A DNA stretch of 64,000 nt from Thermoplasmatota archaeon (lineage in GTDB: Archaea; Thermoplasmatota; Thermoplasmata; SG8-5; JACRNV01). The position numbers and the translations under genes are program-made. Of the stretch, positions 1 to 64,000 are shown piece by piece; within the stretch, counting starts at the first letter, position 1, and each line of letters begins with the position of its first letter. The notes below the pieces were generated by a model. That model saw nothing but the letters and a program-made list of their open reading frames with translations. It did no database searches and was not told the origin of the DNA. The DNA is taken from NCBI GenBank assembly GCA_040753455.1, contig JBFMEL010000001.1, positions 5,810-69,809 on the forward strand. Reading direction: 5' to 3'.

Positions 1-555
1 AGCAAACGAACGTTTGAACTCAACTACAGCTTCCTCAGGACACTGCTGGACGAGGGGCTCGTCCTCAGGCGCATAAATATTCGGCAGGTGGCATCACTTG
101 CGAGGGAGTTTCCACCCACTCGTTACTACCGCGAGTTCAGAAAGTTCAAGGAAAGGGTGCGCAGGGAGATAGACCTGCAGATGATGCGGTGCGTGACCCC
201 AAGAGGGCGCGTGCTCAGGCGCGTGTACACGGAAATAAGGATAGGCGGATGCACCTACGGGCGCCAGATCGGCAGCTATCCCATCCTTGTCACGTTCCCA
301 TATCATGCAGAACTCCACACATATAAGGACGCACTGGTGACAGGGCATGGACCGCGCAGCCTCACAGCCGTGGAAACGCCGTTGAGCGTCAACACAGCGC
401 CCATGGGCGCCCTGGAGGCGCTGCCCGGCATAGGGAAGAGAAGGGCGATGAGGATTGCGGCAGGGAGACCTTTTAGGGATCTCTCTGAGTTTCTTGGCGC
501 CCTTGATGATCGAGCAATTGGGGAGCGCGTTGCTGAGCACCTGTGCTTTGAGTGA
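1..555 (+). CDS. Helix-hairpin-helix (ComEA-like) domain protein, 5'-partial. The frame is open from position 1.
   Basis: C-terminal motif GALEALPGIGKRRAMRIAAGRPF is typical of an HhH DNA-binding domain. No in-frame stop lies upstream to the window edge. Confidence 0.45.
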   Translation, partial: SKRTFELNYSFLRTLLDEGLVLRRINIRQVASLAREFPPTRYYREFRKFKERVRREIDLQMMRCVTPRGRVLRRVYTEIRIGGCTYGRQIGSYPILVTFPYHAELHTYKDALVTGHGPRSLTAVETPLSVNTAPMGALEALPGIGKRRAMRIAAGRPFRDLSEFLGALDDRAIGERVAEHLCFE

Positions 556-2107
556 AGACACTAGAGACATCACGTTTCTGGGTGCTGAGCCGCGACCAAA
601 CAGCTGCCAGGATGATTATACCTAACACGACAATAGGCTCGATGTAAGGTATCCCTCGCCCAGGGATCCTTTTCACCTCCCCTGGAGAACCGCTGGAGAT
701 GGCATATATATTTCCGCGCTGCGCAGCCCCCTCCGTGGTTGTGGTGCCCAGCCATATGGTAGGATAGAGATGCTCTGCCACCGCTGTGTCATGCCACATC
801 TGAAGGGGACCCTGCACTCTGCCTGGGATTTGAAACTTGAAAGCATATCTTTCCGTCCTTATGCTTTCGTCCGTGAATCTGTAGAGCCAGGAGAAATCGT
901 CGGAGAGATCGTTCGCGGTGCCGCTCATGTCCCTGGCGACTGCATATACACCTTTCCTGTAACGGACATCGAAGAGCGCTGGGACCTCAAACGTCACTTG
1001 CATAGTGCCTTTTTCCGTGGCGTCGTAGCGCACCTTGACCTCCTGCGTTTGGCTGATCACCACATACATAAACCCGCTGCGGGAGGTAATATATATCTCT
1101 GTCCCGTCCTGGTTGATCGCAGGGGTGTTGAGCGGCCCCTCGTCCACATCGCTCGGCGTCTTCATGATCAGCATTCCCCCCGCCCATTCACTGTTCAGTG
1201 GGGTGCCGTTCACCACGTTGATCACATGCAGCCTTGCAGCATCCGTGGCAATGTATGCAACCCTGGGATTCCAAGGAGTGATGGCGATGTCTGAGGAGAC
1301 TGTTTCCATGGTCTCGTATCTCCATATAAGGCTGTGGTCGCTTATCGAGACCCCATAGACAGAGCCGTTCACATCTGAGACCGTCACTATCTCGTACACT
1401 TCCGCTACCGCAGGGGCGTTCAGGGATGCATTTGAAAGATGCAGATCCCATTCCCTGGTCAGTTGCGCGCTGTCGTTGGAAAAAGAAAAGGCATAGAGCG
1501 TGCCGTTCTCGGTGGTTATGAAAAGTCGATCGTTCGCGATGCCGTCAGGATTATATACTACAGGATCGTTCGATATTCGACCGTCCAGGGGTCCTGACCG
1601 AGCGAGATTAATCCCCCTCGGTGCCCCAGGAGAATCCGCATCTTCGTTGTCCATGAGACAGTACACATACCCCTCCACCGTGCCGAAGATCACCCTGAAC
1701 TCTGCCCTGTCACGCACCACCTTGTCCCCTATGTTCTTGCACACAGGTGCGGTGGTGATGAACGCTGTGGGAAAGTCAGATGCATCGTTGAAGCTGGCTC
1801 TCCACATGAAGGTTCCGTCCGGTTTGAACGCCTCTATCGTGTTCCCATGCACCGCATACACCCTGTCTGACCTGGAGTCGAGCGACTTGGTCTCACCCAC
1901 ACGATATCCTATGGAAGTGTTCACAGGCTCGGTGAGTTGTACATTGAAGTAAACCTCAGGCTCCCGTATGTAATCCCAGCGCGGAATGAAATAGAAGATG
2001 ACCCCTGCTAACACTATCCCTGTCACTATCACCACTGCGAGGAACGCTATCATCGGCTTATGATCTCCTTCCTTTCCGAAGGGCATAGCCTCATCACCTC
2101 TCTCCAT
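473..2107 (-). CDS. Membrane-anchored surface protein with N- and C-terminal TM helices and a beta-propeller-like repetitive core
   Basis: 544-aa ORF. Hydrophobic segments sit near both ends (MIAFLAVVIVTGIVLAGVIFYF and IVVLGIIILAAVW). The body is rich in Y/W/G/N/T. Its 3' end overlaps the HhH ORF by ~80 nt. Confidence 0.5.
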   Translation of the reverse strand: MERGDEAMPFGKEGDHKPMIAFLAVVIVTGIVLAGVIFYFIPRWDYIREPEVYFNVQLTEPVNTSIGYRVGETKSLDSRSDRVYAVHGNTIEAFKPDGTFMWRASFNDASDFPTAFITTAPVCKNIGDKVVRDRAEFRVIFGTVEGYVYCLMDNEDADSPGAPRGINLARSGPLDGRISNDPVVYNPDGIANDRLFITTENGTLYAFSFSNDSAQLTREWDLHLSNASLNAPAVAEVYEIVTVSDVNGSVYGVSISDHSLIWRYETMETVSSDIAITPWNPRVAYIATDAARLHVINVVNGTPLNSEWAGGMLIMKTPSDVDEGPLNTPAINQDGTEIYITSRSGFMYVVISQTQEVKVRYDATEKGTMQVTFEVPALFDVRYRKGVYAVARDMSGTANDLSDDFSWLYRFTDESIRTERYAFKFQIPGRVQGPLQMWHDTAVAEHLYPTIWLGTTTTEGAAQRGNIYAISSGSPGEVKRIPGRGIPYIEPIVVLGIIILAAVWSRLSTQKRDVSSVFTQSTGAQQRAPQLLDHQGRQETQRDP

Positions 2108-2217
2108 GGTGCACCGCGCTCATCTGCATGCCCTAACATGGTATCTGCGATAGGGTATAAGAAAATTCTCTTCATGCCATCCTTGGTTGGAGAACCGTTA
2201 TCTACCCTGACGCGATA

Positions 2218-3513
2218 ATGGTGGCTGGTGACCGCATGAGACACGAGGCGGAATGGGTGCGCCAGCAGGTCAGGGAGCACCACAGATGGTTCAGCGCGTC
2301 CCTGCCCATGATCGCGTCCGAGAACCTGATCAGCCCGCTGGCGCGGGAGCTCATGATCTGCGACTTCTGCGATCGGTACGCGGAGGGGCTGCCAGGCGAG
2401 CGCTACTACCAGGGGAACGTATACGTGGACAAGGTGGAGCTGAAGGCGATAGAGCTGGCAAGGAAGCTCTTCAAGGCAGAGCACGCGGACGTGCGCCCGA
2501 TTTCCGGCACTGTGGCGAACATGGCGGTGCTCTTCGCTCTTGCAAAGCCTGGCGACACGATCACCACCACCGCACTCTCCGATGGGGCACATATCAGCAC
2601 TGCGAAGTTCGGTGCGGTGGGGCTGCGGGGGCTGAACCCTGTCACATACCCGTTCGACACCAGGGAGATGGTGATCGATATTGATGGCACTGCAAAGCTG
2701 CTCAGGGAGGTGAAGCCCAGGATCGCGCTGTTCGGGCAGTCTGTCTTTCTGTTCCCAGTGCCGCTGAAGGAGCTGGCAGATCTCTTCCAGGAGATCGGCT
2801 GCTATGTCTGGTACGATGCGGCGCATGTCCTCGGGCTCATCGCTGGCGGCAGGTTCCAGGATCCGCTGCGAGAGGGCGCGGAGGTGATCACAGGGAGCAC
2901 GCACAAGACCCTGCCAGGACCGCAGCACGGGATCCTGCTTGCGAATCCAAGGGACGAGAAGATGAGACGCAGCTTAGAGCGCGGGACGTTCCCCGGAGTG
3001 GTGAGCAACCATCACCTCAACGCAATGGCAGCGCTGGCAATCACACTCGCAGAGCACATCGTCTTCGGCGAGGCATATGCCGATCAGGTGATCAGGAACG
3101 CCAGAGCCCTGGGTCAAGCACTGCATGACGAGGGTTTCAAGGTCCTGTGCGAGCACAAGGGGTTCACAGCATCGCACACCATCGCCGTGGATGTGACGGC
3201 ACAGGGCGGCGGAGCGAGCGTAGCCCTGGACCTCGAGAGGGCGAACATCATCGTCAACAAGAACCTCCTGCCCTGGGACACCAAGCCCAAGAGCCCCAGC
3301 GGGATCAGGCTGGGCAGCCAGGAGCTCACGCGCCTGGGGATGAGGGAAGGGGAGATGAGGGACGTGGCAAGGCTCATCGGGCGCGTGGCGATAGACAGGG
3401 AGTCGCCTGAGAAAGTAAAGGAGGACGTGGCAGAGCTCAGGCGCTCCTTCAACACTATTCATTACTGCTTCACAGAAGGGATGGAGGCTTACAAATACCA
3501 CAGCATCGTGTGA
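2218..3513 (+). CDS. glyA: Serine hydroxymethyltransferase
   Basis: Motifs IASENLISP, GSTHKTLPGP and YQGNVYVD over the full 431 aa. Confidence 0.9.
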   Translation: MVAGDRMRHEAEWVRQQVREHHRWFSASLPMIASENLISPLARELMICDFCDRYAEGLPGERYYQGNVYVDKVELKAIELARKLFKAEHADVRPISGTVANMAVLFALAKPGDTITTTALSDGAHISTAKFGAVGLRGLNPVTYPFDTREMVIDIDGTAKLLREVKPRIALFGQSVFLFPVPLKELADLFQEIGCYVWYDAAHVLGLIAGGRFQDPLREGAEVITGSTHKTLPGPQHGILLANPRDEKMRRSLERGTFPGVVSNHHLNAMAALAITLAEHIVFGEAYADQVIRNARALGQALHDEGFKVLCEHKGFTASHTIAVDVTAQGGGASVALDLERANIIVNKNLLPWDTKPKSPSGIRLGSQELTRLGMREGEMRDVARLIGRVAIDRESPEKVKEDVAELRRSFNTIHYCFTEGMEAYKYHSIV

Positions 3514-3588
3514 GGATGCTGTGTGGTGTGACTCTACCAGCCAGTATCCTATAGACACATCTCTACAGCGAATCCCATCACGCGCAGG

Positions 3589-4518
3589 TCAGCCATAGCT
3601 GTGAGTTCCGAGGAGTGCAACGATCCCCAGCTCCCTTCGTTCCCAGGCTTCGAGCGCGCTCACCATACATTCCAGGTTCGGGCATTTGGCTTCTAAGGCA
3701 TGCACGGTCTCGCGCTCTATTCTTTCGAGGTCATCCCCTGCCCTCAGCACAAAGAAGATGCTGGTGATAGTCCTCGGGTTCACCTGCAGCCATGGGGAGG
3801 CGAGGAGACGCTCCACCAGCGCGGTACCCCCTCCATCGGCAGGTATCTCCAGGCTCTCGAGCTCCAGGACGTCGGAGAGGCGGAGGACCTTCCGCAAGCT
3901 CCGCATTTCCTCTATTGAAACGAACCTGGAGACCTCGAGGGGTACGAGGGCAGCGAGGCATGACATCACGTCCAAAGCACGTGCAAAGGTCAAGCCTTTG
4001 GCTATAGCCGAGAGCCTGTCGTTCCTCAGGAGGAGCAGTCCATCACCCTCAGCCCTGAGCAGACGCGCCTGCTCCAGCGCACTCTCCCTTCTCACTGTGC
4101 CCTCCACCCCAAAGGGGACGATGGCTGTGCAGAGCGCAGGCACCTGCATGCGCCCGCATTCCCTCAGACCCGCGCGGGCAGACTCCCAGCCCGAATCGCC
4201 ACCTAACCCTGTGACCACTGTTGCGAAGTGCATGCCATCGAGCGCAGAGCGCAGGGCGTCCACAGCACGCACCCTTCCGCTCAGGTTTACCCTGGGGTCT
4301 GCGGTGAGGATCGCCCTTGCGTCCTCCATGCTCATCCGGATCTTCACATCTGCCTGAAGGGCGCTTAAGCGCTCCTGGGCACTGTTGAGCGCGATGGTCG
4401 TGATCCCCTCACTCTTAGGGAGGGAGTGCACAACGTTGCATCCGGCACCTCCGCAGCCTGCGATCGCCACTCTAGCCCTTGAACTGCCATCTATTCCTAT
4501 ACGGAGAAGGGTCATCAT
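3589..4518 (-). CDS. Divergent FtsZ/tubulin-superfamily GTPase. Likely start is the internal Met (MMTLLRIGIDG).
   Basis: N-terminal glycine loop AIAGCGGAGCNVV (FtsZ GGGTGN-like) and a tubulin-signature-like GLGGDSG. The ORF track extends it to 4653. Confidence 0.6.
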   Translation of the reverse strand: MMTLLRIGIDGSSRARVAIAGCGGAGCNVVHSLPKSEGITTIALNSAQERLSALQADVKIRMSMEDARAILTADPRVNLSGRVRAVDALRSALDGMHFATVVTGLGGDSGWESARAGLRECGRMQVPALCTAIVPFGVEGTVRRESALEQARLLRAEGDGLLLLRNDRLSAIAKGLTFARALDVMSCLAALVPLEVSRFVSIEEMRSLRKVLRLSDVLELESLEIPADGGGTALVERLLASPWLQVNPRTITSIFFVLRAGDDLERIERETVHALEAKCPNLECMVSALEAWERRELGIVALLGTHSYG

Positions 4519-4577
4519 CGCCCTCGAAGATATAGAAGGGCACGCATACTTTAAAATGACGGCATCATTGTCCCTCG

Positions 4578-5060
4578 ATGTTCGTCTTGGATGCCTCTGC
4601 CCTGCGCTCCGGTCGCTGCCTCTCAGTAGATGGGGAGATGGCCACCACCCCAAAGATACTGGAGGAGGTGAAGAGGGGTAACGCGGGAGAGATGGTTCAG
4701 TACCTCATAGAGGCGGGGCTGAAGGTCTTCTCACCTTCTCGGGATGCTCTGAGGGCTGTCAGCGAGGCAGCGAGGGAATGGGGAGAGGCAACACGCCTTT
4801 CCCAGAGCGACATAGAACTCCTGGCGCTTGCGCTCGAAACCCGCTCTACCATACTCACGGATGACTACTCGATCCAGAACATGGCGCGGGTATTGGGGAT
4901 CGATCACATGGGGATAGAGCAGGTTGGGATCACCGAGGTGTGGCGCTGGCGTGCGGTCTGCAGCGGCTGCAGAAGGGTGTATGACAGCCCGATGAGGGAG
5001 TGCCCTGTGTGCGGCTCTGAGATAAGATCTGGACGCCCTACAAGGGTGGGGCGAGCGTAA
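4578..5060 (+). CDS. nob1: Nob1-like endonuclease (PIN domain plus C-terminal zinc ribbon)
   Basis: PIN-like N-terminus (FVLDASAL) and CSGCRRVY...CPVCGS zinc ribbon. This is the archaeal Nob1 architecture. Confidence 0.7.
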   Translation: MFVLDASALRSGRCLSVDGEMATTPKILEEVKRGNAGEMVQYLIEAGLKVFSPSRDALRAVSEAAREWGEATRLSQSDIELLALALETRSTILTDDYSIQNMARVLGIDHMGIEQVGITEVWRWRAVCSGCRRVYDSPMRECPVCGSEIRSGRPTRVGRA

Positions 5061-5154
5061 GCCTCCGGCACCCCTTCAAGATCACGGGTTCTCCCTCGGA
5101 GCTCCCAGGAAAAATATATCGTTCTGATGGGTGATGATAAAAGCGAGGTGATAG

Positions 5155-5373
5155 ATGATGAGCGACTTGGACTCGCTTACTAACCTCAACAGAGAGGTCT
5201 CCGAGATACTGAAGGCGTACCTAGATTACTGCGGACGCATTGTGAGCGCAGCCGTGAGCTCACAGGGGTACCACCTGGACAAGTTCAGGCAGATCAGCGA
5301 CGAGCTGGTCATCACCCCCGAGGAAATAGTCCAGCTCGTGGACAGAATCCAGATCGCACTCAGCAGAGTCTGA
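5155..5373 (+). CDS. Small hypothetical protein (72 aa)
   Basis: A GAGGTGA RBS lies 5 nt upstream of the ATG. Codon usage matches the neighbours. No recognisable motif. Confidence 0.4.
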   Translation: MMSDLDSLTNLNREVSEILKAYLDYCGRIVSAAVSSQGYHLDKFRQISDELVITPEEIVQLVDRIQIALSRV

Positions 5374-5444
5374 GCACAGCGTCCCAGCGATTTCACACTG
5401 CCCCATCAAATACTATTTATCTAACCTGCCCATCCACAGGGCTC

Positions 5445-6404
5445 GTGAAGACCGCGCTAGTCACCGGGGGCTGCGGGTTCATAGGCAGCCATCTGATCGA
5501 TCGGCTCTTGGCCGAAGGGTATAAGGTGAGGAACATTGATAACCTCGCCACAGGGTTCGAGGTGCATGTAGCCCCTCACAAAGGCAACCCAGGGTTCGAG
5601 GACATGCGCTTCGATCTCTCCGACCTCGAAGCCACAGTGAAGGCGATGGAGGGGATCGAGGTGGTGTTTCATCTGGCGGCGAACGCGGATATCAGGCATG
5701 GCCTGGAGGACACCTTCAGGGACCTGGAAAGGAACCTGCACACCACCTACAACGTCCTGGAGGCGATGAGGATCGGGGATGTGAAGGAGATGATCTTCTC
5801 ATCCTCTGCAGCCATGTATGGCGATCAGGAGATCTTTCCCACCCTGGAGGATGCTCCGAAGGTGCAGACATCGTTCTACGGGGCATCGAAGCTCGCGTGC
5901 GAGGCATACATCGAGGCGTTCTGCGAAGCGTACGGCATGCGCGCGTGGATCTTCAGGTTCGTGTCTGTGGTCGGGGAGCGGCACCCGCATGGTGTGACCT
6001 ACGACTTCGTGCACAAGCTTCTATCCAATCCCAAGGAGCTGGAGATCTTGGGGGACGGCACGCAGCGCAAGTCCTTTTTGTACATAGGGGATTGCATCGA
6101 GGGCTTCCTGCATGCATACCATGCCACCAAAGGTAAAGTCAATCTCTTCAATATCGGCACAGAGGAGACGATGGTGGTGGACAGGGTCGCAGATATCATC
6201 ATCGATGAGATGGGACTACGAGGCGTGAAGCGCAGGTACACGGGCGGGAGGCGCGGGTGGATAGGTGACGCGCCCACAGTGCACCTCTCCATAGACAAGA
6301 TCAAAGCACTGGGCTGGAGCCCGCAGGTGGGTATAGAGGAGGGGATCAGGAGGACTGTGCGCTGGCTCCTGGCTAACCAGTGGATATACGAGAGAAGGCG
6401 GTGA
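5445..6404 (+). CDS. NAD-dependent nucleotide-sugar epimerase/dehydratase (SDR family)
   Basis: Rossmann motif VTGGCGFIGSHL and catalytic YGASK. It is adjacent to heptose nucleotide-sugar genes. Confidence 0.85.
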   Translation: MKTALVTGGCGFIGSHLIDRLLAEGYKVRNIDNLATGFEVHVAPHKGNPGFEDMRFDLSDLEATVKAMEGIEVVFHLAANADIRHGLEDTFRDLERNLHTTYNVLEAMRIGDVKEMIFSSSAAMYGDQEIFPTLEDAPKVQTSFYGASKLACEAYIEAFCEAYGMRAWIFRFVSVVGERHPHGVTYDFVHKLLSNPKELEILGDGTQRKSFLYIGDCIEGFLHAYHATKGKVNLFNIGTEETMVVDRVADIIIDEMGLRGVKRRYTGGRRGWIGDAPTVHLSIDKIKALGWSPQVGIEEGIRRTVRWLLANQWIYERRR

Positions 6405-6405
6405 G

Positions 6406-7107
6406 ATGGTCACCCAGGCAGTGATCCTAGCTGGTGGACTGGGCACCAGGCTTAGACCCATCACATACCGGCTTCCAAAGTCCATGGTAGATATCGGCGG
6501 AGAGCCGTTTCTATCCCATCTCGTCAGGTGGCTCGGCAGCCAGGGGATCGAGCGCGTGCTGCTGTGCATCGGGTACCTGGGGGAGGTGATAGAGCGTTAC
6601 TTCGGCGATGGTGCCCCCTTTGGTGTAAGGATCGAGTACGCCAAGGAGCAGGAGCCCATGGGCACGGGGGGTGCACTCAAGCTCGCCTCCCCCTTCCTGC
6701 ACGAGAGTTTCGTGGTGCTGTATGGTGACAGCTTCGTTCCCATCAGGATTGGCTCCCCTGCCTCATTCTTCTCAGCCAGAGACTGCCTGGGGATGATCAC
6801 TGTCTACGAGAACCGCCCAAAGATAGCGGAGAACAACGTGCGCCTGGAACCTGATGGGCGCATCACCTGCTACGACAAGACATCCTCTGCATCGAATCTG
6901 AACGGTGTGGAGGCTGGTGTCACCTTTCTGAGGAGAGAAGCTCTGAACCACCTGCCACCTGGGAGGTCGTCTATGGAACAGCACCTCTTTCCACAACTAA
7001 TAAGAATGGGACAGCTCATTGGGTACCCCACTCCCGAGCGCTTCTGGGATATCGGGACCCCAGAGGGGCTGGAGGCAGCCAGGAGGCACCTCTGTGACGC
7101 TCATTAG
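6406..7107 (+). CDS. hddC: Sugar-phosphate nucleotidyltransferase (D-glycero-D-manno-heptose 1-phosphate guanylyltransferase-like, HddC)
   Basis: AVILAGGLGTRLRPIT...PKSMV nucleotidyltransferase signature. It sits in a cluster with gmhA, hddA and gmhB. Confidence 0.75.
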   Translation: MVTQAVILAGGLGTRLRPITYRLPKSMVDIGGEPFLSHLVRWLGSQGIERVLLCIGYLGEVIERYFGDGAPFGVRIEYAKEQEPMGTGGALKLASPFLHESFVVLYGDSFVPIRIGSPASFFSARDCLGMITVYENRPKIAENNVRLEPDGRITCYDKTSSASNLNGVEAGVTFLRREALNHLPPGRSSMEQHLFPQLIRMGQLIGYPTPERFWDIGTPEGLEAARRHLCDAH

Positions 7108-8101
7108 CAGGGCACCGGTGCGCATCAGCTTCGGGGGCGGAGGCACAGACCTCGCCTCTTACTATGAGAAATACGAGGGGATGGTGGTCAGCGCAGCGAT
7201 CAGCAAGTACATCTACGCGATCCTAGAGCTGAGAGAGGACGACCGGATCCAGATCATCTCATCAGACCTGCAGTTGAACCAGACCGTGAGCGACTTCTAC
7301 CACCTGAGGTTCGGCGAAGGGCTGGACATCCCGGTGGCGGTGATCAAGCGCTTCGGGGTTCATCGGGGGATGAACATCTTCCTGGCATCGGAAGTGCCTC
7401 CGGGCACAGGGCTCGGATCCTCGGGCGCTGTCTGCGTCAGCATGGTGAACCTGTTCAACGAGCTGGAGCGCATGAAGATGGGGGAGCAGGAGATCGCTGA
7501 AACCGCTTATGCGATTGGTCACGACGACCTCGGGATGCCGATCGGCAAGCAGGACGAATATGCCTCGGCATTCGGGGGTGTGAACGCGATATACTTCTCC
7601 AAGGACGGGGTGCGGGTGGAACCCATGAAGATCACAGAGGAGGTGCGCAGGCGTCTCGAGGAGGACGTGCTCCTCTTCTTCACCGGGCGCACAAGGGATT
7701 CTTCGAAGATACTCACCTCCCAGGACAGCTCCGCCAGCAAGGGGGACAGCGCTGTAGTAGAGGGGCTGCACGAGATTAAAGCACTGGGGATGCAGATAAA
7801 GGAGAGTATCGAAGATGGGGATCTACAGAGGATGGGCGAGCTCCTTGACAGGTCCTGGGCGAGGAAGAGGCACCTTGTCAAAGGGATCAGCAACCCCAGG
7901 ATCGACGAGATATACGAGGTGGCGGCAGCGCACGGCGCTGTGGGCGGGAAGCTCACTGGCGCCGGGGGCGGTGGATATCTCATGCTCTACTGCCCGAAGA
8001 AGGACCAGCATGGTCTAAGGGCTGCACTTTCCAGGCTCGAGCTCAGGGAACTGGACTTCAAGTTCGACATGGAGGGGGCAGAGATCGTCACAGGAGGATG
8101 A
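7094..8101 (+). CDS. hddA: GHMP-family sugar kinase (D-glycero-D-manno-heptose 7-phosphate kinase-like, HddA)
   Basis: GHMP ATP-binding motif PPGTGLGSSGA. A GTG start at 7094 is preceded by AGGAGG. The ORF track start at 7019 would overlap the upstream gene. Confidence 0.75.
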   Translation: MTLISRAPVRISFGGGGTDLASYYEKYEGMVVSAAISKYIYAILELREDDRIQIISSDLQLNQTVSDFYHLRFGEGLDIPVAVIKRFGVHRGMNIFLASEVPPGTGLGSSGAVCVSMVNLFNELERMKMGEQEIAETAYAIGHDDLGMPIGKQDEYASAFGGVNAIYFSKDGVRVEPMKITEEVRRRLEEDVLLFFTGRTRDSSKILTSQDSSASKGDSAVVEGLHEIKALGMQIKESIEDGDLQRMGELLDRSWARKRHLVKGISNPRIDEIYEVAAAHGAVGGKLTGAGGGGYLMLYCPKKDQHGLRAALSRLELRELDFKFDMEGAEIVTGG

Positions 8102-8105
8102 AACG

Positions 8106-8693
8106 ATGAGCGATTTCAAACAGGGGTTCATGGACAGGTACTTGGAGGACGTGATCCAATGCCTCAGGAAGATGCAGGCAGACCTCGCACCCTTCGAGCA
8201 CCTGACCGAGGTGCTGCTGGATGCAAGAGCGCGAGGAGCTACGATCTTCCTCATGGGGAACGGCGGAAGCGCATCCACAGCCTCGCACTTCGCCAGCGAT
8301 CTGGCAAAGGGCACGATCTCCGAGGGCGCACCGAGATTCAGGGCTATCTCGCTCGCTGACAACATCCCCCAGCTCCTTGCCTGGGCGAACGATGCCTCAT
8401 ACGAGGATATATTCGTGGAGCAGCTGAAGAACCTCCTGAGCCCCGGGGATGTGGTGATAGGGATCAGCGGCAGCGGCAATTCCCCAAACGTGCTCAAGGC
8501 AGTGAGATATGCGAAGGAGCAAGGGGCGACGACGATAGGGCTCACAGGGTTCAAAGGCGGTAAGCTGGCAACACTGGCAGACCTCGTGTATGTGGTGCCG
8601 CTCCACTACATGCAGCAGATCGAGGACATCCATCTCCTGATCGAGCACATGATCACCTCAGCCATACGCGAGGAGGCAGGGCAGGTTGGCTGA
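8106..8693 (+). CDS. gmhA: Phosphoheptose isomerase (SIS domain)
   Basis: SIS motif IFLMGNGGSASTASHFASDL. 195 aa. Confidence 0.8.
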   Translation: MSDFKQGFMDRYLEDVIQCLRKMQADLAPFEHLTEVLLDARARGATIFLMGNGGSASTASHFASDLAKGTISEGAPRFRAISLADNIPQLLAWANDASYEDIFVEQLKNLLSPGDVVIGISGSGNSPNVLKAVRYAKEQGATTIGLTGFKGGKLATLADLVYVVPLHYMQQIEDIHLLIEHMITSAIREEAGQVG

Positions 8694-8761
8694 GCGTCCA
8701 TGAAAAAAGTGTATCCTTCCCTGGCGCATCTCTCTCCAAAACGATCCCTGGGGTATGACCT

Positions 8762-9292
8762 ATGAAGCAGATCGCTGATATCCAGAGACCGCCCAGCAAG
8801 GGGCTGAAAGCCATCTTCCTGGACAGGGATGGGGTGATCAACCGAGAGCTGGAGCACGGCTATGTGACGCGCTGGGAGCAGTTCGAGTTTCTTTCTGGAG
8901 TGCTGGACGCCCTTGCGCTGATAAAAAGAGCTGGCATCCCAGCGATCATCATCACGAACCAATCCTGCATCAACCGCGGCTTGGTCTCGAAGGAAGAGAT
9001 CGAGCGCATCCATGAGCTGATGGAGGCGGAGATCGAGCGCCGGGGTGGGCAGATCAGCGCCATATACCTCTGCCCTCACAGACCTGACGAGGGGTGCGAG
9101 TGCCGCAAGCCGCGTCCATGCTTGCTTCAGGATGCGATGCGGGACTTCGCGCTCAAGCCCGAAGAGGTGCTTTTCATCGGCGACCATGACAGGGACAGAG
9201 GCGCTGCAGAGGCGGCAGGGACCAGATTTGAGATCGTGCGGGAGGGCAGAGGGCTCCTGGCGATCGTGAGAGCGCTCATTGACTGCCCTTAA
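8762..9292 (+). CDS. gmhB: D,D-heptose 1,7-bisphosphate phosphatase (HAD family)
   Basis: HAD motif I (FLDRDGVIN) and motif III (FIGDHDRD). The CxH...CxC zinc motif typical of GmhB is present. Confidence 0.8.
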   Translation: MKQIADIQRPPSKGLKAIFLDRDGVINRELEHGYVTRWEQFEFLSGVLDALALIKRAGIPAIIITNQSCINRGLVSKEEIERIHELMEAEIERRGGQISAIYLCPHRPDEGCECRKPRPCLLQDAMRDFALKPEEVLFIGDHDRDRGAAEAAGTRFEIVREGRGLLAIVRALIDCP

Positions 9293-9358
9293 TGATCGTT
9301 TTTGGAGCGGGACAAGAGCAGCGCAACCCTTATCTCCCCAGTGCCCGTTTGCCCCGCC

Positions 9359-10378
9359 ATGGGGCTCGACATCAAGGGGATTGTAGAAGGCGAGCCGAGG
9401 GAGCTCTCGGACTTCAAAGGGCGCAGGATCGCCATCGATGCATACAACGCGCTCTATCAGTTCTTATCCAGCATAAGGCAGCCTGATGGCACACACCTCC
9501 TATCCCCGGATGGAAAGGTGACTTCGCACCTCGCAGGGCTCCTCTATCGAAGCACGAGCCTGGCGGAGGCTGGAATGTGGGCTGTCTATGTCTTTGATGG
9601 TGAGCCGCATCCGCTGAAATCCTCGACGATCGAGGGCAGAAGGCAGAGACGCCAGGAGGCAGAGGCGGAATGGCACGCAGCGCTCGAGGAGGGGGACATG
9701 GAGCGGGCGAGGACAAAGGCGATGCAGAGCACACGCCTCACTAGCGCAATGGTGGAGGAGGCAGTGGCACTGCTGGATGCGCTCGGGATACCGCACGTGC
9801 ACGCACCCGGTGAGGGAGAGGCTCAGGCGAGCCACATGGCATCCAAGGGCGATGTCTGGGCTGCGGCGTCGCAGGACTACGACAGCCTTCTGTTCGGCAC
9901 CCCCAGATTGGTCAGGAACCTCACGATCAGCGGCAGGCGCAAGGTCCCCAGGCGGAACATCTATGTCTCTGTGCAGCCGGAGATGGTGGAGAGCAAGGGC
10001 GTTCTCGATGCGCTGGGGATCACGCGGGAACAGCTGGTGGACCTCGGCATCCTGGTGGGCACTGATTTCAATGCAGGGCTCAAGGCCATAGGTCCGAAGA
10101 AGGCGCTGAAGATGATAAGGGAGTTCGGCAGCGCCGAGAAGGTGCTCAGCGCAAGAGGGTATGAGATCCCAGCCCTAGATACCGTGCGCGAGCTCTTTCT
10201 TCATCCCCAGGTCACGGATGATTACATCCTCAGGTGGCGACCGCCTGATCGCAATCGAGTGCTGGAGTTCCTGTGCGAAGCCCGCGGCTTTTCGAAAACG
10301 CGCGTAGAGGCTGCTGTGGAAAAGATAGCGGCAGTGGAGAGGACAGGGGCACAGAAAAGCCTAGATGCATGGTGCTAG
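9359..10378 (+). CDS. fen: Flap endonuclease 1 (XPG/Rad2 family)
   Basis: MGLDIKGIVEG...IAIDAYNALYQFL and the H3TH region. Start assigned to the internal ATG at 9359. Confidence 0.9.
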   Translation: MGLDIKGIVEGEPRELSDFKGRRIAIDAYNALYQFLSSIRQPDGTHLLSPDGKVTSHLAGLLYRSTSLAEAGMWAVYVFDGEPHPLKSSTIEGRRQRRQEAEAEWHAALEEGDMERARTKAMQSTRLTSAMVEEAVALLDALGIPHVHAPGEGEAQASHMASKGDVWAAASQDYDSLLFGTPRLVRNLTISGRRKVPRRNIYVSVQPEMVESKGVLDALGITREQLVDLGILVGTDFNAGLKAIGPKKALKMIREFGSAEKVLSARGYEIPALDTVRELFLHPQVTDDYILRWRPPDRNRVLEFLCEARGFSKTRVEAAVEKIAAVERTGAQKSLDAWC

Positions 10379-11221
10379 CATTCGTGCTATGATCTCATCC
10401 ACCGCCCCCTCCCCAAGCCCGACCAGCGGATAAAACACAGAGATCTGCCCTTTGAGAGGTGCTTCCAGCGCCCTTCGCATGTCCCAGCCCACCACTATTC
10501 CATGTGCCCTCAACTTCCGCGCGAGCGCCCATGGGTTCTCAGGCCATGGCAGTCTCCTCAACCCTGGTATCCAAGGTCTCAGCAGCTCCGCAGCACCTTC
10601 CTCCCGCTCCGCACATACGGGTGTGCAGCCGCGCTTTGCCAGGAGCCAGGCTGCTGCCGCATCCCTCTCGTCCTCCACAAGCGCAAGCACGCGCCCCTGC
10701 GTGCCGAGCGGCAGTCCGCCAGGACCTTTGAAGACCTCTGTGTAGAAGTAAGCAAGGTTCTGCCTCACCTCCACGAAGAGCTCGAGATCAGGCTGGGTGA
10801 GGTCCACGTGCACCCCTCTGCCTCTGTACGCGCTCAGCAGCGCAGTGCCCAGGGCTCTTGCCACGTCCATGCTCGTGAAAGGATGCTGCCCTGTCCTTGT
10901 GGCTCTCACAGCGAACCCCACCCCCTCGCGCATCAGGGGCTCGAAGAGCTCCACTGCCTTCTCTTCCAAGCTCCTCAGGTCCGCAGAGAGTTCGACCGCA
11001 GGGCTGAAGGAGACTATCCCGAAGGTATGGGAGAATATCTTTTTCGCATCCTCGAGATCATCCATGCTCACGAAGATGCGCCCCCTCTCCGTCCTGGTCA
11101 AACACTCCACCCCTTCCATGAGACACCTCTCGTGTATGTTGGCTACCAGTGTCTGCTCGAACCTGCGCCTCACCCTCGGGCTCTTGAGCCCCACTTCCCC
11201 GTATCTGAGGAGGAACAGCGT
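10361..11221 (-). CDS. THUMP-domain ThiI-like protein with an apparently degenerate PP-loop
   Basis: N-terminal MTLFLLRYGEVGLKS resembles the ThiI/THUMP start. The expected SGGxDS position reads VEDERD. Start set at the internal Met. Confidence 0.55.
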   Translation of the reverse strand, partial: TLFLLRYGEVGLKSPRVRRRFEQTLVANIHERCLMEGVECLTRTERGRIFVSMDDLEDAKKIFSHTFGIVSFSPAVELSADLRSLEEKAVELFEPLMREGVGFAVRATRTGQHPFTSMDVARALGTALLSAYRGRGVHVDLTQPDLELFVEVRQNLAYFYTEVFKGPGGLPLGTQGRVLALVEDERDAAAAWLLAKRGCTPVCAEREEGAAELLRPWIPGLRRLPWPENPWALARKLRAHGIVVGWDMRRALEAPLKGQISVFYPLVGLGEGAVDEIIARMLAPCI

Positions 11222-11301
11222 CATCGAGCAGCCCATGTCGAAACCAGATATAAGGTTGGCGCACCGTTTTATATCTGCAGCCTCTTCGCCCTCTGATCTC
11301 G

Positions 11302-12642
11302 ATGTCCCCCGATGTGAATCCCGCACTGCGCCTGCGGAGCATAGAGCTCAGCCCAGAGATGGACGGCAGGGAGGTGGTGATCGCAGGATGGGTTCAGGAC
11401 GTGCGAAACCTGGGCGGCATCTCCTTCATCCAGCTCAGGGACAGGGGCGGGGTGGTGCAGGTGACAGCACCGAGGAAGAAGGTGCCCATAGAGATCTTCA
11501 AGGCGCTCTCCGCCCTGCCGCGCGAGAGCGTCATCGCAATAAAAGGGGTGCTGAGGGCGAACAAAGAAGCCCGCGCAGGCTTCGAGGTCATCCCCTCCGC
11601 AATGGATGTGCTGAGCATTGCTGACGCTCCCCTTCCCATGGGGGTCATAGACAAAGTGGGCGTGGATCTCGATACAAGGCTGAACAACAGGTTCATGGAC
11701 CTCAGGCGCGAGCATGTCGCAGCCATCTTCAGAATAAGGGACTGCCTCCTTTCCTCGTGCAGGGAGTTCCTCTCAGAGGAAGGGTTCGTAGAGATCCATA
11801 CCCCTAAGATCGTGGGCGCGGGAGCAGAGGGCGGTGCCACCCTCTTCCCGATCTCATACTTCGGCAGGGAGGCGTACCTTGCCCAGAGCCCGCAACTCTA
11901 CAAGCAGAGCCTGATGGCATCAGGGTTCGAAAGAGTCTACGAGATCGCGCCCGCATACAGGGCAGAGAAGAGCGACACAGTGCGGCACCTCGCAGAGTTC
12001 CTTTCCCTGGACATGGAGATGGCGTTCATCAAGGGTCCTGAGGACATAATGAAGATGACCGAGCGCCTGACGGATCATGCGATGCGAGGGGTGGAGGGCA
12101 GATGCGCCAGAGAGCTGGCGCTTCTCAATGTGACACTGCCTGAGCAGCGCCCACCGTTTCCCAGGCTCTCATATGATGAGTGCATCTCCATGCTCCGCGC
12201 TGCGGGCAGGGATGTGCCTCCAGGGGTGGAGATAGACACAGAGAACGAAAAGCTGCTGGCAGAGCTCCTCAGGACTGAGTATGGTGCAAGGCACTTCTTC
12301 ATCACGGATTTCCCCACTGAGCTCAAGCACGGCACGTTCTACGCGATGAGGAGAGACGAAGACCCGAGGCTCACATGCTACTTCGATCTCGAGTTCGACG
12401 GCGAGGAGCTGGTCTCAGGGGGTCAGAGGGAGCACAGGTACGATGTGCTCGTTCGCCAGATACAAGAGGCGGGACTGGATCCCAGCGCCTTCGAGTTCTA
12501 CCTCAATGCGTTCAGATACGGGATGCCTCCCCATGGCGGCATAGGGATGGGGATCGAGCGGTTCCTGCACGTGCTCCTGCGTCTGCCGAACATCAGGGAG
12601 TGCGTGTTGTTCCCCAGGGACAGGACGCGGCTGGTGCCTTAG
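11302..12642 (+). CDS. aspS: Aspartyl-tRNA synthetase (archaeal class II, possibly non-discriminating)
   Basis: Class II motif 3 GMPPHGGIGMGIERF, motif 2 FRAE, and an N-terminal OB fold. Confidence 0.9.
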   Translation: MSPDVNPALRLRSIELSPEMDGREVVIAGWVQDVRNLGGISFIQLRDRGGVVQVTAPRKKVPIEIFKALSALPRESVIAIKGVLRANKEARAGFEVIPSAMDVLSIADAPLPMGVIDKVGVDLDTRLNNRFMDLRREHVAAIFRIRDCLLSSCREFLSEEGFVEIHTPKIVGAGAEGGATLFPISYFGREAYLAQSPQLYKQSLMASGFERVYEIAPAYRAEKSDTVRHLAEFLSLDMEMAFIKGPEDIMKMTERLTDHAMRGVEGRCARELALLNVTLPEQRPPFPRLSYDECISMLRAAGRDVPPGVEIDTENEKLLAELLRTEYGARHFFITDFPTELKHGTFYAMRRDEDPRLTCYFDLEFDGEELVSGGQREHRYDVLVRQIQEAGLDPSAFEFYLNAFRYGMPPHGGIGMGIERFLHVLLRLPNIRECVLFPRDRTRLVP

Positions 12643-12739
12643 CACCCACGGGATGGACGAGCGCCCTGAGGTGCAGATGCGCTGTGACCGGGGCATGACA
12701 GCTTCCATTCGAAAAGAAGATATCTGTGATCCTCTTTAG

Positions 12740-14455
12740 GTGCGAGCATGCAAAGGAGACCAGGAACGCTGCAGGAGGCAGCGGCAAAAGCCCTGGCTCA
12801 ACACCCCTACGGAGGGTGGTAAATTGGTAGAAGCGCTGTTTAGAATCCCTAAGCCAGAGAACGAACCTGTCCTCTCGTATGCTCCAGGCACGAAGGAGAG
12901 GGCAGAGCTGAAGAAGAAGATAGAGGAGCTGAGGAGCAAGGAGATAGAGATACCCCTGATCATCGGTGGCAAGGAGGTCAGGACAGGGAGGACGGGAGAA
13001 TGCAGGTGCCCCCATGACCATGCTCATCTCATAGGCAGGTATCACCAGGCAGGGGAGGATGAGATTGCCCAAGCTATTGACAGCGCGCTTGAAGTTAGGG
13101 AGAGATGGGCAGCGATGGAGTGGTACCAGAGGGCTTCGATCTTCCTCAAGGCTGCTGACCTGCTCAGCGGTCCGTACAGGCAGATATTGAACGCTGCCGC
13201 GATGCTCTGCCAGAGCAAGAACGTCTTTCAGGCGGAGATCGATGCTGTGTGCGAGCTCATAGACTTCTGGAGGTTCAACGCATACTACATGCAGGAGATA
13301 TACGAGCAGCAGCCCGAGTCTGCGAAGGGTATGTGGAACAGGATACAGCACCGCCCGCTCGAAGGTTTTGTATTCGCAGTCACGCCCTTCAACTTCACAT
13401 CGATAGGGGGCAACCTGCCCACCGCCCCGGCGCTCATGGGCAACGTGGCAGTATGGAAGCCCGCCTCATCCGCTGTGTACTCCAACTACTTCGTGATGGA
13501 GGTGCTGAGGAGCGCTGGGCTACCGGGAGGTGTCATAAACTTCGTGCCCGGTCCAGGCTCAAAGGTCGGACCGATCGCGCTCAGGCACCCAGCACTGGCG
13601 GGGGTGCACTTCACGGGAAGCACCTCAACGTTCCAAGAGATGTGGAGGACGATCGGGCAGCACATCGCCAGCTACCGCTCGTATCCCAGGATCGTTGGTG
13701 AGACAGGCGGCAAGGACTTCGTCTTCGTGCACAGCAGCGCAGACATAGAGGAAGTGGTGGTTGGGTTGATAAGGGGTGCATTCGAATATCAAGGACAGAA
13801 GTGCTCTGCAGCCTCCCGTGCATATATCCCCAGCTCGATGTGGCCAAAGTTGAAGCACCGGCTGCTCGACGAGATCGCCAGGATCAAGATGGGCGGGGTG
13901 GAGGACTTCACCAACCTCATGAACGCCGTGATAGACAGGGCTGCATACGACAACATCGTGAGATACATCGAGCACGCGAAGAAGGCTGAGGACGCAGAGG
14001 TGATCGCAGGCGGCGGGTATGATGACAGCAAGGGATACTTCATCGAGCCCACGGTGATCCTCACCACGAACCCGCAGTTCCGCACGATGCAGGAGGAGAT
14101 CTTCGGTCCTGTGCTGACCGTCTATGTTTATGCTGATGAGAAATACGAAGAGACGCTGAGGCTGTGCGACACCACCTCTCCGTACGGGCTCACTGGCGCG
14201 ATCTTCGCCAAGGACAGGTACGCCATAGCCGAGGGTGAGAGGGCGCTGGTTAACTCTGCTGGAAACTTCTACATCAACGACAAGCCCACGGGCGCAGTGG
14301 TGAACCAGCAGCCGTTCGGCGGCGCAAGAGCCTCGGGCACGAACGACAAAGCAGGCTCGATCCTCAATCTCTTGAGATGGGTCTCGCAGCGCACCCTCAA
14401 GGAGACCTTCGTCCCGCCCAAGGACTGGCGCTATCCCTTCATGGGTGAGAAGTAA
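12740..14455 (+). CDS. rocA: Delta-1-pyrroline-5-carboxylate dehydrogenase (aldehyde dehydrogenase family)
   Basis: ALDH catalytic motifs FEYQGQKCSAASR and GETGGKDF. An alternative TTG start at 12824 has a GGAGGG RBS. Confidence 0.8.
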   Translation: MRACKGDQERCRRQRQKPWLNTPTEGGKLVEALFRIPKPENEPVLSYAPGTKERAELKKKIEELRSKEIEIPLIIGGKEVRTGRTGECRCPHDHAHLIGRYHQAGEDEIAQAIDSALEVRERWAAMEWYQRASIFLKAADLLSGPYRQILNAAAMLCQSKNVFQAEIDAVCELIDFWRFNAYYMQEIYEQQPESAKGMWNRIQHRPLEGFVFAVTPFNFTSIGGNLPTAPALMGNVAVWKPASSAVYSNYFVMEVLRSAGLPGGVINFVPGPGSKVGPIALRHPALAGVHFTGSTSTFQEMWRTIGQHIASYRSYPRIVGETGGKDFVFVHSSADIEEVVVGLIRGAFEYQGQKCSAASRAYIPSSMWPKLKHRLLDEIARIKMGGVEDFTNLMNAVIDRAAYDNIVRYIEHAKKAEDAEVIAGGGYDDSKGYFIEPTVILTTNPQFRTMQEEIFGPVLTVYVYADEKYEETLRLCDTTSPYGLTGAIFAKDRYAIAEGERALVNSAGNFYINDKPTGAVVNQQPFGGARASGTNDKAGSILNLLRWVSQRTLKETFVPPKDWRYPFMGEK

Positions 14456-14602
14456 GCGCGATTGGTAGGGGCAACCCCTACCGTTCTCTCTGCTGTTCTT
14501 GGGTTGTGTTTGGAGAAAACCACTTCGCAGAGACTATCTCATCGAGCGCACCCTCGATCAGATAGCGCCATCTTTATATCGGCAGGTGTCCTTTCCTCTC
14601 TC

Positions 14603-15112
14603 ATGTCCTCCGGTGCGCTCCTGGGGCGCTTCCAGCCGATCCATAAGGGACACCTGTGGGTGCTGCGCAAGCTCCTCTCTGAGTGTGATGAGGCGATAGT
14701 GGTGATAGGCAGCGCGCAGGCAAGCCATGAGCCTGACAATCCCTTCTCCGCAGGGGAGCGCTACGAGATGGTGAGGGCATGCCTCTCCAAAGAGGAGATG
14801 GCAAGGGTTGCGATCGTGCCGTTGGAGGACCTGAACCGCTACCCGCTGTGGGCGGCGCACGTGCGCTCCCGCTGCCCTTCGTTCCAGAGGGTCTATACCC
14901 GCAACCCGCTCACCGCCGCGCTGTTCAGAGATGCTGGCTACGAGGTCGTGGAGCACGAGCACCACCGCAAGGAGCTGTACTCCGGCACAGAGGTCAGGCG
15001 CAGGATGATCGCCGCAGAGCCCTGGAAAGAGCTGGTGCCCCCGGGGGCTGTGCAGGTCATCGAGAGGATCAGGGGCGAGGAGAGGGTGAGGAGGCTTGCC
15101 ATCCGCAGTTGA
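14603..15112 (+). CDS. nadM: Nicotinamide-nucleotide adenylyltransferase (archaeal NadM type)
   Basis: GRFQPIHKGH signature, the archaeal NMNAT H/TxGH motif. Start at the internal ATG 14603. Confidence 0.8.
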   Translation: MSSGALLGRFQPIHKGHLWVLRKLLSECDEAIVVIGSAQASHEPDNPFSAGERYEMVRACLSKEEMARVAIVPLEDLNRYPLWAAHVRSRCPSFQRVYTRNPLTAALFRDAGYEVVEHEHHRKELYSGTEVRRRMIAAEPWKELVPPGAVQVIERIRGEERVRRLAIRS

Positions 15113-16229
15113 GGAGCTGGTAAATCTTTTGCGCTCTAAAGGGATGCGAATAGCAGTGGCTGAATCTTGCACTGGTGGACTCCTCTCAAAGATGATCGTG
15201 GATGTGCCTGGGGCATCGCGCTGCCACATGGGAGGCGTGGTCGCATATCACAACGATGCCAAGACAGCACTCTTGGGGGTGAGGTCTGCCACCCTGGAGG
15301 AGCATGGTGCAGTATCCCCAGAGACAGCGATCGAGATGGCGGAGGGCGCAGCACTGAGGTTCAGGACTGAAGTGGGTGTCGGCACCACAGGCATCATGGG
15401 TCCCGAGGGCGGGAGCGCGGAAAAGCCTGTGGGACTGGGGTACGCAGCAGTGTGCATCAGAGGGACTGCCCATTCCAAAGAACTGAGGCTTCAGGGCAGC
15501 AGGTGGGAGAAGATGCAAGCGCTTGCCGGCGCAGCACTGCAGATGGCGCTCGAAGAGATCGAGGGACTGCCTGCGACCCCCGGGCACACCCGCGTGTTTA
15601 GAATCGGAGTGCTGGCTTCAGGAGGCGGCACAGACCTCCAGAGCATACTAGATGCATGTGAATCAGGCTACATACCAGGGAGGGTGGTCGTGGTCGTGAG
15701 CAACAACCCAGATGCGTATGCGCTGGAAAGAGCTAAAAAGCATGGTGCTGAAGCGCTTTTCATAGACCACAGGGGCAAAGAGCGGGTGGAGCACGAGCGC
15801 GAGGTCTGCGACGCCCTACAAAACTATGGGGTGGAGCTGATCGTGCTGGCGGGATACATGCGCATGCTCACACCATACTTCGTGGAGCGGTTCAGGAATA
15901 GGATCATCAACATCCATCCTGCGCTGCTCCCCCTCTTCGGAGGCAAGGGGATGCACGGGCTCCATGTGCATCAGGCTGTGCTGGATGCAGGATGCAAGCT
16001 CTCGGGCTGCAGCGTGCACTTCGTGGACGAGAGGATCGATGGCGGGCCGATCATAGCGCAAAGGTGTGTGGAAGTGAGGGATGGGGATACACCAGAGACC
16101 CTTGCAGCAAGGGTGCTGGAGCAGGAGCACATCCTCCTGCCCTGGGTGGTGAGGATGTTCGCAGAGGACAGAGTGCGCCTGGAGGGCAGGAAGGTGAGGA
16201 TAATCGAGGGCGAGAGATCCCAGCCCTGA
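15096..16229 (+). CDS. Fusion protein: N-terminal CinA-C/PncC (NMN deamidase) domain plus C-terminal PurN (phosphoribosylglycinamide formyltransferase) domain
   Basis: N-terminal IAVAESCTGGLLS (CinA C-terminal domain). C-terminal VLASGGGTDLQ...INIHPALLP...GCSVHFVDE..IDGGPII (PurN/formyl-transferase). TTG start with a GAGGAGG RBS. Confidence 0.7.
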   Translation: MPSAVEELVNLLRSKGMRIAVAESCTGGLLSKMIVDVPGASRCHMGGVVAYHNDAKTALLGVRSATLEEHGAVSPETAIEMAEGAALRFRTEVGVGTTGIMGPEGGSAEKPVGLGYAAVCIRGTAHSKELRLQGSRWEKMQALAGAALQMALEEIEGLPATPGHTRVFRIGVLASGGGTDLQSILDACESGYIPGRVVVVVSNNPDAYALERAKKHGAEALFIDHRGKERVEHEREVCDALQNYGVELIVLAGYMRMLTPYFVERFRNRIINIHPALLPLFGGKGMHGLHVHQAVLDAGCKLSGCSVHFVDERIDGGPIIAQRCVEVRDGDTPETLAARVLEQEHILLPWVVRMFAEDRVRLEGRKVRIIEGERSQP

Positions 16230-16498
16230 GAAGAGAACGATAAGTTCGACCACGAGCGAATGGGTGTATCGAAGATTGGGTGATGCACCAAATTATACGC
16301 TTAATGATGACTGGCTTCACAAATAATAGCCAGAGGTAATTATGTGGTATATTCAAGGTCACTATCGAAAATTGTAATATCCGCAGACTAAATGACCTGA
16401 GTTTCCAGACCTTGGGCTGAGGATATAACCTGGCACAGTGCGCGCTTACGCCTAAGCGACATCTTAATAATCAATATAGGGATAGGGGGGGCGGTACG

Positions 16499-18418
16499 AT
16501 GGAACAGCAGACGGTAGCACTGATGCGGCTCGGTAAGAGTTCGATAGCGCTGGCTGTCCCTCCGTGGATCGTAGAAAAACTAAGGCTGGAGAAGGGCGCA
16601 GGTGTATATGTCTCGTGGGACAAGAGAAGCGGTAGGATAGCAGTCGAACCTGTCCATCGCGCAAAGGAAAGGCGCCCTCATGGCTACTGGAAGAACAAGG
16701 AGCACAGGATAAGGGCTGTGAGAGAGATGGTAGAAAAGACAGGGCTGCCGCCCTCGCGGATCACGGCCAAAGAGTTCATAGCAGCGGGTCTCCAGGCGGT
16801 CATCCACCACTGCGGTAACTCCCCTATACGGGCGCTGGAAGAGGCGGGCTACACCATTGCATATTATGGACCCGGCAAGAAGAAGCAGGTGCCACAGCGT
16901 CATTGGGACAAGCGAGAGAACAGGATAGCAGCGGTGAGGTGGCTGGTTGAACACCTCGGAAAGGCGCCCTCCCAGGTGACGGTGGATGATTTCCGGGAGT
17001 GCGAGCTCACCGGCCTCTTCGATCGCCGCATGACTGTGAGGGCAGCACTGCGGGAGGCGGGATACGATGTGCCCACCTGGCACAAGGCACCGCCCCATTA
17101 CTGGGACGACCGTGAACATAGGGTGAGGGCGATCAGGCGGATGGTGCAGCTTACTGGGGGACGTCCAGAGGCTATTACAAACAAGACGTTCAGGGCGTTC
17201 CACCTCACGGGTGTGCTCAGCCAATATTACAGGTCGATACGCAATGCCCTGAAAGACGCTGGTTATAGGGTCGAAGAGTTCTCAAAAAGGCCGCAGGGGT
17301 TCTGGCATCACCGCAAAAACAGGATCGAAGCGGTGCGCGAGATGGTGACGCGCTCCGGGAAGCCCATAGAAGAGATCACGGTGAACGATTTTCGTGAGGC
17401 TGGGATCATGTGCGTGATAAATGTATGCGGTTCCATACTAGCGGCTCTCGGTGAGGCAGGATATGCGATGAAGCCCTGGGAGCGGAGACCGATGCCCACG
17501 AGTTCTTGGCAGAGCAAAGAGCACAGGGTTGCAGCCACCAGATGGCTCGTGGAAAAGATTGGAAAAAAGCCGCTAGAGATCAACCAACGGGATTTCATGT
17601 CGCATGGTCTGGGGCGCCTGCTCAAAGCATACAGCAGAGAGCGCTGCGCCTCTTACGAGAGGGGGGATCTTTTCACAGATGAGCCGGGATACCTCCTCAA
17701 ATATCCCACACGGGTGACGAGGGCGCTCGTCGAAGCAGGTTTTGATATCAAGATCGAGGACCTTGCCGGCGCCCGGCGTTGGAAAGGGGGCGGGATCTCT
17801 AGGTACTGGAAGGAAAGGGAGCGCAGGATCGCAGTGATAAGAAAGGTGGTGGACGAGCTCGGCGATCCACGAAAGGTCTCAAGGCGTCATTTCATAGAGA
17901 GGGGGGTCACAGGGCTGCTGAAGTACTACGCCTCGTTGGAAGAGGCATTAAAAGATGCGGGATATCCACTGCACCCATGGGAACGTTCTCGGGTACCAAA
18001 CAGGTACTGGCTGGCGAGAGAGAACAGGATCAAGGCTGTCAGGTGGCTCGTCGAAAAGATCGGTGGCAACCCTCGAAAGATCATGAGGAGGGATTTCAGA
18101 GAGGCTGGGATAGAGGGGCTCCTCTCCCCTGCGGGCGGCGTACTCGGAGCTGTAAAGGAAGCGGGCTATGACCTGAAACCATGGGAATATGAGCACATGA
18201 GACCACCGAGAGATACATGGGCATCCAGAGAGAACAGAGCGGCTGCTGTGAAATGGCTGCTGGCGTCCCTGATGAAAGAGCCTTCGGAGGTAAGCAGGCG
18301 AGACTTTCGACTCCTTGGTCTCAGCAGGCTTGCGAACGAGTATGGAATACCGCGCCTTCTCGAAGAAGCAGGCTGCGAGGTAGATCGTGGAATGGGAAGG
18401 AAGGCGCCCGCGTCATAG
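16499..18418 (+). CDS. AbrB/SpoVT-like N-terminal domain protein followed by eight tandem ~66-aa repeats of an uncharacterised module
   Basis: N-terminal MEQQTVALMRLGKSSIALAVPPWIVEKL (swapped-hairpin-like). The repeat consensus is W..ENR..AVRWLVEK.GK.P..I...DF...GL.GLL.....AL.EAGY...PWE. An AT-rich promoter region and a G-rich RBS lie upstream. Confidence 0.7.
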   Translation: MEQQTVALMRLGKSSIALAVPPWIVEKLRLEKGAGVYVSWDKRSGRIAVEPVHRAKERRPHGYWKNKEHRIRAVREMVEKTGLPPSRITAKEFIAAGLQAVIHHCGNSPIRALEEAGYTIAYYGPGKKKQVPQRHWDKRENRIAAVRWLVEHLGKAPSQVTVDDFRECELTGLFDRRMTVRAALREAGYDVPTWHKAPPHYWDDREHRVRAIRRMVQLTGGRPEAITNKTFRAFHLTGVLSQYYRSIRNALKDAGYRVEEFSKRPQGFWHHRKNRIEAVREMVTRSGKPIEEITVNDFREAGIMCVINVCGSILAALGEAGYAMKPWERRPMPTSSWQSKEHRVAATRWLVEKIGKKPLEINQRDFMSHGLGRLLKAYSRERCASYERGDLFTDEPGYLLKYPTRVTRALVEAGFDIKIEDLAGARRWKGGGISRYWKERERRIAVIRKVVDELGDPRKVSRRHFIERGVTGLLKYYASLEEALKDAGYPLHPWERSRVPNRYWLARENRIKAVRWLVEKIGGNPRKIMRRDFREAGIEGLLSPAGGVLGAVKEAGYDLKPWEYEHMRPPRDTWASRENRAAAVKWLLASLMKEPSEVSRRDFRLLGLSRLANEYGIPRLLEEAGCEVDRGMGRKAPAS

Positions 18419-18569
18419 ATTCATTGGGGTGCGTATCAGTGCATCTATGCCCATCCCCATCGCCTGCTCGGCATGAAAGCGCTGGGTCTTCCCAGTGATA
18501 TCGAGATGGGCAGCTCTGCGGCCCCTACACTCGCTTGCCCGGCATGAAAGCGCTGGTCTCCTGTGTGGA

Positions 18570-19478
18570 TTACAGGGCTGTGCGCTGGTACCCCAGGTAC
18601 TGCCCGCAGTTGCTGCCGATGCTGTTCTCTGCTGGGTTTCCAATGCTCACTATGACCTCGAACCCCTCTCCCCTCAAGCGCTCTGCGAGCGGCTCGGCTG
18701 TTGCTGGATCATAGGGGTCGATGCGCGATGCGATCCCATGCTTCATGGCTCTTGCAGTGGGGTTCACAGGGGTGAGCTTGATGATGAATCTCGCAGGGTC
18801 GAAGTGCATGCGCAGGACCTCTGGTTCTATGTGCACGCCCTCTGCCGCAGCGAAGTTCAGCGCGATCTTCCTGTCCCCTAACTGTACCCAGTCCTCGCCG
18901 TAGGCGGCGATCTCCTCCAAGCCCCATTTTCTCACAGGGATCAGGACCGCCCTTGCCTCCTCGGAGGTGGAATGGAGGGAGAACTGCAGTTGAAATCTCC
19001 CCTTGGCATAGATCTCTTCCTTGATGTTCAGCAGTTCATTGAAGAACGCCTCGCGTCCTGCAGGCGCGATCGTGGACAGGCATGGCAGCAGCCCGGGGGC
19101 GCTGTACCTATGCCTCAGCATGCGGAGGGCACGCAGCACCTCCCAGTTCATCGAGGGCTCGCCCACGCGCGCGAACTGCACCTTGAACTTCGATGCGGGC
19201 ACCCGTCCATCAGGATAGCGGCGCAGCACCATGTAATCCACCTGGGCAAGGATCTCCTCCGCGCTCATCGGGCCTCTGTAATCCCCCCCGGCATCGCAGA
19301 ACAGGCAGCGCACAGGGCAGCCGTGCATGGACGAGACTATGAGCACCCACTTCTCGTCCCTGGGAATCGGGAACTGGAGCGACTCTGCGAACTCTATGTT
19401 CATGCCACTATGCTCCAGCCTGCCCACGTAGACCTTGGCGATCTCTTCGATGCCATGCTCCGCAAGCACCTCTATCAT
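18570..19478 (-). CDS. Radical SAM domain protein
   Basis: CPVRCLFCDAGG (CX3CX2C) motif near the N-terminus. ~300 aa. Confidence 0.7.
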   Translation of the reverse strand: MIEVLAEHGIEEIAKVYVGRLEHSGMNIEFAESLQFPIPRDEKWVLIVSSMHGCPVRCLFCDAGGDYRGPMSAEEILAQVDYMVLRRYPDGRVPASKFKVQFARVGEPSMNWEVLRALRMLRHRYSAPGLLPCLSTIAPAGREAFFNELLNIKEEIYAKGRFQLQFSLHSTSEEARAVLIPVRKWGLEEIAAYGEDWVQLGDRKIALNFAAAEGVHIEPEVLRMHFDPARFIIKLTPVNPTARAMKHGIASRIDPYDPATAEPLAERLRGEGFEVIVSIGNPAENSIGSNCGQYLGYQRTAL

Positions 19479-20344
19479 CCGCTGCCCTCCAGATATTCGA
19501 GCGCTCTCACCGCTGCCGCGATCCCATCACCGCATGCAGTTGCTATGTGCCGAAGGCTCCCCAGGCGCAGATCCCCGGCAAGGAAGAGCCCAGGGACCCG
19601 CGTGCGCCCCTGCGGGTCAGCGGTCAGTTCCTCGGGCGGGATATCCAGCCTGGGCAGCGCGGGCACTCTCCCCACCGCGCACAGGATGTAGTGGACAGCA
19701 GCCCTTCCCTTCGTGCAGTCGAGGAGATATTCATCGCCATGGGGCTGCGCGCCGAGCACCTCACACTCAGTCCAGACCTCTATTGCATCAGAGCGTTTTG
19801 CTTTCTCGACCAGCGCGCGGTTGGCACGCAGCACCTTCCCTCTGTGAATGATCAGCACCCTGTATCCCCTGGACGAGAGCGTGAGGGCGTAGTCCAGCGC
19901 TGCCTCCCCACCCCCGATCACAGCGACAGACCTTCTCCCACCCTCGGCAGGCAACTCCTTCAACTCATAGTGGCATGGGAGACCTGGCATCTCCAGCCTC
20001 TTGGGCATCGTGCCCGTGGCCAGTATCACCGCATCCGCCATGTGCGAAGCGATGGGGGTTTCGATCTCGAAGCCACTCTGGGACCGCCGAATCTCTATCA
20101 CCTCCTCGCGCACCACACCTATCTCATGGCGGGCTAGCTGCTGCTCGATGAGCGCGCAGAACGCTCTGCCCTCAATCCCACCAGGGAAGCCCAAATAGTC
20201 CTCGACGAGATGCGCGTTGAGCGCCAGGCCTCCTATCCGCTCCTTCTCGAAGAGGAGGGGCTCGCAGCCTGCGCGCTTCAGATATATGGCTGCGGAGCAG
20301 CCTGCAGGTCCTGCGCCGACCACCGCCACCCTACCCATCCCCAC
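19475..20344 (-). CDS. Thioredoxin-reductase-like FAD/NAD(P)-dependent disulfide oxidoreductase
   Basis: VAVVGAGPAGCSAA FAD motif, a second Rossmann VAVIGGGEAA, and a C-terminal ATACGDG redox-active region. Confidence 0.75.
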   Translation of the reverse strand: MGMGRVAVVGAGPAGCSAAIYLKRAGCEPLLFEKERIGGLALNAHLVEDYLGFPGGIEGRAFCALIEQQLARHEIGVVREEVIEIRRSQSGFEIETPIASHMADAVILATGTMPKRLEMPGLPCHYELKELPAEGGRRSVAVIGGGEAALDYALTLSSRGYRVLIIHRGKVLRANRALVEKAKRSDAIEVWTECEVLGAQPHGDEYLLDCTKGRAAVHYILCAVGRVPALPRLDIPPEELTADPQGRTRVPGLFLAGDLRLGSLRHIATACGDGIAAAVRALEYLEGSG

Positions 20345-21053
20345 CCCCTATCATCCTCAGTAGATCCTCAGTGGAGACGATGTACGCGAAGCCGTGCGCC
20401 AGCGTAGCCAGCGCAGCCACGTGGAGGCGCTCGTTGCTCGTCGCTGTCCCATCAGCCACGAAATACACGTCATACCCGTGATGGAACGCCTCACGTGCTG
20501 TGGTTTCGCAGCACAGGTCTGTCATCACACCACAGATCACCACAGACCTCGCACCCAGGGCTCTCAGCCGCCTGTCTATATCTGTGCAGAAGAAGGTGCC
20601 GTAGAGGTGCTTGCTCAGCACCACTGTCCCTGCTGGTAACCGCATCCTGGGGTCGAGCGCCGCCCATTCGCTCTCCGCCTCCAAGCGCTCGCCCCACCAT
20701 CTGACAGTGGGGTCATTATCCGAGGATGCATATCGAGTTGCGAAGATCGGCAGCCCCTTATCCTCAAAGGCATCGATCAGTGCCTGAACCTTGAATATCA
20801 CATGCTGCGCGCTCTCGTGGTACGCCGGTGCCTCAGGGTCGAGGAAGTAGCGCTGCATGTCTATCACGAGCAGCGCAGGGTTGCAAGGTAGGGGAGGCGC
20901 TCTCATCCCCAGAAGCCCGGAGATCGCCTCGCGCCACTCCTCCATCCTGGGCTCGTAGTCCTCGTGGATGTCTGCATCTCGCCATTCCATGCTGTACTCC
21001 CACGCTTCCTGGTTTAACGAGCTGGCAGCGTAGAACAATGCTCGAACCTGCAT
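20331..21053 (-). CDS. Isochorismatase-family cysteine hydrolase
   Basis: ALLVIDMQ..F and VVICGVMTDLCCETTAR catalytic-cysteine region. The true start may be the internal Met. Confidence 0.7.
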   Translation of the reverse strand: MQVRALFYAASSLNQEAWEYSMEWRDADIHEDYEPRMEEWREAISGLLGMRAPPLPCNPALLVIDMQRYFLDPEAPAYHESAQHVIFKVQALIDAFEDKGLPIFATRYASSDNDPTVRWWGERLEAESEWAALDPRMRLPAGTVVLSKHLYGTFFCTDIDRRLRALGARSVVICGVMTDLCCETTAREAFHHGYDVYFVADGTATSNERLHVAALATLAHGFAYIVSTEDLLRMIGGGDG

Positions 21054-21092
21054 TCCATGGTGCGATATGAAGTTTGTGTGCCTATGCCCTCG

Positions 21093-22196
21093 CTAGAACA
21101 GACCCAAGAGCCTGGCAGCGATCACTGCGCTGAGCGCGAGTGCTCCGAGGAGGCACAGGATCTTGCCCCAGCTGTACGGTGCCTCGCCCTGCACCTCCCC
21201 TGTCTGACCGTTGACCATGAACCGATACACCTTCTTCCCATATGCATAGGAGGAGATGTAAGCTGGGAGCAGGAGATGCTTCCATTTCACGTCTTTGAAC
21301 TCTGTGTGCACCTCCAGCCCCTGCTGCGTGTCCCCGTCCAGCAGTGCAGAACAGGCGCTGCCCTCCCTGCGGTACATCTCTGCGCGTGCTGATTGCCAGC
21401 AGTCCTTTGGATCAACGCTGTAGGCTTCTGCCCTGAGCCCTGACAGAAACTCCGGTCTGTAGGGCACCAGCCCGCTCAGGTGATATGGGTATATCTTTCG
21501 CAGTATCTCCTCGGGCAGCCCTCTCGAGGCATTGATCAGGAGATCATCGTAGAAGGCGCAGTGCGCTCCTGACCTGTGCTCCCAGCGCACCTTCCGAACC
21601 TGGCGAGAGCGCTGCACAGCCCTGCCGCCCTCGTATGTGACGTAGTGCTCTGTCACGTAATAGTAGTGCCCTGCCCAGCCGCTCCAGCGCGAGAATGCGC
21701 TGGCATCGAAGGTGAAGTAAGGTGCATAGATCCCATCGATCTGCGCCAGGGCTGCCCTGCGCTTGAGGTCGCTGGGGCGGAACCACAGTCCTCGAAGCCA
21801 ACCCTCAAATAGCTGGACCGCCCCTTCCCTGCTAACGCCGAACGGAACAAGGCTCTCGGGCATCACCATGCCAGGTAACGGTGGTGTATCCACTACCACC
21901 GGGGAATCGCAGAACGCGCACTGCGCTGCCATCAGGGTGCCCGGCAGAGAGGTGACCGCGCCGCACCTGTCGCATCTGAAGTGCCTTGCCTCGATCCCGA
22001 ACCCATGCTCCGCAGTGTAAGGGGTGGGCAGCTCCTCTATGGGATGCTCGGCGATCGTTCCCTCGCTCTTTATCCCCTGTTCCATGCCGCAGTGCGGGCA
22101 TCTCAAGATGCTCGTGCCCGCAGCATAGTGCAGCGTTGCGCCGCAGCCCGCGCACGCGAAGTTCAGCTCTGTGACCTCGAGATCTGGCTCCTGCAT
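21093..22196 (-). CDS. Zinc-ribbon protein with a C-terminal transmembrane anchor
   Basis: Multiple CxxC pairs (CAGCG...CPHCG, CDRCG...CAFCD) and a C-terminal hydrophobic helix ILCLLGALALSAVIAARLLGLF. Confidence 0.55.
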   Translation of the reverse strand: MQEPDLEVTELNFACAGCGATLHYAAGTSILRCPHCGMEQGIKSEGTIAEHPIEELPTPYTAEHGFGIEARHFRCDRCGAVTSLPGTLMAAQCAFCDSPVVVDTPPLPGMVMPESLVPFGVSREGAVQLFEGWLRGLWFRPSDLKRRAALAQIDGIYAPYFTFDASAFSRWSGWAGHYYYVTEHYVTYEGGRAVQRSRQVRKVRWEHRSGAHCAFYDDLLINASRGLPEEILRKIYPYHLSGLVPYRPEFLSGLRAEAYSVDPKDCWQSARAEMYRREGSACSALLDGDTQQGLEVHTEFKDVKWKHLLLPAYISSYAYGKKVYRFMVNGQTGEVQGEAPYSWGKILCLLGALALSAVIAARLLGLF

Positions 22197-22200
22197 CCTT

Positions 22201-23223
22201 TCATGCCACCGGGCTGCCGCACTGCCCGCAGAACCTTGAGCCGGATGGCACAGCAGCGCCGCACTTCGTGCAGAATCCCTGGGACTGCTTTGTGCCGCAC
22301 TGCCCGCAGAACGCCTGACCGACGGGTACCGGTGCCTGGCACTTCACGCATGGCTTTGTCTGCACTTGCTGTGCAGGCTGGGGCTGCTGCATCGTCTGAG
22401 CCATCTGCAGGCCCATGCCGATCCCTGCCCCTACGCCCACACCCGCTCCAGCAGCGCCCGAGGGGTTCACGGCAGCGTCGCGCATCGCATGTGCAGTCTG
22501 GTACTGCATGTAGCCCGTGCCTGTGATCTTCATCGCTGTTCTGGCATCCACTGCTCTCTGCACCTCCTCCGGCATGGTGATGTAGAGCCCGGAGATCTTC
22601 TGCACCTCTATCCCGTAAGGGGCAAAATGGGGATTTGCCTTCTCCAGCACGATCTGCTCGATCTCGTGGAGGTTCGCAGGTACGTCCAGCACACCCATGC
22701 CGCGCTCCTTCATCTCGCCCAGGACATCGAAGATCGAGACCACGATCTGCTCCTTCACCCTTTCCTCTATCTGCTGGTTTGTGACCAGCCCCTCTGTGCC
22801 CACGAACTGATTGATGAAGTTCGCAGGCTCCCTCACCTTCCAGCGCGCTTCGCCGAAGAGGCGCATGTTCACCAGCCCGAACTCCTCGTCCCGGAAGGCG
22901 TAGGGCTGCTTGCTGCCATACTTGATGTCGAACGCCCTTTTCTGCACGTAGTAGACCTCAGCGTCCTGCCTTACGCCTGTCAGGAATTCGACTATCCGCC
23001 CCACATAGGGCACGTCCAGGGAGGTCAGCGCATACCTGTCCGGCCTGTCGATATATGCCAAGGCTTTGCCATCACGATAGAACACGGCGATCTCGTCCTC
23101 GCGCACCACGATGTTGTCGTTGAGCCTGATGTTGCGCGGGAGCTTCCACAGGATCGTGTTCCCTTTCAGCCCCTCGGGCCATTCATATGTAGCCATTGCT
23201 CCACCTCTGTGATGAGCGCCCAC
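22201..23223 (-). CDS. SPFH/band-7-like domain protein with a C-terminal double zinc ribbon
   Basis: N-terminal region resembles SPFH (Band_7_1-type). C-terminus CVKCQAPV..CGQCG...CTKCGAAV..CGQCG. A low-complexity G/A/Q linker is present. Confidence 0.55.
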   Translation of the reverse strand: MGAHHRGGAMATYEWPEGLKGNTILWKLPRNIRLNDNIVVREDEIAVFYRDGKALAYIDRPDRYALTSLDVPYVGRIVEFLTGVRQDAEVYYVQKRAFDIKYGSKQPYAFRDEEFGLVNMRLFGEARWKVREPANFINQFVGTEGLVTNQQIEERVKEQIVVSIFDVLGEMKERGMGVLDVPANLHEIEQIVLEKANPHFAPYGIEVQKISGLYITMPEEVQRAVDARTAMKITGTGYMQYQTAHAMRDAAVNPSGAAGAGVGVGAGIGMGLQMAQTMQQPQPAQQVQTKPCVKCQAPVPVGQAFCGQCGTKQSQGFCTKCGAAVPSGSRFCGQCGSPVA

Positions 23224-23708
23224 CGGCGCTTGAACGTGCTCCTCAGCTCGGCGAGTGATGCAGAGATCTCTTTCACGATATCCATAGCCAGATCGGGTGA
23301 GGCGGTCAGTTGATCGACCTTTGAGTCAAGGGCTGCCACACCCTCTAGCAGCGAGAGATCAAACTCGTACAGCTTGTTCAGCTCTGGCTCCTCCACCCTT
23401 ATCGCCCAAGAGATGCCGGAGTAGCCCTGCTCCCCATGCCTGATCATCCCTTCCATCTCTTGCGCCTCGAAGATCGCGCCCCCCAAGGGCTCCAATGCCT
23501 TCACCAGATAGTTGTCGGACAGGGTTCCGCGCACCTTTTCCATGCGCTCTCTAGCGCCCCTCAACCTCTCCGCTACCTGGATGCGCAGGATGCTGTCCGC
23601 CTGGCGCATGTCCTCCCGCCTCCTGTACCCTGCGAACCCTGGGATGTGAAGCTGGATGCGCTTCAGCAGCCCTCTGTCCTCCGCCACCCTGTCGCGTATG
23701 TCCGACAT
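23166..23708 (-). CDS. Hypothetical protein (180 aa), co-oriented with SPFH gene
   Basis: ORF with consistent codon bias and no recognised motif. It overlaps the SPFH ORF start. Confidence 0.4.
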   Translation of the reverse strand: MSDIRDRVAEDRGLLKRIQLHIPGFAGYRRREDMRQADSILRIQVAERLRGARERMEKVRGTLSDNYLVKALEPLGGAIFEAQEMEGMIRHGEQGYSGISWAIRVEEPELNKLYEFDLSLLEGVAALDSKVDQLTASPDLAMDIVKEISASLAELRSTFKRRWALITEVEQWLHMNGPRG

Positions 23709-23712
23709 CGTC

Positions 23713-23919
23713 TCACCTCGCCAGCTTTGTCACCAGCAGCCAAACCCCCAGGATAATTACCAGCAATGGAAGGACTATCTCCATCTTTACGTCCACATAG
23801 CCCAGCGCACCCAAGAGCCATATCGTTCCCACGATGACCAGCACGATGCCCCAGAAGATGCCCCCGCGCCGGGTCGTCAGCGTCGTGCTATCTTGATATC
23901 CTCTGTCGCTGCCGTTCAT
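23713..23919 (-). CDS. Small two-TM membrane protein (68 aa)
   Basis: Two hydrophobic helices (IFWGIVLVIVGTIWLLGALG and IVLPLLVIILGVWLLV). First gene of the putative operon. Confidence 0.4.
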   Translation of the reverse strand: MNGSDRGYQDSTTLTTRRGGIFWGIVLVIVGTIWLLGALGYVDVKMEIVLPLLVIILGVWLLVTKLAR

Positions 23920-24501
23920 GCAAGCGCATAGCCCATTGATGATAAAAATCTATCGAGATATGGAGATCTGCCCTCTGTGCATAGTATCTCGCATTCCATG
24001 CAACGACCTTTGAGATGTGCATCTCCACCTGCAGGATTCCGTGCCCGACCACTCGTCACCAGCGCATTCCATGCAACGACCTTTGAGAGCAGGTCAACGA
24101 TCCCACGGGCAGGTTTCAGGGCAACATCTTTTTATAATCAGAACCCCTCTTCACCACGCTAGGCTCGACCGGGGCGCTCGGCGTGCCCTTATACACCGAA
24201 ATCGTCGATAGCGGGGGTGACAGCTGAGGGCGGCGTAACCTGCCCTGCACGCGCCCTGTGCTCGACTATGAGACCCTGTCCTGCCGGGCGGGTGGCGGCT
24301 CTGCGGCGCAGCCGGAGGGCGGCGCCCTCTGCCCTGATCGTGGGGAACGGGTCAGGCCCTGACGGGAGCAGCCTAACCACGGATTACCTGCGCTGGCAGG
24401 GTTGCGGGGTCGAGAAGAGCACAGACATCCGCGCGCAGGAAAGGGCGACCACCTCAGCGGCCTAGCTCCCATCATATAATCAACACCAGGCCGCTGATCA
24501 A

Positions 24502-24960
24502 GACCACCACACAGCTACCCAACAGGACAGCTAACCCAGTGGTCGAATCCAGGGCGAGGAAACAATCTCCCATCATATTCTCGCCCTGTTCTCATCAACT
24601 TCCCAACGTTGATAGGACGTGAGGAGCATAAAAGCAAATAGAAAGCACCTCACGTCCGTATCCACGGCGAGGAAACAACCTCCAAGCGTATCCTCGCCGT
24701 GCTGCAAGCAGATAGCAACAACGATAGGACGTGAGGAGCATAAAAGCAAATAGAAAGCACCTCACGTCCGTATCCACGGCGAGGAAACAACCTCCAAGCG
24801 TATCCTCGCCGTGCTGCAAGCAGATAGCAACAACGATAGGACGTGAGGAGCATAAAAGCAAATAGAAAGCACCTCACGTCCGTGTCCACGGCGAGGAAAC
24901 AACCTCACATCATATACTCGCCGTGATAGACCGTGCTAGAATCAGATAGAAAGACCCTCA
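24502..24960. repeat. Modular hairpin-repeat locus 1: X1 element, Y hairpin, then three tandem 112-bp units (24611-24722, 24723-24834, 24835-~24946). Each unit holds an X2 and a Y hairpin.
   Basis: Units 1 and 2 are identical. X2 is ggacgtgagg-N23-cctcacgtcc. Y is (c)acggcgagga-aacaa...-(t)cctcgccgt(g). Confidence 0.7.
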
Positions 24961-25497
24961 CATCCTTACATCTTCTACGATGTCGTCCAGGAATATGATC
25001 CTGTCCGCGATGCGCCTGAGTTCTGTGCTGAGTACGCCCCTGAAGGTGGCGATCTCCACGCGCTTGCCCTTGTACTTCACCTTGTCCACTGTCTGGGCGA
25101 AATCCGCATCGCCGCTGACCAGCACCGCTGTGTCGAAGGCGTTCTCCCAGCTCAAGCACAAGAGGTCTGTGACAAGCGCAACATCCACCCCTTTCTCTGC
25201 GAAGTATAACTCCCCGCTGTTCGGGTCTGTCCTCTGCTGCAGGGGTCTCAGCACCACCTGGATGCCGCTGTACTGCAGCGATTCGTAGAACCTTGCCTGG
25301 CTGCTCTCTATCGGATCCCTGTGGCTGGAATAGTAGTACGCACGTAGCAGGTAGCGCCCGGCTGCCAGTTTTTCTACAAGTCTCCCGTAGTTGATCTTCA
25401 GGCTCGTACCGCGCTCGTCGTTGAAATGCCTCAGGGCATAGTATGTGTTTGAACCATCGATGAATATAGCCACGCGCTCCCGGTCCGAGTAGCTCAT
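24958..25497 (-). CDS. NYN-domain (LabA-like) putative ribonuclease
   Basis: VAIFIDGSN and VLVSGDADF motifs of the NYN/PIN-like fold. Confidence 0.75.
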   Translation of the reverse strand: MSYSDRERVAIFIDGSNTYYALRHFNDERGTSLKINYGRLVEKLAAGRYLLRAYYYSSHRDPIESSQARFYESLQYSGIQVVLRPLQQRTDPNSGELYFAEKGVDVALVTDLLCLSWENAFDTAVLVSGDADFAQTVDKVKYKGKRVEIATFRGVLSTELRRIADRIIFLDDIVEDVRM

Positions 25498-25574
25498 CCA
25501 GAAGGTATCGTCCTGTGGATAATTAATCTTTTGGCGAGGGCAAACGGTACACCCTGTGCAAGATGTGCCATGCT

Positions 25575-26783
25575 CTATCGCCCCTTTCTCAACAGGGCTG
25601 CCACCTCGGTGATGATCGCTTCCGCCAGAGCGCTCTTCGATCCCTCGAACTTTGTCTTCCGCCCATCCCTGCGTATCAGGATCGCCCTGGTTTTCGAAGG
25701 GGAGAGATGGCGCAGGTCGTTGGCAACGATCATCTCCAGCCGATGCTCCTTCAGGCGCTCTTCTGCCCTTTTGATCAGCTCTTTTTCTTCAACGCCATAT
25801 TCTGCCTTGAACCCCACAAGGACCCCTTTGTGCCTCTTCCTGAGATGGGAAAGGATCTTCTCCTGCCTTCTCAGCCTCAGCACCATCTCCTCTCTGTCTG
25901 ATGGGGTCTTGCCCCTCGCCTTTTCAGGCGCATAATCAGGGATCGCTGCGGGCACGATGATCGCATCTGCCTTCTTCCCTCTCAGGACCTCCCGTAGCTC
26001 GGCGACTGTTCTTGCCCTCGTGGTCGGGATGAACTGCGGTGCAGGGATATCTCCGGCCATCACTAGTTCGACATCCGCACCGCGCCCGAACCCTTCCACA
26101 GCTATCGCTATCCCTGTCTGGCCAGTAGCAGTGCTCCTCAGCTCCCTTACCGCGTCCCAGGGCTCTGCATAGCCTCCAGCCACCACGAGCAGCCTGCAGT
26201 CCTTCATATCCATGGGTCCCAGGGTTCGAAGGACGTGTGCTACCACCTCTTCAACACTCGCCATCTTTGCCTTGTTCTCAGCCAGTACTGGCTCCAAGAC
26301 CTTGACGCCGATCTTCTCGAGGGCGCGCAGGTTCTCCCTGACAATGGGATGTGAATACATCGAGGAGTGCATCCCGGGCACGATCATCACTGGGATGCCA
26401 GCACCGATGGCTGTCGTAGCCATGGTGGTCACGGGCGTGTCGTCTATCCCGCAGGCGATCTTTGATATGGTGTTTGCAGTCGCAGGCGCGATCAGGAGAA
26501 GGTCTGCTCTGTCTGCCACGTTTCCGCATAGGTCCACGTGCTGCACAGAGCCGTCAAGTTCGAGTATGGGGACATGACCACAGGCAAACCTCACCGCCTC
26601 AGGGTGTATAATCTGCTGAGCAGCGTGGGACATCACTGGATATATATCCGTTCCGTGCCTGATCAATTCTCTAGCAAGCTTCACCACCTCCACGGCGGCT
26701 ATGCTCCCTGTGATCCCCAGCACTATCCTCTTGCCCATGAGCTTCTGGCTCCTCGTTGCTCGGATCTCCACGCTCGGATGCAT
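25575..26783 (-). CDS. coaBC: Bifunctional phosphopantothenoylcysteine decarboxylase / phosphopantothenate-cysteine ligase
   Basis: Flavoprotein motif GITGSIAAV and the C-terminal CoaB region. Start placed at the internal Met, because the ORF track start overlaps the divergent gene. Confidence 0.85.
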   Translation of the reverse strand: MHPSVEIRATRSQKLMGKRIVLGITGSIAAVEVVKLARELIRHGTDIYPVMSHAAQQIIHPEAVRFACGHVPILELDGSVQHVDLCGNVADRADLLLIAPATANTISKIACGIDDTPVTTMATTAIGAGIPVMIVPGMHSSMYSHPIVRENLRALEKIGVKVLEPVLAENKAKMASVEEVVAHVLRTLGPMDMKDCRLLVVAGGYAEPWDAVRELRSTATGQTGIAIAVEGFGRGADVELVMAGDIPAPQFIPTTRARTVAELREVLRGKKADAIIVPAAIPDYAPEKARGKTPSDREEMVLRLRRQEKILSHLRKRHKGVLVGFKAEYGVEEKELIKRAEERLKEHRLEMIVANDLRHLSPSKTRAILIRRDGRKTKFEGSKSALAEAIITEVAALLRKGR

Positions 26784-26988
26784 CACCATCCCCCACAGGA
26801 TAGGAGGATTTATCGTTTTTGATTCCAGTGCTGCGTGGCATGATTTTTTGCCAGCAGGCAACACAGACCTTGATGCAAACGATCTGGCTCATGATTCATA
26901 CCCCAGGACTGTGCAATTCATACCCCAGGACATCGCACCAAAATTTATTTATGCGATTAAAGACATAGAGCCATTAAGGAGGCATATC

Positions 26989-27540
26989 GTGGGCGGATCC
27001 CCGGACAGCTCGACATCTCCCCATACCTGCCCCAGGTGCTCGCGGCCAGTACCGAATGAGGGGCTATGCAATGAGTGCCTCGCGGAGCAGCCTCCTGAGA
27101 AAGATCCGCAGGAGCGCGTTCGAGAGGCTATGGAGTACGTCCAGCACGAGGCTCAGCGTGGGAAGAGGCTGGGGGTTGACCTGGGGGAGATCGAGGACCT
27201 TCTGCTCGGTGCTAAGCTCATGCTCGATGCTGGAAGCTATGAAGATGCACTGAGGCTGATCAATGAGTGCGGCGAGATGGCTGGGGAGCGCATCCTGCAG
27301 TACGAGATGCTCATGAACAGTATCCGAAGATCGGAGAAGAAGATTAAGGACGCTGAGGAATACGGCGGCGATGTCTCTGAGGCACGCACACTTTTAGAAG
27401 CAGCCCAACGGGCACTTCAAGAGTCGGACTACAAGCGCGGCATCAGTTATGCCATCAGGAGCGCCGATGTGGCTGAGAAGGTGAGGCGCCAGTACGACTC
27501 CTGGCGGGTGGAGGTAGGCACCTACCTGAAAGAGAAGTGA
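26989..27540 (+). CDS. Zinc-ribbon hypothetical protein (GTG start)
   Basis: CPRCSRPV...CNEC ribbon followed by a helical charged region. GTG at 26989 is preceded by a TTAAGGAGG RBS. The ORF track start at 26701 would overlap coaBC. Confidence 0.5.
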   Translation: MGGSPDSSTSPHTCPRCSRPVPNEGLCNECLAEQPPEKDPQERVREAMEYVQHEAQRGKRLGVDLGEIEDLLLGAKLMLDAGSYEDALRLINECGEMAGERILQYEMLMNSIRRSEKKIKDAEEYGGDVSEARTLLEAAQRALQESDYKRGISYAIRSADVAEKVRRQYDSWRVEVGTYLKEK

Positions 27541-27587
27541 TATCCAAATAGAAGGCACCTCACGTCTATTTTCGGGCTTGACAGAAC

Positions 27588-27594
27588 ATATAAA
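27588..27594 (+). promoter_or_regulatory. TATA box (atataaa) ~27 nt upstream of tRNA-Arg
   Basis: AT-rich heptamer at the canonical archaeal distance from the mature tRNA 5' end. Confidence 0.4.
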
Positions 27595-27617
27595 CCACCT
27601 GCGCATACCCATGGAAC

Positions 27618-27691
27618 GGGCCCGTGGGGTAGTCCGGACATCCTTTCGGCCTTCGGAGCCGATGACCCGAGTTCGAATCTCGGCGGGCCCG
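27618..27691 (+). tRNA. tRNA-Arg (anticodon TCG)
   Basis: Manual cloverleaf fold. Acceptor GGGCCCG/CGGGCCC. Anticodon stem TCGGC/GCCGA with loop CTTCGGA. T-arm CCGAG-TTCGAAT-CTCGG. Confidence 0.85.
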
Positions 27692-27729
27692 CTTACCCAC
27701 AACCCTTATAATCCACGCGCGCATACTAA

Positions 27730-27833
27730 TCCCGGCGGGCCCATGGTCTAGCGGTTACAGCTTGTGGTGTTGGCCAGGCAGCCGCAAATGACGGGTGTCT
27801 CACACACACCAGATCTCCGGTTCGAATCCGGAT
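27730..27833 (+). tRNA. tRNA-Val (anticodon CAC) with a ~31-nt intron at a non-canonical position in the D-loop/D-stem region
   Basis: Acceptor GGGCCCA/TGGGCCC. 5' D-stem and loop GTCT-AGCGGTTA (27739-27750). The insert is 27751-27781. Then TGAC-G-GGTGT-CTCACAC-ACACC-AGATC-TCCGG-TTCGAAT-CCGGA. The spliced product is 73 nt. Confidence 0.6.
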
Positions 27834-28215
27834 GGGCCCACATTTCTGTCCCGCAGAAAAAACGCAGCAGAAGAAATGTGGTAGGACGTGAGGAGCATAA
27901 AAGCAGATAGAAGCACCTCACGTCCGTGCCCAGGGCGAGGAAACACTCTCCTATCATATTCTCGCCCTGTTCGGAGCTCTAGGACAGACACAGCAAAAAC
28001 ACAGCAAAAGAAATGTGGTATAGACCACCTCACAGCTAACCAACAGGGCAGCTAACCAAGTGGTCGAACCCACGGCGAGGAAACAAACACACATCATATT
28101 CTCGCCGTGTTCTCAGCAAAAAAGAAACGCTGGTAGGACTACCGCACAACTAACCAATCGTGCAGTTAACCAAGTGGTCCGTACCCACGGCGAGGAAACA
28201 ATCTCTTCAGCCTAT
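27834..28215. repeat. Modular hairpin-repeat locus 2, immediately 3' of tRNA-Val: D hairpin, X2, Y, D-like, X1, Y, X1, Y
   Basis: D is cacatttctg-N-agaaatgtg. X2 is ggacgtgagg..cctcacgtcc. X1 is ggac(t/c)ac..cagctaacc..cagctaacc.agtggtcc. Y is ggcgagga-aaca..-ctcgcc. Confidence 0.65.
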
Positions 28216-28343
28216 CGCCCATCGAAATCACCCGTGCTATTCATTGACGATACCCCGCGCGACAAGGTGATTAAGCACCAGTGCCATATCACTCCACGGT
28301 GATATAAACGACGTATAGAAGGTTCAAGAATACCGCCACCCTC

Positions 28344-28547
28344 TTGATGTTCGGATATCTCTTCATCTTTCAGCTGATCGCATCCAGTTACGTGGCCATG
28401 TACCCGAAGGACCTCCTGGTGGCGCTCGGGCTCCTCATCGGTGTTGGGATGGTCATAGCCGCGGGTTATGGGCTCCTGGGCCCCGATACCAAGCGATCCA
28501 CCCCCTTCTCCCATCCTGCCTGGCGTCCCAAGGGGACACAGGCTTAG
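28344..28547 (+). CDS. Small putative membrane protein (67 aa)
   Basis: Two hydrophobic segments. GC3-rich codon usage like the neighbours. Weak RBS. Confidence 0.3.
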   Translation: MMFGYLFIFQLIASSYVAMYPKDLLVALGLLIGVGMVIAAGYGLLGPDTKRSTPFSHPAWRPKGTQA

Positions 28548-28554
28548 GCACGGC

Positions 28555-30195
28555 TCACACCACGGGCACCAGCGAAAGTCTTCCTAGGGCGGAGGGGTCC
28601 TCGATGATGAGGGCGTGCAGCCCGGTGTACGGCTTCTCCCCGTACAGGAATGTCTGATCGCCCAGGCGCTCGACCTTGACATGGATGCGCGCGGTGGACA
28701 TGATGAGGCGCTCGGTGTCGGGTTCCGAGGTGAAGCCAATGAATATAGCGCCCACCTTCCTCACCGCGTAGATGAGCGGTATGAGTGAGCCTTCCACGCG
28801 CTCATCGTACATCTTGCTGAGAGTGTCTAAGGAAAGGAGGATGACGAAAGGCTGTTGGGAGCCTGATAGGGCATATTCGATCCCTTCCCAGCGAAAGTCT
28901 GTCTCCACATTCGTCCCTTCCAGCAGGATGGTGTTCTTTAGGATGTCTTTGCTGAGACAGGTGGTAGGCTCGAAGACCCGCACGCGCTCGTAGAAGCGCT
29001 CCTCCCCGATCTGGCTGCTCAGCATCTGATAGGCTGTATGCCCTGTGCCATGCCTGGGGGGCAAGATGCAGACCCCTCTCTCCTGGGAGACGAAGTTAGC
29101 CACCATCGTATAACAGAGATTGCTCACGATGCTCGGTGAGACGTTATCTGCGAACTCGAAGACACCGACCGAGCCGTGCGCGAGTCCCCCGATGAGAAAA
29201 TCTATGTCTGCAGAGCCTGTGGACACGATATCTCCGCTGAGATCCGGAATAGGCTTGAAGTGCCTGGGCTTTCCTTCGCCGGAGCCTGGATCACCGATGG
29301 AATACCTCGGGCACTCGAAGACGCTCATTCGGCCGTCCAAAAGGGTGTAGCACACGGTCGGCTCGGTGATCGGACAGCCGCGGAGCTTCTCGATCGTTAA
29401 CACCCTCAACCGCCTTCCCTTGTGATACTGGGAGTGAAGGCGTATCACGCCGTCACCCAGATAGTCGAGCTGCGACTTCTCCGCCTCTTCGAGGATGTAC
29501 ACGAGGTTGGCTCCCGAGTTCTCGACCAGGTCCCTCTGAATAGTGTTCACGAGGCGCACCTGCGCCACTCCGTACTTCTCACTGAGGGAGTTGATGCTGT
29601 CGAACACGATCAGAGATTTCTTTGGCAACGCGCGCTCAACCACGTCATAGGCCCACTCGATCTCTGGGAGGTCGGACGACAGGTCAAGTGTCAACACCCC
29701 GTTCACCAGATCCCCGCGGTCCCCCTCTGCGGTCACGTCCGCCTCGCCCTCTATGATCTGGCCTTCGAGCTTCCTCAGTCCTGATCGATCCACTGCCACT
29801 GGCATGGTCTCGGTCCCCCTCAGCACCTTCAGGAGCGACTTCGCCTCCTGTTTGACAGCCTCGGGGAGACGCGCCTGGCATGTGCCCTTCCTCCCTCCGG
29901 GATGCAGGGCGTTCAGAAAACCACGTCCCCCGGCAATCAGGTCGTTCCTGCGCACCTTCTTCGCCAGCCATGGAAACTGGTTGTATAGACTCCTGTCAGT
30001 CACCCTCCCTGAGATGTAGTGCGTCGCCTCGATCCCCGAGAGCTCCTCGATGAGCTGCAGCGCGAACGTGGTCTTACCAGTGCCCGCATCCCCCTTTACT
30101 AGCAGGGAGTGCCCGCCAGGGCTCTCGAAGAAATCGAGTATCTGCTGAGGGATCTGTCCCTGGGCTGTTCCTCGCTTAGAACGCATTATACTCAA
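28555..30195 (-). CDS. KaiC/RecA-superfamily ATPase with two RecA-like domains. The second domain lacks a Walker A.
   Basis: Domain 1 Walker A GDAGTGKTTFALQ. Domain 2 has IGGLAHGSVGVFEFADN in the P-loop position. Confidence 0.8.
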   Translation of the reverse strand: MSIMRSKRGTAQGQIPQQILDFFESPGGHSLLVKGDAGTGKTTFALQLIEELSGIEATHYISGRVTDRSLYNQFPWLAKKVRRNDLIAGGRGFLNALHPGGRKGTCQARLPEAVKQEAKSLLKVLRGTETMPVAVDRSGLRKLEGQIIEGEADVTAEGDRGDLVNGVLTLDLSSDLPEIEWAYDVVERALPKKSLIVFDSINSLSEKYGVAQVRLVNTIQRDLVENSGANLVYILEEAEKSQLDYLGDGVIRLHSQYHKGRRLRVLTIEKLRGCPITEPTVCYTLLDGRMSVFECPRYSIGDPGSGEGKPRHFKPIPDLSGDIVSTGSADIDFLIGGLAHGSVGVFEFADNVSPSIVSNLCYTMVANFVSQERGVCILPPRHGTGHTAYQMLSSQIGEERFYERVRVFEPTTCLSKDILKNTILLEGTNVETDFRWEGIEYALSGSQQPFVILLSLDTLSKMYDERVEGSLIPLIYAVRKVGAIFIGFTSEPDTERLIMSTARIHVKVERLGDQTFLYGEKPYTGLHALIIEDPSALGRLSLVPVV

Positions 30196-30363
30196 TCAGG
30201 TTGGTATGCACTATATAATTCTTTTCATCTGGTTATCAGATGATTTTCCTGGGGCGATCGTCGCTCACCGTATCTATCGCCAGCACGGTGATACGCCGGG
30301 ATGATATTTGTCGTGCAGCGCACCTCCACATGCCCACCACTACCATTTTATATCCGGGCGCGG

Positions 30364-31563
30364 ATGCTTTTCCGTATGGAGCAGGGGGTCGCAGGTCTGC
30401 GCATCACGGTCGCCAGCAGGATACTACTCCATCTGCAGGATTACTGGTTGTGCGCAGATAGGCCGGAGTTCCCGCTGTCGGTCACCCAGCGGGGGATCGC
30501 GGATGCCACAGGGGTGCTGCTGACCCACGTGCCGAGAGCGCTGAAGCAGCTGAAGAAGGAAGGGCTCGTCCGGGAAGCCTCAGGGCATGTGGAAGGGGAG
30601 CGCAGGCGGTACAAGGTCTATTTCCTCACTGAGGAAGGGCTGCGCGTCGCTAAGGGGCTGAGGAGCTCGCTCCTGGAGACCATCGTGGCGTTCCGGGAGG
30701 ACGGAACTGTGAAAGATGCACCCCTTAAAACCCTCTTGGAGCGCATCCCCAGGGCGACGACTGGGCAGCTCATCTCCCGCATGGATGGGGAGGGGATCAT
30801 AGACCTCGGGACGAGGGCTGTAGCGCAGGGGAAGCGCACGCTGGACCAAGCACCACCTCTCGAAAAGATCATCGGAAGATCAGAGGAGATGAGGTACATG
30901 CGGCAGGCGCTGGAATCCCAGAGATGCAGGCTCCTCGTGGTCCTGGGCTCTCAGGGGGTGGGGAAGAGCGCGACAGTGCGCAGCTTCATAGAAGAAGAGT
31001 GCCCTGAGCTCGGGGCTGTCTGGATAGACCTAAGGTCTGCTCCCGGGCTCACCCATGTCTGGGAGGGGCTGAAGGCTCACTTCCACGCATTGAATGAGGC
31101 GCAGACCCCTGAAGAGATGGGGCGCGACCTCGCCCGCGCGCTCGAAGCCTCCAGGGATATAGTGGTCTTCGACGGCTACTGCGATGTGCCCGAAGCTACA
31201 GTGGAGTTCTTCGCAGCGCTGGTGGACGCGCTCCACACCTGTCGCGGTGGCGCAAAGGTGCTGATGACGATGCGCGAGGAGACCCCCTCCTACAACAGGT
31301 TCTACGAAAGGAACGATGTGGAGTCCGGACTGGTGGAGGAGATCCATCTTCGAGGCCTGGGTGCCGAGGACTCCGCCGCCCTCCTGGGTGCCGAGGGGAT
31401 AGATCCCGACGCCCTGCGCAGGATATACCTCATGACCAAGGGGAAGCCCCAGACCCTCAAGCTCATCGCCGCCGGGGACATGGAGCGCCTGAAGGCCACC
31501 ACGCGCCTCACCACGGAGGAGATACGCCTCCTGCTCTTCTTGAAGAATGTGAAGGGGGGGTGA
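30364..31563 (+). CDS. Winged-helix DNA-binding domain fused to an archaeal-ATPase-type (AAA+/ORC-like) P-loop domain
   Basis: N-terminal wHTH (ADATGVLLTHVPRALKQLKKEGLV). Walker A LGSQGVGKSA and Walker B IVVFDGY. Divergent from the KaiC-like gene. Confidence 0.65.
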   Translation: MLFRMEQGVAGLRITVASRILLHLQDYWLCADRPEFPLSVTQRGIADATGVLLTHVPRALKQLKKEGLVREASGHVEGERRRYKVYFLTEEGLRVAKGLRSSLLETIVAFREDGTVKDAPLKTLLERIPRATTGQLISRMDGEGIIDLGTRAVAQGKRTLDQAPPLEKIIGRSEEMRYMRQALESQRCRLLVVLGSQGVGKSATVRSFIEEECPELGAVWIDLRSAPGLTHVWEGLKAHFHALNEAQTPEEMGRDLARALEASRDIVVFDGYCDVPEATVEFFAALVDALHTCRGGAKVLMTMREETPSYNRFYERNDVESGLVEEIHLRGLGAEDSAALLGAEGIDPDALRRIYLMTKGKPQTLKLIAAGDMERLKATTRLTTEEIRLLLFLKNVKGG

Positions 31564-31634
31564 GTAGAGGTCCAGGGCCTCAGGTGCGCAACGAACGAAT
31601 ACCTGGAACAACAACGGTTGCCATTGTGCGCAGT

Positions 31635-31643
31635 TTTATATAG
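31635..31643 (+). promoter_or_regulatory. Strong TATA-like box (ttttatata) in a gene-free 270-bp spacer
   Basis: No protein gene lies downstream on + strand. Stable hairpins follow it (see findings). Confidence 0.3.
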
Positions 31644-31832
31644 GAAAACCGCATTACTCCTTTCAGTGATCTTACCTCTCGTTGCATAACGAGAGTAGTA
31701 TGTTGACCGCCGTTCCACGTGAACGGCGGCAAATTCCCGTTGGAGCGTCTTCTCGTGAAAGGTGTAAAAAAAGGCGTTCGTCCTTGTTGGTGGGGGCTAT
31801 TTAAACAGCCTCAAGTTGGGCGATAGCGCAGA

Positions 31833-32240
31833 CTATATGTCGAACAGCACCTCCGCCACCCCTCTCTCCACGTCAACGATTAGCATGTGGTACGTGACAG
31901 CCTTGACCTCCATCCTCAGTGTGTGTTTCTCGGGGTTCATGGGCTCACCCCAGGCGCGGGCAAGCAAACGCTCGCCATCCCTGCGCACCTCGAACCTGGA
32001 GAAGAGGAAGGCGTGCGCGTCCACCAGGTAGATGATCTCTGACAGAAAGCTGTAGAGCATTTCGTATGGTTCGCCAGGCTCCACGCTGATCTCCTTTATC
32101 TCTCTGCCCTCGACGGTCTCAGGGTCGCAGATGATGCTCATCATGCCCAGGGCAGCGCTCTCGAAGATCTCCTCCATGGTGCTGCCATGTGCCCTCACGC
32201 CAACATCTGCGGTGTGCTCTATGATCTCGAAGCGGGGCAT
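31833..32240 (-). CDS. Archease (RtcB ligase activator)
   Basis: MPRFEIIEHTADVGVRAHG is the archease N-terminal signature. 136 aa from the internal Met. Confidence 0.8.
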   Translation of the reverse strand: MPRFEIIEHTADVGVRAHGSTMEEIFESAALGMMSIICDPETVEGREIKEISVEPGEPYEMLYSFLSEIIYLVDAHAFLFSRFEVRRDGERLLARAWGEPMNPEKHTLRMEVKAVTYHMLIVDVERGVAEVLFDI

Positions 32241-32359
32241 CCTGCAGGCTGATACACCATGTGCTGATAACAGTTGCGCAGCGCGCCGCGATGACCCCCG
32301 AGCAAAACCTCGCGCGGATATTCCTGCTCTGGCTCGGATGATGGCGCTGGTCTCACTGC

Positions 32360-34195
32360 TCAGAAGAAGACAGGCGCCTTTCTCAGCCAGTCCACGTCCG
32401 AATTGTAGAGGGCGCGCATGTCCTCCAAGCCAAAGAGCACCATCGCCAGGCGCTCGAGCCCCTGACCCCATGCCATCACCGGGTGTTTGATTCCGAATGG
32501 GGCAAGCACCTCAGGGCGGAACATCCCTGCACCGCCCAGCTCCATCCACCTCCCCGCGTAGAAGGTCTCGACCTCCATGCTGGGCTCTGTGTACGGGAAG
32601 TAGCTGGGACGTATGCGGATCTGCTCGAACCCCATGCGCCTGTAGTATTCTGTGAGTATCCCCTTCAGCATCGCGAGGCTGGCATCCTCCTCCATCGCTA
32701 TGCCCTCCACCATCTGGAACTCCGCCAGGTGCCTTGCATCTATAGATTCTCTGCGGAAGACCCTTCCTATGGTGAATATCCTCACCGGGGGATCGGGATG
32801 CTCAGAAAGGTAGAGGATGCTGTTTACGGTGGTATGGGTCCGGAGGATCGCCTTCGTGGCATCCTCCTCCCTCCAGGCGTATCCCCAGCCCAGCGAGCCG
32901 TCTATGCCTTCTTCGTGGGCTTTCCTCACCTTCTTCACATACCCTTGCATGGGCAGGGGGATGCGGCTCGGTTGCGAAAGGTAGAAGGTGTCCTGCATCT
33001 CCCTCACTGGGTGATCCTGGGGGGTGAAGAGCGCGTCCATGTTCCAGAATGTGGACTGCACATAGCCGAACTCCACCTCGGTGAAGCCCATGGCCATGAA
33101 CGTCTCCCTGATCTTGGCGATGAACCTGCACAGCGGATGGCGCTTCCCGCCCTCGGCTGCTGGAGCATACGTGTCAGGGGCATAGGGTCTGAAACTGAGA
33201 TTTTTCCATGCGCCGGATACTAAGTGCTGCGGGGTGAGCTGGCTCACCTCTGAAACGATCCTCAGTCCTTCCTTTATCAGCGGCTCTGCCGCAGGGGCGA
33301 GGCTGGCCCAGCGCATCACCTCTTCCCTCGTTCTCAGCAGCCCCTGGCGCGACGTCAGCTGCCTCAGCACCACCTCATCGATCTCGCGCTCGTGCAGCTC
33401 CCCCATCTTTCCGAGCAGGGCAATCGTTTCCTCATCTTTCCCCTTGCGCTCGAGCGCCTCCTTCCCCTCCTCAGTGAGCACGAGGATCGTCTCTCCACCC
33501 ACCTTTTCAATCCTTGCCCATCCCTTGCGCTTCAGCCAGCCAACAGCGATGCTCACGTCGTCCTTGGAGAGCCTTGCGGCGGCGCCCAGCTCATCCATCC
33601 TTGCCTTTCCGCGCATCTTGCGCAGCGCCTTGAGCGCCTTTCTCTCTGGGAGGTCGGCTCCTGCCACATGCTTCCTGGCAAGAGAGTAGTAGCGCTCGAG
33701 GGTCTCTGAGATGAGCACGAGCCCTTTCGCCTGCAGCCAGGAGACAGCGTTCATCACCTCCACCTGCGATAGAAGCCCCACATCCCTCTTCTCCTCAGGG
33801 AGCACGGCGAGCTTCGACAGCGCGCTGCTGATCGCAGGCACTGCATCCCCAGTGAGATGCGCGAACCCCTTGCGCTGCAGCGGCACCTCGATACCGACCC
33901 AGGAGGGCAGGCAGCGGCTCGCCAGCACCCGCGTAACCTCCCCTCTGTAGTCCTCCTTTTCCTCGGCGATTATGGTGAGAAGGGCGCGCATGAGCTCGTC
34001 CACCTCGCGCTCCTTGGGCACCCTGCCCGCAGAGCTTTCTAGATCGAGCAGTGCCTGGCGCATCGTTGAGAGATGGGCCGCAACATCCTCCGGGGCAGAG
34101 CTGCGGATGATCTCCCATGGCGTGCCTGTGCCTCCGAGCTTCGAGAGCGCCAGGAGCACGCGCCGTTCGGCGCTGCTCAACTCCTCGACCTTCAT
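32360..34195 (-). CDS. pheS: Phenylalanyl-tRNA synthetase alpha subunit (archaeal/eukaryal type) with an extended N-terminal wHTH-repeat region
   Basis: Class II core FRPEVLAPFGI..WGQGLERLAMV and motif 2 region. Start at the Met MKVEEL. Confidence 0.85.
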   Translation of the reverse strand: MKVEELSSAERRVLLALSKLGGTGTPWEIIRSSAPEDVAAHLSTMRQALLDLESSAGRVPKEREVDELMRALLTIIAEEKEDYRGEVTRVLASRCLPSWVGIEVPLQRKGFAHLTGDAVPAISSALSKLAVLPEEKRDVGLLSQVEVMNAVSWLQAKGLVLISETLERYYSLARKHVAGADLPERKALKALRKMRGKARMDELGAAARLSKDDVSIAVGWLKRKGWARIEKVGGETILVLTEEGKEALERKGKDEETIALLGKMGELHEREIDEVVLRQLTSRQGLLRTREEVMRWASLAPAAEPLIKEGLRIVSEVSQLTPQHLVSGAWKNLSFRPYAPDTYAPAAEGGKRHPLCRFIAKIRETFMAMGFTEVEFGYVQSTFWNMDALFTPQDHPVREMQDTFYLSQPSRIPLPMQGYVKKVRKAHEEGIDGSLGWGYAWREEDATKAILRTHTTVNSILYLSEHPDPPVRIFTIGRVFRRESIDARHLAEFQMVEGIAMEEDASLAMLKGILTEYYRRMGFEQIRIRPSYFPYTEPSMEVETFYAGRWMELGGAGMFRPEVLAPFGIKHPVMAWGQGLERLAMVLFGLEDMRALYNSDVDWLRKAPVFF

Positions 34196-34432
34196 AGCAT
34201 CCCAGCGCAGAAGGACCATACAGATAAATCCTTTTCTGATTCGGGTGCCTATCCTGAGGGGACGCGAGATTCTCGGAACACTGGACATCGATTCCCATCA
34301 CCTACCTCTGCTCACGAAGTAGGAAGTTTCTGAGCGGATAGGGAAGATACGCAGCGGATTATTGTGATCTGGGGATAAATCCCCTGGGTGGAGGAGATCA
34401 AGGAGGGCGCTGTGACCTCTATTTACAAGGCC

Positions 34433-35503
34433 TTAGGACACGATCTCGTCCATTCTGCCTTTATCTATTCCTTCCTTAATTTCCTTGGCGATCCTCCGGC
34501 CTGTGGAGTATCCTGGCTCTATCAGATCGCTGTAGGGCGAGCCTGTGATGTGCACGTTTGTGCCCGCCACGATTCGGGCTGAGATCTCGAAGACCACGAA
34601 CTCCAACTGGTCTGTGACGATCGTTTCGAGGCAAAATGGTCCAATCATCCCGCCGAAGAGCTCGAAGGAGCGCTCCACCACCCTTTCACCCATCTCGAGC
34701 ACATTCGGCAGCAGCGACTCCCTTATGACCACTGGCACGTTCCCAGTGACCACGAAGGTGGGGTAGATGTCCAGGCGCTTCAGCTCCTCCTGTGCCCCCA
34801 GCTTGTACATCTCGTCCACGTTGCTCTCGTCCCTCCTGTCGAGCCCGAGCAGCTCTAGAGAGCCTTTTGAGAGCCTGTACCCCCTGTCCTTGAGGGGGGA
34901 GTAGAAGTAGTGGAGATAGTACCTTGTGCCCAGCACGTACTCCTGAATGTGGTATTTCTGGGTGTGATCTATCCCCAGTTTGAAATCGTGATAGTCCTTG
35001 GCGATGAAGAACCCGCGCCCACCTTTCGCACCATGATACTTCACCATCACCGGGCAGTCGATATCCTCCGGGCGCTCGATAAGAGCAGGCATCCTTATAC
35101 CTGCGGAGGTGAGCCACTCCCGTTCCTTTGTCCTGTCCGATTCCCAGTCCAGCACTGCTCGATTTCCGAAGGTGGGCACCTCAAGATTCTGAAAATTCTT
35201 TGCCCCGAAATACTCCACGAAAGAGCCATGGGGCACGAGGATGCAGTTCCGTGCTCGCAGCGCCTCCGTTCTCTCACCCAGTTCCCGCCAGTTCGCCAGC
35301 TCGAAGAATTCGTCAGGCTTCCCTTTGGGAAAGGCGTCGTAGTACCTCGGCGGATGTCCTATGCTCAACCCTAAGGTTCGAAACCCCTCCCTGCGGGCAC
35401 CATCGAAGATCTGAAGGCTGGTGTGAGAGCACACAGTGGCGATCGTGATCTCTTCCATGTCGTACCGCGCCAATATCTCCTTGATCTTCGCCTTAGGATC
35501 CAT
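34433..35503 (-). CDS. purP: 5-formaminoimidazole-4-carboxamide ribonucleotide synthetase (PurP, ATP-grasp)
   Basis: N-terminus ITIATVCSHTSLQI matches the archaeal PurP signature. Confidence 0.85.
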   Translation of the reverse strand: MDPKAKIKEILARYDMEEITIATVCSHTSLQIFDGARREGFRTLGLSIGHPPRYYDAFPKGKPDEFFELANWRELGERTEALRARNCILVPHGSFVEYFGAKNFQNLEVPTFGNRAVLDWESDRTKEREWLTSAGIRMPALIERPEDIDCPVMVKYHGAKGGRGFFIAKDYHDFKLGIDHTQKYHIQEYVLGTRYYLHYFYSPLKDRGYRLSKGSLELLGLDRRDESNVDEMYKLGAQEELKRLDIYPTFVVTGNVPVVIRESLLPNVLEMGERVVERSFELFGGMIGPFCLETIVTDQLEFVVFEISARIVAGTNVHITGSPYSDLIEPGYSTGRRIAKEIKEGIDKGRMDEIVS

Positions 35504-35718
35504 TATCTCCCGAATATGATGGAGGTATTAAACGTTATGCTCGGGGCGCTGGAGGTCGCCCTGCCACAACTCAACGCCTGCCTCGGCGTGTTGGCACCCG
35601 ACCCCGCCTCCTGTCTTTTTAGCCAGATAGAGGTCTTATGTCTTTACATCCCACCTCTATTGTGCTCTACCCTCATCTCATCATCCACCGTCCTGGGTTC
35701 GGGCGCTCCAGACAAAGG

Positions 35719-35725
35719 TTTAATA
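35719..35725 (+). promoter_or_regulatory. TATA box (tttaata) ~28 nt upstream of tRNA-Tyr
   Basis: Spacing consistent with an archaeal tRNA promoter. Confidence 0.35.
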
Positions 35726-35749
35726 CCCGATGCCGCATAATGGAAAGCG

Positions 35750-35857
35750 CCCGACTTAGCTCAGACTGGCTGGAGCGGCTGACTGTAGTAGGTCATCGGC
35801 AACGCCGATTCAGCTGCTGAAATCAGCAGGTCCCCGGTTCAAATCCGGGAGTCGGGA
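35750..35857 (+). tRNA. tRNA-Tyr (anticodon GTA) with a ~33-nt intron at the canonical 37/38 position
   Basis: Acceptor CCCGACT/AGTCGGG. D-arm GCTC..GAGC. Anticodon stem GCTGA/TCAGC with loop CTGTAG[intron]A. 5-nt variable loop. T-arm CCCGG-TTCAAAT-CCGGG. Confidence 0.65.
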
Positions 35858-35880
35858 TTATTTTATTAGCATATACGAGA

Positions 35881-36320
35881 CTCCTGGATAGGACTACCGC
35901 ACAGCTAACCAACTGGACAGCTAACCCAGTGGTCCGTTTCCGGGAGACGGGATCACATTTCTGTTTGCATCAATCAAGCAGAGAAAGAAATGTGATAGAC
36001 CGCAAGGAGCATAAAAGCAAACAAAAATCACCTTGCGGTCGTGTCTACGGCGAGGAAACAATCTCACATCGTATCCTCGCCGTGCTGCAAGCAGATAGAA
36101 ACACCGATAGGACTACCGCACAATTACCCAATATAACAGTTAACCAAGTGGTCCGTGTCCACGGCGAGGAAACAATCTCACATCGTATCCTCGCCGTGCT
36201 CTCATCATCCTCCCAGCAATGATAGGACGTGAGGAGCATAAAAGCAAGTAGAAAGCACCTCACGTCCGTGTCCAGGGCGAGGAAACAATCTCCCATCATA
36301 TACTCGCCGTGATAGAAGGA
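35881..36320. repeat. Modular hairpin-repeat locus 3, 3' of tRNA-Tyr: X1, D, X2 (variant stem), Y, X1, Y, X2, Y
   Basis: Same element families as loci 1 and 2. The X2 copy at ~36002-36040 has the stem gaccgcaagg/ccttgcggtc with the loop conserved. Confidence 0.65.
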
Positions 36321-36402
36321 GATAGAAACAAAGATAGGCCTCCTGGGTAGCTCACCCAATGAGGGGAGATCCCAATGGCCTCAGAAAATGTGAACCGTCC
36401 AT

Positions 36403-37506
36403 CTACACCGTCCATCTGCCATCCTTGTAGACCAGCGCGCCGTCGGCGTATATCCTTCCGCCTTTGGTCATGTCCTTCAGGAGGTCCCAATGTATCACTG
36501 AGAAGTTCTTCGATCCTGTCTCAGGATAGCCGTTGCCCAGCGCCATGTGGATCGTGCCGTCCATCTTCTCGTCGAAGAGCATGTGCTTGGTGAACCGCCT
36601 GATCCCTGGGTTGGTGCCTATCGCCACCTCGCCCAGCCTGCATGCGCCCTCGTCCGTTTTGAGGAGAGCCTTCAGCAGCTCTTCTCCTTTCAGCGCTTGA
36701 GCCCTCACCACCTTTCCACTGCGGAAGGTGAGGCGGATGTCCTCTATCTCGCGCCCCATGTATATCCCAGGGAAGGTGAACCTGATCCTGCCCTCCACGG
36801 AGCTCTCTGCAGGAGAGGTGAAGATCTCGCCATCGGGAAGGTTCTTCTTGCCGTCGCAGTTCTCCCATCTCCTGGATTCGATGGACATGGAGAGGTCTGT
36901 GTCCTCACCAGTGAAGCGCAGTTCGCTCACCCCTTTCAAGCGTGAGATCATCCCTGCCTGCAGTCTGGAGATCCTCTTCCATTCCTTGATGGGATCATCC
37001 CTGTCCACGAGGCAGGAGGCATAAACGAACTCCTCATACTCCATGAGTGACATCGAGGCTTCCTGAGCATCCGCGTTCCCAGGGAACGGCAGTCCAACCC
37101 ATTTCAGGAAGCCATCAGCGGTGCGCCTGTTGAATATCTCCACCAAATCCTTTCTGGATGCTGCGGTCATCCTTGACTTCTCAGGCGGTACATTGGTCAT
37201 ATTTCTGGTGTTCGTGCTCATCGCCACAGCAATGAGGGCGTCCATCTGTTCATAGAGGAACCTTCGGAAAGGGGATACATGGGTGAGCTGGTCTTTCGTC
37301 GCATACCTGAAAAAGATATCCTCCAAGCCATCGATGCTGCCGATGAAGGTGGGATATGCCCCAACATCCAAGCCCTCCTTGTACAATGCCCGTGCCAGCG
37401 CTGCGGCGCCCGGGGGCGCTGAGATTAATATCTCCTGCCCCTTCTTCGCTTCCACGGAGTACCTCACTGCAAGCCTGGCCAAACGCTCGATCCTCGGATC
37501 TGCCAT
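36403..37506 (-). CDS. Aminopeptidase, M29 (AmpS/PepS) family
   Basis: Full-length similarity pattern to thermophilic metalloaminopeptidases (e.g. EVAIGTNPG). Confidence 0.75.
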   Translation of the reverse strand: MADPRIERLARLAVRYSVEAKKGQEILISAPPGAAALARALYKEGLDVGAYPTFIGSIDGLEDIFFRYATKDQLTHVSPFRRFLYEQMDALIAVAMSTNTRNMTNVPPEKSRMTAASRKDLVEIFNRRTADGFLKWVGLPFPGNADAQEASMSLMEYEEFVYASCLVDRDDPIKEWKRISRLQAGMISRLKGVSELRFTGEDTDLSMSIESRRWENCDGKKNLPDGEIFTSPAESSVEGRIRFTFPGIYMGREIEDIRLTFRSGKVVRAQALKGEELLKALLKTDEGACRLGEVAIGTNPGIRRFTKHMLFDEKMDGTIHMALGNGYPETGSKNFSVIHWDLLKDMTKGGRIYADGALVYKDGRWTV

Positions 37507-37556
37507 CGTGCAACCCCAGGGGTCATGGCGTTAGGGTTATAATTCTGTTGCGCGGG

Positions 37557-38159
37557 TCAATCGTTCGGTGCAGGTTGGGTGCTGGGCAGATCCAGCTCTG
37601 CGCGATGCTCCGTGAGCAGCAGGTAGCCGCTGCCGAAGAGCGGGACGAAGATGATGGTGCTGGCGATGTGCACCAGAGTGAATGAGACCTGCCCAACTAA
37701 TACGACCTGGGCATCGTAGAGGGTGTGCTTGGTGAAGAAATACCAGACCCCCAGGTCTGTCCAGAGGTCGAAGACCAGCGTGGCGATGACCCCTGAGAAT
37801 GTGATGATCCCCATGTTCTTGATCCTCAGGGCATAGCGGTTCCTCAGTCTCCTGCCGATCAGTGTAGCCATCAAGAACCCTGTGTATACGAAGAAGGTGA
37901 GCCCCAGGATGGAGGCGAGGCCATAGCTGCCCTTCAACTGATAGGCGTAGATGATGTAGTCAGTGATCGCCATCATCGCCACTGGGACGATGGCAGCGAG
38001 GGCGAGGGGCAGCACCATCCCAGCCAGGAGGGATAGGGCGAGCACAGGCTCGATGTTCGCGTAGTCTAAAAGGAGCAGACGCCCAACCACACCTATGACG
38101 ATGAACGCTATCGCCTTCTCCACGTCCCTGCGCTCGAATCTCAACCATTCAGGGAGCAT
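37557..38159 (-). CDS. Polytopic membrane protein, ECF-transporter S-component-like
   Basis: Five to six predicted TM helices in 200 aa. It lies immediately downstream of the DUF4430-like gene. Confidence 0.45.
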   Translation of the reverse strand: MLPEWLRFERRDVEKAIAFIVIGVVGRLLLLDYANIEPVLALSLLAGMVLPLALAAIVPVAMMAITDYIIYAYQLKGSYGLASILGLTFFVYTGFLMATLIGRRLRNRYALRIKNMGIITFSGVIATLVFDLWTDLGVWYFFTKHTLYDAQVVLVGQVSFTLVHIASTIIFVPLFGSGYLLLTEHRAELDLPSTQPAPND

Positions 38160-38954
38160 CTACTCACCCGGGGGCTGAGAGGTAAAATCGTCCGTGTACC
38201 ACCAGACGATGACATCCCCGGTATGCACCTCCTTCTGAGAGGCACCAACGTCTCCTGGCACGCCGTTCACGCCATAGAGCCAGAAATGCGTCATGTTGCC
38301 GGATGTGCCGTTGATCCCTGTCACGAAGTCCCCGAAGCCGACGTAGTGAACAGTCTCCACAGAAAAATTATACCTGATGCTGGCGATCTGCAAGGCATCC
38401 AGGACAGTCGTGTTGTCAAGACCTATGAGGAGGGAGGGAACTGTGATCCTCCAGTCAGCTCCATAGATGTTCAGGGTCACTGTGACCAGCTCCCCCTCTA
38501 TGATCGGGGTGCTGTTCAAGGGGTCGTCAGAGTACCAGAGAACGATCACGTCCCCGTTTTGCACTGCCTTGACGTTCAAAGGAGTGGGCTCCAAATCCAC
38601 AGTCAGCGCCCCTGTTGAATTCTCTCTCACGAAACCATACGACCAGAAGTATCCCGACTGGTTCGATGTGCCGTTCACAGAGCGAATCACCCAATCCTCA
38701 TTCTGATTCCATATCTCAATGCCTATATCCTCCTGCGTCTCTGCTGCATTTAGCACGCTTAGAACCGTGGCGTTCTCCACCCCCACGTCATGTACGGTGA
38801 TCGTCCAGCCAGGGCCGTATATCTTGAGATCCACCACTGCGGCATGGGCCGGCGGCTGCGGTCGCATGTAGTGCAGCCCTGCCAAAAGCGCCGCTATCCC
38901 TATCACCGCAGCGAGCAGCACGACGAGCGCGCTCTTAGCTTCCTTCGAGATCAT
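38160..38954 (-). CDS. Membrane-anchored protein with two tandem DUF4430-like (transcobalamin-like) domains
   Basis: N-terminal signal anchor. An internal duplication carries IYG..W.ITV and GDVIV.WY.DD motifs twice. Confidence 0.5.
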   Translation of the reverse strand: MISKEAKSALVVLLAAVIGIAALLAGLHYMRPQPPAHAAVVDLKIYGPGWTITVHDVGVENATVLSVLNAAETQEDIGIEIWNQNEDWVIRSVNGTSNQSGYFWSYGFVRENSTGALTVDLEPTPLNVKAVQNGDVIVLWYSDDPLNSTPIIEGELVTVTLNIYGADWRITVPSLLIGLDNTTVLDALQIASIRYNFSVETVHYVGFGDFVTGINGTSGNMTHFWLYGVNGVPGDVGASQKEVHTGDVIVWWYTDDFTSQPPGE

Positions 38955-39080
38955 CTAATCGCCTCATTGGATAAGTTATCCAACCCTTATGCGCTATCGG
39001 TATATTAACCTGCCGTCTCGCATAACGTATTGGTGATCACGGATATCAGCTCTGCAGCGCTGGCTATGCGCGAAAGCCCC

Positions 39081-40274
39081 CTATTCCCCGCTCCGCTCCT
39101 TGGCAGCCCTTATCTCCTCGGTGAGCGCAGGGACGACCTCGAAGAGATCGCCCACGATGCCATAATCCGCGATCTGGAAGATGGGCGCAGAGGGGTCCTT
39201 GTTGATCGCAACTATGACCTTCGAGCCCTTCATCCCTACCTGGTGCTGGATGGTGCCAGAGATGCCGCAGGCTATGTACAGTTTTGGGGACACTGTCTTC
39301 CCTGTCTGACCCACCTGATCGGAGCGGGGGCGCCAGCCAGCGTCCACGGCAGCTCTGGATGCGCCGACCGCTCCTCCGAGCACTCCAGCCAGCTCTTCGA
39401 GGACACGGAAACCATCCGCACTGCCGATCCCTCTGCCACCTGAGACGATAATCGCTGCCTCTTCCAGTCCTTTGGCACCGCTCTTCGCAGTCCTTATGAC
39501 CTCCTTCACCACCACCCTCTGCTCTTCTTTCTCGTGCAGGGGGGATAGGTTCACCACCTCAGCAGTTCTCGAGTGGTCAGGGTTGATCGTTCCGAGCACA
39601 TTCGGGCGCACGGTAGCCATCTGTGGACGTGCATTGGGGCATAAGATATCTGCCATGATGTTGCCCCCGAATGCAGGTCGGGTCTGAAGGAGCAGACCAT
39701 CCTTTATCGAGAGCCCTGTGCAGTCTGCAGTTAAGCCCGTGCCCAGGCGTGCTGCCACCCTCGGGGCTAGATCCCTGCCGATGTGCGTCGCTGGGAAGAG
39801 CACGATGCTGGGCTTGCGCTCGCGGATCAGCCTATACAGCAGAGAGGAATAGCGTGCAGTGTCGTATCGCGACAGGCGCTCCTCTTCCGCCAGGTACACG
39901 GTGTCCGCACCATAGGCTGCGAGCTCGCCGCACAGCCCCCTCACCCCACTGCCAAAGAGGACAGCGCATGCCCTCTCGCCCAGCTGGGATGCCAGCTCTC
40001 TGGCTTTGCCCATTAATTCCAGTGTTACTTTCTTTATCGTTCCATCCCGCAGCTCGGCGAGCACCCATACATCCCTGTGCCCTGCCATCATCGGCTTTGC
40101 CTGCATCTCGATCTCCATCGCATCGAACTCGCAGACCTCGACACAAGCGCCGCACAGGGTGCAGGCATCACTCACTACCGCCTTGCCATACCTCAGCGAA
40201 AGGGCACCGAAAGGGCATGCATTCACGCAGATCCCGCAGCCAGTGCATCGCTCTGCAAGGATCCTCAAGCTCAT
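39081..40274 (-). CDS. etfA: Electron transfer flavoprotein alpha subunit with an N-terminal 2x[4Fe-4S] ferredoxin domain (FixB type)
   Basis: [12 protein letters not shown] and [12 protein letters not shown] at the N-terminus. EtfA FAD-binding region ([16 protein letters not shown]). Start at MSLRIL. Confidence 0.85.
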
Positions 40275-41074
40275 TGCTCTCCCTCTGTGATGAGCCTGTG
40301 CCTGGACAGGTGTTCCATCAAGTTTCTTGCCTTCTCCCTTGCCCTCTCTCCCTCGATCATGACCCCCTTCCCCCTGGGTGGAGGGGTGTAAGTCCTCACC
40401 ACCTGGGTGAAGGAGCCCTGTATGCCAAGCCTCGTGCGCTCGCCGCCTATGGCTTCGGCGTTCCACTCCTCGTAGGGCTTCTTCTTTGCCTTTAATATCC
40501 CGCTCATCGGCGGGTATCCCGGGGTGAAGGAAGTGGGGGGGAGGAGCGCCAGGAGCGCTGGCAGACGCACCTCCATCAGCAGATAGCCCTCCTCTGTCTG
40601 CTTGCGCACCTTCAACCCGCCATCTGCGCACTCCACGCTCTCCACATAGGTGACCTGCGGGATCTCCAGATGCTGAGCCAGCTCTGGTCCGACCTGTGCC
40701 GTATCGCCGTCTATCGCCTGCTGCCCGCAGAGGACGAGATCGAACGCACCGAGCTTCTTCGCAGCCAAGGACAGGGTGTAGGAGGTCGCCCATGTGTCAG
40801 CGCCTGCAAACGCCCTGTCTGTAAGCAGCACAGCGTCATCAGCGCCCAGTGCCAGGCATCTCATCAGTGCGCTCCTTGCCTGGGGTGGACCCATACTCAG
40901 CGCAGTGACCCTTCCGCCCTTGACCTCCCTCAGCCTCACAGCCTCCTCGACCGCGAACTGGTCATAGGGGTTCAGGATGCTCGGCACGCCCTCCCTTATC
41001 AGGGTATTGGTCCTTGGGTCTATCCTTACCTCGGTGGTGTCAGGCACCTGCTTCACGCAGACGATGATCCTCAT
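40271..41074 (-). CDS. etfB: Electron transfer flavoprotein beta subunit
   Basis: MRIIVCVKQVPDT is the EtfB N-terminal signature. ATGA overlap with etfA. Confidence 0.85.
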   Translation of the reverse strand: MRIIVCVKQVPDTTEVRIDPRTNTLIREGVPSILNPYDQFAVEEAVRLREVKGGRVTALSMGPPQARSALMRCLALGADDAVLLTDRAFAGADTWATSYTLSLAAKKLGAFDLVLCGQQAIDGDTAQVGPELAQHLEIPQVTYVESVECADGGLKVRKQTEEGYLLMEVRLPALLALLPPTSFTPGYPPMSGILKAKKKPYEEWNAEAIGGERTRLGIQGSFTQVVRTYTPPPRGKGVMIEGERAREKARNLMEHLSRHRLITEGEQ

Positions 41075-41418
41075 GCGGCCCGCCCCCTCGGTGATCTTGG
41101 CATGGGGCAAGGCTCGTCCCCTATCCTCTGAGTATAGGAAGGCTGGGTCAGCGCCATCCTGAGAGAGGTGAGGACGAGGCTGCAGAGCCCGAGGCGCTTC
41201 CTGCTGAGCTCGGTGATGTCCTGCCTTGCTATGATCCATGACTTGTGGCGGTTCATGTAGCGTTCACCCATGGTGAAACACTTATGAGATATCATCTTTT
41301 CTCTTTCAGGAGATATGTTAACACATCCATCAAAACCCATTAGAAACGAGGATCGAGAGGGCAATCTTGCTTCTGTTGGTAGTCCAGATGCAGAGCTATC
41401 GGCAATAACGGTAATTAT

Positions 41419-44400
41419 ATGTATGGCGATGCAGATAAAGGGATCATGTCAGATTCCGCCACCGGGGCGAAGGGCAAGAAGGGGCAGCAGAAGCACTCCA
41501 GGAAGATCGCGGCGCTCGCTGCAGTTATCGACGCCGCAAGGGCAAAGTTAAAGGAGACGGTGCAGAAACATTCTGGGAAGATCGCAGCACTCGGCGCTGT
41601 TATCGCCGGCGCGGCTGGCGGGTTCGGACTTGTCGGGCTCTTCACTGCAGCGCTGCCGTTCCTCGGTCACAGACTGGTCGGGGAGTTCGCAGCGGCTGTG
41701 GGCGTAGAAGGCCTTGTGAAACTCGGTGAGCGAGCAGTCACAGGCGAGCCTCTGAGAAAAGAGGACCTCAGGACGCTGGAGGAGGCGCAGAGCCGATTGA
41801 TGGAGTTGCTCGCAGACTCAGCGACAGCTACGCAAAACCTGCATGCTCTTTGCGCGCAACTTTTGCAGGAGGAGCAGCTCACCCAGCACCTGACGAGCGA
41901 CATGATCAAAAGCCTTCGCGACGATATAAATAAGCTCAGCGCAGAAAATCAGGAGCAGTTCTCTGAGATCATCGGAAAGCTCGACGCGCTCCAGGAGAAG
42001 CTCGAAGAAGTGCACGAAGAGGTGCGGCGCTGCGGGCTCGTCAGCTTGAAAGAGGAAGTCTCCAGCATCAGCCGGGAGGGTCTAGAAGAGCAGCACAAAA
42101 GATTCGATGAGTATTTTCTGGGCGGAGTCCCGTGGGGCGTAATCGTATACGAGATCGATGTGCGGCGCGAGGTCACGACAAAAATCATCAACAGATTGAA
42201 GGGGGGCAACAGCATGTTGCTCCTCGGCAAGAGTGGCTCCGGAAAGAGCACGATACTGAAGCGCGCGGCGTATCTGTTGTTTCTCGAAGGATACAACGTG
42301 TTTTACAACTGCGGCAGTATCGATGTGGAGCGCGCGTACAGGTTGCTCACGGAGGAAGAGGGTACAAAGGTCGTGGTTGTGGACGATGCTGATCTTCGCT
42401 GGGACGCTATCAAAGCACTGCACGAATGCTGCATAGAGCATGGGCGTACTGACATCGTGATGCTCTTAGCCGAGCGCACGGAGCGGTTCAAGCACGGCAC
42501 GGCAGGCACAGCTATCAAAGAAGAAAAATTGACACTCACCCGTAATGATGTAAAGGAGCTTTGGAGGTCCACTGGTGATGTTGTGCCAGTAAGAGATGAT
42601 GTGATGGACTTCCTCCTCCAGTGGTGCGGCGATGAGTATATCCTCGCCAAGATATACTCGCTGGGTTACACGGGCGATTCAGAAGAACGATTGGAGGAAC
42701 TGGCGCGCACACGGTATGAGGCGCTGAGGGAGTTGCCCCGAAACCTCAGGACACCACTATTTCCTATAGCATGCATGGCTGCGTACGATTGTGCGCTACC
42801 GCGAAGGGTGTTCGAGAGGTTAGGGCATGATGCTGCGGACCTTGAGGAGTTGGCGAGGCGCGGGTATGTATCTATCGAGGACAGTGCCCTGCGGGGCTAC
42901 CACCCGGTGATTGCGAAGAGGTTTCTCCGCTGCTATCTTGAAGGGGGGGCATATGATTTTGTAGATTGCGTTGTGAACCGCATCCTGCCGCGGCTCGGCG
43001 AGGGCGAAGAGAAAGAAGCTGACGCGGGACTGTGTTTCTCGCTGGGAACAAACATTGCTGTGGAGCAAGAAGATAGGATAGAAAAGGACAAAAAAGTGCT
43101 CGAGGTTGCATTGAAATCTCTGGACAGATGTCTCGAACTGACGCCCGACCACGCGGAGGCGTGGAACAACAAAGGCAACACGCTCGATAGCATGGACCGC
43201 TACGAGGACGCGCTCGTTGCTTATGATAAGGCGCTCGCCATCAACACGCAGTTGGCGGAGGCGTGGAATAACAAAGGCACCACACTCCACCATATGCAGC
43301 GCTGTGATGAGGCACTCGTCGCTTATGATATGGCACTTGCACTCAACCCAGACTATGTAGAGGCATGGAACAACAAAGGCACTCTGGTCTCCAACATGCA
43401 GCTGCATGATGAGGCACTAGCCGCTTATGATAAGGCACTTGCACTCAACCCCGACTATGCGGCGGCGTGGAACAACAAAGGTTTCATGCTCATACGCATG
43501 GAGCGCTATGATGAGGCGCTTGCCGCCTGCGACAAAGCGCTCCAGCTCAACTCGCGGTATGTGGAGGCGTGGAACAACAAAACCCTCGCGCTCGCCCACA
43601 TGCAGCGTTGTGATGAGGCGCTTGCCGCCTGCGAGGAAGCGCTCCAACTCAATCCACGGTATGCAGAGGCGTGGAACAACAAAGGCTTCACGCTCGCATG
43701 CATGGAGCGCTATGATGAGGCACTAGCCGCTTATGATAAGGCGCTCGAATTCAACCCGCAACTTGCAGAGGCCTGGAACAACAAAGGCAACACGCTCGCA
43801 CACATGCAGCGGTACGAGGAAGCGCTCGCCGCCCATGATAAGGCGCTCGAACTCAACCCGCAGTTGACGGAGGCGTGGTACAACAAAGGCAACACACTCA
43901 ACCAAATGCAACGCTATGATGAGGCGCTCGCCGCATACGACAAAGCGGTCGAACTCAATCCACAATTTGCGAAGGCGTGGAACAACAAAGGCCTCACGCT
44001 CGCACACGTGCAGCGCTACGAGGAAGCGCTCGCCGCTTATGATAGGGCGCTCGCCATCAACCATCAGCTTGCGGAGGTGTGGTACAACAAAGGCCTCACG
44101 CTCGCACACGTGCAGCGCTACGAGGAAGCGCTCGCCGCCTATGATAAGGCGCTTGCCATCAACCCGCAGTTGGCGAAGGGGTGGGGCGCGCGCGGGCTTA
44201 CGGAGCTGAGTATGGGGAGGTACGAACATGCGGCGTTTGATTCTGCATGTGCGCACTTTCTGACACGCCTTGGGATAGGGCAGGAGAGATTGTTGGAGCC
44301 AACCGCGCGTCAGTTCATGCAGGCTAGCGATGCGCTGCGCGGCACGGGTGCGTTCCACGATGCAGCCATCCTTTACGCTGTGATGGCTTTTGAGAAAAGG

Positions 44401-44691
44401 GCTGAAGTTGCTGCGCCATTGTGGCGTGAACGTGAGAAGATCACACACATACTTGCCCGCTGCATGCTGTACGATATCGTGGGCGAAGCGCTGACCGAGA
44501 TTAAGCCGGCGATGGATGAGGAGCGCAAAGTAATCGAATGGTATGCCCGCAGCTTGGCGGAGAAAAAGGTCCATGAGGAGTTCCGGGAATACCTTTGGGC
44601 GCTGGTGCGCGGCGACGCGCGGCGCGACGCGGCGTTTGCACTTGCCACATTGTACCTGCTCGTGGAAGAAGGCGTGATGGTTTCGCCATAG
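41419..44691 (+). CDS. STAND-type P-loop NTPase: N-terminal TM/coiled-coil region, central NTPase and ~13 C-terminal TPR repeats
   Basis: Walker A LLLGKSGSGKSTILKRAAYLL and Walker B VVVVDDAD. Hydrophobic segment AALGAVIAGAAGGFGLVGLFTAALPFL. The repeated AWNNKGxxLxxMxRYDEALAAYDKAL module is a TPR. The true start is possibly the Met at 41446. Confidence 0.75.
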   Translation: MYGDADKGIMSDSATGAKGKKGQQKHSRKIAALAAVIDAARAKLKETVQKHSGKIAALGAVIAGAAGGFGLVGLFTAALPFLGHRLVGEFAAAVGVEGLVKLGERAVTGEPLRKEDLRTLEEAQSRLMELLADSATATQNLHALCAQLLQEEQLTQHLTSDMIKSLRDDINKLSAENQEQFSEIIGKLDALQEKLEEVHEEVRRCGLVSLKEEVSSISREGLEEQHKRFDEYFLGGVPWGVIVYEIDVRREVTTKIINRLKGGNSMLLLGKSGSGKSTILKRAAYLLFLEGYNVFYNCGSIDVERAYRLLTEEEGTKVVVVDDADLRWDAIKALHECCIEHGRTDIVMLLAERTERFKHGTAGTAIKEEKLTLTRNDVKELWRSTGDVVPVRDDVMDFLLQWCGDEYILAKIYSLGYTGDSEERLEELARTRYEALRELPRNLRTPLFPIACMAAYDCALPRRVFERLGHDAADLEELARRGYVSIEDSALRGYHPVIAKRFLRCYLEGGAYDFVDCVVNRILPRLGEGEEKEADAGLCFSLGTNIAVEQEDRIEKDKKVLEVALKSLDRCLELTPDHAEAWNNKGNTLDSMDRYEDALVAYDKALAINTQLAEAWNNKGTTLHHMQRCDEALVAYDMALALNPDYVEAWNNKGTLVSNMQLHDEALAAYDKALALNPDYAAAWNNKGFMLIRMERYDEALAACDKALQLNSRYVEAWNNKTLALAHMQRCDEALAACEEALQLNPRYAEAWNNKGFTLACMERYDEALAAYDKALEFNPQLAEAWNNKGNTLAHMQRYEEALAAHDKALELNPQLTEAWYNKGNTLNQMQRYDEALAAYDKAVELNPQFAKAWNNKGLTLAHVQRYEEALAAYDRALAINHQLAEVWYNKGLTLAHVQRYEEALAAYDKALAINPQLAKGWGARGLTELSMGRYEHAAFDSACAHFLTRLGIGQERLLEPTARQFMQASDALRGTGAFHDAAILYAVMAFEKRAEVAAPLWREREKITHILARCMLYDIVGEALTEIKPAMDEERKVIEWYARSLAEKKVHEEFREYLWALVRGDARRDAAFALATLYLLVEEGVMVSP

Positions 44692-44793
44692 GGCTATATA
44701 TTCAGCAGTTCGTACTTGAGATACTGGCGAAAGTTCTTAGCCCTGGGCTTCACCATCCTGAAGAACCTCGTGTGTACGGTCGTGTGTACAGGC

Positions 44794-45993
44794 TCATCTG
44801 TACGCTATGAACTCCTTGCCCAGCAGCTCCCTTGCGATGATGAGCTTCATGATCTCCACGGAGCCCTCTGCCAGTGTGAAGGAGCGCACGCCGCGCAGCG
44901 CCCTCTGGTCCGGACATTCCTTTGTGTAGCCGAAGGCTCCCTGCCACTGCATCACATCGTTGATCGCGTCGAACGCCCATACCGGAGCTATGGATTTCGC
45001 CATCGCCACAGCCATGCTGACATCGAACCTCGATGCCTTGCCCAGCATCTCCTGGTCGTATGTCCATAGGGCTTTGTAGCTCAGCTCCCTCATCGCCTGC
45101 AGCTTTACATGATGCTCTGCGAGCCTGAACTGTATCCCCTCGTACTTGCCGATCGCCCTGCCGAACGCCTTGCGCTCCTTGAGGTAGGCGATGCCGTTCT
45201 CCAGGGACTTGGCAGCTGCACCTGTGCACACCAGCCCTATCAGCGACCTTGCCAGCTCGTAACCCTCATGCACGATGTAGAACCCCTTGTTCTCCTCGCC
45301 CAGCAGGTAGTGCTTCGGGATCTCCACGTTCTCTATGTTGAAGCCGCCGAACGATATCCCTTCCCTGCCCAGCTCCTCGATGTAGGTGGGCGTGATCCCC
45401 GGCGTATCCTTCAGAGGAAGGTAGAAGAGGCACATACCTCTGGTGCCCAGCTCCTCGGTCATCCTGGCAAGGGTGACGTGCCCCCCGCCGTACCTCATCA
45501 CCTCGCCCACACCGCTGATGTACATCTTCTCTCCATTGACCACATACTTCTCCCCATCCCTCTTGATCCTGGTCTTCATAGCGCCGAGGTCGGAGCCGAT
45601 ATCTGATTCTGTGGTCGCGATACCGAGGAACTCCTTGCCCTTGATGATCTTGGGAAGGAGCTCCTCCTTGGCAGCCTCTGTGCCGTACTTGTCCAGGACA
45701 TGTGCCCAGGAGTTCACCACCAGAAAGTATACCGGGATCGCGCAGCTCGGATCTGCTCTGGCCAGCTCTTCAGCAGCGATGCCTGCGGTGACCGCATCCC
45801 CTCCCAGACCTCCATACTGCGGATCTATAACCATGCCAAGGAGCTCGAAATCCGCAAGTGCTCGGATCACATCCTCGGGCATGATCTTCTCCTGCAACAG
45901 CTTCTCGGTCCTGGGAACGATCTCCCTGGCGCAAAATTCCTTCATGCTCTCTCTGAACATCTCCTGCTCCTCTGTGAAGCTGTAATCAACCAT
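44794..45993 (-). CDS. Acyl-CoA dehydrogenase
   Basis: ACAD N-, middle- and C-terminal domains, with the catalytic region near ...GAFGYTKE. Confidence 0.85.
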   Translation of the reverse strand: MVDYSFTEEQEMFRESMKEFCAREIVPRTEKLLQEKIMPEDVIRALADFELLGMVIDPQYGGLGGDAVTAGIAAEELARADPSCAIPVYFLVVNSWAHVLDKYGTEAAKEELLPKIIKGKEFLGIATTESDIGSDLGAMKTRIKRDGEKYVVNGEKMYISGVGEVMRYGGGHVTLARMTEELGTRGMCLFYLPLKDTPGITPTYIEELGREGISFGGFNIENVEIPKHYLLGEENKGFYIVHEGYELARSLIGLVCTGAAAKSLENGIAYLKERKAFGRAIGKYEGIQFRLAEHHVKLQAMRELSYKALWTYDQEMLGKASRFDVSMAVAMAKSIAPVWAFDAINDVMQWQGAFGYTKECPDQRALRGVRSFTLAEGSVEIMKLIIARELLGKEFIAYR

Positions 45994-46115
45994 CTGTCCA
46001 GCCCCCTCAGGGTGCACGGGTATCATAAGGACGCTATAATAAGTTTCGCTCCCCCGGCAAGCCAACGCCATAGAAAGGTTTAACTACCGATTGGTGTATT
46101 CAGTCAGACGAGAGC

Positions 46116-46382
46116 ATGAAGACCTACCTGACGGTCATGTTCAACAGCGATGGCGGGCGCCCGTCCGAGGTAGCCCAGAGGCTCTACATGATGGGCTTCA
46201 GGCCCACGCATGGAAACTACGACTTCGTCTATGACTGGGGGAACACCGAGGTCTCGGTGGATGAGGCGGTTGTGTTCGCAGACAGGGTGCACGAAGCCCT
46301 GAGAGGTATGAACGTGCACTTCAAGCTTGAGACCCAGATTTACAAATCGGGTGGAGAGGTGGACGAGGAGGACGTGCTCTAG
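46116..46382 (+). CDS. Small hypothetical protein (88 aa)
   Basis: ORF only. No motif. Confidence 0.3.
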   Translation: MKTYLTVMFNSDGGRPSEVAQRLYMMGFRPTHGNYDFVYDWGNTEVSVDEAVVFADRVHEALRGMNVHFKLETQIYKSGGEVDEEDVL

Positions 46383-46763
46383 CCCTGCAGAGCATCCTCC
46401 GTGGTAACGTTCCCTTGGGAGGAGAGCTGAGCTCCCAGTTCCGCGCATGGGGACTGATATACCGTACGAACAACCAGGTAGGGCTCCGAGGTGCTGCTCG
46501 GTGCGAAACTCTAAGGTCTGGATCGATCAAATACAAGGGGTAGATTGTTTGGACATGAGATGCCTTTACATGGCATTCAACATAGAAAAATGGACTGTGC
46601 AGGTCTGAAGTGCAATCAAAATTACGAAAAGCCCGGGTGTGAATAACAATGCTGCGAGTGCTCAGGCGAAAAACTTTTTATGGAAATGGTGGATATCCGC
46701 ATCCCACGCCCCAGCGATGGATGGGTGCATGACGCTGCACCTATGGCTGGAGGGAGGGCAGGG

Positions 46764-47210
46764 ATGGCAGAAGCGATCAGAGAGGCTGTCAAGGACGAGT
46801 GCCGTGATCTCCTGCAGGGAGCGGTCACGAAGCCAGAGCGCAGTCTCGTCGAGGAGTTGCGGGAGATGTGCGCCGAGAACCCATACGCCTGCTATCAATG
46901 TGGCACCTGCTCTGCTGGCTGCCCGTACATCGAGGAGATGGACCTCACACCTGATGAGGTCATAAGGCATGTGGTCATGGACAAGAAGGAGGTGCTGGGT
47001 TCAAAGACGATATGGCTCTGCAGCTCCTGCTACACCTGTGCCGAGCGCTGTCCCAGGGACCTGAACATCACCAAGATCATGGAGGCACTGCGCCAGATCG
47101 TGCTGCGCAAGAACGTGGATGCAACGAGCATCCCCTGCATCGCAGAGGAGAAGAGGAGGGGGATACCGCAGATCGCGTTCGTATGCCTCTTCAGAAAGAA
47201 CATCGGATGA
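46764..47210 (+). CDS. hdrC: Heterodisulfide reductase subunit C-like (2x[4Fe-4S])
   Basis: CYQCGTCSAGCP and CSSCYTCAERCP. Start placed at the Met with a GGAGGGA RBS. A TATA-like element lies at ~46670. Confidence 0.75.
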   Translation: MAEAIREAVKDECRDLLQGAVTKPERSLVEELREMCAENPYACYQCGTCSAGCPYIEEMDLTPDEVIRHVVMDKKEVLGSKTIWLCSSCYTCAERCPRDLNITKIMEALRQIVLRKNVDATSIPCIAEEKRRGIPQIAFVCLFRKNIG

Positions 47211-47211
47211 G

Positions 47212-48090
47212 ACCATGGAGCTCTTGTATTTTCCAGGATGCACATTGAAGACCTATGCCAAGGGGCTCGAGACCTCTGCGTATGCTGTGATGAACGCACT
47301 GGGACACAGCATGGTGGAGATGAAGGAGTGGAACTGCTGCGGTGCTGTAGCCTCTCTCACAACGGATGACCTCATGCATCACATTGCCCCTTTACGTAAT
47401 CTGATCCATGTGGAGGACGAGGGGAAGGACAGGGTCATCGTCCTCTGCGACATGTGCTGCAACACCCTGAAGCAGACGCACTTACGGGTAAGGGAGCATC
47501 CCGAGGACCTGGAGAAGTTGAGCCTCTTCATGGACACCGAGCACAGGTACAATATGACTGTGAAGGTGCAGCACTTTCTGGAATTCCTGAGGGATGAAGT
47601 GACCTTCAAGGCCCTCAAGAAGATGGCGAAGCGCCCGTTGAAGGGGATGAGGCTGATGCCCTACTACGGCTGCATGCTCCTTCGGCCCAGGGAGGTCGCT
47701 ATAGACGATGCAGAGGAGCCCAGGATCATGGCAGAGCTGCTCGCAGCACTCGGCGCACAAGCAGTGGACAATCCTTACAAAATCGAATGCTGCGGCTCAT
47801 ATCACACGATAGAGCAGAAGGAGCTCACAGCCAAAAGGGCGCAGAAGATCTCGAGCTTCGCGATACAGCGCGGGGCGGATGCGATAGTGCTCTCATGCCC
47901 GCTGTGCAAGTTCAACATCGACCAGAGGGGCAAGGATGCTGAGCTCCTGTTCCCTGGTTATCGCCAGATCCCGGTCTATTATTACACTCAGCTCATCGCC
48001 GTTGCCCTCAACCTGGACATCGAGGTCTGCCAGTTCGGCGCGAACGCGGTGGACGCGGTGCCGCTGCTGAGGGAGAAGGGGGTGGCATAG
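47212..48090 (+). CDS. hdrB: Heterodisulfide reductase subunit B-like (two CCG domains)
   Basis: Two cysteine-rich CCG motifs (EWNCCGA, IECCGSYH), C-x31-39-CCG type. Confidence 0.8.
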   Translation, partial: TMELLYFPGCTLKTYAKGLETSAYAVMNALGHSMVEMKEWNCCGAVASLTTDDLMHHIAPLRNLIHVEDEGKDRVIVLCDMCCNTLKQTHLRVREHPEDLEKLSLFMDTEHRYNMTVKVQHFLEFLRDEVTFKALKKMAKRPLKGMRLMPYYGCMLLRPREVAIDDAEEPRIMAELLAALGAQAVDNPYKIECCGSYHTIEQKELTAKRAQKISSFAIQRGADAIVLSCPLCKFNIDQRGKDAELLFPGYRQIPVYYYTQLIAVALNLDIEVCQFGANAVDAVPLLREKGVA

Positions 48091-48112
48091 ATCATGACAG
48101 GGAGGGGGCTCA

Positions 48113-48853
48113 TTGGCTGAGGCGGCTGTGGCTCATGCAAGGAACCGAGAGATGGAAGGCGCGGAGAAGAGGACATACGACATCTACATCATGGGAAAGA
48201 GGTACCAGGTGCCTGTGGGTCTGACGATCATGAGCGCGATAGAGTATGCGGGCTACCAGTTCATCCGTGGCTGCGGGTGCAGGGCAGGGTTCTGCGGCGC
48301 GTGTTCCACAGTGTATCGGAAGGAAGATGAGCAGAAGCTCCACTTCGTGCTGGCGTGCCAGACGCTGGTCGAGGACGGGATGTATCTCGTGCAGATTCCG
48401 TTCGTGCCCGCCACAAAAGCGCTTTACGACATCGCTGCCCTGAAACCCGAGGAGAACACCGTGCTCTCCATCTACCCGGAGATCGCCAGGTGCGTGGCAT
48501 GCAACACATGCACCAAGTCATGCCCGCAGGAGATCAACGTGATGATGTACATCCAGAACGCCCTGAGGGGGGATATCGCAAGAGCAGCAGAGATCTCGTT
48601 CGACTGCATACAGTGCGGGCTGTGCGCCATGCGGTGCCCTGCGGATATCAAGCACTATCATGTGGGGCAGTTAGTGAGGAGGCTGCGCGGAAAATACTTG
48701 GACAAAAGATCCGAGCAACTGAGGGCGCGTCTCGAAGAGGTGAGAAGCGGGAGATACAAGGCAGAGATCGATGGGATGCTCTCTTTGCCCATCCAGGAGC
48801 TGAAGCTGATGTACAAGAACAGGAAGCTCGAGGCAGGTGCAGAGGAGGACTGA
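48113..48853 (+). CDS. sdhB: Succinate dehydrogenase / fumarate reductase iron-sulfur subunit
   Basis: [2Fe-2S] GCGCRAGFCGACS, then CVACNTCTKSCP and CIQCGLCAMRCP. Confidence 0.75.
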   Translation: MAEAAVAHARNREMEGAEKRTYDIYIMGKRYQVPVGLTIMSAIEYAGYQFIRGCGCRAGFCGACSTVYRKEDEQKLHFVLACQTLVEDGMYLVQIPFVPATKALYDIAALKPEENTVLSIYPEIARCVACNTCTKSCPQEINVMMYIQNALRGDIARAAEISFDCIQCGLCAMRCPADIKHYHVGQLVRRLRGKYLDKRSEQLRARLEEVRSGRYKAEIDGMLSLPIQELKLMYKNRKLEAGAEED

Positions 48854-50507
48854 TCGCTTGAAGCTCATCGAGGGCTATCCAGAGTATATGTGGAACTCGA
48901 TTCAGAAGGTGGAGGAGACGAGGGAGAAGCGCGCGGGTGTGATCCCCAGAGCCATGAGCCCGGAGGAGCGCGAGGAGGTGCTGAGGAAGTTCCACCCTGA
49001 TTTCATGGAGGGCACACGCCGCGAGGTCAGGATCGGGGCTAACAAGAACGAACACATATACAACGAGATCGTGGACCTGATAGAGGCAAAGCCGAAGATC
49101 GAGCCGAAGGATATAGACCTCGGCAGGGTGGATTACGATGTGGACGTGCTGGTCATAGGGGGTGGAGGCGCTGGTACGGTCGCAGCGATCTTCGCTCATG
49201 AATCTGGGATCCCGGTGGATCGCATCCTGCTGTGCACGAAGCTCAGGCATGGGGATTCCAATTCGATGATGGCGCAGGGCGGGATACAGGCAGCGGACAG
49301 GCCTGGGGACAGCCCGGCGATCCACTTCTTGGACGCGTACGGCGGCGGGCATTTCACCAACAAGCCCGAACTGGTCAGCGCGCTGGTGCAGGACGCGCTG
49401 GAGGTAGTCAAGTGGCATGAGGAGCTGGGCGTGATGTACGACCGCACCGAGGAGGGGAACTTCGTGGAGCTCTCGGGCGGAGGCACATCGCGCAACCGCA
49501 TGCACTCTGCCAAGGACTACACCGGGATGGAGCTGATGAGGACGATCCGCGATCACGCGAGGAACCTGAGGATCCCTGTGCTGGAGTTCGCTCCTGTGGT
49601 CGAGCTGCTGATGGATGACCATGGTGCGGTCTCAGGGGGGGTTGCGGTAAACCTCGAGACCCAGGAATATTACGTGATCAGAGCCAAAGCCACGATCCTA
49701 GCCACCGGAGGAAGTGGACGACTGCACCTGGCTAACTACGCGACCACGAACCACTATGGTGCCACGGGGGACGGGCTAATCATGGCTTACCATGCGGGTG
49801 CGAAGCTGCGCGACCTGGACACGGCACAGATTCATCCCACGGGCGCTGCCTATCCCGAGGCGATAGTAGGGTTCCTGTGCACCGAGAAGATCAGGGGGCT
49901 GGGCGGGCAGCCCGTGAACAAGGACGGCGAGCTCTTCGTCTTCCCGCTGGAACCGAGGGACGTGGAATCCGCAGCGTTCATCAGGGAGTGCAGGGAGCGC
50001 GGCAAGGGGCTCGTGACCCCCACGGGAATGCCCGGGATATGGCTCGACACCCCGATGATCGATCTGCTGCACGGCAAGGGAACGATCGAGCGCTCGCTGG
50101 CTGCGATGGTGCGGCAGTTCAAGCGCGTGGGGATCGACATGGTGAAATATCCGATCTTCGTGTATCCAACGCTGCACTATCAGAATGGCGGGGTGGAGAT
50201 CAACGAGCGCTGTGAGACCGGTGTGCTGGGGCTCTTCGCGGCGGGAGAGGTCAGCGGAGGGGTGCATGGCAAGAACCGCCTGATGGGCAACTCGCTCCTG
50301 GATTACAACGTCTTCGGGCGCAGGGCAGGGAGATATGCTGCGGAGTATGCGAAGGATCGCACTGTGGGCAAACTCTCCCTTCATCATCTCGACCACTACA
50401 TGCACATGCTGGAAGGAGCCCATATTAGATTCGACAGGAGCGCGCCGATCATCCTGCCCGAGTACCGTGGTAAGGAGGCGCTCGCACGCGCCCTCGATGT
50501 GCTGTGA
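48837..50507 (+). CDS. sdhA: Succinate dehydrogenase / fumarate reductase flavoprotein subunit with a ~100-aa N-terminal extension
   Basis: FAD motif DVLVIGGGGAGTVAA, covalent-FAD region H..SNSMMAQGG, and the active-site HPTG. Confidence 0.85.
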   Translation: MQRRTDRLKLIEGYPEYMWNSIQKVEETREKRAGVIPRAMSPEEREEVLRKFHPDFMEGTRREVRIGANKNEHIYNEIVDLIEAKPKIEPKDIDLGRVDYDVDVLVIGGGGAGTVAAIFAHESGIPVDRILLCTKLRHGDSNSMMAQGGIQAADRPGDSPAIHFLDAYGGGHFTNKPELVSALVQDALEVVKWHEELGVMYDRTEEGNFVELSGGGTSRNRMHSAKDYTGMELMRTIRDHARNLRIPVLEFAPVVELLMDDHGAVSGGVAVNLETQEYYVIRAKATILATGGSGRLHLANYATTNHYGATGDGLIMAYHAGAKLRDLDTAQIHPTGAAYPEAIVGFLCTEKIRGLGGQPVNKDGELFVFPLEPRDVESAAFIRECRERGKGLVTPTGMPGIWLDTPMIDLLHGKGTIERSLAAMVRQFKRVGIDMVKYPIFVYPTLHYQNGGVEINERCETGVLGLFAAGEVSGGVHGKNRLMGNSLLDYNVFGRRAGRYAAEYAKDRTVGKLSLHHLDHYMHMLEGAHIRFDRSAPIILPEYRGKEALARALDVL

Positions 50508-50518
50508 GGTGCAGAGCC

Positions 50519-50779
50519 ATGATCACCGTATTAGAGGACTGGTGCAAGGGCTGCGCGATCTGCATCAAGCGCTGCCCGCGCGACGCGCTGGAGCTCTCCA
50601 CCAAGCTGAATAAGAGGGGCGTGTATCCCCCCAAGCTCAAGGAGGTGAACGACTGCAATTACTGCCGCCTCTGCGAGCTGCTCTGTCCTGATTTCGCGCT
50701 CAGTGTGACCCCTGACGAGGGGTACGTGCCCAAGGATTTCAAGAAGCTCATAATCGGAGGGATTGCAGGTGAGGTATAA
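50519..50779 (+). CDS. korD: 2-oxoacid:ferredoxin oxidoreductase delta subunit (2x[4Fe-4S] ferredoxin)
   Basis: CKGCAICIKRCP and CNYCRLCELLCP. Confidence 0.75.
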   Translation: MITVLEDWCKGCAICIKRCPRDALELSTKLNKRGVYPPKLKEVNDCNYCRLCELLCPDFALSVTPDEGYVPKDFKKLIIGGIAGEV

Positions 50780-50804
50780 GCGAGATCCTGAGAGGATCAG
50801 GAGG

Positions 50805-51953
50805 GTGTTGGGACCCAAGGTCCAGTTTATACAGGGTGATATGGCAATAACGCACGGCGCACTCCTCGCAGGCTGCTCCTTCTTCGCAGGATATCCGATC
50901 ACCCCTGCTTCTGAGGTCGCGGAAACAGCTGCACGTCTGTTCCCGAGGGCGGGCGGGATGTTCATACAGATGGAGGACGAGATCGCCAGCATCGGGGCGG
51001 TGATCGGCGCTGCATGGGGTGGCGCAAAGGCTATGACAGCCACATCTGGACCTGGATTCTCGCTGATGATGGAGAACTATGGGTACGCGGTGATGACCGA
51101 AACCCCATGCGTGATAGCGAACGTGCAGCGCACCGGTCCATCCACGGGGCAGCCGACGCTGGGCGCGCAGGGGGACATGATGCAGGTGAGATGGGGCTCG
51201 CACGGGGACATGGAAGCCATAGCACTGGCACCGAGCACCGTGCAGGAATCGCTGGACATGACGATCGAATCGTTCAACCTCTCTGAGAAGTACAGGCATC
51301 CAGTATGCCTGATGACCGATGGCGAGATCGGCCATCTGAGGGAAAAGGTGGTGATCCCAGGAGAGGAGGAGATGACCGTTGTTGAGAGGGTGACTGCCAC
51401 GATCGAGAAGGAGAAGTTCCTGCCCTTCACAGGATCGCAGACGAGGGACAGCAAGGTGCCCGACTTCCCCACCTTCGGCACAGGATACAGGACATATGTG
51501 ACTGGCTTGACGCACAACAAGAGGGGCTTTCCAGCCACGGACAAGCAGAAGGATCATGAGGAGCTGATCACGAGGATCGTGTCAAAGATCGCAGACGACA
51601 GGGAGGCGCTGACCTCTGTTGAGAGGATGCAACTGGACGATGCAGAGATTGCCTTCGTGACATATGGAGCAAGCGCTAGACCTGCCGAGACCGCGGTGGC
51701 GATGGGGAGAAAGAACAGGATCAGGGTCGGGATGCTGCGGCTCAAGGTTGTGTGGCCCTTCCCCAGGCACGTGATAGAGGCGCTGTCCAGGCAGGTGCAC
51801 AGGATCATCGTCGCGGAGATGAACTTAGGGCAGATCATGCACACTGTGAGGGAGTTCGCGGTGGACGACTGCGATGTTGTCTTGGCATCCAAGGTAGGCG
51901 GCGAGATGCACCTGCCGCACGAACTCTATGAATATCTGGAGGTGAAGGGATGA
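50805..51953 (+). CDS. korA: 2-oxoacid (2-oxoglutarate/pyruvate):ferredoxin oxidoreductase alpha subunit
   Basis: GDMAITHGALLAG..FAGYPITPASE is the OFOR alpha N-terminus. GTG/TTG start after AGGAGG. Confidence 0.85.
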   Translation: MLGPKVQFIQGDMAITHGALLAGCSFFAGYPITPASEVAETAARLFPRAGGMFIQMEDEIASIGAVIGAAWGGAKAMTATSGPGFSLMMENYGYAVMTETPCVIANVQRTGPSTGQPTLGAQGDMMQVRWGSHGDMEAIALAPSTVQESLDMTIESFNLSEKYRHPVCLMTDGEIGHLREKVVIPGEEEMTVVERVTATIEKEKFLPFTGSQTRDSKVPDFPTFGTGYRTYVTGLTHNKRGFPATDKQKDHEELITRIVSKIADDREALTSVERMQLDDAEIAFVTYGASARPAETAVAMGRKNRIRVGMLRLKVVWPFPRHVIEALSRQVHRIIVAEMNLGQIMHTVREFAVDDCDVVLASKVGGEMHLPHELYEYLEVKG

Positions 51954-52825
51954 TTACTGCTGAGCAACTGCGCGAGAAATATCTGCGGGACGGCATGCTG
52001 CCCACGATCTTCTGTGACGGCTGCGGTCATGGTTCCGCTATCGACTACACGCTGCATGCGATCGAGGAGCTCGGTCTGGACATGGACAGCGTGGCTTTAG
52101 CCTCAGGGATAGGCTGCTCCTCCCGCATCCCTGGCTACATCAATGTAGATGGGCTGCACACCACCCATGGCAGGGCGATAGCGTTCGCCACAGGGATCAA
52201 GGCTGCGAACCCTGATCTCACCGTGATCGTATTCACAGGGGACGGTGACTGCGCAGGGATAGGGGGGAATTACTTCATACACGCTGCCAGGAGGAACATA
52301 GACATCACCGTGATCCTGCTCAACAACTTCATCTATGGGATGACTGGAGGACAGCTCGCGCCCACCGCGCCGTTCAACAGCATCTCCACCACCTCTCCCT
52401 ACGGCAACATCGAGCAGGCGTTCGACCTCTGCGAGCTCGCGAAGGCGTTGGGTGCGGCGTACGTGGCGCGCTGGCCCATCCATTACCCCTACCAGCCGAT
52501 CAAGTCCATAAAGGAAGGGATTCAGAAGAGAGGGTTCGCGCTGATAGAGCTGATGTCCCCCTGCCCCACGGCATACGGCAGGAGGAACAAGTTAGGCGAG
52601 ATCGATGCACTGTGGAACTGGTACGAGGAGAACGTGATCCTCATCGAGGACTACGAGCGCGTGATGAGCTACGGCACCGAGGAGGAGAAGGTGCAGGTGA
52701 AGGGGAAGATGCAGATCGGGGTGTTTCAGAACACGGACAAGCCAGGGTTCTTCGAGGAGCACGAGAAGCTGGTGCGGCGCCTGATGGAGAAGGACGATGC
52801 CAAGCGCAAGGGGGGCTCAGTTTGA
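51950..52825 (+). CDS. korB: 2-oxoacid:ferredoxin oxidoreductase beta subunit (TPP-binding)
   Basis: FCDGCGHG cluster-binding motif and TPP motif GDGD. ATGA overlap with korA. Confidence 0.85.
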   Translation: MITAEQLREKYLRDGMLPTIFCDGCGHGSAIDYTLHAIEELGLDMDSVALASGIGCSSRIPGYINVDGLHTTHGRAIAFATGIKAANPDLTVIVFTGDGDCAGIGGNYFIHAARRNIDITVILLNNFIYGMTGGQLAPTAPFNSISTTSPYGNIEQAFDLCELAKALGAAYVARWPIHYPYQPIKSIKEGIQKRGFALIELMSPCPTAYGRRNKLGEIDALWNWYEENVILIEDYERVMSYGTEEEKVQVKGKMQIGVFQNTDKPGFFEEHEKLVRRLMEKDDAKRKGGSV

Positions 52826-52874
52826 CAGGGAGCAAAGGTCTGTGTCTCGGGTGCTGCACGCAGGGGGCGATGAA

Positions 52875-53414
52875 ATGAAGAAAGAGATAAGGATCGCGGG
52901 CTTCGGGGGTCAGGGCGTGGTGCTGGCAGGTGTCATCCTCGGCAGGGCTGCATGCGTGTATTCTGAGTACAACGCTGTGCAGAGCCAGTCCTATGGCCCA
53001 GAGGCAAGGGGTGGTGCGGCGAGATCCGAGGTCATCATATCCGATGAAAAGATCGGCTATCCCAGACCCACCAGTGTGGATCTGTTCGCTGCCATGGCGC
53101 AGGAGGCGTTCGACACCTATGTGAAGGACGTGAGAGAGGATACGATCATCATCATAGACCCAGACCTCGTGCCCCGTCATGATATCGGGCGCCCGCTGTA
53201 CAAAGTGAGGGCGCAGAAGATCGCTGAGGAGCTGGGGAATAAGGTGGTGACAAATATCGCAATGGTCGGCGGGATCACAGGGATCTTCACACTCTTGAGC
53301 CCGGAGGCTGTGAAGCAGGCGGTGATAGACTCCGTGCCCGCGCGCTTCAAGGAACTGAACGTCAAGGCGTTCGAGAAAGGCTTAGAGGCAGGTAGAGATG
53401 CCAGACCCGAGTGA
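52875..53414 (+). CDS. korG: 2-oxoacid:ferredoxin oxidoreductase gamma subunit
   Basis: MKKEIRIAGFGGQGVVLAG is the canonical gamma-subunit start. Confidence 0.8.
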   Translation: MKKEIRIAGFGGQGVVLAGVILGRAACVYSEYNAVQSQSYGPEARGGAARSEVIISDEKIGYPRPTSVDLFAAMAQEAFDTYVKDVREDTIIIIDPDLVPRHDIGRPLYKVRAQKIAEELGNKVVTNIAMVGGITGIFTLLSPEAVKQAVIDSVPARFKELNVKAFEKGLEAGRDARPE

Positions 53415-56400
53415 GATCATTCACAGGTACTACGAGGACGTCCCCCTTGCAGACGATTACCTCGTCCTTGTACCAGAGATCATGATGCTGGACGACGAGG
53501 TCTCAGAGGGATATGCCCCAGCCCTGAGGGCGGAGATGGCGATCCGCAGGATCAAGAGAACGATGGAGGGGGACGTGCTGGTCGTGGGTGCGGGCATCGC
53601 GGGCATGCAGGCTGCGCTCGACATCGCGGACAAGGGCTACAGGGTGGTGCTGGTGGAGAAATCCTCCACCATCGGGGGAAATATGGTCAAGCTGGACAAG
53701 ACCTTCCCCACCAACGACTGCTCGATCTGCACCTCCGCGCCGAAGATGGTGGAAGTATCAAGGCACCCGAACATCAAGCTGCTGACCTATGCCGAGCTCG
53801 CAAGGTTAGAGGGCAGTGCCGGAGACTTCACGGCTCATGTATACAGAAAGAGCAGGTACGTGGATCCCGAGAAGTGCACAGGCTGCGACGACTGCGCTGT
53901 GGTGTGCCCCGTGGAGATCGTCAATCCCTTCGATGAGCGCTTGTCCAAGCGCAAGGCGATATACATCGAGTTCCCGCAGGCTGTGCCCATCGTGTACACC
54001 ATCGATTACGAGCACTGCGTGGGCTGCGGCGCATGCGAGCGCGCGTGCGAGCCTGGCGCGATCTCCTTTCTACAGAAATCTGAAGATATAGAGGTAAGGG
54101 TGGGCAGCGTCATCGTCGCCACGGGCTACGAGCTCTTCGAGCCCCTGGAGATGCGCAGAGAGTATGGATATGGAAAATATTCAAATGTAATTACAGCGAT
54201 GCAGTTCGAGCGCCTCTTATCCTCCTTCGGACCCACTGAGGGAAAGGTCAGACGCCCGTCGGACGGTGCCAAGCCCAGGTCTATCGCATGGATCCAGTGC
54301 GTTGGGTCGAGGAGCAAGCAGCTCGGGTTCCCGTACTGCTCCAGGGTCTGCTGCATGTACGCGACCAAGGAAGCCTCGATCACTAAGGAGGCAGAGCCAG
54401 ATACAGATATCACGATATTCTACATGGACCTCCGCGCCTATGGGAAGGACTTCCAGCAGTATTACGAGGATGCCAAGAAACTGGGCGTGAACTATGTGCG
54501 TGCTCGCCCCTCCTCCATATACCAGAACGAGGACAAGAGCATCACGATCAGGTACATGGACACCCACACCAGGGAGGTGAAGGAAAAAACTGTGGACCTG
54601 CTGGTGCTCTCCACAGCGATCATGCCGTCGAGGGAGAACAAGCGCCTTGCCAGCGTTCTGGGGATAGAGGTGGACGAGAGCGGTTTCTTCAGGGCAAGAT
54701 CCACAGTCACTGACCCTATCGCCTCCACGCGCGATGGCGTCTACCTTGCAGGCTGCATCCAGGGTCCGAAGGACATCCCGGACAGCGTGGCGATGGGCAG
54801 CGGTGCAGCCGCGAGAGCCATGGTGCCGATCATTGGAAGGGCGAAGACCGCGCCGCCACCCCCGCCGCCGGAGAGGGACGTGAGCTCAGAGCCTCCTAAG
54901 ATAGGGGTATTTGTCTGCCACTGCGGCAAGAACATCGCCAACTACGTGGATGTGGAGGCTGTGACCAGGTACGCGCAGTCCCTGCCTAACGTGGTGTACG
55001 CCACGCACGAGATGTTCGTCTGCTCCGAGGATATCCAGAAGAAGATCAAGGAGCAGATCAAGGAGGAGGGGCTGAACAGGGTCATTGTGGCGGCATGCTC
55101 CCCGCGCACCCATGGTCCCCTGTTCCAGGATACGATGGTCGCAGCAGGGCTGAACAAGTACCTCTTCGAGATGGCGAACATCCGCAACCAGTGCTCGTGG
55201 GTGCACTCTCACGAGCCCGAGAGGGCGACACAGAAATCCAAGGGGTTGGTGGCGATGGCAGTGACCAGGGCATCGCTGCTCGAGCCACTAACGGAGAGCG
55301 ATTTCACGGTGATTCCAAGGACGCTGGTGATCGGTGGAGGGCTGTCCGGGATGAGGGCAGCGATCGCGCTGTCAGAGATGGGGATCGAATCGTTCATCGT
55401 CGAGCGGGAAGAGGAGCTGGGTGGCATCCTCAAACACCTTCATTCCCTATTCCCCGCAGAGACCAAAGCCTCGGATATCATAGAGCCGCTCATCACCAGG
55501 GTGAAGAACGATCCACGCATCACCGTGTACACTGGGGCGGAGCTGCTCAGCGTCGAGGGTTTCATCGGCAACTTCAAGGCTAAGCTCAACACGCACGAGG
55601 GCGAGAAGGAGATAGAGTTCGGCACTGCGATCATCGCCACAGGGTTCAGGGAGATTGACCTCAAGGGGAGATACGCTCATGGCACGCATCCCGGGATCGT
55701 CACACAGACAGAGCTCGAGAGGATGCTGAAGGAGGGCACGGTGCCCCCACTAAAGCACGTGGTGATCATCAACTGCGCAGGTGCGATGGACGACGAGCGC
55801 CCGTACTGCTGCCGCATAGGCTGCGGCGTCTCGATAAAGAACGCGAAACTGCTCAAGGATATCAATCCCAACATGGAAATAACCATCCTCTACCGCGACA
55901 TCAGAGTGTTCGGGAAGGACGAGGAGGAATACTACGGGCGCGTGATAGAAGACAAGAGGGTGAAGATCATACGGTACCTGAAGGAAGAACAGCCAGCAGT
56001 ATCCGTGAGCGAGAAGGGTGATTTAGGCGTCAGGGTGAGGGATGCTGTGTACGGTGATGAGTTCGAGCTGCCCGCGGACCTGGTGGTGCTCACTGCTCAG
56101 ACAGAGGGAGGTGCTGATGTCGAGCGGCTTAAGAAGATGCTGAAGGTGCCCACTGACGCAGGCGGCTTCTTCACCGAGGCACATGCAAAGATACGCCCCC
56201 TGGATTTCGCTTCAGATGGTGTGTATGTGTGCGGCAGTGCCCACTATCCCAAGAACCTCGCGGACACGATCGCGCAGGCTGAGGGTGCTGCATCGCGCGC
56301 TGCGATACCGATACTGCGGGGGATGGTCAGGGGAGAGGGCATAGTATCCTCCATAGACCCGGACAGATGCTCGGGCTGCGGTCTCTGCGTCGGCGTATGC

Positions 56401-56562
56401 CCTTACGGCGCCATCTCCCTGGAGAGGGGTGTGGGGGTGGTGAACGTCGCGCTCTGCAAGGGCTGCGGCGCCTGTGCAGCCATCTGCCCATCGGGCAGCG
56501 CCAGGCAGATGGGATACAGGGACAACCAGATCTTAGCGATGTTAGGGGCTGCGATGACGTAG
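53398..56562 (+). CDS. hdrA: Giant (1054 aa) tandem-duplicated heterodisulfide reductase subunit A-like flavoprotein
   Basis: Two successive FAD-dependent HdrA modules (VLVVGAGIAGMQAALD and TLVIGGGLSGMRAA). Each has inserted ferredoxin CxxCxxCxxxCP motifs. An internal HdrA N-terminal Cys cluster (VFVCHCGKNIA) is present. Confidence 0.8.
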   Translation: MPDPSEIIHRYYEDVPLADDYLVLVPEIMMLDDEVSEGYAPALRAEMAIRRIKRTMEGDVLVVGAGIAGMQAALDIADKGYRVVLVEKSSTIGGNMVKLDKTFPTNDCSICTSAPKMVEVSRHPNIKLLTYAELARLEGSAGDFTAHVYRKSRYVDPEKCTGCDDCAVVCPVEIVNPFDERLSKRKAIYIEFPQAVPIVYTIDYEHCVGCGACERACEPGAISFLQKSEDIEVRVGSVIVATGYELFEPLEMRREYGYGKYSNVITAMQFERLLSSFGPTEGKVRRPSDGAKPRSIAWIQCVGSRSKQLGFPYCSRVCCMYATKEASITKEAEPDTDITIFYMDLRAYGKDFQQYYEDAKKLGVNYVRARPSSIYQNEDKSITIRYMDTHTREVKEKTVDLLVLSTAIMPSRENKRLASVLGIEVDESGFFRARSTVTDPIASTRDGVYLAGCIQGPKDIPDSVAMGSGAAARAMVPIIGRAKTAPPPPPPERDVSSEPPKIGVFVCHCGKNIANYVDVEAVTRYAQSLPNVVYATHEMFVCSEDIQKKIKEQIKEEGLNRVIVAACSPRTHGPLFQDTMVAAGLNKYLFEMANIRNQCSWVHSHEPERATQKSKGLVAMAVTRASLLEPLTESDFTVIPRTLVIGGGLSGMRAAIALSEMGIESFIVEREEELGGILKHLHSLFPAETKASDIIEPLITRVKNDPRITVYTGAELLSVEGFIGNFKAKLNTHEGEKEIEFGTAIIATGFREIDLKGRYAHGTHPGIVTQTELERMLKEGTVPPLKHVVIINCAGAMDDERPYCCRIGCGVSIKNAKLLKDINPNMEITILYRDIRVFGKDEEEYYGRVIEDKRVKIIRYLKEEQPAVSVSEKGDLGVRVRDAVYGDEFELPADLVVLTAQTEGGADVERLKKMLKVPTDAGGFFTEAHAKIRPLDFASDGVYVCGSAHYPKNLADTIAQAEGAASRAAIPILRGMVRGEGIVSSIDPDRCSGCGLCVGVCPYGAISLERGVGVVNVALCKGCGACAAICPSGSARQMGYRDNQILAMLGAAMT

Positions 56563-56582
56563 GGAGAATGACGATAATGTGA

Positions 56583-57029
56583 TTGATGGAGGTTGCATGG
56601 ATGGACGAGAAAAACGGTTTCGAGCCGAAGATCATCGGGTTTCTCTGCAACTGGTGCAGCTATGCCGGTGCAGACCTGGCAGGGGTGAGCAGGATCCAGT
56701 ACCCGCCCAACGTGCGGGTAATAAGGGTCATGTGCTCCAGCAGGGTGGACCCTATCTTTGTGCTCAGGGCATTGACGGATGGAGCAGACGGCGTATTGAT
56801 AGCAGGCTGTCATCCTGGTGATTGCCATTACATCGAGGGGAACTACCGCACGAGGCGGAGGGTTGCTGCACTGAAAAGGATCCTCGAGAAGTATGGGCTG
56901 AGCGACAGGCTCTTCCTTGAATGGGTGAGCGCAAGCGAGGGAAAGAAGTTCGCGGAGGTGGTGACAAAGGTCACCAACACCATCAAGGAGCTTGGACCAA
57001 ACCCGCACAGAAAGATATGGGAGATCTAG
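56583..57029 (+). CDS. mvhD: MvhD/FlpD-like [2Fe-2S] subunit
   Basis: [17 protein letters not shown]...[10 protein letters not shown] is the MvhD signature. Confidence 0.8.
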   Translation: MMEVAWMDEKNGFEPKIIGFLCNWCSYAGADLAGVSRIQYPPNVRVIRVMCSSRVDPIFVLRALTDGADGVLIAGCHPGDCHYIEGNYRTRRRVAALKRILEKYGLSDRLFLEWVSASEGKKFAEVVTKVTNTIKELGPNPHRKIWEI

Positions 57030-57039
57030 GGGTGAAAGG

Positions 57040-58062
57040 ATGCCTACGTATAAAATAGAGGAGAGGGAAATCCAGAGGATCCTCGAACATCTGCTGGTCA
57101 AGGGTATCGTCGAAGGGGTCATGCTCCAGGTCAGGGGGGAGCATGGTGTCTTTACAGCCCTCGTCGCAGATCCTGCACGTATCGCAAGTGCTGTGCCGCT
57201 GGCTCCGCTGTTCTCCGGCAACACCGCCGTCTACCTTCAGAACAATGGAAGGAGGAAGATCGCAGTTGTGGTGAAGCCGTGCGAAGCCAGGGCGATCAAC
57301 GAGCTGAAGAAATTAAATCAGATAAACCTGGACGATCTCATCGTGATATGCAGCGACTGCCTGGGGACGGTGGATCCCAAGGGGGTCACGGAGCCGCTGA
57401 CCGATGCAAAAAAGAAGGAGCTCATGAGGAGCGCGTGCAGGGTCTGCGAGCACTTCACGCCCCCAGAGGTGGATCTCAGCATCCTGACCATTGGGACTGG
57501 GGATGGGTGCATCGTTGCCACTGAGAGGGCAGAGCTCCTCGAAGGCTTGAACCTGAGGTGTGAGGAGATCCCAGAGGCACGGGAGCACGAGATCCAAAAG
57601 ATCCGAAAGGAGCGGCTCAAGCACAAGGAAGAGATGACCAAGGAGATGATAAAAAAGTTATCTGCTCCAGGTTCGCTTGCAGAGGCATTGAGCCACTGCA
57701 TACGCTGCGACAACTGCAGGGAGGTGTGCCCACTCTGCTACTGCAAGGAATGCTACTTCGAAACCCCTTTGGGGGATCTAAGAACAGACGGGATGCTGCA
57801 TCAGGCAGCGATAAAAGGGATACTGAGAGTTCCCCCGGACATCCTTTTCTATCATCTCACCAGGCAGATCCATGTCGCCGCGGGATGCGTGGGATGCGGA
57901 GCATGCGAAGAAGCATGCCCGAGAGAGATCCCCCTGCTGTCGATATGGAAGGCGGTGGCACCTGATGTCCAGGCGCTGTTCGACTATGTGGCAGGGATGG
58001 AGAAGGACGTGCCGCTGCCCATGGTGCAGTTCAAAGAGGAAGAGCTCGAAGAGGTGAAGTGA
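57040..58062 (+). CDS. FrhB/FdhB-family (coenzyme F420-reducing hydrogenase beta subunit-like) iron-sulfur flavoprotein
   Basis: FrhB-type N-terminal domain plus C-terminal CIRCDNCREVCP and CVGCGACEEACP. Start at MPTYKI. Confidence 0.7.
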   Translation: MPTYKIEEREIQRILEHLLVKGIVEGVMLQVRGEHGVFTALVADPARIASAVPLAPLFSGNTAVYLQNNGRRKIAVVVKPCEARAINELKKLNQINLDDLIVICSDCLGTVDPKGVTEPLTDAKKKELMRSACRVCEHFTPPEVDLSILTIGTGDGCIVATERAELLEGLNLRCEEIPEAREHEIQKIRKERLKHKEEMTKEMIKKLSAPGSLAEALSHCIRCDNCREVCPLCYCKECYFETPLGDLRTDGMLHQAAIKGILRVPPDILFYHLTRQIHVAAGCVGCGACEEACPREIPLLSIWKAVAPDVQALFDYVAGMEKDVPLPMVQFKEEELEEVK

Positions 58063-60047
58063 GGTTGGAGGGAGCTACGAAGATAGGCGTATACGTCTGC
58101 GAGTGCGGGATCAATATCTCAGCCGCTGTGGACGTGGCAAAGGTCGCAGAGCATGCAAAGGGATTGCCTGATGTTGTGGTGAGCAGGTACTACAAATACA
58201 TGTGCTCCGACCCTGGACAGTCCCTCATAAAGAATGATATAAAGGAGATGGGGCTCACCCACGTGGTGGTAGCCTCCTGCTCCCCGAGGATGCACGAGCC
58301 CACCTTCAGAGCGGTGGTCGAGGAGGGGGGGGTGAACCCCTACTGCTTCGAGATGGCGAACATCAGGGAGCACTGCTCCTGGGCGCACATGCGTGAAAAG
58401 GATAAGGCGACAGAGAAAGCAAAGGACCTGGTGAGGATGGCCGTAGCCAAGGCAAGGCTGCTTCGACCGCTGCAGAGAAAGCAGGTGCCCGTCACGCCCG
58501 CCGCGCTGGTGATCGGGGGTGGGATCGCAGGCATACAAGCCGCGCTGGAGATCGCAGAGAGCGGGTTCAAGACCTACCTGGTAGAGCGGACACCGAGCAT
58601 CGGGGGTCGCATGGCGCAATTAGACAAGACCTTCCCCACACTGGACTGCTCCGCCTGCATCCTCACACCTAAGATGGTGGATGTCGCCAGGCACCCCAAC
58701 ATCGAGCTGCTCACATACTCGGAGGTCACGGGTGTCGAGGGATACATCGGCAACTTCAAGGCGACAGTAAAGAAGAAAGCCAGATATGTGGACATAGACA
58801 AATGCGTGGGCTGCGGTCGGTGCGCCGAGGCATGCAGGCTAAAGGGACGTGTAGCCGACGAGTTCAATGAGAAACTCGGCAAACGCAGTGCGATATACGT
58901 GCCGTTTCCTCAGGCAGTGCCGCTGAAGTACACGATCGACCCAGAGCGTTGCATATTTTTAAAGACTGGTAAATGCGGCGACTCCCCGCTGTGCGTGGAA
59001 GCCTGTGAGGCAAATGCCATCGACCATCAGCAGAAAGATGATGTCGTTGACCTTGAAGTGGGCACCATCGTTGTGGCGACAGGCTTCGATCTATACGATC
59101 CATCCCAGAAACCAGAATACGGGTATGGAAAGATCAAAAATGTGATCACTGGCTTGGAGTTCGAGAGGCTCGTATCCGCCTCTGGTCCCACAGGGGGGCA
59201 CATCGAGGTAAACGGTAAGGAGCCCAGGAGGGTGGTCTTCATCCAGTGCGTGGGATCGAGGGACAAGGAGGGCAACGAGTACTGCTCGCGCGTGTGCTGC
59301 ATGTACACAGCCAAGCACGCGCATCTCGTGAGGGAGAAGATCCCCGGCGCCAATGTCACGATCTATTATACCGATGTAAGAGCCTTTGGTAAAGGTTTCG
59401 AGGAGTTCTACAACAGGGTGAAGGGCGAGGGCGTTGCATACCGCAGAAGGGAGCTGGACGATGCCATCGAGGTCGTGGAGGATGATGGCAGGACCATCGT
59501 CAAAGCCCAGGGCCACGAAGATATAGAGGCAGACTTGGTGGTGCTGGCGACCGCGATCGTTCAGCGAACAGATATCGAAGAGCTTGCCAGGGTGTTGAAG
59601 GTCTCACGCGGTGCAGACGGCTTCTTCCTGGAGATTCATCCAAAACTAAGACCCATGGACACTGCCACCGGAGGGATATTCATAGCAGGCTGCTGCCAGT
59701 CCCCAAAGGATATCCCTGACACGGTCGCGCAGGCGAGCGGTGCGGCAGCCAAGGCATCGATACCCCTCTCGCAGGGGAAGATCGATCTAGACCCCCAGAG
59801 GTCTGAGGTCATCGATGAGAACTGCGACGGCTGCGCATACTGCATAGAGCCGTGTCCGTTCAAGGCACTGACATTAATCGAGTATATGCGGGATGGCGCG
59901 ATCAAGAAGACGGTGGAAGCAAATGAGGCTCTGTGCCAGGGCTGCGGTGTCTGCCAAGCCACGTGTCCCAAACAGGGGATCATCGTGAGAGGGTTCACGA
60001 CCAAGCAGATCTCTGCAATGGTCGATGCCCTTCTCGGGGTGGTGTAG
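58059..60047 (+). CDS. hdrA: Heterodisulfide reductase subunit A
   Basis: N-terminal Cys cluster [13 protein letters not shown] motif [13 protein letters not shown], and inserted ferredoxin domains. GTGA overlap start. Confidence 0.9.
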   Translation: MRLEGATKIGVYVCECGINISAAVDVAKVAEHAKGLPDVVVSRYYKYMCSDPGQSLIKNDIKEMGLTHVVVASCSPRMHEPTFRAVVEEGGVNPYCFEMANIREHCSWAHMREKDKATEKAKDLVRMAVAKARLLRPLQRKQVPVTPAALVIGGGIAGIQAALEIAESGFKTYLVERTPSIGGRMAQLDKTFPTLDCSACILTPKMVDVARHPNIELLTYSEVTGVEGYIGNFKATVKKKARYVDIDKCVGCGRCAEACRLKGRVADEFNEKLGKRSAIYVPFPQAVPLKYTIDPERCIFLKTGKCGDSPLCVEACEANAIDHQQKDDVVDLEVGTIVVATGFDLYDPSQKPEYGYGKIKNVITGLEFERLVSASGPTGGHIEVNGKEPRRVVFIQCVGSRDKEGNEYCSRVCCMYTAKHAHLVREKIPGANVTIYYTDVRAFGKGFEEFYNRVKGEGVAYRRRELDDAIEVVEDDGRTIVKAQGHEDIEADLVVLATAIVQRTDIEELARVLKVSRGADGFFLEIHPKLRPMDTATGGIFIAGCCQSPKDIPDTVAQASGAAAKASIPLSQGKIDLDPQRSEVIDENCDGCAYCIEPCPFKALTLIEYMRDGAIKKTVEANEALCQGCGVCQATCPKQGIIVRGFTTKQISAMVDALLGVV

Positions 60048-60461
60048 ATGACGAACGATCATGAGCCCCTGCTCGTGGCATTCTGCTGCAACTGGTGCTC
60101 GTACGCAGGCGCTGATTTAGCCGGCACATCCAGAACCCAGTATCCGCCCAATGTCAGGATAATAAGGGTGATGTGCTCAGGGATGGTGCACCCCAACCTT
60201 GTGATCGACACGCTCACCAAGGGCGCTGATGGCGTCCTGATGTGCGGCTGTCATCCCGGTGATTGCCACTACATCGAGGGGAATCTAAGGGCTGAGAAGC
60301 GCGCGGAGGCGATACGTCTCATGCTGGAGGACATGGGGTTTGAACCTGAACGATACAGGTTGGAATGGATCTCTGCCTCGGAAGGGCAGCGGTTCGCCGA
60401 GGTCGTGAAAGAGATGGTCGAACAATTGAAGGCGCTAGGTCCGAACCCATACAGGGCGTAG
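60048..60461 (+). CDS. mvhD: MvhD/FlpD-like subunit (second copy)
   Basis: [17 protein letters not shown]...[10 protein letters not shown]. Confidence 0.85.
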
Positions 60462-60529
60462 GTGATCATACGAGCAATGAGGCGGATGTATCAGGCGGCG
60501 AGGTCGCGACGACCAACGATAAACCAAGG

Positions 60530-61792
60530 GTGGGCGTATACGTCTGCGAGTGCGGGATCAATATCTCAGCCACTGTGGATGTGCCTGAGGTCGCAGAGGA
60601 TGCAAAGGGATTGCCTGATGTGGCAGTGAGCAGGTACTACAAATACATGTGCTCCGACCCTGGGCAGTCCCTCATAAAGAATGATATAAAGGAGCTCGGG
60701 CTCACCCACGTGGTGGTAGCCTCCTGCTCACCGAGGATGCACGAGCCCACCTTCAGAGCAGCGGTCGAGGAAGCGGGAGTGAACCCCTACTGCTTCGAGA
60801 TGGCGAACATCAGGGAGCACTGCTCCTGGGCGCACATGCATGAAAAGGATAAGGCGACAGAGAAAGCAAAGGACCTGGTGAGGATGGCCGTAGCCAAGGC
60901 AAGGCTTCTTCGGCCCATAGAAAAGATGCGTGTGCCCGTCACCCCCGCCGCACTGGTGATTGGTGGGGGGATCGCAGGCATACAAGCCGCGCTGGACATA
61001 GCAGACAGAGGGTTCAAGACCTACCTGATAGAGCGGACACCGAGCATCGGGGGTCGCATGGCGCAATTAGACAAGACCTTCCCCACACTGGACTGCTCCG
61101 CCTGCATCCTCACGCCCAAGATGGTGGATGTCGCCAGGCACCCCAACATCGAACTGCTCACATACTCGGAGGTCGCCGGGATCGGTGGATATGTAGGCAA
61201 TTACAAAGTGAAGGTCAAGAAGAAGGCAAGATCGGTGGACGGATCGAAATGTACCGGGTGCGGGCTGTGCACAGAGCACTGCCCAGTGATCCTTCAGCCG
61301 CAGATACAGGAGATGCCAAAAGAGGCGCCTTCTGTGAGAGACAAGGAATTCATCGAGGGGCTGATCGCCAAGCATTCGCATCTTAAGGCTCCTGTGGTGC
61401 AGATCCTGCTGGACGTGAACGAGAAATACAGATACCTTCCAAAGGAGATCCTGAGATATCTCTCCTTTAGGCTGGAGATGCCGCTGAGCACCATATACAG
61501 AGTCGCTACCTTCTATAAAGCGCTCAGTCTCGAAATGAGGGGGAAATACCATATAAAAGCCTGCCTGGGCACCGCCTGCCACGTGAGAGGCGCCAGAAAG
61601 GTCGTTGACGCGATCAGGGACTACATCGCCAAGACAGAAGAAGGGCTCTTCTCCCTCGAGCCCGTGAACTGCCTCGGCGCATGCGCCCTTGGTCCTATCA
61701 TGGTGGTGAACGAGGAGTACCATGGACACATGACCATCGACAAGGTAGCTGAAATACTCACATCCCTGGAGGGAGGCAATGAAAAAGATTAA
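60530..61792 (+). CDS. Chimeric protein: N-terminal ~240 aa of HdrA fused to a NuoE-like thioredoxin-fold [2Fe-2S] domain
   Basis: The first ~700 nt are ~93% identical to hdrA at 58083-58790. The C-terminus has NuoE/HoxF-type motifs [10 protein letters not shown]...[12 protein letters not shown] start at 60530. Confidence 0.7.
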
Positions 61793-63644
61793 GAACCCCG
61801 AAGAACTGAGAAACCTGCGAAAGGCGATCCAGGATGGAAAGGACCCAGATAAAACAGTCGTTACTGTTTGCAAGGGCACGGGGTGTGTAGCATCCGGGTC
61901 CGAGCCCCTCATCAACGCCTTCAGGGAAGAGATAGAAAAGCGGAAGATCCAGGACAGGGTCGAGGTGCGGGTCACCGGGTGTCATGGTTTCTGTGAAAAA
62001 GGGCCTATCGTCGTCATATATCCCAGCAGGATATTCTATCCCATGGTCATCCCGGAGAAGGTGCCTGCTATTATCTCCGAGACGGTGCTTGAGAACAGAA
62101 TCATCGAGGATATGCTATATGTCGATCCCACCACGGGTGAGAAGATCATCTATGAGCATGATGTCCCGTTCTACAAGAAGCAGACCAGAACGATCCTGGC
62201 CAACAACGGACTGATAGATCCAACGAGCATAGAAGATTACATCGGTACGGGCGGTTATTTCGCGCTCGCAAAAGCACTTACCAGTATGACGCCAGAAGAG
62301 ATCATCAGCGAGGTCAAAGCCTCTGGGTTGAGGGGGCGCGGGGGCGCAGGTTTCCCCACAGGGGTCAAATGGGAGTTCTGCAGAGCTGCGAAGGGCGAGC
62401 AGAAGTACATCATCTGCAACGGTGACGAGGGCGATCCCGGTGCCTACATGGACAGGAGCGTGCTGGAGGGCAATCCGCACAGCGTGATAGAGGGGATGAT
62501 CATAGGAGCCTATGCCATAGGTGCGAGCAAGGGCGTAGCCTATGTGAGAGCCGAGTATCCGCTGGCAGTCCATAACCTCGACATTGCGATCAACCAGGCA
62601 AAGGAGCTCGGCTTGCTGGGCGACAACATCCTTGGAAGCGGGTTTGATTTCGAGCTCTGGATTTACAGAGGTGGTGGAGCCTTTGTGTGCGGCGAAGAAT
62701 CTGCTCTTATCGCATCGATCGAGGGCAGGTCGGGGGAACCGAGACAGCGCCCGCCGTTCCCTGCGCAGTCCGGGCTCTGGGGCTGCCCCACGAATATCAA
62801 CAATGTGGAGACATGGGCGAACGTTCCCCACATCATAAGCAGGGGGGCTGAGTGGTATGCCAGCATCGGGACCGAGAGCAGCAAGGGCACGAAGATCTTC
62901 TCGCTCGTGGGGAAGGTGAACAATACCGGTCTGGTGGAGGTGCCCTTTGGCACAACGCTGAGGACGATCATATTCGAGATCGGTGGGGGCATTCCGGGGG
63001 CTCGAAAATTCAAGGCGGTACAGTCCGGAGGACCATCGGGGGGATGCATCCCTGCTGAACATATAGATACCCAGGTCGATTACGCGGAGCTTACCAAGCT
63101 GGGCTCGATCATGGGCTCCGGCGGTTTGATCGTCATGGACGAGGACACATGCATGGTCGATGTTGCCAGATACTTCATATCCTTCACCCTGGACGAATCC
63201 TGCGGGAAGTGCACGTCGTGCAGGGAAGGCAACGCCCAGATGTTAGAGATGCTGAAGGATATCTGCGATGGCAAAGGCAAGGAGAGCTACCTGCCCATGC
63301 TCGAGGAACTGTGTGGGTACATCAAGGAGACCTCGATGTGCGCCCTCGGGGGCACAGCCCCGAACCCTGTGCTCACCACACTGAGATATTTCAGGGACGA
63401 ATATATGGCTCACATACAAAGGAAAGAATGCCCTGCCAAGGTGTGCAAAGCCCTGATCTTTTATCAGATTGACCCAGAGAAATGCACTGGATGCGGCATG
63501 TGCGCCAAGAAATGCCCGATGGGCGCCATATCAGGGGAGAGGAGGCAGCCACATGTGATAGACAGGGAGATATGCACGAGATGTGGCACGTGCCATGCCA
63601 CGTGCAAGTTCGATGCCATCCTTGTCAGGACAGGAGGGGGTTGA
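61779..63644 (+). CDS. nuoF: NuoF-like NAD(H)-binding FMN iron-sulfur subunit with an N-terminal thioredoxin-like [2Fe-2S] domain and C-terminal 2x[4Fe-4S]
   Basis: [15 protein letters not shown] (FMN/NADH site), [10 protein letters not shown] ([4Fe-4S]), and C-terminal [12 protein letters not shown] / [11 protein letters not shown]. Confidence 0.85.
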
Positions 63645-63646
63645 AC

Positions 63647-64000
63647 ATGGTGACTGTAGAGCTCGACGGCACTAAGTTCGATGTCGATGAAGGCATGACC
63701 GTCCTCGATGCTGCCAGGAAACACAACATCGAGATCCCCACCCTCTGCTACAACAAGGCGCTCTCTCCTTACGGCGCATGCCGCCTGTGCGTGGTGGAGA
63801 TACTGAGCGCGAGGGGAGCGCAGTTAGCATCTGCGTGCACGTATCCAGTATCCGAGGGGCTGAGGGTGATCACAAACTCCGAAAAGGTGCAGAAGAGCAG
63901 AAGGCTGACGCTCGAACTATTACTAGCGCGCTGCCCGGAGGAGGAAGTGGTAATCAACCTGGCAAAGGAGCATGGGATCAGCGAGACGAGGTTCAAGAAG
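63647..64000 (+). CDS. NuoG/formate-dehydrogenase/HndD-like subunit, N-terminal [2Fe-2S] ferredoxin domain (3'-truncated by the window end)
   Basis: MVTVELDGTKFDVDEGMTVLDAARKHNIEIPTLCY...CRLC is the standard NuoG-type 2Fe-2S N-terminus. An RBS GGAGGGGG lies upstream. Confidence 0.55.
   Translation, partial: MVTVELDGTKFDVDEGMTVLDAARKHNIEIPTLCYNKALSPYGACRLCVVEILSARGAQLASACTYPVSEGLRVITNSEKVQKSRRLTLELLLARCPEEEVVINLAKEHGISETRFKK

Follow-up and report, generated by a model that had tools for sequence, protein, structure and literature searches.

What are the short hairpin elements that directly follow a tRNA-Val gene of this Thermoplasmatota archaeon: genes for small RNAs, mobile DNA, or a passive part of the transcript in which they lie? 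In the 64,000-nt stretch of DNA analysed here (the window) a preliminary description had distinguished four hairpin families behind this tRNA, termed D, X2, Y and X1, and had offered two readings, namely a processed small-RNA array co-transcribed with tRNAs and a family of nested miniature mobile elements which target the DNA at tRNA flanks. Both readings are considered below together with further alternatives.

Organisation of the hairpin arrays

The hairpin modules D, X1, X2 and Y build three arrays in the window, A1, A2 and A3, with a unit period of 112-114 nt (Table 1). A2 (27838-28220), the array that raised the question, lies directly 3' of tRNA-Val(CAC) and has the order D, X2, Y, D-like linker, X1, Y, X1, decayed Y. 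The elements D, X2, Y and X1 were recovered at the places originally given for them, and each X1 copy of A2 contains the internal repeat CAGCTAACCA. The series of D, X2, Y, a second D-like element and two X1-Y pairs described for this stretch is present with all its members, but the last Y has no 3' arm and the D-like element has no 5' arm. As the latter carries a 3' arm only, we treat it as a linker variant; in the minimum-free-energy fold this arm pairs with 27838-27847. It had also been proposed that two more loci share the same grammar, and A1 (~24.5 kb) and A3 (~35.9 kb) do carry the same modules. The first of them is, however, not linked to a tRNA as had been assumed, since the gene upstream of A1 encodes the SRP RNA.

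Each unit of about 113 nt comprises, in this order, the tag (G/A)UAG, one X hairpin (X1 or X2), the spacer GU(G/A)UCC, one Y hairpin and an A-rich linker with AGAAAC at its end. This linker forms a D hairpin in part of the units by pairing with an upstream CACAUUUCU. The number of units differs between the arrays, and the 112-nt units 2 and 3 of A1 are 100% identical. The + strand of the arrays is rich in A and C (A 0.32-0.33, C 0.26-0.30, G 0.21-0.23, T 0.17-0.20), while the base composition of the whole window is A 0.22, C 0.28, G 0.30 and T 0.20. AGCA occurs 20 times per kb in the arrays versus 5 times per kb in the background, a fourfold enrichment, and GATAG is found 16 times in the arrays; the counts of either motif are not independent of each other.

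The single modules are easily recognised by their motifs. The D motif CACATTTCTG...AGAAATGTG is located at 27839-27880 with a second copy at 35954-35994, where shuffled sequences predict 0 matches. The core of X2, GAGGAGCATAAAAGCA, occurs six times, always on the + strand, versus 0.45 expected occurrences, and the Y motif GGCGAGGAAAC..CTCGCC nine times, again exclusively on the + strand, versus 0 expected; a tenth, decayed Y copy starts at 28186. In X1 an outer stem of 7 bp encloses an inner helix of 4 bp, to which both copies of its repeat contribute. The 5' foot of every X stem carries an unpaired (G/A)TAG tag, which is lacking in Y and D. Only two copies have the form GTAG (27881 and 28133), the others being ATAG or TATAG, and most copies read GATAG. 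Certain loop sequences recur as well, namely CAGCUAACCA twice per X1, AGCAUAAAAGCA..AGCA in X2 and GAAACAAUCUCC in Y.

Both ARAGORN and Rfam overlooked the tRNA-Val gene because of the 30-nt intron in its D-arm; its 3' half reaches 20 bits with the Rfam model. If the intron (27761-27790) is taken out, ARAGORN returns a canonical tRNA-Val(CAC), so that the original naming of this locus is borne out. The array was said to begin 1 nt after this tRNA. In fact, the 5' arm of D (27838-27847) takes in the last 3 nt of the tRNA, that is two bases of the acceptor stem and the discriminator base, and the array therefore abuts and overlaps the tRNA end.

All of the 30-odd element copies are encoded on the + strand, head-to-tail and co-oriented with the stable-RNA gene upstream. 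Among the 24 intergenic gaps of the window with a length of 50 nt or more, three are situated on the 3' side of a stable-RNA unit, and it is precisely these that contain the three arrays. By a rough estimate, the chance probability of this placement together with the shared orientation is ~1e-4. A search of both strands of the 64-kb window with nhmmer (--max, E up to 10) revealed no further copies except for half of an X2. This isolated fragment in front of tRNA-Arg had been noticed before and is real but weak (Table 1). The surrounding genes have housekeeping functions (CoaBC, PheRS, AspRS, FEN1, archease and SHMT), and the proteins of the window show 100% identity to those of a MAG entered at NCBI as 'Candidatus Thermoplasmatota archaeon', MEW5936227.1 being one of them. 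A1 and A3 are faced by convergent genes, an NYN gene with its end at 24958 and an M29 peptidase gene with its end at 36403, respectively. A gene for an NYN-domain RNase thus adjoins A1; A2 and A3 are without a nuclease neighbour.

The spacers between the stable-RNA genes and the arrays differ. The TATA-like box CATCATATAAT at 24471, behind the SRP RNA gene, is a possible promoter of A1 itself; it is similar to TTTATAATC and CTTATAATCC, which are located 26-31 nt 5' of the SRP RNA and tRNA-Val genes. A3 is preceded by TTATTTTATTAGCATATAC, which comprises a T-run (TTATTTTATT, behind tRNA-Tyr) and a TATA-like box (TTTTATTA/GCATATAC, 35861-35876). The boxes of A1 and A3 are found ~25 nt 5' of the first position equivalent to (G/A)TAG and look like the boxes that lie 26-31 nt upstream of all four stable-RNA genes. 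By inspection of the sequence between tRNA-Val and A2 neither a TATA-like box nor a T-run was detected. The SRP RNA and tRNA-Val genes have no T-run terminator of their own, and runs of four or more T are absent from the arrays and the 200 nt following them, except just after tRNA-Tyr.

Table 1. Stable-RNA genes, arrays and hairpin modules, with positions counted from the first nucleotide of the window.
Feature	Position	Strand	Details
SRP (7S) RNA gene	24157-24467	+	upstream neighbour of A1; Rfam RF01857, archaeal, 153 bits
TATA-like box	24471-24481	+	CATCATATAAT, between SRP RNA and A1; read from sequence
Array A1	24502-24968	+	starts 34 nt 3' of SRP RNA
X1 (A1)	24502-24544	+	
Y (A1)	24550-24588	+	
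X2 (A1)	24615-24657	+	
Y (A1)	24663-24701	+	
X2 (A1)	24727-24769	+	
Y (A1)	24775-24813	+	
X2 (A1)	24839-24881	+	
Y (A1)	24887-24925	+	
X2, decayed (A1)	24926-24968	+	
X2 3'-half fragment, isolated	27545-27566	+	nhmmer E=0.0017; between the stop of ORF 26701-27540 and the tRNA-Arg promoter
tRNA-Arg(TCG)	27618-27692	+	ARAGORN; Rfam 57 bits; 44 nt 5' of tRNA-Val
tRNA-Val(CAC)	27737-27840	+	30-nt D-arm intron (27761-27790); ARAGORN call on spliced sequence
D hairpin (A2)	27838-27881	+	10-bp stem CCACATTTCT/AGAAATGTGG; A-rich 24-nt loop
X2 hairpin (A2)	27884-27925	+	10-bp stem GGACGTGAGG/CCTCACGTCC; 22-nt loop AGCATAAAAGCAGATAGAAGCA
Y hairpin (A2)	27931-27969	+	11-bp stem, 17-nt loop
D-like linker (A2)	27976-28018	+	A-rich CACAGCAAAA twice, 3' arm AGAAATGTGG, no local 5' arm
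X1 hairpin (A2, first)	28023-28065	+	outer stem GACCAC/GTGGTC, inner 4-bp AGCT/AGCT, CAGCTAACCA twice
Y hairpin (A2, second)	28071-28109	+	
X1 hairpin (A2, second)	28136-28180	+	outer stem GGACTAC/GTGGTCC with U·G wobble; inner helix AACT/AGTT
Y, decayed, terminal (A2)	28186-28220	+	5' arm and GAAAC intact, 3' arm lost; E=2.7e-10
tRNA-Tyr(GTA)	35752-35857	+	canonical 33-nt intron; upstream neighbour of A3; Rfam 50.5 bits; ARAGORN with intron option and on spliced sequence
Array A3	35887-36385	+	starts 29 nt 3' of intron-containing tRNA-Tyr(GTA)
X1 (A3)	35891-35935	+	
D (A3)	35953-35995	+	
X2, variant (A3)	35998-36040	+	
Y (A3)	36046-36084	+	
X1 (A3)	36110-36154	+	
Y (A3)	36160-36198	+	
X2 (A3)	36225-36267	+	
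Y (A3)	36273-36311	+	
X1-like hairpin, terminal (A3)	36333-36385	+	

Covariation of the stems and conservation of the loops

The alignment of the copies, proposed earlier as a check for covariation, revealed compensatory changes in all four families (X2 and D four each, X1 and Y one each). In the variant X2 copy of A3 (35998-36040) both arms of the stem differ at four positions without the loss of any of the four pairs, a result that none of 500 shuffles reached, while the loop AGCATAAAAGCAAA is unaltered. Overall, 95.5% of the X2 cells are paired versus 30-58% with slid partners. In the inner helix of X1, AGCU/AGCU covaries to AACU/AGUU in some copies and to AAUU/AGUU in others, and 100% of its cells are paired. 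The earlier suggestion that the variants AACT/AGTT and AATT/AGTT maintain a 4-bp pairing is hereby confirmed; the X1 repeats are invariant apart from the apical 5 nt. The stem of Y shows exchanges of CG to GC and GC to AU, and for D the four compensatory pairs were found among three copies including that of a relative. RNAalifold independently gives the same helices for X1 and Y. Most of this covariation comes from paralogous copies with a common ancestry, since only one relative locus with ~150 nt of array contributes, and the event counts are modest and are not formal probabilities.

The wobble pairs indicate the strand. Nine G·U or U·G cells, from at least five separate events, are present on the + strand of the intact copies and no A·C cell is; the latter are confined to the two decayed terminal copies. 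The presence of G·U and the lack of A·C in intact copies point to the + strand as the folding strand. The fold of A2 on the + strand has a z of -5.25, and a good fold is obtained for the minus strand as well (z = -4.5). As judged from the aligned copies, the hairpins have been kept by selection on the + strand. The large A/C-rich loops of 17-23 nt are likewise conserved in sequence in these alignments, and they are the best-conserved part of the modules, within the genome as well as in the relative.

Relatives of the window were reached via homologues of its GvpD-like, CoaBC and M29 peptidase proteins. Among the 17 relative loci obtained only one (L127, from GCA_016214785.1) holds a tRNA, and that tRNA carries an array, of which ~150 nt up to base 14245 of contig JACRNV010000025.1 were read. 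It is a tRNA-Val(UAC), interrupted by a 29-nt intron at the place where the tRNA-Val of the window has its D-arm intron. The tRNA is followed by a D-like hairpin, X1 (nhmmer E = 2.8e-12), a Y-like hairpin whose stem covaries (CACGACGAG/CTCGTCGTG) and the linker GATAGAATCAGATGG; no TATA-like box was found between this tRNA and its array. The CoaBC protein of L127 is 65% identical to that of the window, and its flanking protein genes are unlike those in the window. The two genomes share 81-82% identity in X1, whereas the four-fold degenerate sites of CoaBC are saturated (23% identical) and the 60 nt 5' of the tRNA are 46% identical. X1 is thus under purifying selection about as strong as that on a stable RNA. 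By the same comparison, the order tRNA-Val, D, X1, Y is old and persists where neutral sites are saturated. In closer relatives, as judged by the M29 peptidase (64-68% identity), tRNA-Tyr and the array are both missing from the syntenic place. The family may be restricted to one narrow and poorly sampled clade of the Thermoplasmatota.

Known families, mobile DNA and cis-acting elements

The comparison with Rfam 15 gave no match at gathering score to any array in the window, and searches of A2 and A3 at E up to 10 gave nothing beyond chance. With the pattern GGCGAGGAAAC-N13-21-CTCGCC, genome contigs yielded at least 119 single chance matches in G+C-rich bacteria and no locus with three or more motifs. 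Metagenome contigs contain 62 loci with two Y cores 96-112 nt apart, none of which has a Y hairpin or an X motif; the multi-copy metagenome matches (L159, L189 and L140) are unrelated purine-rich tandem arrays. Nothing in viral contigs fits the element profiles, a blastn search of plasmids and phages gave no match, and no description of such arrays was found in the full-text literature.

Several identities were considered and rejected. The units have no RUGAUGA/CUGA boxes, and Rfam models of box C/D sRNAs reach at most 15 bits (E >=1.4). The stems of Y and X2 are continuous without the pocket of an H/ACA sRNA and without an Rfam match, and for multimers of self-cleaving ribozymes no Rfam match was obtained even at E up to 10. 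Coding repeats are excluded by the period, as 112-114 nt is not a multiple of 3. CRISPR arrays also consist of hairpin-containing direct repeats, and Y has a ...GAAAC motif; unlike CRISPR arrays, however, the arrays contain two alternating hairpin types with a period of 112-114 nt and no variable spacers, since a conserved X hairpin plus linker lies between the Y copies and units 2 and 3 of A1 do not differ at any position, and no cas gene is found among the 52 window ORFs. A mimic of the anti-Shine-Dalgarno sequence in the Y loop was dismissed as CCUCC occurs in 2 of 10 copies only, and the search for complementary sites of antisense RNAs in the window gave only duplexes at chance level. The arrays have no Orc1/Cdc6 context that would fit origin-recognition boxes. 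A derivation of X1 from helix 8 of the SRP RNA was suspected by eye (similarity in 17 of 24 positions), but nhmmer gave no match.

The idea of nested mobile elements at tRNA flanks found no support within the 64 kb. No terminal inverted repeat of at least 6 nt is shared by the array ends, their flanks have chance 5-mers only and no target-site duplications in common, which also speaks against MITEs, and a scan of 52 window ORFs detected no transposase (Y1 included), integrase, reverse transcriptase or Cas domain. Apart from the X2 half-copy there is no copy off these sites or on the minus strand, and the plasmid, phage and viral collections are without a match as well.

A wider form of this idea is that the arrays are REP/BIME-like or MITE-like DNA, that is palindromes spread by a transposase acting on single-strand hairpins (RAYT, IS200/IS605-like) which cluster in permissive extragenic sites, so that any role would be structural, for instance in supercoiling or in the stabilisation of RNA 3' ends. 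We consider this unlikely, although the arrays have features in common with the REPs and BIMEs of Proteobacteria: several short hairpin families form a fixed mosaic with a grammar, clustered, extragenic and 3' of genes, and identical adjacent units, decayed end copies and the isolated half-copy suggest turnover. REPs carry an unpaired GTAG or CGTC tetranucleotide at one end of the palindrome, which the (G/A)TAG at the foot of the X stems recalls, and they also show G·T pairs and sit mostly downstream of genes (PMC3733652). G·T pairs are tolerated in hairpins of single-stranded DNA too. On the other hand, most copies have GATAG and just two have GTAG as their tag, and ATAG is not among the degenerate REP tags listed (PMC3733652). 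Every copy of the arrays is oriented head-to-tail, whereas REP dimers are mainly head-to-head or tail-to-tail and the head-to-tail orientation is absent or rare (PMC3733652). The long loops conserved in sequence and the covarying stems are the opposite of what is expected for a protein that recognises DNA hairpins. Copies occupy only 3 of the 24 intergenic gaps in the 64 kb, all of them behind stable-RNA genes, and the same order is kept at tRNA-Val in a distant lineage with saturated neutral sites. Neither terminal inverted repeats or target-site duplications nor a RAYT or other Y1 transposase among the 52 ORFs accompany the arrays, and GTAG REPs have been reported from bacterial phyla only (PMC3733652), in contrast to the archaeal host of the arrays.

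Alternatively, the arrays might act in cis as a 3' trailer, which blocks 3'-to-5' exonucleases, slows or stops the polymerase or insulates the next gene without any trans-acting product. Their position directly 3' of stable-RNA genes, the convergent NYN and M29 peptidase genes which A1 and A3 face, the SRP RNA and tRNA-Val genes without a T-run terminator, the D helix that takes in the tRNA 3' end and the stable, G+C-rich stems would all fit such a role. A generic barrier, however, needs stems but not conserved loops of 17-23 nt, and three or four hairpin families in fixed order exceed what a roadblock needs. No T-run follows the arrays, which consequently do not resemble intrinsic terminators, and tRNA-Tyr is already followed by TTATTTTATT ahead of A3. 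On balance, a purely cis-acting trailer is rather unlikely. That the arrays arose by neutral tandem duplication through slippage or unequal crossing-over, with incidental hairpins and no function, is very improbable. The complete identity of units 2 and 3 of A1 and the varying unit number are what such duplication would produce, but it explains neither the compensatory changes in the stems nor the conservation of X1 at ~82% where four-fold degenerate sites have dropped to 23%, nor the presence of the modules at three unlinked loci and in another genome.

A putative family of archaeal small-RNA genes

The reading that fits best is that of a small-RNA array, as it accommodates the co-orientation with the stable-RNA genes, the wobble pairs on the + strand, the covarying stems, the conserved loops, the D helix and the old order. 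We see about an even chance that the arrays are genes for a so far undescribed family of structured non-coding RNA modules, encoded with or just behind stable-RNA genes. Half of the internal units are without TATA-like boxes, so that each array is probably transcribed as a single precursor. For A2 and the array of the relative, co-transcription with tRNA-Val is the most economical reading. A2 would arise by read-through from the stable-RNA promoter, because there is neither a promoter nor a T-run in front of A2 and the D helix extends across the tRNA 3' end. The TATA-like boxes ahead of A1 and A3 suggest that these two may start on their own just after the stable RNA. In the case of A2, RNase Z would cut after A27840, which would create the 5' end of the array RNA and free it from the tRNA; the GAUAG linkers may offer cleavage sites to an additional nuclease.

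The G+C-rich stems would confer stability on the released RNA. The loops are the best-conserved part of the modules and, being A/C-rich, are unlikely to pair with themselves, and we therefore infer that they are recognition surfaces. Accordingly read, CAGCUAACCA, AGCAUAAAAGCA..AGCA and GAAACAAUCUCC could be the working surfaces, which would offer a protein or a G/U-rich RNA many binding sites per transcript, and the arrays could act as a sponge or scaffold that is made in step with the translation apparatus. More tentatively, and with some doubt on our side, the arrays may represent a new class of abundant trans-acting archaeal RNAs, in which two-hairpin modules are produced in parallel with tRNAs and SRP RNA, are released by tRNA-processing enzymes and, through their conserved A/C-rich loops, bind and titrate a protein of translation or RNA metabolism or a G/U-rich RNA.

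Small RNAs 3' of tRNAs are known from the dicistronic tRNA-snoRNA genes of plants and from the co-transcripts of tRNAs and C/D box sRNAs in Nanoarchaeum equitans, where the promoterless small RNA is freed by 3' processing of the tRNA. The arrays resemble them in that a structured element follows a tRNA immediately and in the same orientation. They differ in the lack of C/D or H/ACA features, in having multiple units instead of a single guide and in their occurrence behind the SRP RNA. With the sponge RNAs CsrB, RsmY and RsmZ they share tandem hairpins with recurring short unpaired motifs (AGCA, and CAGCUAACCA twice per X1), but the motif is a different one and binding by the arrays is purely hypothetical; no CsrA-type partner is known from archaea. 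The ToxI arrays of type III toxin-antitoxin systems are also structured tandem direct repeats, with cleavage of the RNA into units as a further presumed parallel, and a gene for an RNase (NYN) is situated beside A1. The units of ~113 nt with two hairpins, however, contrast with the ~36 nt of ToxI, the NYN gene converges on A1 instead of following it in the same direction, and no nuclease gene adjoins A2 or A3.

Very little is known of regulatory and structural RNAs in uncultured archaea. In the present case, the sequence alone yielded covarying structures, a strict genomic rule for their placement and deep conservation without membership in a curated family. If the arrays are indeed expressed, they would constitute a new RNA family and a new organisation of small-RNA genes in archaea, and the loops of X1, X2 and Y could serve as baits for finding the partner. 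If the modules are moreover trans-acting, they would be an archaeal counterpart of the bacterial sponge RNAs with a gene organisation that was not described before. If, on the other hand, the arrays prove to be REP-like DNA, this would be the first case of such mosaic repeats with a preference for stable-RNA genes in archaea.

The tRNA-Val intron

The D-arm of the window tRNA-Val (27737-27840) is interrupted by a 30-nt intron (27761-27790), which is a non-canonical intron position. The tRNA-Val(UAC) of a distant relative (GCA_016214785.1, approximately 13994-14098) contains a 29-nt intron at the same site, and the 3' end of the intron, GCCG.AAATG, is conserved between the two genes. Standard tRNA finders either overlook the gene or wrongly give it the identity 'Ala' and an intron at the canonical position.

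Likenesses to the hairpin families and other repeats

The 3' strand of SRP RNA helix-8 (window 24367-24385, GGGAGCAGCCTAACCACGG) resembles the second repeat plus stem of the hairpin family X1 (GGGCAGCTAACCAAGTGG). This likeness was noticed by eye and is suggestive; it was not reported by nhmmer. Long non-coding tandem arrays are found on three metagenome contigs matched in the search with paired cores of the hairpin family Y, namely L159 (1836-4003), L189 and L140, with periods among them of 118 nt (18 copies) and 58 nt. These arrays are purine-rich, share with Y solely the 11-mer GGCGAGGAAAC, and similar hairpins were not seen in them.

Within the window, the 102-nt tandem repeat at 43132-44247 is coding and corresponds to the TPR repeats of a STAND NTPase-TPR protein of 1090 aa (gene 41419-44691). 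Upstream of this gene lies the largest gene-free gap of the window (40794-41418, 625 nt), for which no match was found in Rfam. A 300-nt stretch (58086-58385) recurs 2447 nt downstream (60533-60832) with 94% identity. Motifs for 4Fe-4S clusters of the CxxCxxC type are recurrent across 53-64 kb.

Genes neighbouring the arrays and RNA-processing genes

Genes and RNAs are listed in the following table. The stop codon of the NYN-domain gene lies inside the final, decayed copy of the hairpin family X2 (24926-24968) in A1, the array after the SRP RNA. The DUF3800-X RNA adjoins a DUF3800 gene.

Location of RNase, RNA-processing and small ORF genes and of one structured RNA
Feature	Location	Strand	Remarks
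NYN-domain gene (PIN-like RNase)	24958-25497	-	convergent with A1
PIN_6 RNase ORF	window 4578-5060		
Archease gene (tRNA-ligase cofactor)	window 31833-32471		
Small ORF, 67 codons	28344-28547	+	3' of A2, the array after tRNA-Val; same strand as A2
DUF3800-X RNA	L126 (contig of a relative) 5382-5453		Rfam RF02984, 69.5 bits

The small ORF is preceded by a TATA-like box of its own (GATATAAAC, about 28300), and in relatives an ORF of 81-87 aa is found at the equivalent position, adjoining a GvpD-like gene. Inspection of the small ORF's translation by eye shows many hydrophobic residues, and on that account it may encode a small membrane protein.

Follow-up and report, generated by a model that had tools for sequence, protein, structure and literature searches.

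The repeated hairpins behind the tRNA-Tyr gene of this locus raise the question of whether they act as structured RNA or are repetitive DNA whose stems merely keep their pairing. Within the whole stretch of DNA that was analyzed (64 kb of an uncultivated Thermoplasmatota archaeon, from now on referred to as the window), three arrays of such hairpins could be identified, all on the + strand and each located directly 3′ of a stable RNA gene site, namely the SRP RNA gene (array A), a pair formed by tRNA-Arg and an intron-bearing tRNA (array B) and tRNA-Tyr (array C). Array C starts 30 nt past the end of tRNA-Tyr(GTA) and runs in the order X1, a 13-nt copy of the tRNA-Tyr 3′ end, hp0, X2 variant-X3, linker, X1-X3, linker, X2-X3 and decayed tail. 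Its features are:

35750 to 35857, + strand: tRNA-Tyr(GTA) gene with a 33-nt intron (Rfam tRNA, 50.5 bits; assigned to Tyr by ARAGORN with introns allowed)
35861 to 35868, + strand: TATA-like box TTTTATTA, 19 to 26 nt ahead of the first hairpin (read from the sequence)
35887 to 35940, + strand: X1 hairpin, copy C0, with outer stem GGACUAC/GUGGUCC including a U.G pair and inner helix AGCU/AGCU
35940 to 35952, + strand: CCGGGAGACGGGA, a 12/13 copy of the tRNA-Tyr 3′ end (CCGGGAGTCGGGA, 35846 to 35858; read from the sequence)
35953 to 35995, + strand: hp0 hairpin (UCACAUUUCU ... AGAAAUGUGA)
35994 to 36045, + strand: X2 variant hairpin (R1 covariance model, 78.3 bits)
35994 to 35997 and 36042 to 36045: lower stem of the X2 variant, GATA and TGTC (GAUA/UGUC as RNA), with a bulged G at 36041
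35998 to 36007 and 36031 to 36040: upper stem of the X2 variant, GACCGCAAGG and CCTTGCGGTC, enclosing the loop AGCATAAAAGCAAACAAAAATCA at 36008 to 36030
36046 to 36084, + strand: X3 hairpin C1, 11-bp stem with a U.G first pair, abutting the X2 variant with no spacer
36085 to 36105, + strand: linker of type L1 (CTGCAAGCAGATAGAAACACC)
36106 to 36159, + strand: X1 hairpin C2, inner helix AAUU/AGUU
36160 to 36198, + strand: X3 hairpin C2
36199 to 36220, + strand: linker of type L2 (CTCTCATCATCCTCCCAGCAAT)
36221 to 36272, + strand: canonical X2 hairpin C2, upper stem GGACGTGAGG (36225 to 36234) and CCTCACGTCC (36258 to 36267)
36273 to 36311, + strand: X3 hairpin C3, terminal type, with G.G and G.A mismatches
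36311 to 36345, + strand: decayed distal tail (GATAGAAGGAGATAGAAACAAAGATAGG...), no significant fold (z -0.9)

The tRNA-Tyr gene was missed by ARAGORN under default settings because of its 33-nt intron. Copy C0 of X1 is not followed by an X3 partner. Two components of array C recur elsewhere in the window: an X3 of the same terminal type as C3 closes array A (24887 to 24925), and hp0 is found again at 27839 to 27881, where it links the intron-bearing tRNA to array B. The features of the other two loci are:

24157 to 24467: SRP RNA gene (153 bits, Rfam)
24496 to 24957, + strand: array A, 3′ of the SRP RNA gene
27533 to 27570, + strand: decayed X2 copy (3′ half AAATAGAAGGCACCTCACGTC) lying over the stop codon of ORF 26701 to 27540, upstream of tRNA-Arg (read from the sequence)
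27618 to 27692: tRNA-Arg
27737 to 27841: intron-bearing tRNA, following tRNA-Arg
27839 to 28205, + strand: array B, attached to the 3′ end of the intron-bearing tRNA

Array A consists of X1-X3, three X2-X3 units and a decayed unit, with two of its units (24611 to 24722 and 24723 to 24834, 112 nt each) being identical in sequence (TRF period 112, 2.8 copies, 97% matches). Array B opens with hp0, which overlaps the tRNA end with its 5′ arm, and continues with X2-X3, X1-X3 and an X1 whose X3 is truncated. At their distal ends, the arrays contain truncated or chimeric units.

All three arrays are built from the same kind of unit, a first hairpin that may be X1, X2 or its variant, abutted without spacer by a constant hairpin X3 and followed by an A/C-rich linker of about 22 nt, with the linkers falling into few recurring types. 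First hairpins share their base, consisting of a 4-bp lower stem GAUA/URUC (5′ side G(A/G)UA), a bulged G and GAC/GUC, so that the DNA string G(A/G)TAG marks the 5′ foot of every one of them; 16 of the 94 + strand GATAG occurrences in the window fall within the 1405 nt of the arrays. X1 can be written as GGACUAC...GUGGUCC and contains an inner 4-bp helix as well as two copies of the motif CAGCUAACC. X2 reads GGACGUGAGG - AGCAUAAAAGCAAAUAGAAAGCA - CCUCACGUCC, the loop AGCAUAAAAGCAAAUAGAAAGCA being also carried by the stem variant, and variant and canonical copies are built alike: a 23-nt loop closes a 10-bp upper stem, which stands on a 4-bp lower stem, with a bulged G on the 3′ side. X3 reads CACGGCGAGGAAACA - N15 - CUCGCCGUG, with an 11-bp stem and an invariant GGCGAGGAAACA. 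Overall, the hairpins are 39 to 54 nt long with loops of 17 to 31 nt. The window contains 10 copies of X3, 7 of X2 (one decayed) and 5 to 6 of X1, corresponding to 9, 5 and 5 distinct sequences, respectively, and all 23 of the 23 hairpins are in direct orientation on the + strand. Neither motif scans nor a covariance model detected X1, X2 or X3 units outside the three arrays in the 64-kb window. Motifs occurring 5 to 6 times in the window were expected 0 times in shuffled sequence, and fold z-scores range from -5 to -8 for the two-hairpin units (seven sequences) and reach -3.5 for the X1-only stretch.

The comparison that started this analysis was a sequence-only reading of the X2 variant, placed at about 36002 to 36040, as a hairpin with stem changes matched on both arms and a nearly unchanged loop. 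Apart from its coordinates, which are a few bases off (35994 to 36045), this description holds. In a gap-free alignment with the canonical X2, 4 of 10 upper-stem pairs are changed on both arms (G-C to A-U, A-U to C-G, U-A to C-G and G-C to A-U) and all are still Watson-Crick pairs, while 20 of the 23 loop bases are identical. The second copy it had pointed to, a canonical X2 with a single loop substitution, is likewise present: the only loop change in C2 is A to G at 36248 (AAATAG to AAGTAG). The copy at 27880 adds a fifth double change, this time in the lower stem (GAUA/URUC to GGUA/UGCC). Across the 5 distinct X2 copies, all 70 of 70 stem cells (14 pairs in each copy) are paired and 5 pairs are doubly changed, a number reached by 0 of 500 shuffles in a control that ignores relatedness among the copies, all of which are paralogues from one genome. 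As a further control, slid registers of X2 gave only 26 to 49% pairing. Compensatory changes are found in the other two hairpin types as well. In X1, 3 pairs are doubly changed, including those of the inner helix, where AGCU/AGCU is replaced by AACU/AGUU or by AAUU/AGUU, the latter (copy C2) representing one compensated pair and one U.G. The X3 stem alternates between CAC/GUG and CAG/CUG, and the lower-stem GAUA/UAUC covaries to GGUA/UACC or UGCC.

Stem cells of all intact copies comprise 213 Watson-Crick pairs, 13 G.U pairs at 5 independent sites, 0 A.C and 5 other mismatches. All 13 wobble cells are G.U on the + strand and would be C.A mismatches on the - strand, and the stems are therefore kept for the + strand. 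However, it should be noted that the folding energy of whole units shows no advantage of the + strand over the - strand and that the loop complement, being rich in U and G, is capable of self-pairing, so that the strand argument has to be made from the stems by themselves. Double changes in X1, X2 and X3, together with wobble pairs that are exclusively G.U, show that the repeats are not random. The conclusion that the stems are constrained to pair and not to keep their sequence is supported, on evidence from paralogous copies in one genome. The earlier statement that structure is conserved rather than sequence is accordingly correct for stems and incorrect for loops. The first 12 loop bases of X2 are invariant in 7 of 7 copies, and the 5′ halves of the loops (AGCATAAAAGCA and GAGGAAACA) are the most sequence-conserved parts of the hairpins, whereas the stems differ.

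Neutral tandem duplication of unconstrained sequence could mimic this pattern if the apparent compensation came from hairpin-templated repair, that is, template switching in quasi-palindromes, or from chance. The identity of 24611 to 24722 with 24723 to 24834 does point to very recent copying, the sample is small (5 distinct X2, 5 X1 and 9 X3) and the X2 shuffle control does not correct for relatedness. We nevertheless regard this explanation as improbable, as it would have to account for four independent double changes in one stem with none uncompensated, and for more of them in X1 and X3. Template switching would also yield perfect Watson-Crick palindromes, whereas G.U persists at 5 sites, and it does not predict loops conserved above stems.

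Each array is flanked on both sides by gene 3′ ends, that of an RNA gene on the + strand and that of a protein gene on the - strand, and 3 of the 3 stable-RNA loci in the 64-kb window are followed directly by an array in the same orientation. The window contains about 8 convergent intergenic regions, of which the arrays fill exactly the 3 with RNA genes (chance 1 in 56) and leave the five without an RNA gene free, though the three arrays lie within 12 kb and local spread could therefore inflate this association. The window belongs to a MAG labelled Candidatus Thermoplasmatota archaeon, whose aminopeptidase, CoaBC and PurP are 100% identical to proteins of the window (one of them with accession MEW5936232.1). 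Neighboring genes are ordinary chromosomal ones, housekeeping or uncharacterized, encoding an NYN-domain protein, CoaBC, a GvpD/KaiC-like ATPase, PheRS, archease, PurP and an M29 aminopeptidase. None of the 35 proteins scanned, out of about 52 predicted, is a transposase, integrase, reverse transcriptase or cas gene product, and no partner protein is evident among the neighboring genes.

Protein genes between 18.5 and 41 kb lie almost without exception on the - strand, whereas all four RNA genes lie on the + strand, which puts each array at a point where opposing traffic meets an RNA gene. Together with the multiple repeated units per array, this would suit a barrier acting at the DNA level or co-transcriptionally, in which hairpin or cruciform arrays shield highly transcribed RNA genes from converging transcription or replication, similar to the fork barriers behind eukaryotic rRNA genes. 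We consider such a barrier barely credible. A double-stranded site needs its sequence to be kept, but the variant and canonical stems agree at only 6 of 10 positions, and G.U at 5 sites points to single-strand folding of one strand.

Putative signals for transcription are found ahead of two arrays. TATA-like boxes lie 16 to 29 nt ahead of the first hairpin in arrays A (ATATAAT, 24475) and C (TTTTATTA, 35861), and their form, resembling that of the boxes before the SRP RNA, tRNA and PurP genes, suggests that they may be promoters. The spacing of the array C box agrees most closely with that of the SRP box, while the start implied by the array A box would fall about 8 nt inside the first hairpin. 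Array B has no TATA-like box ahead of it and is joined to its tRNA through hp0. The + strand of the arrays is composed of 32 to 34% A and 16 to 20% T. Oligo-T serves as the archaeal termination signal; inside the arrays, no T4 run is present on the + strand and T4 to T6 runs are present on the - strand, with the box TTTTATTA being the sole + strand T4 run of the array C region. Open reading frames at 24595 to 24861 and 36045 to 36359 on the - strand were rejected as coding, given that the repeat period of 112 nt is not divisible by 3 and that such frames follow from a T-poor + strand.

One feature of array C prompted a different reading of its origin. The duplicated tRNA-Tyr end lies 83 nt behind the real 3′ end, and the two copies form a direct repeat bracketing the TATA-like box and X1 copy C0. 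tRNA genes are classic integration targets, and the arrays could thus be scars of integrative elements that entered the 3′ parts of stable RNA genes and left att-like duplications and short internal fragments, the latter being duplicated afterward. A 12-nt string, CTCCCATCATAT, shared by the SRP RNA 3′ flank and X3 loops can be counted in favor of this scenario. However, tyrosine integrases are site-specific, yet here three distinct RNA genes are followed by the same units, a duplicated RNA-gene end is seen at only 1 of 3 loci, no integrase or element gene is located nearby and viral, phage and plasmid collections gave no match. As compensatory stems and conserved loops would also be left unexplained, we hold integration scars to be very improbable.

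We tentatively favor, at somewhat less than an even chance, the interpretation that the arrays are + strand structured RNA modules, co-transcribed with RNA genes or promoted just behind them, with the loops as their sequence-specific parts. This reading fits best because of the compensated pairing, the wobble pairs confined to the + strand and loops conserved above stems, and because of the co-oriented placement found only behind RNA genes, including the fusion to a tRNA, and the lack of + strand oligo-T. The arrays would be transcribed together with stable RNA genes, in the case of array B by fusion to the tRNA 3′ end via a short hairpin and in the case of arrays A and C possibly from the TATA-like box just behind the RNA gene. 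Units may then be freed by RNA 3′-end processing or other endonucleolytic processing. A partner, either protein or nucleic acid, would contact the single-stranded A/C-rich loops in a sequence-specific manner, while the stems would need only to pair. The constant base and X3 look like a handle, with X1 and X2 as exchangeable heads. A more specific version of the RNA module reading, which we consider unlikely, is that the arrays are polycistronic genes for a new archaeal class of small structured RNAs, which would be carried by the transcription units of tRNA and SRP RNA, be released by tRNA-processing enzymes and combine a constant protein-binding handle (bulged-G base and X3) with exchangeable apical loops (X1 and X2). 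If true, this would give archaea a counterpart to tRNA-linked small-RNA clusters or to protein-sponge RNAs with multiple hairpins. Pairing of the loops with neighboring RNAs found no support as their role: as antisense to the neighboring SRP RNA or tRNAs, only 1 of 32 comparisons reaches z = -2.2, which is at chance level.

Several observations weigh against the RNA module reading. Truncated, chimeric and decayed copies next to identical tandem units indicate fast turnover of the kind usually seen in selfish or neutral repeats. Further, no orthologue was found, the start implied by the array A box lies inside a hairpin, whole units show no + strand fold advantage, no partner protein is among the neighbors and the three arrays are confined to 12 kb. 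The main rival reading is selfish or neutral modular palindromic DNA of the REP/BIME or BOX type spreading harmlessly in 3′-3′ intergenic spacers, which would likewise form mosaic arrays from few hairpin types with recurring linkers, sit between convergent genes as every array does, and leave identical tandem units as well as truncated and decayed copies, including the one over an ORF stop codon. Stems of such DNA might be maintained if a mobilizing enzyme reads a single-stranded DNA hairpin, or if the hairpins stabilize or terminate neighboring transcripts; the - strand T4 to T6 runs could terminate the convergent protein genes. This possibility should be taken seriously, although we place it on the unlikely side: no transposase, integrase or reverse transcriptase is among the scanned proteins and the five convergent spacers without an RNA gene are avoided. 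For the original claim of a functional RNA or protein-recognized hairpin rather than random repeats, it follows that non-random, pair-constrained stems are confirmed and that a functional RNA is not established, the evidence being one-genome paralogues for which no orthologue was found, and REP-type selfish palindromes also showing compensation.

The lack of orthologues in relatives, which would be expected of selfish DNA, was assessed through several searches. Rfam offered no family for the hairpins, whether the gathering score or a limit of E = 10 was applied; only the SRP RNA and the tRNAs pass, and nothing in the arrays has an E below 0.8. The exact X3 pattern had 0 matches in JGI metagenomes, and a pattern of X2 loop and stem top had 2 chance matches there, inside coding sequence. 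X1, X2 and X3 motifs gave chance matches only in viral contigs, blastn gave no match in plasmids and phages, and the loop-only pattern AGCATAAAAGCARNYARAA, too A-rich and too short, gave 119 chance matches in bacteria among genome contigs. Contigs of relatives were chosen by homologues of the flanking genes (amino-acid identity of 64% and 68% for the M29 aminopeptidase, 58 to 65% for CoaBC and 77 to 86% for PurP). At the syntenic places of these contigs (58 to 86% identity), no tRNA or SRP gene and no array was found, the short contigs L146 and L147 being judged from called genes only; Rfam, the X2 covariance model and motif scans, each applied to part of the relatives' loci, found nothing. 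On present data, the repeat family thus appears to be lineage-specific, having been seen in one genome. Literature searches on archaeal tRNA-linked hairpin repeats, archaeal REPs and tRNA-trailer sRNAs yielded nothing pertinent, and no description was found of repeat arrays specifically at the 3′ ends of tRNA and SRP RNA genes.

A number of established classes can be set aside on the basis of their defining motifs. The loop motifs suggested for comparison in the sequence-only reading are absent, as the tandem G.A pairs of a k-turn are missing and the loops are U-poor, unlike Sm sites. Box C/D sRNAs, which carry the L7Ae k-turn, do not fit arrays with no + strand RTGATGA and a single CTGA, and Rfam C/D families score at most 15 bits with E above 0.8. 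H/ACA sRNAs are disfavored by continuous stems of 10 to 11 bp with no pocket, by X3 being followed by CTG, TTC, CTC or ATA and not by ACA, and by the absence of an Rfam match. Self-cleaving ribozymes such as the hammerhead would require a + strand CTGANGA, which is absent, and no Rfam ribozyme family was found up to E = 10. The RYYYAAC ... GTTRRRY cores of integron attC sites are absent except for one chance pair inside X1_A, and no ORF cassettes lie between the hairpins. A ToxI-like type III toxin-antitoxin arrangement, in which tandem RNA repeats immediately precede an endoribonuclease toxin gene on the same strand, is contradicted by the downstream genes being convergent, with the NYN-domain gene of array A on the opposite strand and arrays B and C lacking such a neighbor. 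The arrays do resemble CRISPRs in that the 39-nt, partly palindromic X3 recurs on one strand with a period of 112 to 114 nt. However, the intervening 73 to 75 nt are repeated X1 or X2 hairpins and recurring linkers, not unique spacers, the X3 loops differ and no cas genes are located nearby.

The closest structural parallels are found among bacterial intergenic repeats. REPs have short variable loops and conserved stems. Like REP/BIME elements, the repeats described here are short, hairpin-forming and intergenic, come in few types with fixed linkers and form mosaic clusters behind or between convergent genes; they share compensated stems, a purine-rich foot tag (GTAG in REPs, PMC3733652; G(A/G)TAG here) and tandem reiteration together with flanking DNA, as described for head-to-tail REP clusters (PMC3733652). 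The foot tag and the head-to-tail clusters also speak for selfish DNA. In the details of their design, however, the two differ. REPs measure 20 to 40 bp (PMC3733652), whereas here the hairpins measure 39 to 54 nt with loops of 17 to 31 nt, and the 5′ halves of these loops are invariant while the stems vary. The terminal GTAG (or CGTC) of REPs is unpaired, whereas here GAUA pairs with URUC and covaries from GAUA/UAUC to GGUA/UACC or UGCC. BIME units alternate in orientation (PMC2817692), whereas 23 of 23 hairpins here point in one direction. REPs also follow protein-coding operons genome-wide, whereas the arrays in this window follow only stable RNA genes, and REPs are linked to RAYT transposases, none of which is among the 35 scanned window proteins. 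In PMC3733652 and PMC2817692, REP/RAYT systems are described from bacteria.

BOX elements of Streptococcus pneumoniae, to draw a second comparison, are modular repeats of the form boxA-boxB(n)-boxC. They are alike in being modular, intergenic and lineage-restricted, with one subunit tandemly reiterated and stable RNA stem-loops predicted, and unlike in being scattered near protein-coding genes, having defined A and C end modules and showing no known link to tRNA or SRP RNA genes and no known sequence similarity. On the RNA side, tRNA-linked hairpin RNAs include the tRNA-like/pre-miRNA units of murine gammaherpesvirus 68 as well as tRNA-snoRNA and tRNA-C/D sRNA dicistrons. These also place stem-loops directly 3′ of a tRNA and produce them by tRNA transcription and 3′ processing, and array B starts within the last bases of its tRNA. 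In contrast to these Dicer/Argonaute substrates or C/D guides, the units described here have no C/D boxes and are two-hairpin modules with large loops, 2 of the 3 arrays have a TATA-like box of their own and one lies behind SRP RNA.

Structured repeats between genes have, to our knowledge, been amply documented in bacteria (REP/BIME, BOX and ERIC) but scarcely in archaea. The family analyzed here provides, on either reading, a clean within-genome case of compensatory evolution in X1, X2 and X3. If its members are RNAs, they would represent a new modular class of archaeal small RNAs for which stable-RNA genes serve as platforms of expression. As selfish DNA, they would instead form an archaeal equivalent of REP/BIME elements, with an unusual target preference that would point to an unknown mobilizing activity. 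The repeat resembles known intergenic structured repeats and differs from them in its design and its placement.

Two consecutive 112-nt units (24611-24722 and 24723-24834) of the hairpin-repeat array 3' of the SRP RNA gene are identical, which implies that they were duplicated or converted very recently; their real number may be higher, since copies could have been merged during short-read assembly. Minus-strand ORFs of 88 codons (24595-24861) and 104 codons (36045-36359) cross this array and the one 3' of tRNA-Tyr(GTA), respectively. A coding reading of both ORFs was considered and rejected, as they are best explained by the T-poor composition of the plus strand, which leaves few stop codons on its complement.

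Outside the arrays, a decayed copy of X2, one of the alternative first hairpins of the repeat unit (GAAGTGAT...AAATAGAAGGCACCTCACGTC, 27533-27570), overlaps the stop codon of an uncharacterised ORF (26701-27540). The sequence TATTTTC comes after it, ahead of the promoter of tRNA-Arg. The array downstream of this tRNA ends in a truncated copy of X3, the constant second hairpin, and about 340 nt (28215-28554) separate it from a GvpD/KaiC-like ATPase gene; the sole content of this spacer is a doubtful 100-codon ORF without a family match.

Between 18500 and 41400, nearly all protein genes lie on the minus strand, in contrast to the four stable RNA genes, which all lie on the plus strand, and the sign of the GC skew switches near 17 kb and 41 kb. 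Neighbouring genes include:

31833-32471 and 32360-34288, both minus strand: archease gene and adjoining PheRS alpha-subunit gene
41419-44691, plus strand: protein of 1090 aa that combines a novel-STAND NTPase domain with about 10 TPR repeats

The 102/306-nt tandem repeat at 43153-44184 is the TPR-coding DNA of the 1090-aa protein gene. The archease gene, whose product serves as a cofactor for the RtcB tRNA-splicing ligase, is located some 3 kb away from the tRNA-Tyr gene with its intron. Long introns are found in two tRNA genes, 27737-27841 (30 nt) and 35750-35857 (33 nt), both missed by default ARAGORN. The former also escapes the Rfam tRNA model; ARAGORN with introns calls it as Ala(GGC), with an odd D-arm that makes its identity uncertain.

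The 12-nt string CTCCCATCATAT (24466-24477), which spans the SRP RNA gene's 3' end, also forms the 3' half of the loop in two X3 copies (24566-24577 and 36289-36300), and an X3 fragment may have been joined to the SRP gene, providing the TATA-like ATATAAT. CCGGGAGACGGGA at 35940-35952 is a 12/13-base copy of the tRNA-Tyr 3' end (35846-35858), 83 nt downstream. Between the two copies sit a TATA-like box and a single hairpin of type X1, another alternative first hairpin, an arrangement that resembles an att-type or target duplication.

Follow-up and report, generated by a model that had tools for sequence, protein, structure and literature searches.

Why does a gene for a large STAND NTPase lie on the opposite strand in the middle of an archaeal fatty-acid-oxidation operon, and what might its product do? 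The window analysed here, a stretch of 64,000 nucleotides from a Thermoplasmatota archaeon, carries such a gene between acd and etfBA. A first-pass annotation had described it as an Avs-like STAND NTPase with a membrane-associated N terminus, inserted as a defence or signalling gene. Our preferred answer, with a probability of roughly 0.55, is that the protein is a horizontally acquired single-gene conflict sensor (antiviral or abortive-infection) of the STAND/NLR type, from the nSTAND5 sister clade of the Avs5 NTPase. We favor a defence role on the indirect evidence that N-terminal modules are exchanged within nSTAND5 proteins and that homologues with 21-28% identity to the window protein lie in mobile-element or defence contexts.

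The STAND gene is an insertion between acd and etfB

The longest ORF extends from 41419 to 44691 on the forward strand (the stop codon is counted in the end coordinate) and encodes 1,090 aa, as first annotated. Translation more likely starts at M10, at position 41446, which places the gene at 41446 to 44691 (+) with a product of 1,081 aa. The deposited protein MEW5936238.1 (NCBI; P0001 in our numbering of the family) has this length, begins at M10 and is 100% identical to the ORF from residue 10, so that the earlier ORF coordinates stand but the start is better moved. The 1,081-codon frame is uninterrupted, and every NTPase motif is kept.

The genes on both sides are encoded on the reverse strand. 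Upstream in the interrupted operon lies acd, which encodes an acyl-CoA dehydrogenase (44794 to 46071; Pfam Acyl-CoA_dh_N, Acyl-CoA_dh_M and Acyl-CoA_dh_1) that is 72-81% identical to its Thermoplasmatota orthologues. The downstream members, identified by Pfam and by tblastn synteny, are etfB (40271-41074; ETF) and etfA (39081-40270; ETF_alpha and Fer4), the latter with an N-terminal 2x[4Fe-4S] domain. The start of etfB was set by an ATG at 41072-41074 and by relatives that align from residue 55-56 of the long ORF. Strands and coordinates thus agree with the earlier description of an opposite-strand gene that splits an acd / etfB-etfA set. Both acd and etfB are present in 69 relatives, which come from two phyla and include Asgard archaea. 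In 65 of these 69 the two genes are separated by at most 215 bp, and by no more than 1,119 bp in any of them, whereas in the window the gap is 3,719 bp. The STAND gene is absent between acd and etfB in all 69, no relative of it lies in any of 80 loci examined, and the inserted DNA gave no blastn match in those loci. As acd and etfB are adjacent in relatives and far apart here, the STAND gene is a lineage-specific insertion that separates acd from etfBA in this operon. The synteny comparison therefore bears out the insertion that had been proposed.

The insert consists of one gene with flanks of 344 bp and 102 bp. At the insertion we found no integrase, no target-site duplication, no terminal or att-like repeat and no other viral gene. 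The gene differs in composition from the sole other similarly long gene in the window, with a codon-usage distance of 0.140 and a GC3 of 0.67 versus 0.064 and 0.77. Such atypical codon usage would also be expected of a leftover "moron" gene of a decayed integrated virus, which once served the virus (for example in superinfection exclusion or lysis timing) and may now drift. No viral gene, att-like repeat or integrase accompanies the gene, however, and the intact frame of 1,081 codons with all NTPase motifs does not look like decay. The neighbouring genes in the window, out to about 10 kb, are all metabolic or housekeeping, with no defence or mobile-element gene among them. This setting would suit a protein that, although horizontally acquired, has a non-immune signalling or scaffolding role, as a membrane-tethered, nucleotide-switched TPR platform on which cellular partners assemble, be it in envelope, stress or developmental signalling. 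We consider such a role unlikely. The gene is missing at the locus in every relative examined and belongs to a very sparse family, contrary to what a conserved cellular regulator would show.

The STAND gene and etfB, whose start is at 41074 (-), diverge from an intergenic region that covers 41075 to 41445. Its GC content is 0.43 over 41240-41445, compared with 0.58 for the whole window, and falls to 0.33 in 40-nt windows; the AT-rich core lies at 41275-41354. The AT-rich upstream region of the earlier annotation is thus real. We infer that it is a candidate promoter. A TATA-like TAATTATAT is present at 41412-41420, approximately 26-30 nt upstream of the start at M10. The insertion may have brought its own AT-rich promoter, with a transcript that is probably leaderless and begins from M10, and transcription of etfBA would now have to begin in the new 344-bp spacer.

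The NTPase core, the TPR array and the C-terminal tail

The NTPase domain (residues 231-360; 42109 to 42498, +) matches Pfam nSTAND_NTPase5 (PF25199) with 68.2 bits and E 9e-19 in the full-length scan and with 69.5 bits and E 3.6e-19 when the domain alone is used, above the gathering cutoff of 34. The match to nSTAND3 (PF20720) only reaches threshold: the cutoff is 27.2, and the scores are 27.5 bits for the domain alone and 25.8 bits for the full-length protein. Direct reading places Walker A (GKSGSGKST, G270-T278) at nt 42226-42252 and Walker B (VVVVDD, V318-D323) at nt 42370-42387, both on the forward strand. G270, G275, K276 and D322 are invariant in a family alignment of 15 sequences. The alignment and an AF2 model place a helical and winged-helix module, a linker and a capping helix in residues 361-578 (42499 to 43152, +), a region that contains a conserved YHP motif. 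The modelled STAND core, consisting of the P-loop and winged-helix parts, is confident (pLDDT 83-95; 84-93 over residues 430-566), and its best Foldseek matches are EfAvs5, MalT, SAMD9, Avs4, CED-4, Dark and plant NLRs.

EfAvs5 (chain 9jap_A) is the top Foldseek match (3.7e-10), and when the family profile was compared with the PDB it was the sole significant relative beyond the P-loop (E 3.5e-12). This profile match spans positions 189-464 against chain residues 371-649, from the NTPase through the winged-helix module. Profile and model together support a specific relationship of the NTPase to Avs5. With respect to a cellular signalling role, MalT is the second-best structural match, but the nearest solved relative is an immune protein, and an HTH or other output domain is absent.

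The NTPase region is followed by a TPR array (residues 579-952; 43153 to 44274, +; TPR_1 E 8.6e-93), so the order of a P-loop NTPase with both Walker motifs intact and then TPRs, as first annotated, is upheld. The number of repeats had been put at about 13; we count 10 canonical 34-aa repeats and 1 degenerate repeat. The DNA has a period of 102 nt, and a repeat search found 9 registers at this spacing. The mean pairwise identity among the repeats is 65%, and variation is greatest at helix-A positions 9, 12 and 13. In complexes of TPR proteins with peptides, the corresponding residues face the concave surface where the ligand binds, and we counted this pattern of variation in favor of a sensor. 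In characterised Avs sensors the repeats are irregular, whereas those of the window protein are regular and consensus-like, and we counted this difference against an antiviral sensor. Ordinary archaeal TPR proteins commonly have repeats of the regular kind, as a signalling platform might. Behind the array lies a C-terminal tail of 140 aa (residues 953-1090; 44275 to 44688, +) that had gone unmentioned in the first-pass annotation. It is predicted to be helical and is an orphan, with no Pfam or PHROG family and no homologue in a word-index search; its single-sequence AF2 model (pLDDT 38) is unusable.

Taken together, these data support a tripartite STAND protein, in which a non-enzymatic N-terminal module precedes the nSTAND5 NTPase with its winged helix and the TPRs. 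Whereas this overall architecture is familiar, the N-terminal output module is uncharacterised.

The N-terminal module and its possible output

The N-terminal 230 residues fill the effector position of the tripartite layout. A tandem duplication of 75 nt (41457 to 41606, +), detected by repeat search with copies that are 71% identical, encodes two basic, amphipathic 25-aa units (QKHSxKIAALxAVI). A Gly/Ala-rich hydrophobic segment, I55-G83 (IAALGAVIAGAAGGFGLVGLFTAALPFLG; 41581 to 41667, +), is a candidate membrane-inserting helix. Its Kyte-Doolittle maximum over 19 residues is 1.92, and its best 21-mer has an apparent insertion free energy of about +0.99 kcal/mol, versus +10.8 outside this segment. 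Such values make it a marginal transmembrane candidate and not a strong anchor. The proposed N-terminal transmembrane region thus exists as a single segment, but its membrane association is marginal: only one relative, P0013 from Thermoplasmata, has a comparable segment, and most relatives lack one. As most of the family is without a TM-like segment, membrane attack cannot be the conserved output of the whole family.

The segment is followed by a helical, coiled-coil-like region in the AF2 model (approximately residues 105-225; 41731 to 42093, +). The proposed coiled coil is modelled as several helices of 20-30 residues at low confidence (105-124, 126-142, 144-162 and 166-196 in P0001 numbering; pLDDT 34-74). 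For residues 1-77 and 121-151 of the module the pLDDT does not reach 50, so a fold comparison would not be reliable. The helical region ends in a family-conserved motif, RRCGLVSL (residues 203-210; nt 42025-42048, +), whose G206 column is kept in at least 90% of 15 relatives. Across the family, the conserved N-terminal parts are this helical region and the CG[LIF]xxL motif, and the hydrophobic segment is not conserved.

In Pfam the module gave coiled-coil noise alone (E <= 10) and matched no effector, and a Pfam search of the whole protein for nuclease, protease, HTH and SIR2/SIR2_2 domains found none. This agrees with the earlier statement that the N terminus holds no recognisable nuclease or protease. 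The lack of a recognisable toxic effector would also be in line with a signalling role. Alternatively, the helical N terminus may be a homotypic adaptor, Death-like or effector-associated, that recruits a separate effector, with the Gly/Ala segment as a lineage-specific anchor. The conservation of the helical region and motif but not of the hydrophobic segment is what one would expect of an adaptor, and neither P0002, from a provirus, nor P0006 has a single TM-competent segment; STAND NTPases preceded by an adaptor domain have been described (PMC8195603, PMC7159879). Against an adaptor, neither the window gene nor its homologue in the Methanococcus maripaludis provirus has a partner gene that encodes a related N-terminal module; both are solitary, with neighbours on the opposite strand. 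In addition, a phmmer search with residues 1-575 gave no N-terminal-only match: every protein that matches the N-terminal region also matches the NTPase. We therefore consider an adaptor quite improbable.

The family as a whole is very rare. Among 1.84 billion representatives, we found 39 relatives, all at most 30% identical, and the window protein is a singleton in its 90% cluster. Of the homologues with the same layout, P0002 and P0044 are encoded within a tailed provirus of Methanococcus maripaludis, where the adjoining genes encode Dit and a minor tail protein (phrog_538, E 7e-86). The gene for P0006 has a tyrosine integrase gene 350 bp away, that for P0042 an MmeI-like type IIG restriction-modification gene 1.8 kb away, and that for P0043 adjoins an Amidase_2-SLH endolysin-like gene. 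A mobile-element or defence context was thus seen in 5 of the 6 homologue loci examined, a sample too small for statistics; deposited phage and plasmid records yielded no homologue. In the window as well as in M. maripaludis, the gene stands alone between genes of the other strand, consistent with a single-gene system. Within nSTAND5 proteins the N terminus varies, with SIR2_2 in P0018, P0020, P0040 and P0041 and a multi-TM block in P0025 and P0038, and this suggests an exchangeable effector position.

These contexts bear on the alternatives as well. The closest annotated homologue lies within a tailed provirus, flanked by the replication-like and tail modules, and another abuts an endolysin-like gene, as would be expected if the gene were a viral remnant. 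Because superinfection exclusion also counts as defence, this possibility, which we hold to be very improbable, overlaps with the antiviral sensor. With regard to cellular signalling, most STAND clades are not associated with defence, and they are intermingled with those that are (PMC13581612). Homologues in a provirus or beside integrase, restriction-modification and endolysin-like genes, and related nSTAND5 proteins with SIR2 NADase-type effectors, point the other way.

If the protein is a conflict sensor, the characterised Avs proteins and its own architecture suggest how it could act. The TPR solenoid, perhaps together with the C-terminal tail, would bind a foreign, probably viral, protein. 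Binding would lift autoinhibition, and the core, in which Walker A/B and the STAND fold are observed, would then oligomerise in an NTP-dependent manner. The clustered N-terminal modules might finally insert into or perturb the cytoplasmic membrane and so halt or kill the infected cell; this is the weakest step, and we find it doubtful. More specifically, and by analogy, the Gly/Ala-rich helix and the helical bundle of about 120 residues might form an archaeal executioner like plant CC, HeLo or MLKL domains, hidden in the monomer and forming a membrane pore or channel upon oligomerisation. We regard this as unlikely. If it were true, archaea and their viruses would have a native NLR-like membrane-permeabilising death switch, in the sister clade of Avs5, and a swap from SIR2 to a membrane effector would be visible inside one NTPase family.

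Comparison with known systems

With MalT (8bob) and the archaeal MalT-like PH0952 (6mfv), which rank 2 and 48 in Foldseek, the window protein shares a STAND core and TPR-like repeats. Unlike MalT-type regulators, it has no LuxR-type or other HTH, no conserved synteny and no significant sequence match. The first-pass annotation had named conserved synteny of such a housekeeping ATPase as the case against its proposal, and a MalT/LuxR-type regulator kept in such synteny is ruled out by the absent HTH together with the lack of the gene at the locus in 69/69 relatives.

The N terminus resembles the membrane-targeting N termini of NLRs (the CC of ZAR1 and Sr35, HeLo, the 4HB of MLKL and the TM of Avs7) in that a helical, non-enzymatic module is combined with a hydrophobic helix, but this is a functional analogy only. 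Transmembrane effectors are described on Avs7 (PMC13581612). CC, HeLo, Bell and 4HB have no Pfam sequence similarity to the N-terminal module, and the AF2 pLDDT there is too low for a fold comparison. CC-NLR resistosomes do match in Foldseek, via the NTPase.

The archaeal and bacterial proteins P0002-P0015 share with the window protein the order of helical N terminus, nSTAND5 and TPRs, the CG[LIF]xxL motif ahead of the NTPase, the YHP winged-helix motif and the solitary gene. One of them, WP_183546905.1 from Methanococcus maripaludis, is annotated as a "P-loop NTPase / tetratricopeptide repeat protein." Identity to the window protein over the N terminus and NTPase is 15-28%; most of these relatives lack a TM-competent segment, and none has the 140-aa tail. 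Their surroundings are those of mobile elements or defence, and only the window copy interrupts a metabolic operon. The uncharacterised SIR2_2-nSTAND5 proteins (P0018, P0020, P0040 and P0041; phmmer E 1e-5 to 1e-4) have the PF25199 NTPase in common with the window protein. By sequence reading, several of them also have C-terminal helical repeats, with a Pfam TPR in P0020 only. They belong to a different subclade, and the window protein has the hydrophobic and helical module in place of their NADase-type effector.

Avs5 combines a SIR2 NADase at its N terminus with an NTPase of the nSTAND3 type (PF20720), and PaAvs5 has been described (bioRxiv 10.1101/2025.07.08.663546). Like Avs5 (SIR2-STAND, AVAST type 5), the window protein is tripartite, ends in alpha-helical repeats and is encoded by a single gene. 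Unlike Avs5, it lacks SIR2, its NTPase is nSTAND5, with nSTAND3 only at threshold, and its host is an archaeon. PADLOC models gave no Avs/AVAST match at E <= 1; the best, mad3 (E 4e-4), covers 29 residues, and such matches are short P-loop or chance stretches. Membership in an Avs family, in the sense of Gao et al. and the PADLOC/DefenseFinder models, is thus not established. Of the earlier assignment as an Avs-like STAND protein, the architecture and the relation to EfAvs5 remain, while no PADLOC Avs model and no known effector could be matched to it. The window protein is thus best described as an Avs-like variant outside the defined Avs families.

An acquired gene between acd and etfB

The open reading frame at 41419-44691 on the plus strand is real, as the first-pass annotation had described it. 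It has 1090 codons, and the protein deposited for it (MEW5936238.1, annotated as 'tetratricopeptide repeat protein' in a Candidatus Thermoplasmatota archaeon MAG, a singleton cluster encoded on a 77-kb contig) starts at M10, nt 41446. The upstream region is indeed AT rich, with a GC content of 0.43 in the 200 nt before the gene versus 0.58 for the window, and a TATA-like sequence, TAATTATAT, lies upstream of the start at 41412-41420, a spacing that would suit a leaderless transcript beginning at 41446. A scan for sigma-70 promoters and intrinsic terminators, models that are not applicable to an archaeon, gave nothing above background. For its length, the STAND gene has the most atypical codon usage in the window (distance 0.140, GC3 0.67); the sole other gene of comparable length has a distance of 0.064 and a GC3 of 0.77.

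Pfam assignments place etfB and etfA (39081-40270) to the left and acd, encoding an acyl-CoA dehydrogenase, to the right, all on the minus strand, which agrees with the neighbors first reported. The true start of etfB is the ATG at 41074 and not that of the longer ORF from 41239, because the alignments to relatives do not begin until residue 55-56 of the long ORF, and therefore the foreign segment spans 41075-44793 (3,719 bp). Contiguity of acd-etfBA in related genomes, proposed earlier as a check, was borne out. Using the acd protein as the query in a genome scan, we obtained 80 loci, the closest in Thermoplasmatota MAGs labelled Thermoplasmatales, Methanomassiliicoccales or Proteinoplasmatales SG8-5 (72-81% identity) and the more distant ones in Asgard archaea (55-63%). 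Both acd and etfB are present in 69 of the 80, at most 215 bp apart in 65 of these 69 and with a largest gap of 1,119 bp; most of the closest relatives have a spacing of 18-25 bp, a distance that implies cotranscription. A relative of the STAND protein is encoded in none of the 80 loci, and the insert DNA had no blastn match in them. Since Thermoplasmatota and Asgard archaea alike keep acd-etfBA contiguous, the STAND gene must have been acquired horizontally, and the simplest reading is that a lineage-specific insertion split the operon. Neither a target-site duplication nor a terminal (inverted) repeat, a tRNA or an integrase was detected at the locus. The gene is solitary, and all other genes within about 10 kb are metabolic or housekeeping, and the window copy sits in a metabolic operon, not in a defence island. 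The locus can be regarded as a natural experiment in which one gene was dropped into an otherwise contiguous operon, and because cotranscription of acd-etfBA has been broken, the fitness cost of the insertion is open to study.

In the closest relative (L001, 11290-11330), 215 bp lie between acd and etfB, whereas most of the other close relatives have 18-25 bp. Within this spacer, part of the etfB 5' end is duplicated ('cttgcttgacacagacaattatcctcat'), so the junction has apparently been rearranged in that genome too. About 1.1 kb separates acd from etfB in three Asgard loci (L054, L055 and L056), and 520 bp in a further locus (L043). These wide gaps suggest that something small inserted at the same junction, and no relative of the STAND protein was found in these inserts. 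In EtfA (39081-40270, minus strand), a 2x[4Fe-4S] ferredoxin domain is fused N-terminally to ETF and ETF_alpha, an architecture that is common to the relatives and that we take to be reminiscent of the electron-bifurcating Etf of anaerobes. Downstream of etfA lie Fer4/CCG (heterodisulfide-reductase-like) genes, an FAD_binding_2 gene and a gene for a 1054-aa Fer4/Pyr_redox_2 protein. The DUF6580 and DUF4430 genes directly downstream of etfA (37557-38954, minus strand) are absent within 10 kb of acd-etfBA in all 80 relatives (tblastn), and therefore synteny outside the three-gene core is not conserved. Elsewhere in the window, a gene for a GvpD/KaiC-like P-loop ATPase (28555-30195, minus strand) adjoins one for an HTH_Crp_2 and AAA_16/AAA_22 protein (30301-31563, plus strand); both are unrelated to the STAND gene.

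Domain anatomy and protein family

The nSTAND_NTPase5 domain (PF25199) occupies residues 231-360 (Pfam, E 9e-19, 68 bits against a cutoff of 34). The NTPase is intact, with its Walker A (G270-T278, GKSGSGKST) and Walker B (V318-D323, VVVVDD) motifs preserved, and is followed by a TPR array (TPR_1, E 8.6e-93, Pfam), which confirms the proposed domain order. The number of repeats had been put at about 13 and has to be corrected to 10 canonical 34-residue repeats plus 1 degenerate repeat, in residues 579-952. Their mean pairwise identity is 65%, and positions 9, 12 and 13 of helix A are the most variable. A further 140 residues lie C-terminal to the array, for which neither Pfam, PHROG nor a word-index sequence search (the last a weak negative) gave relatives. 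Single-sequence structure prediction of array plus tail had a mean pLDDT of 38, unusable for fold assignment. PADLOC, NCBIfam and PHROGs assigned the window protein no specific family besides the TPR and P-loop matches.

With residues 1-575 as the query, phmmer run exhaustively on 1.84 billion cluster representatives returned 39 proteins at E <= 1e-3, one being the query itself, and 13 at E <= 1e-10; all relatives have 30% identity or less. The best 14 matches (P0002-P0015) share one layout, in which an N-terminus of 120-220 residues, helical and poorly conserved, is followed by a conserved CG[LIF]xxL motif, the nSTAND5 NTPase, a winged-helix module that carries a 'YHP' motif and a TPR array. 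Archaea and at least one bacterium are the sources of these 14. A Thermoplasmata MAG and Methanococcus maripaludis (WP_183546905.1) are named, an archaeal UPF0058 gene on one homologue contig points to another archaeon, and an SLH-amidase gene on another points to a bacterium. More distant nSTAND5 matches keep the NTPase and differ in the N-terminus, which is SIR2_2 in P0018, P0020 and others, as well as in P0040 and P0041, and a multi-TM block in P0025, a protein that also has a C-terminal glycosyltransferase. Because the N-terminus changes while the NTPase is kept, it occupies an exchangeable output position within nSTAND5, and we consider module exchange in the family established. The window protein is an uncharacterised variant, belonging to a very sparse subfamily whose members with identified sources are mostly archaeal, with an N-terminal module that matches no assigned family and, in the window copy, an additional orphan tail.

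The word-index homology search gave no match for residues 1-560 or the C-terminal tail, and with the family profile (A1) it gave two matches only, both SIR2-nSTAND5 proteins. It missed the window protein (P0001) and P0002-P0015, and all 8 of these that were checked (P0001-P0004, P0006, P0007, P0009 and P0013) are in the collection. As the search missed the window's own deposited protein, its negatives carry little weight. Two metagenome scans (with the window protein and with alignment A2) gave no relatives, a viral-contig scan gave 30-residue P-loop matches only, and tblastn against deposited phages and plasmids with the window core and the M. maripaludis homologue gave no match.

Homologue contexts and a possible membrane output

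In PMC13581612, only 198 of 589 prokaryotic STAND clades are classed as defence-associated, so belonging to the STAND class proves nothing by itself. The main support for a role in conflict comes from the genomic contexts of the homologues, which suggest it from few loci and from proteins 21-28% identical to the window protein. The M. maripaludis copy (P0002) and its 90%-cluster mate from another sample (P0044) lie inside a tailed provirus, with genes for a minor tail protein (phrog_538, E 7e-86), Dit and a probable tape-measure protein on one side; on the other, small ORFs form a block that includes genes for a methyltransferase and a PolB-exonuclease-like protein. P0006 is encoded 350 bp from a tyrosine integrase gene, P0042 is separated by 1.8 kb, in which an XRE-type HTH gene lies, from an MmeI-like type IIG restriction-modification gene, and P0043 adjoins an Amidase_2-SLH endolysin-like gene; the context of P0009 is uninformative. 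The earlier proposal that a defence gene had inserted here thus holds in part: the insertion splits the operon and homologues have mobile-element or defence contexts, but the neighbors in the window are metabolic or housekeeping genes. With such neighbors on one side and the homologue contexts on the other, we consider it unlikely that the protein is a non-immune signalling scaffold. That the gene is a leftover viral accessory gene, as its provirus homologues might suggest, seems the least probable reading of a copy with intact Walker motifs.

The provirus of M. maripaludis (L084, 662-9694 and 12436-22107; GCA_014203295.1, JACHIQ010000002.1, 350168-372597) is apparently complete. Its genes include those for a minor tail protein, Dit, a probable tape-measure protein, a PolB-exonuclease-like protein and an N6 methyltransferase; most have no PHROG match, and a contig from a different sample (L086) carries the same tail module.

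Our preferred reading, to which we give a probability of roughly 0.55, is that the window gene encodes a single-gene abortive-infection sensor with its output on the membrane. A foreign protein would be bound by the TPR array, perhaps together with the C-terminal tail, the NTPase core would then oligomerise, and the clustered N-terminal modules might act on the membrane. This last step is the weak one and we hold it to be doubtful, because a segment that approaches TM competence occurs only in the window protein (+1.0 kcal/mol) and in P0013, a relative from Thermoplasmata (+0.65 kcal/mol), on the Hessa scale with approximate values. On the same scale, the best segments of the other relatives range from +2.5 to +15.8 kcal/mol, and the provirus copy P0002 lacks such a segment. 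A TM anchor as a conserved trait of the family was therefore rejected.

In the window protein, the single Gly/Ala-rich hydrophobic segment is I55-G83 (Kyte-Doolittle maximum 1.92, apparent insertion energy about +1 kcal/mol on that scale). The N-terminal domain had been called membrane associated; a hydrophobic segment and helical residues are present, but the membrane association is marginal and one relative is comparable. The N-terminal coding region contains a 75-nt tandem duplication (41457-41606, 71% identical) encoding two 25-aa 'QKHSxKIAALxAVI' units, the second of which runs on into the hydrophobic segment. AlphaFold2 predicts, with low confidence, about 120 helical residues in several helices of 20-30 residues, and with a 15-sequence alignment residues 1-77 and 121-151 stay under a pLDDT of 50, too low to assign the N-terminus a fold. 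A match of residues 139-204 to the alpha-xenorhabdolysin A subunit (NCBIfam, E 0.017) was dismissed as coiled-coil noise. An N-terminus of this kind might also serve an adaptor that recruits a separate effector; for a solitary gene, we regard this as improbable.

To our knowledge, experimental work on STAND or NLR-like immunity comes almost entirely from bacteria; archaeal proteins of this kind, and those whose output is non-enzymatic and directed at the membrane, have barely been explored. Methanococcus maripaludis is genetically tractable, and its provirus homologue would offer a tractable setting for studying virus sensing and membrane-directed abortive infection. If the sensor reading is wrong, the window protein would be another sporadic TPR-ATPase.

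Relation to known immune STAND proteins

NLR-like STAND proteins with repeats and an N-terminal output are already known, including TM outputs on some Avs proteins, which are recorded in PMC13581612. Our literature search returned no mention of nSTAND5 or PF25199. A LuxR/MalT-type housekeeping regulator in conserved synteny had been named as the alternative that would count against the immune reading; we dismissed a MalT-like regulator, since the protein lacks an HTH domain and synteny is not conserved.

Beyond P-loop matches, the family profile has one significant solved relative, the SIR2-STAND immune protein EfAvs5 (9jap, E 3.5e-12), and the match covers the winged-helix module as well as the NTPase. 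AF2 models the core at a pLDDT of 83-95, and in Foldseek the top match of this model is the EfAvs5 9jap chain (3.7e-10), followed by MalT, SAMD9, Avs4, CED-4, Dark and plant NLRs, in keeping with a STAND fold, which we consider established. A structure search of BFVD gave generic AAA+/STAND matches only. The protein had been described as Avs-like, and this stands for its core, which is akin to EfAvs5, but not for family membership, as none of the PADLOC AVAST models is matched. Avs5 itself combines SIR2 with nSTAND3 (bioRxiv 10.1101/2025.07.08.663546), whereas the window protein reaches the nSTAND3 threshold only marginally. Taken together, the EfAvs5 profile and Foldseek matches, the marginal nSTAND3 score and the unmatched AVAST models place the window protein, on profile and modelled structure, outside Avs5 and every other defined Avs family, with a core that is a predicted sister of the Avs5 NTPase.
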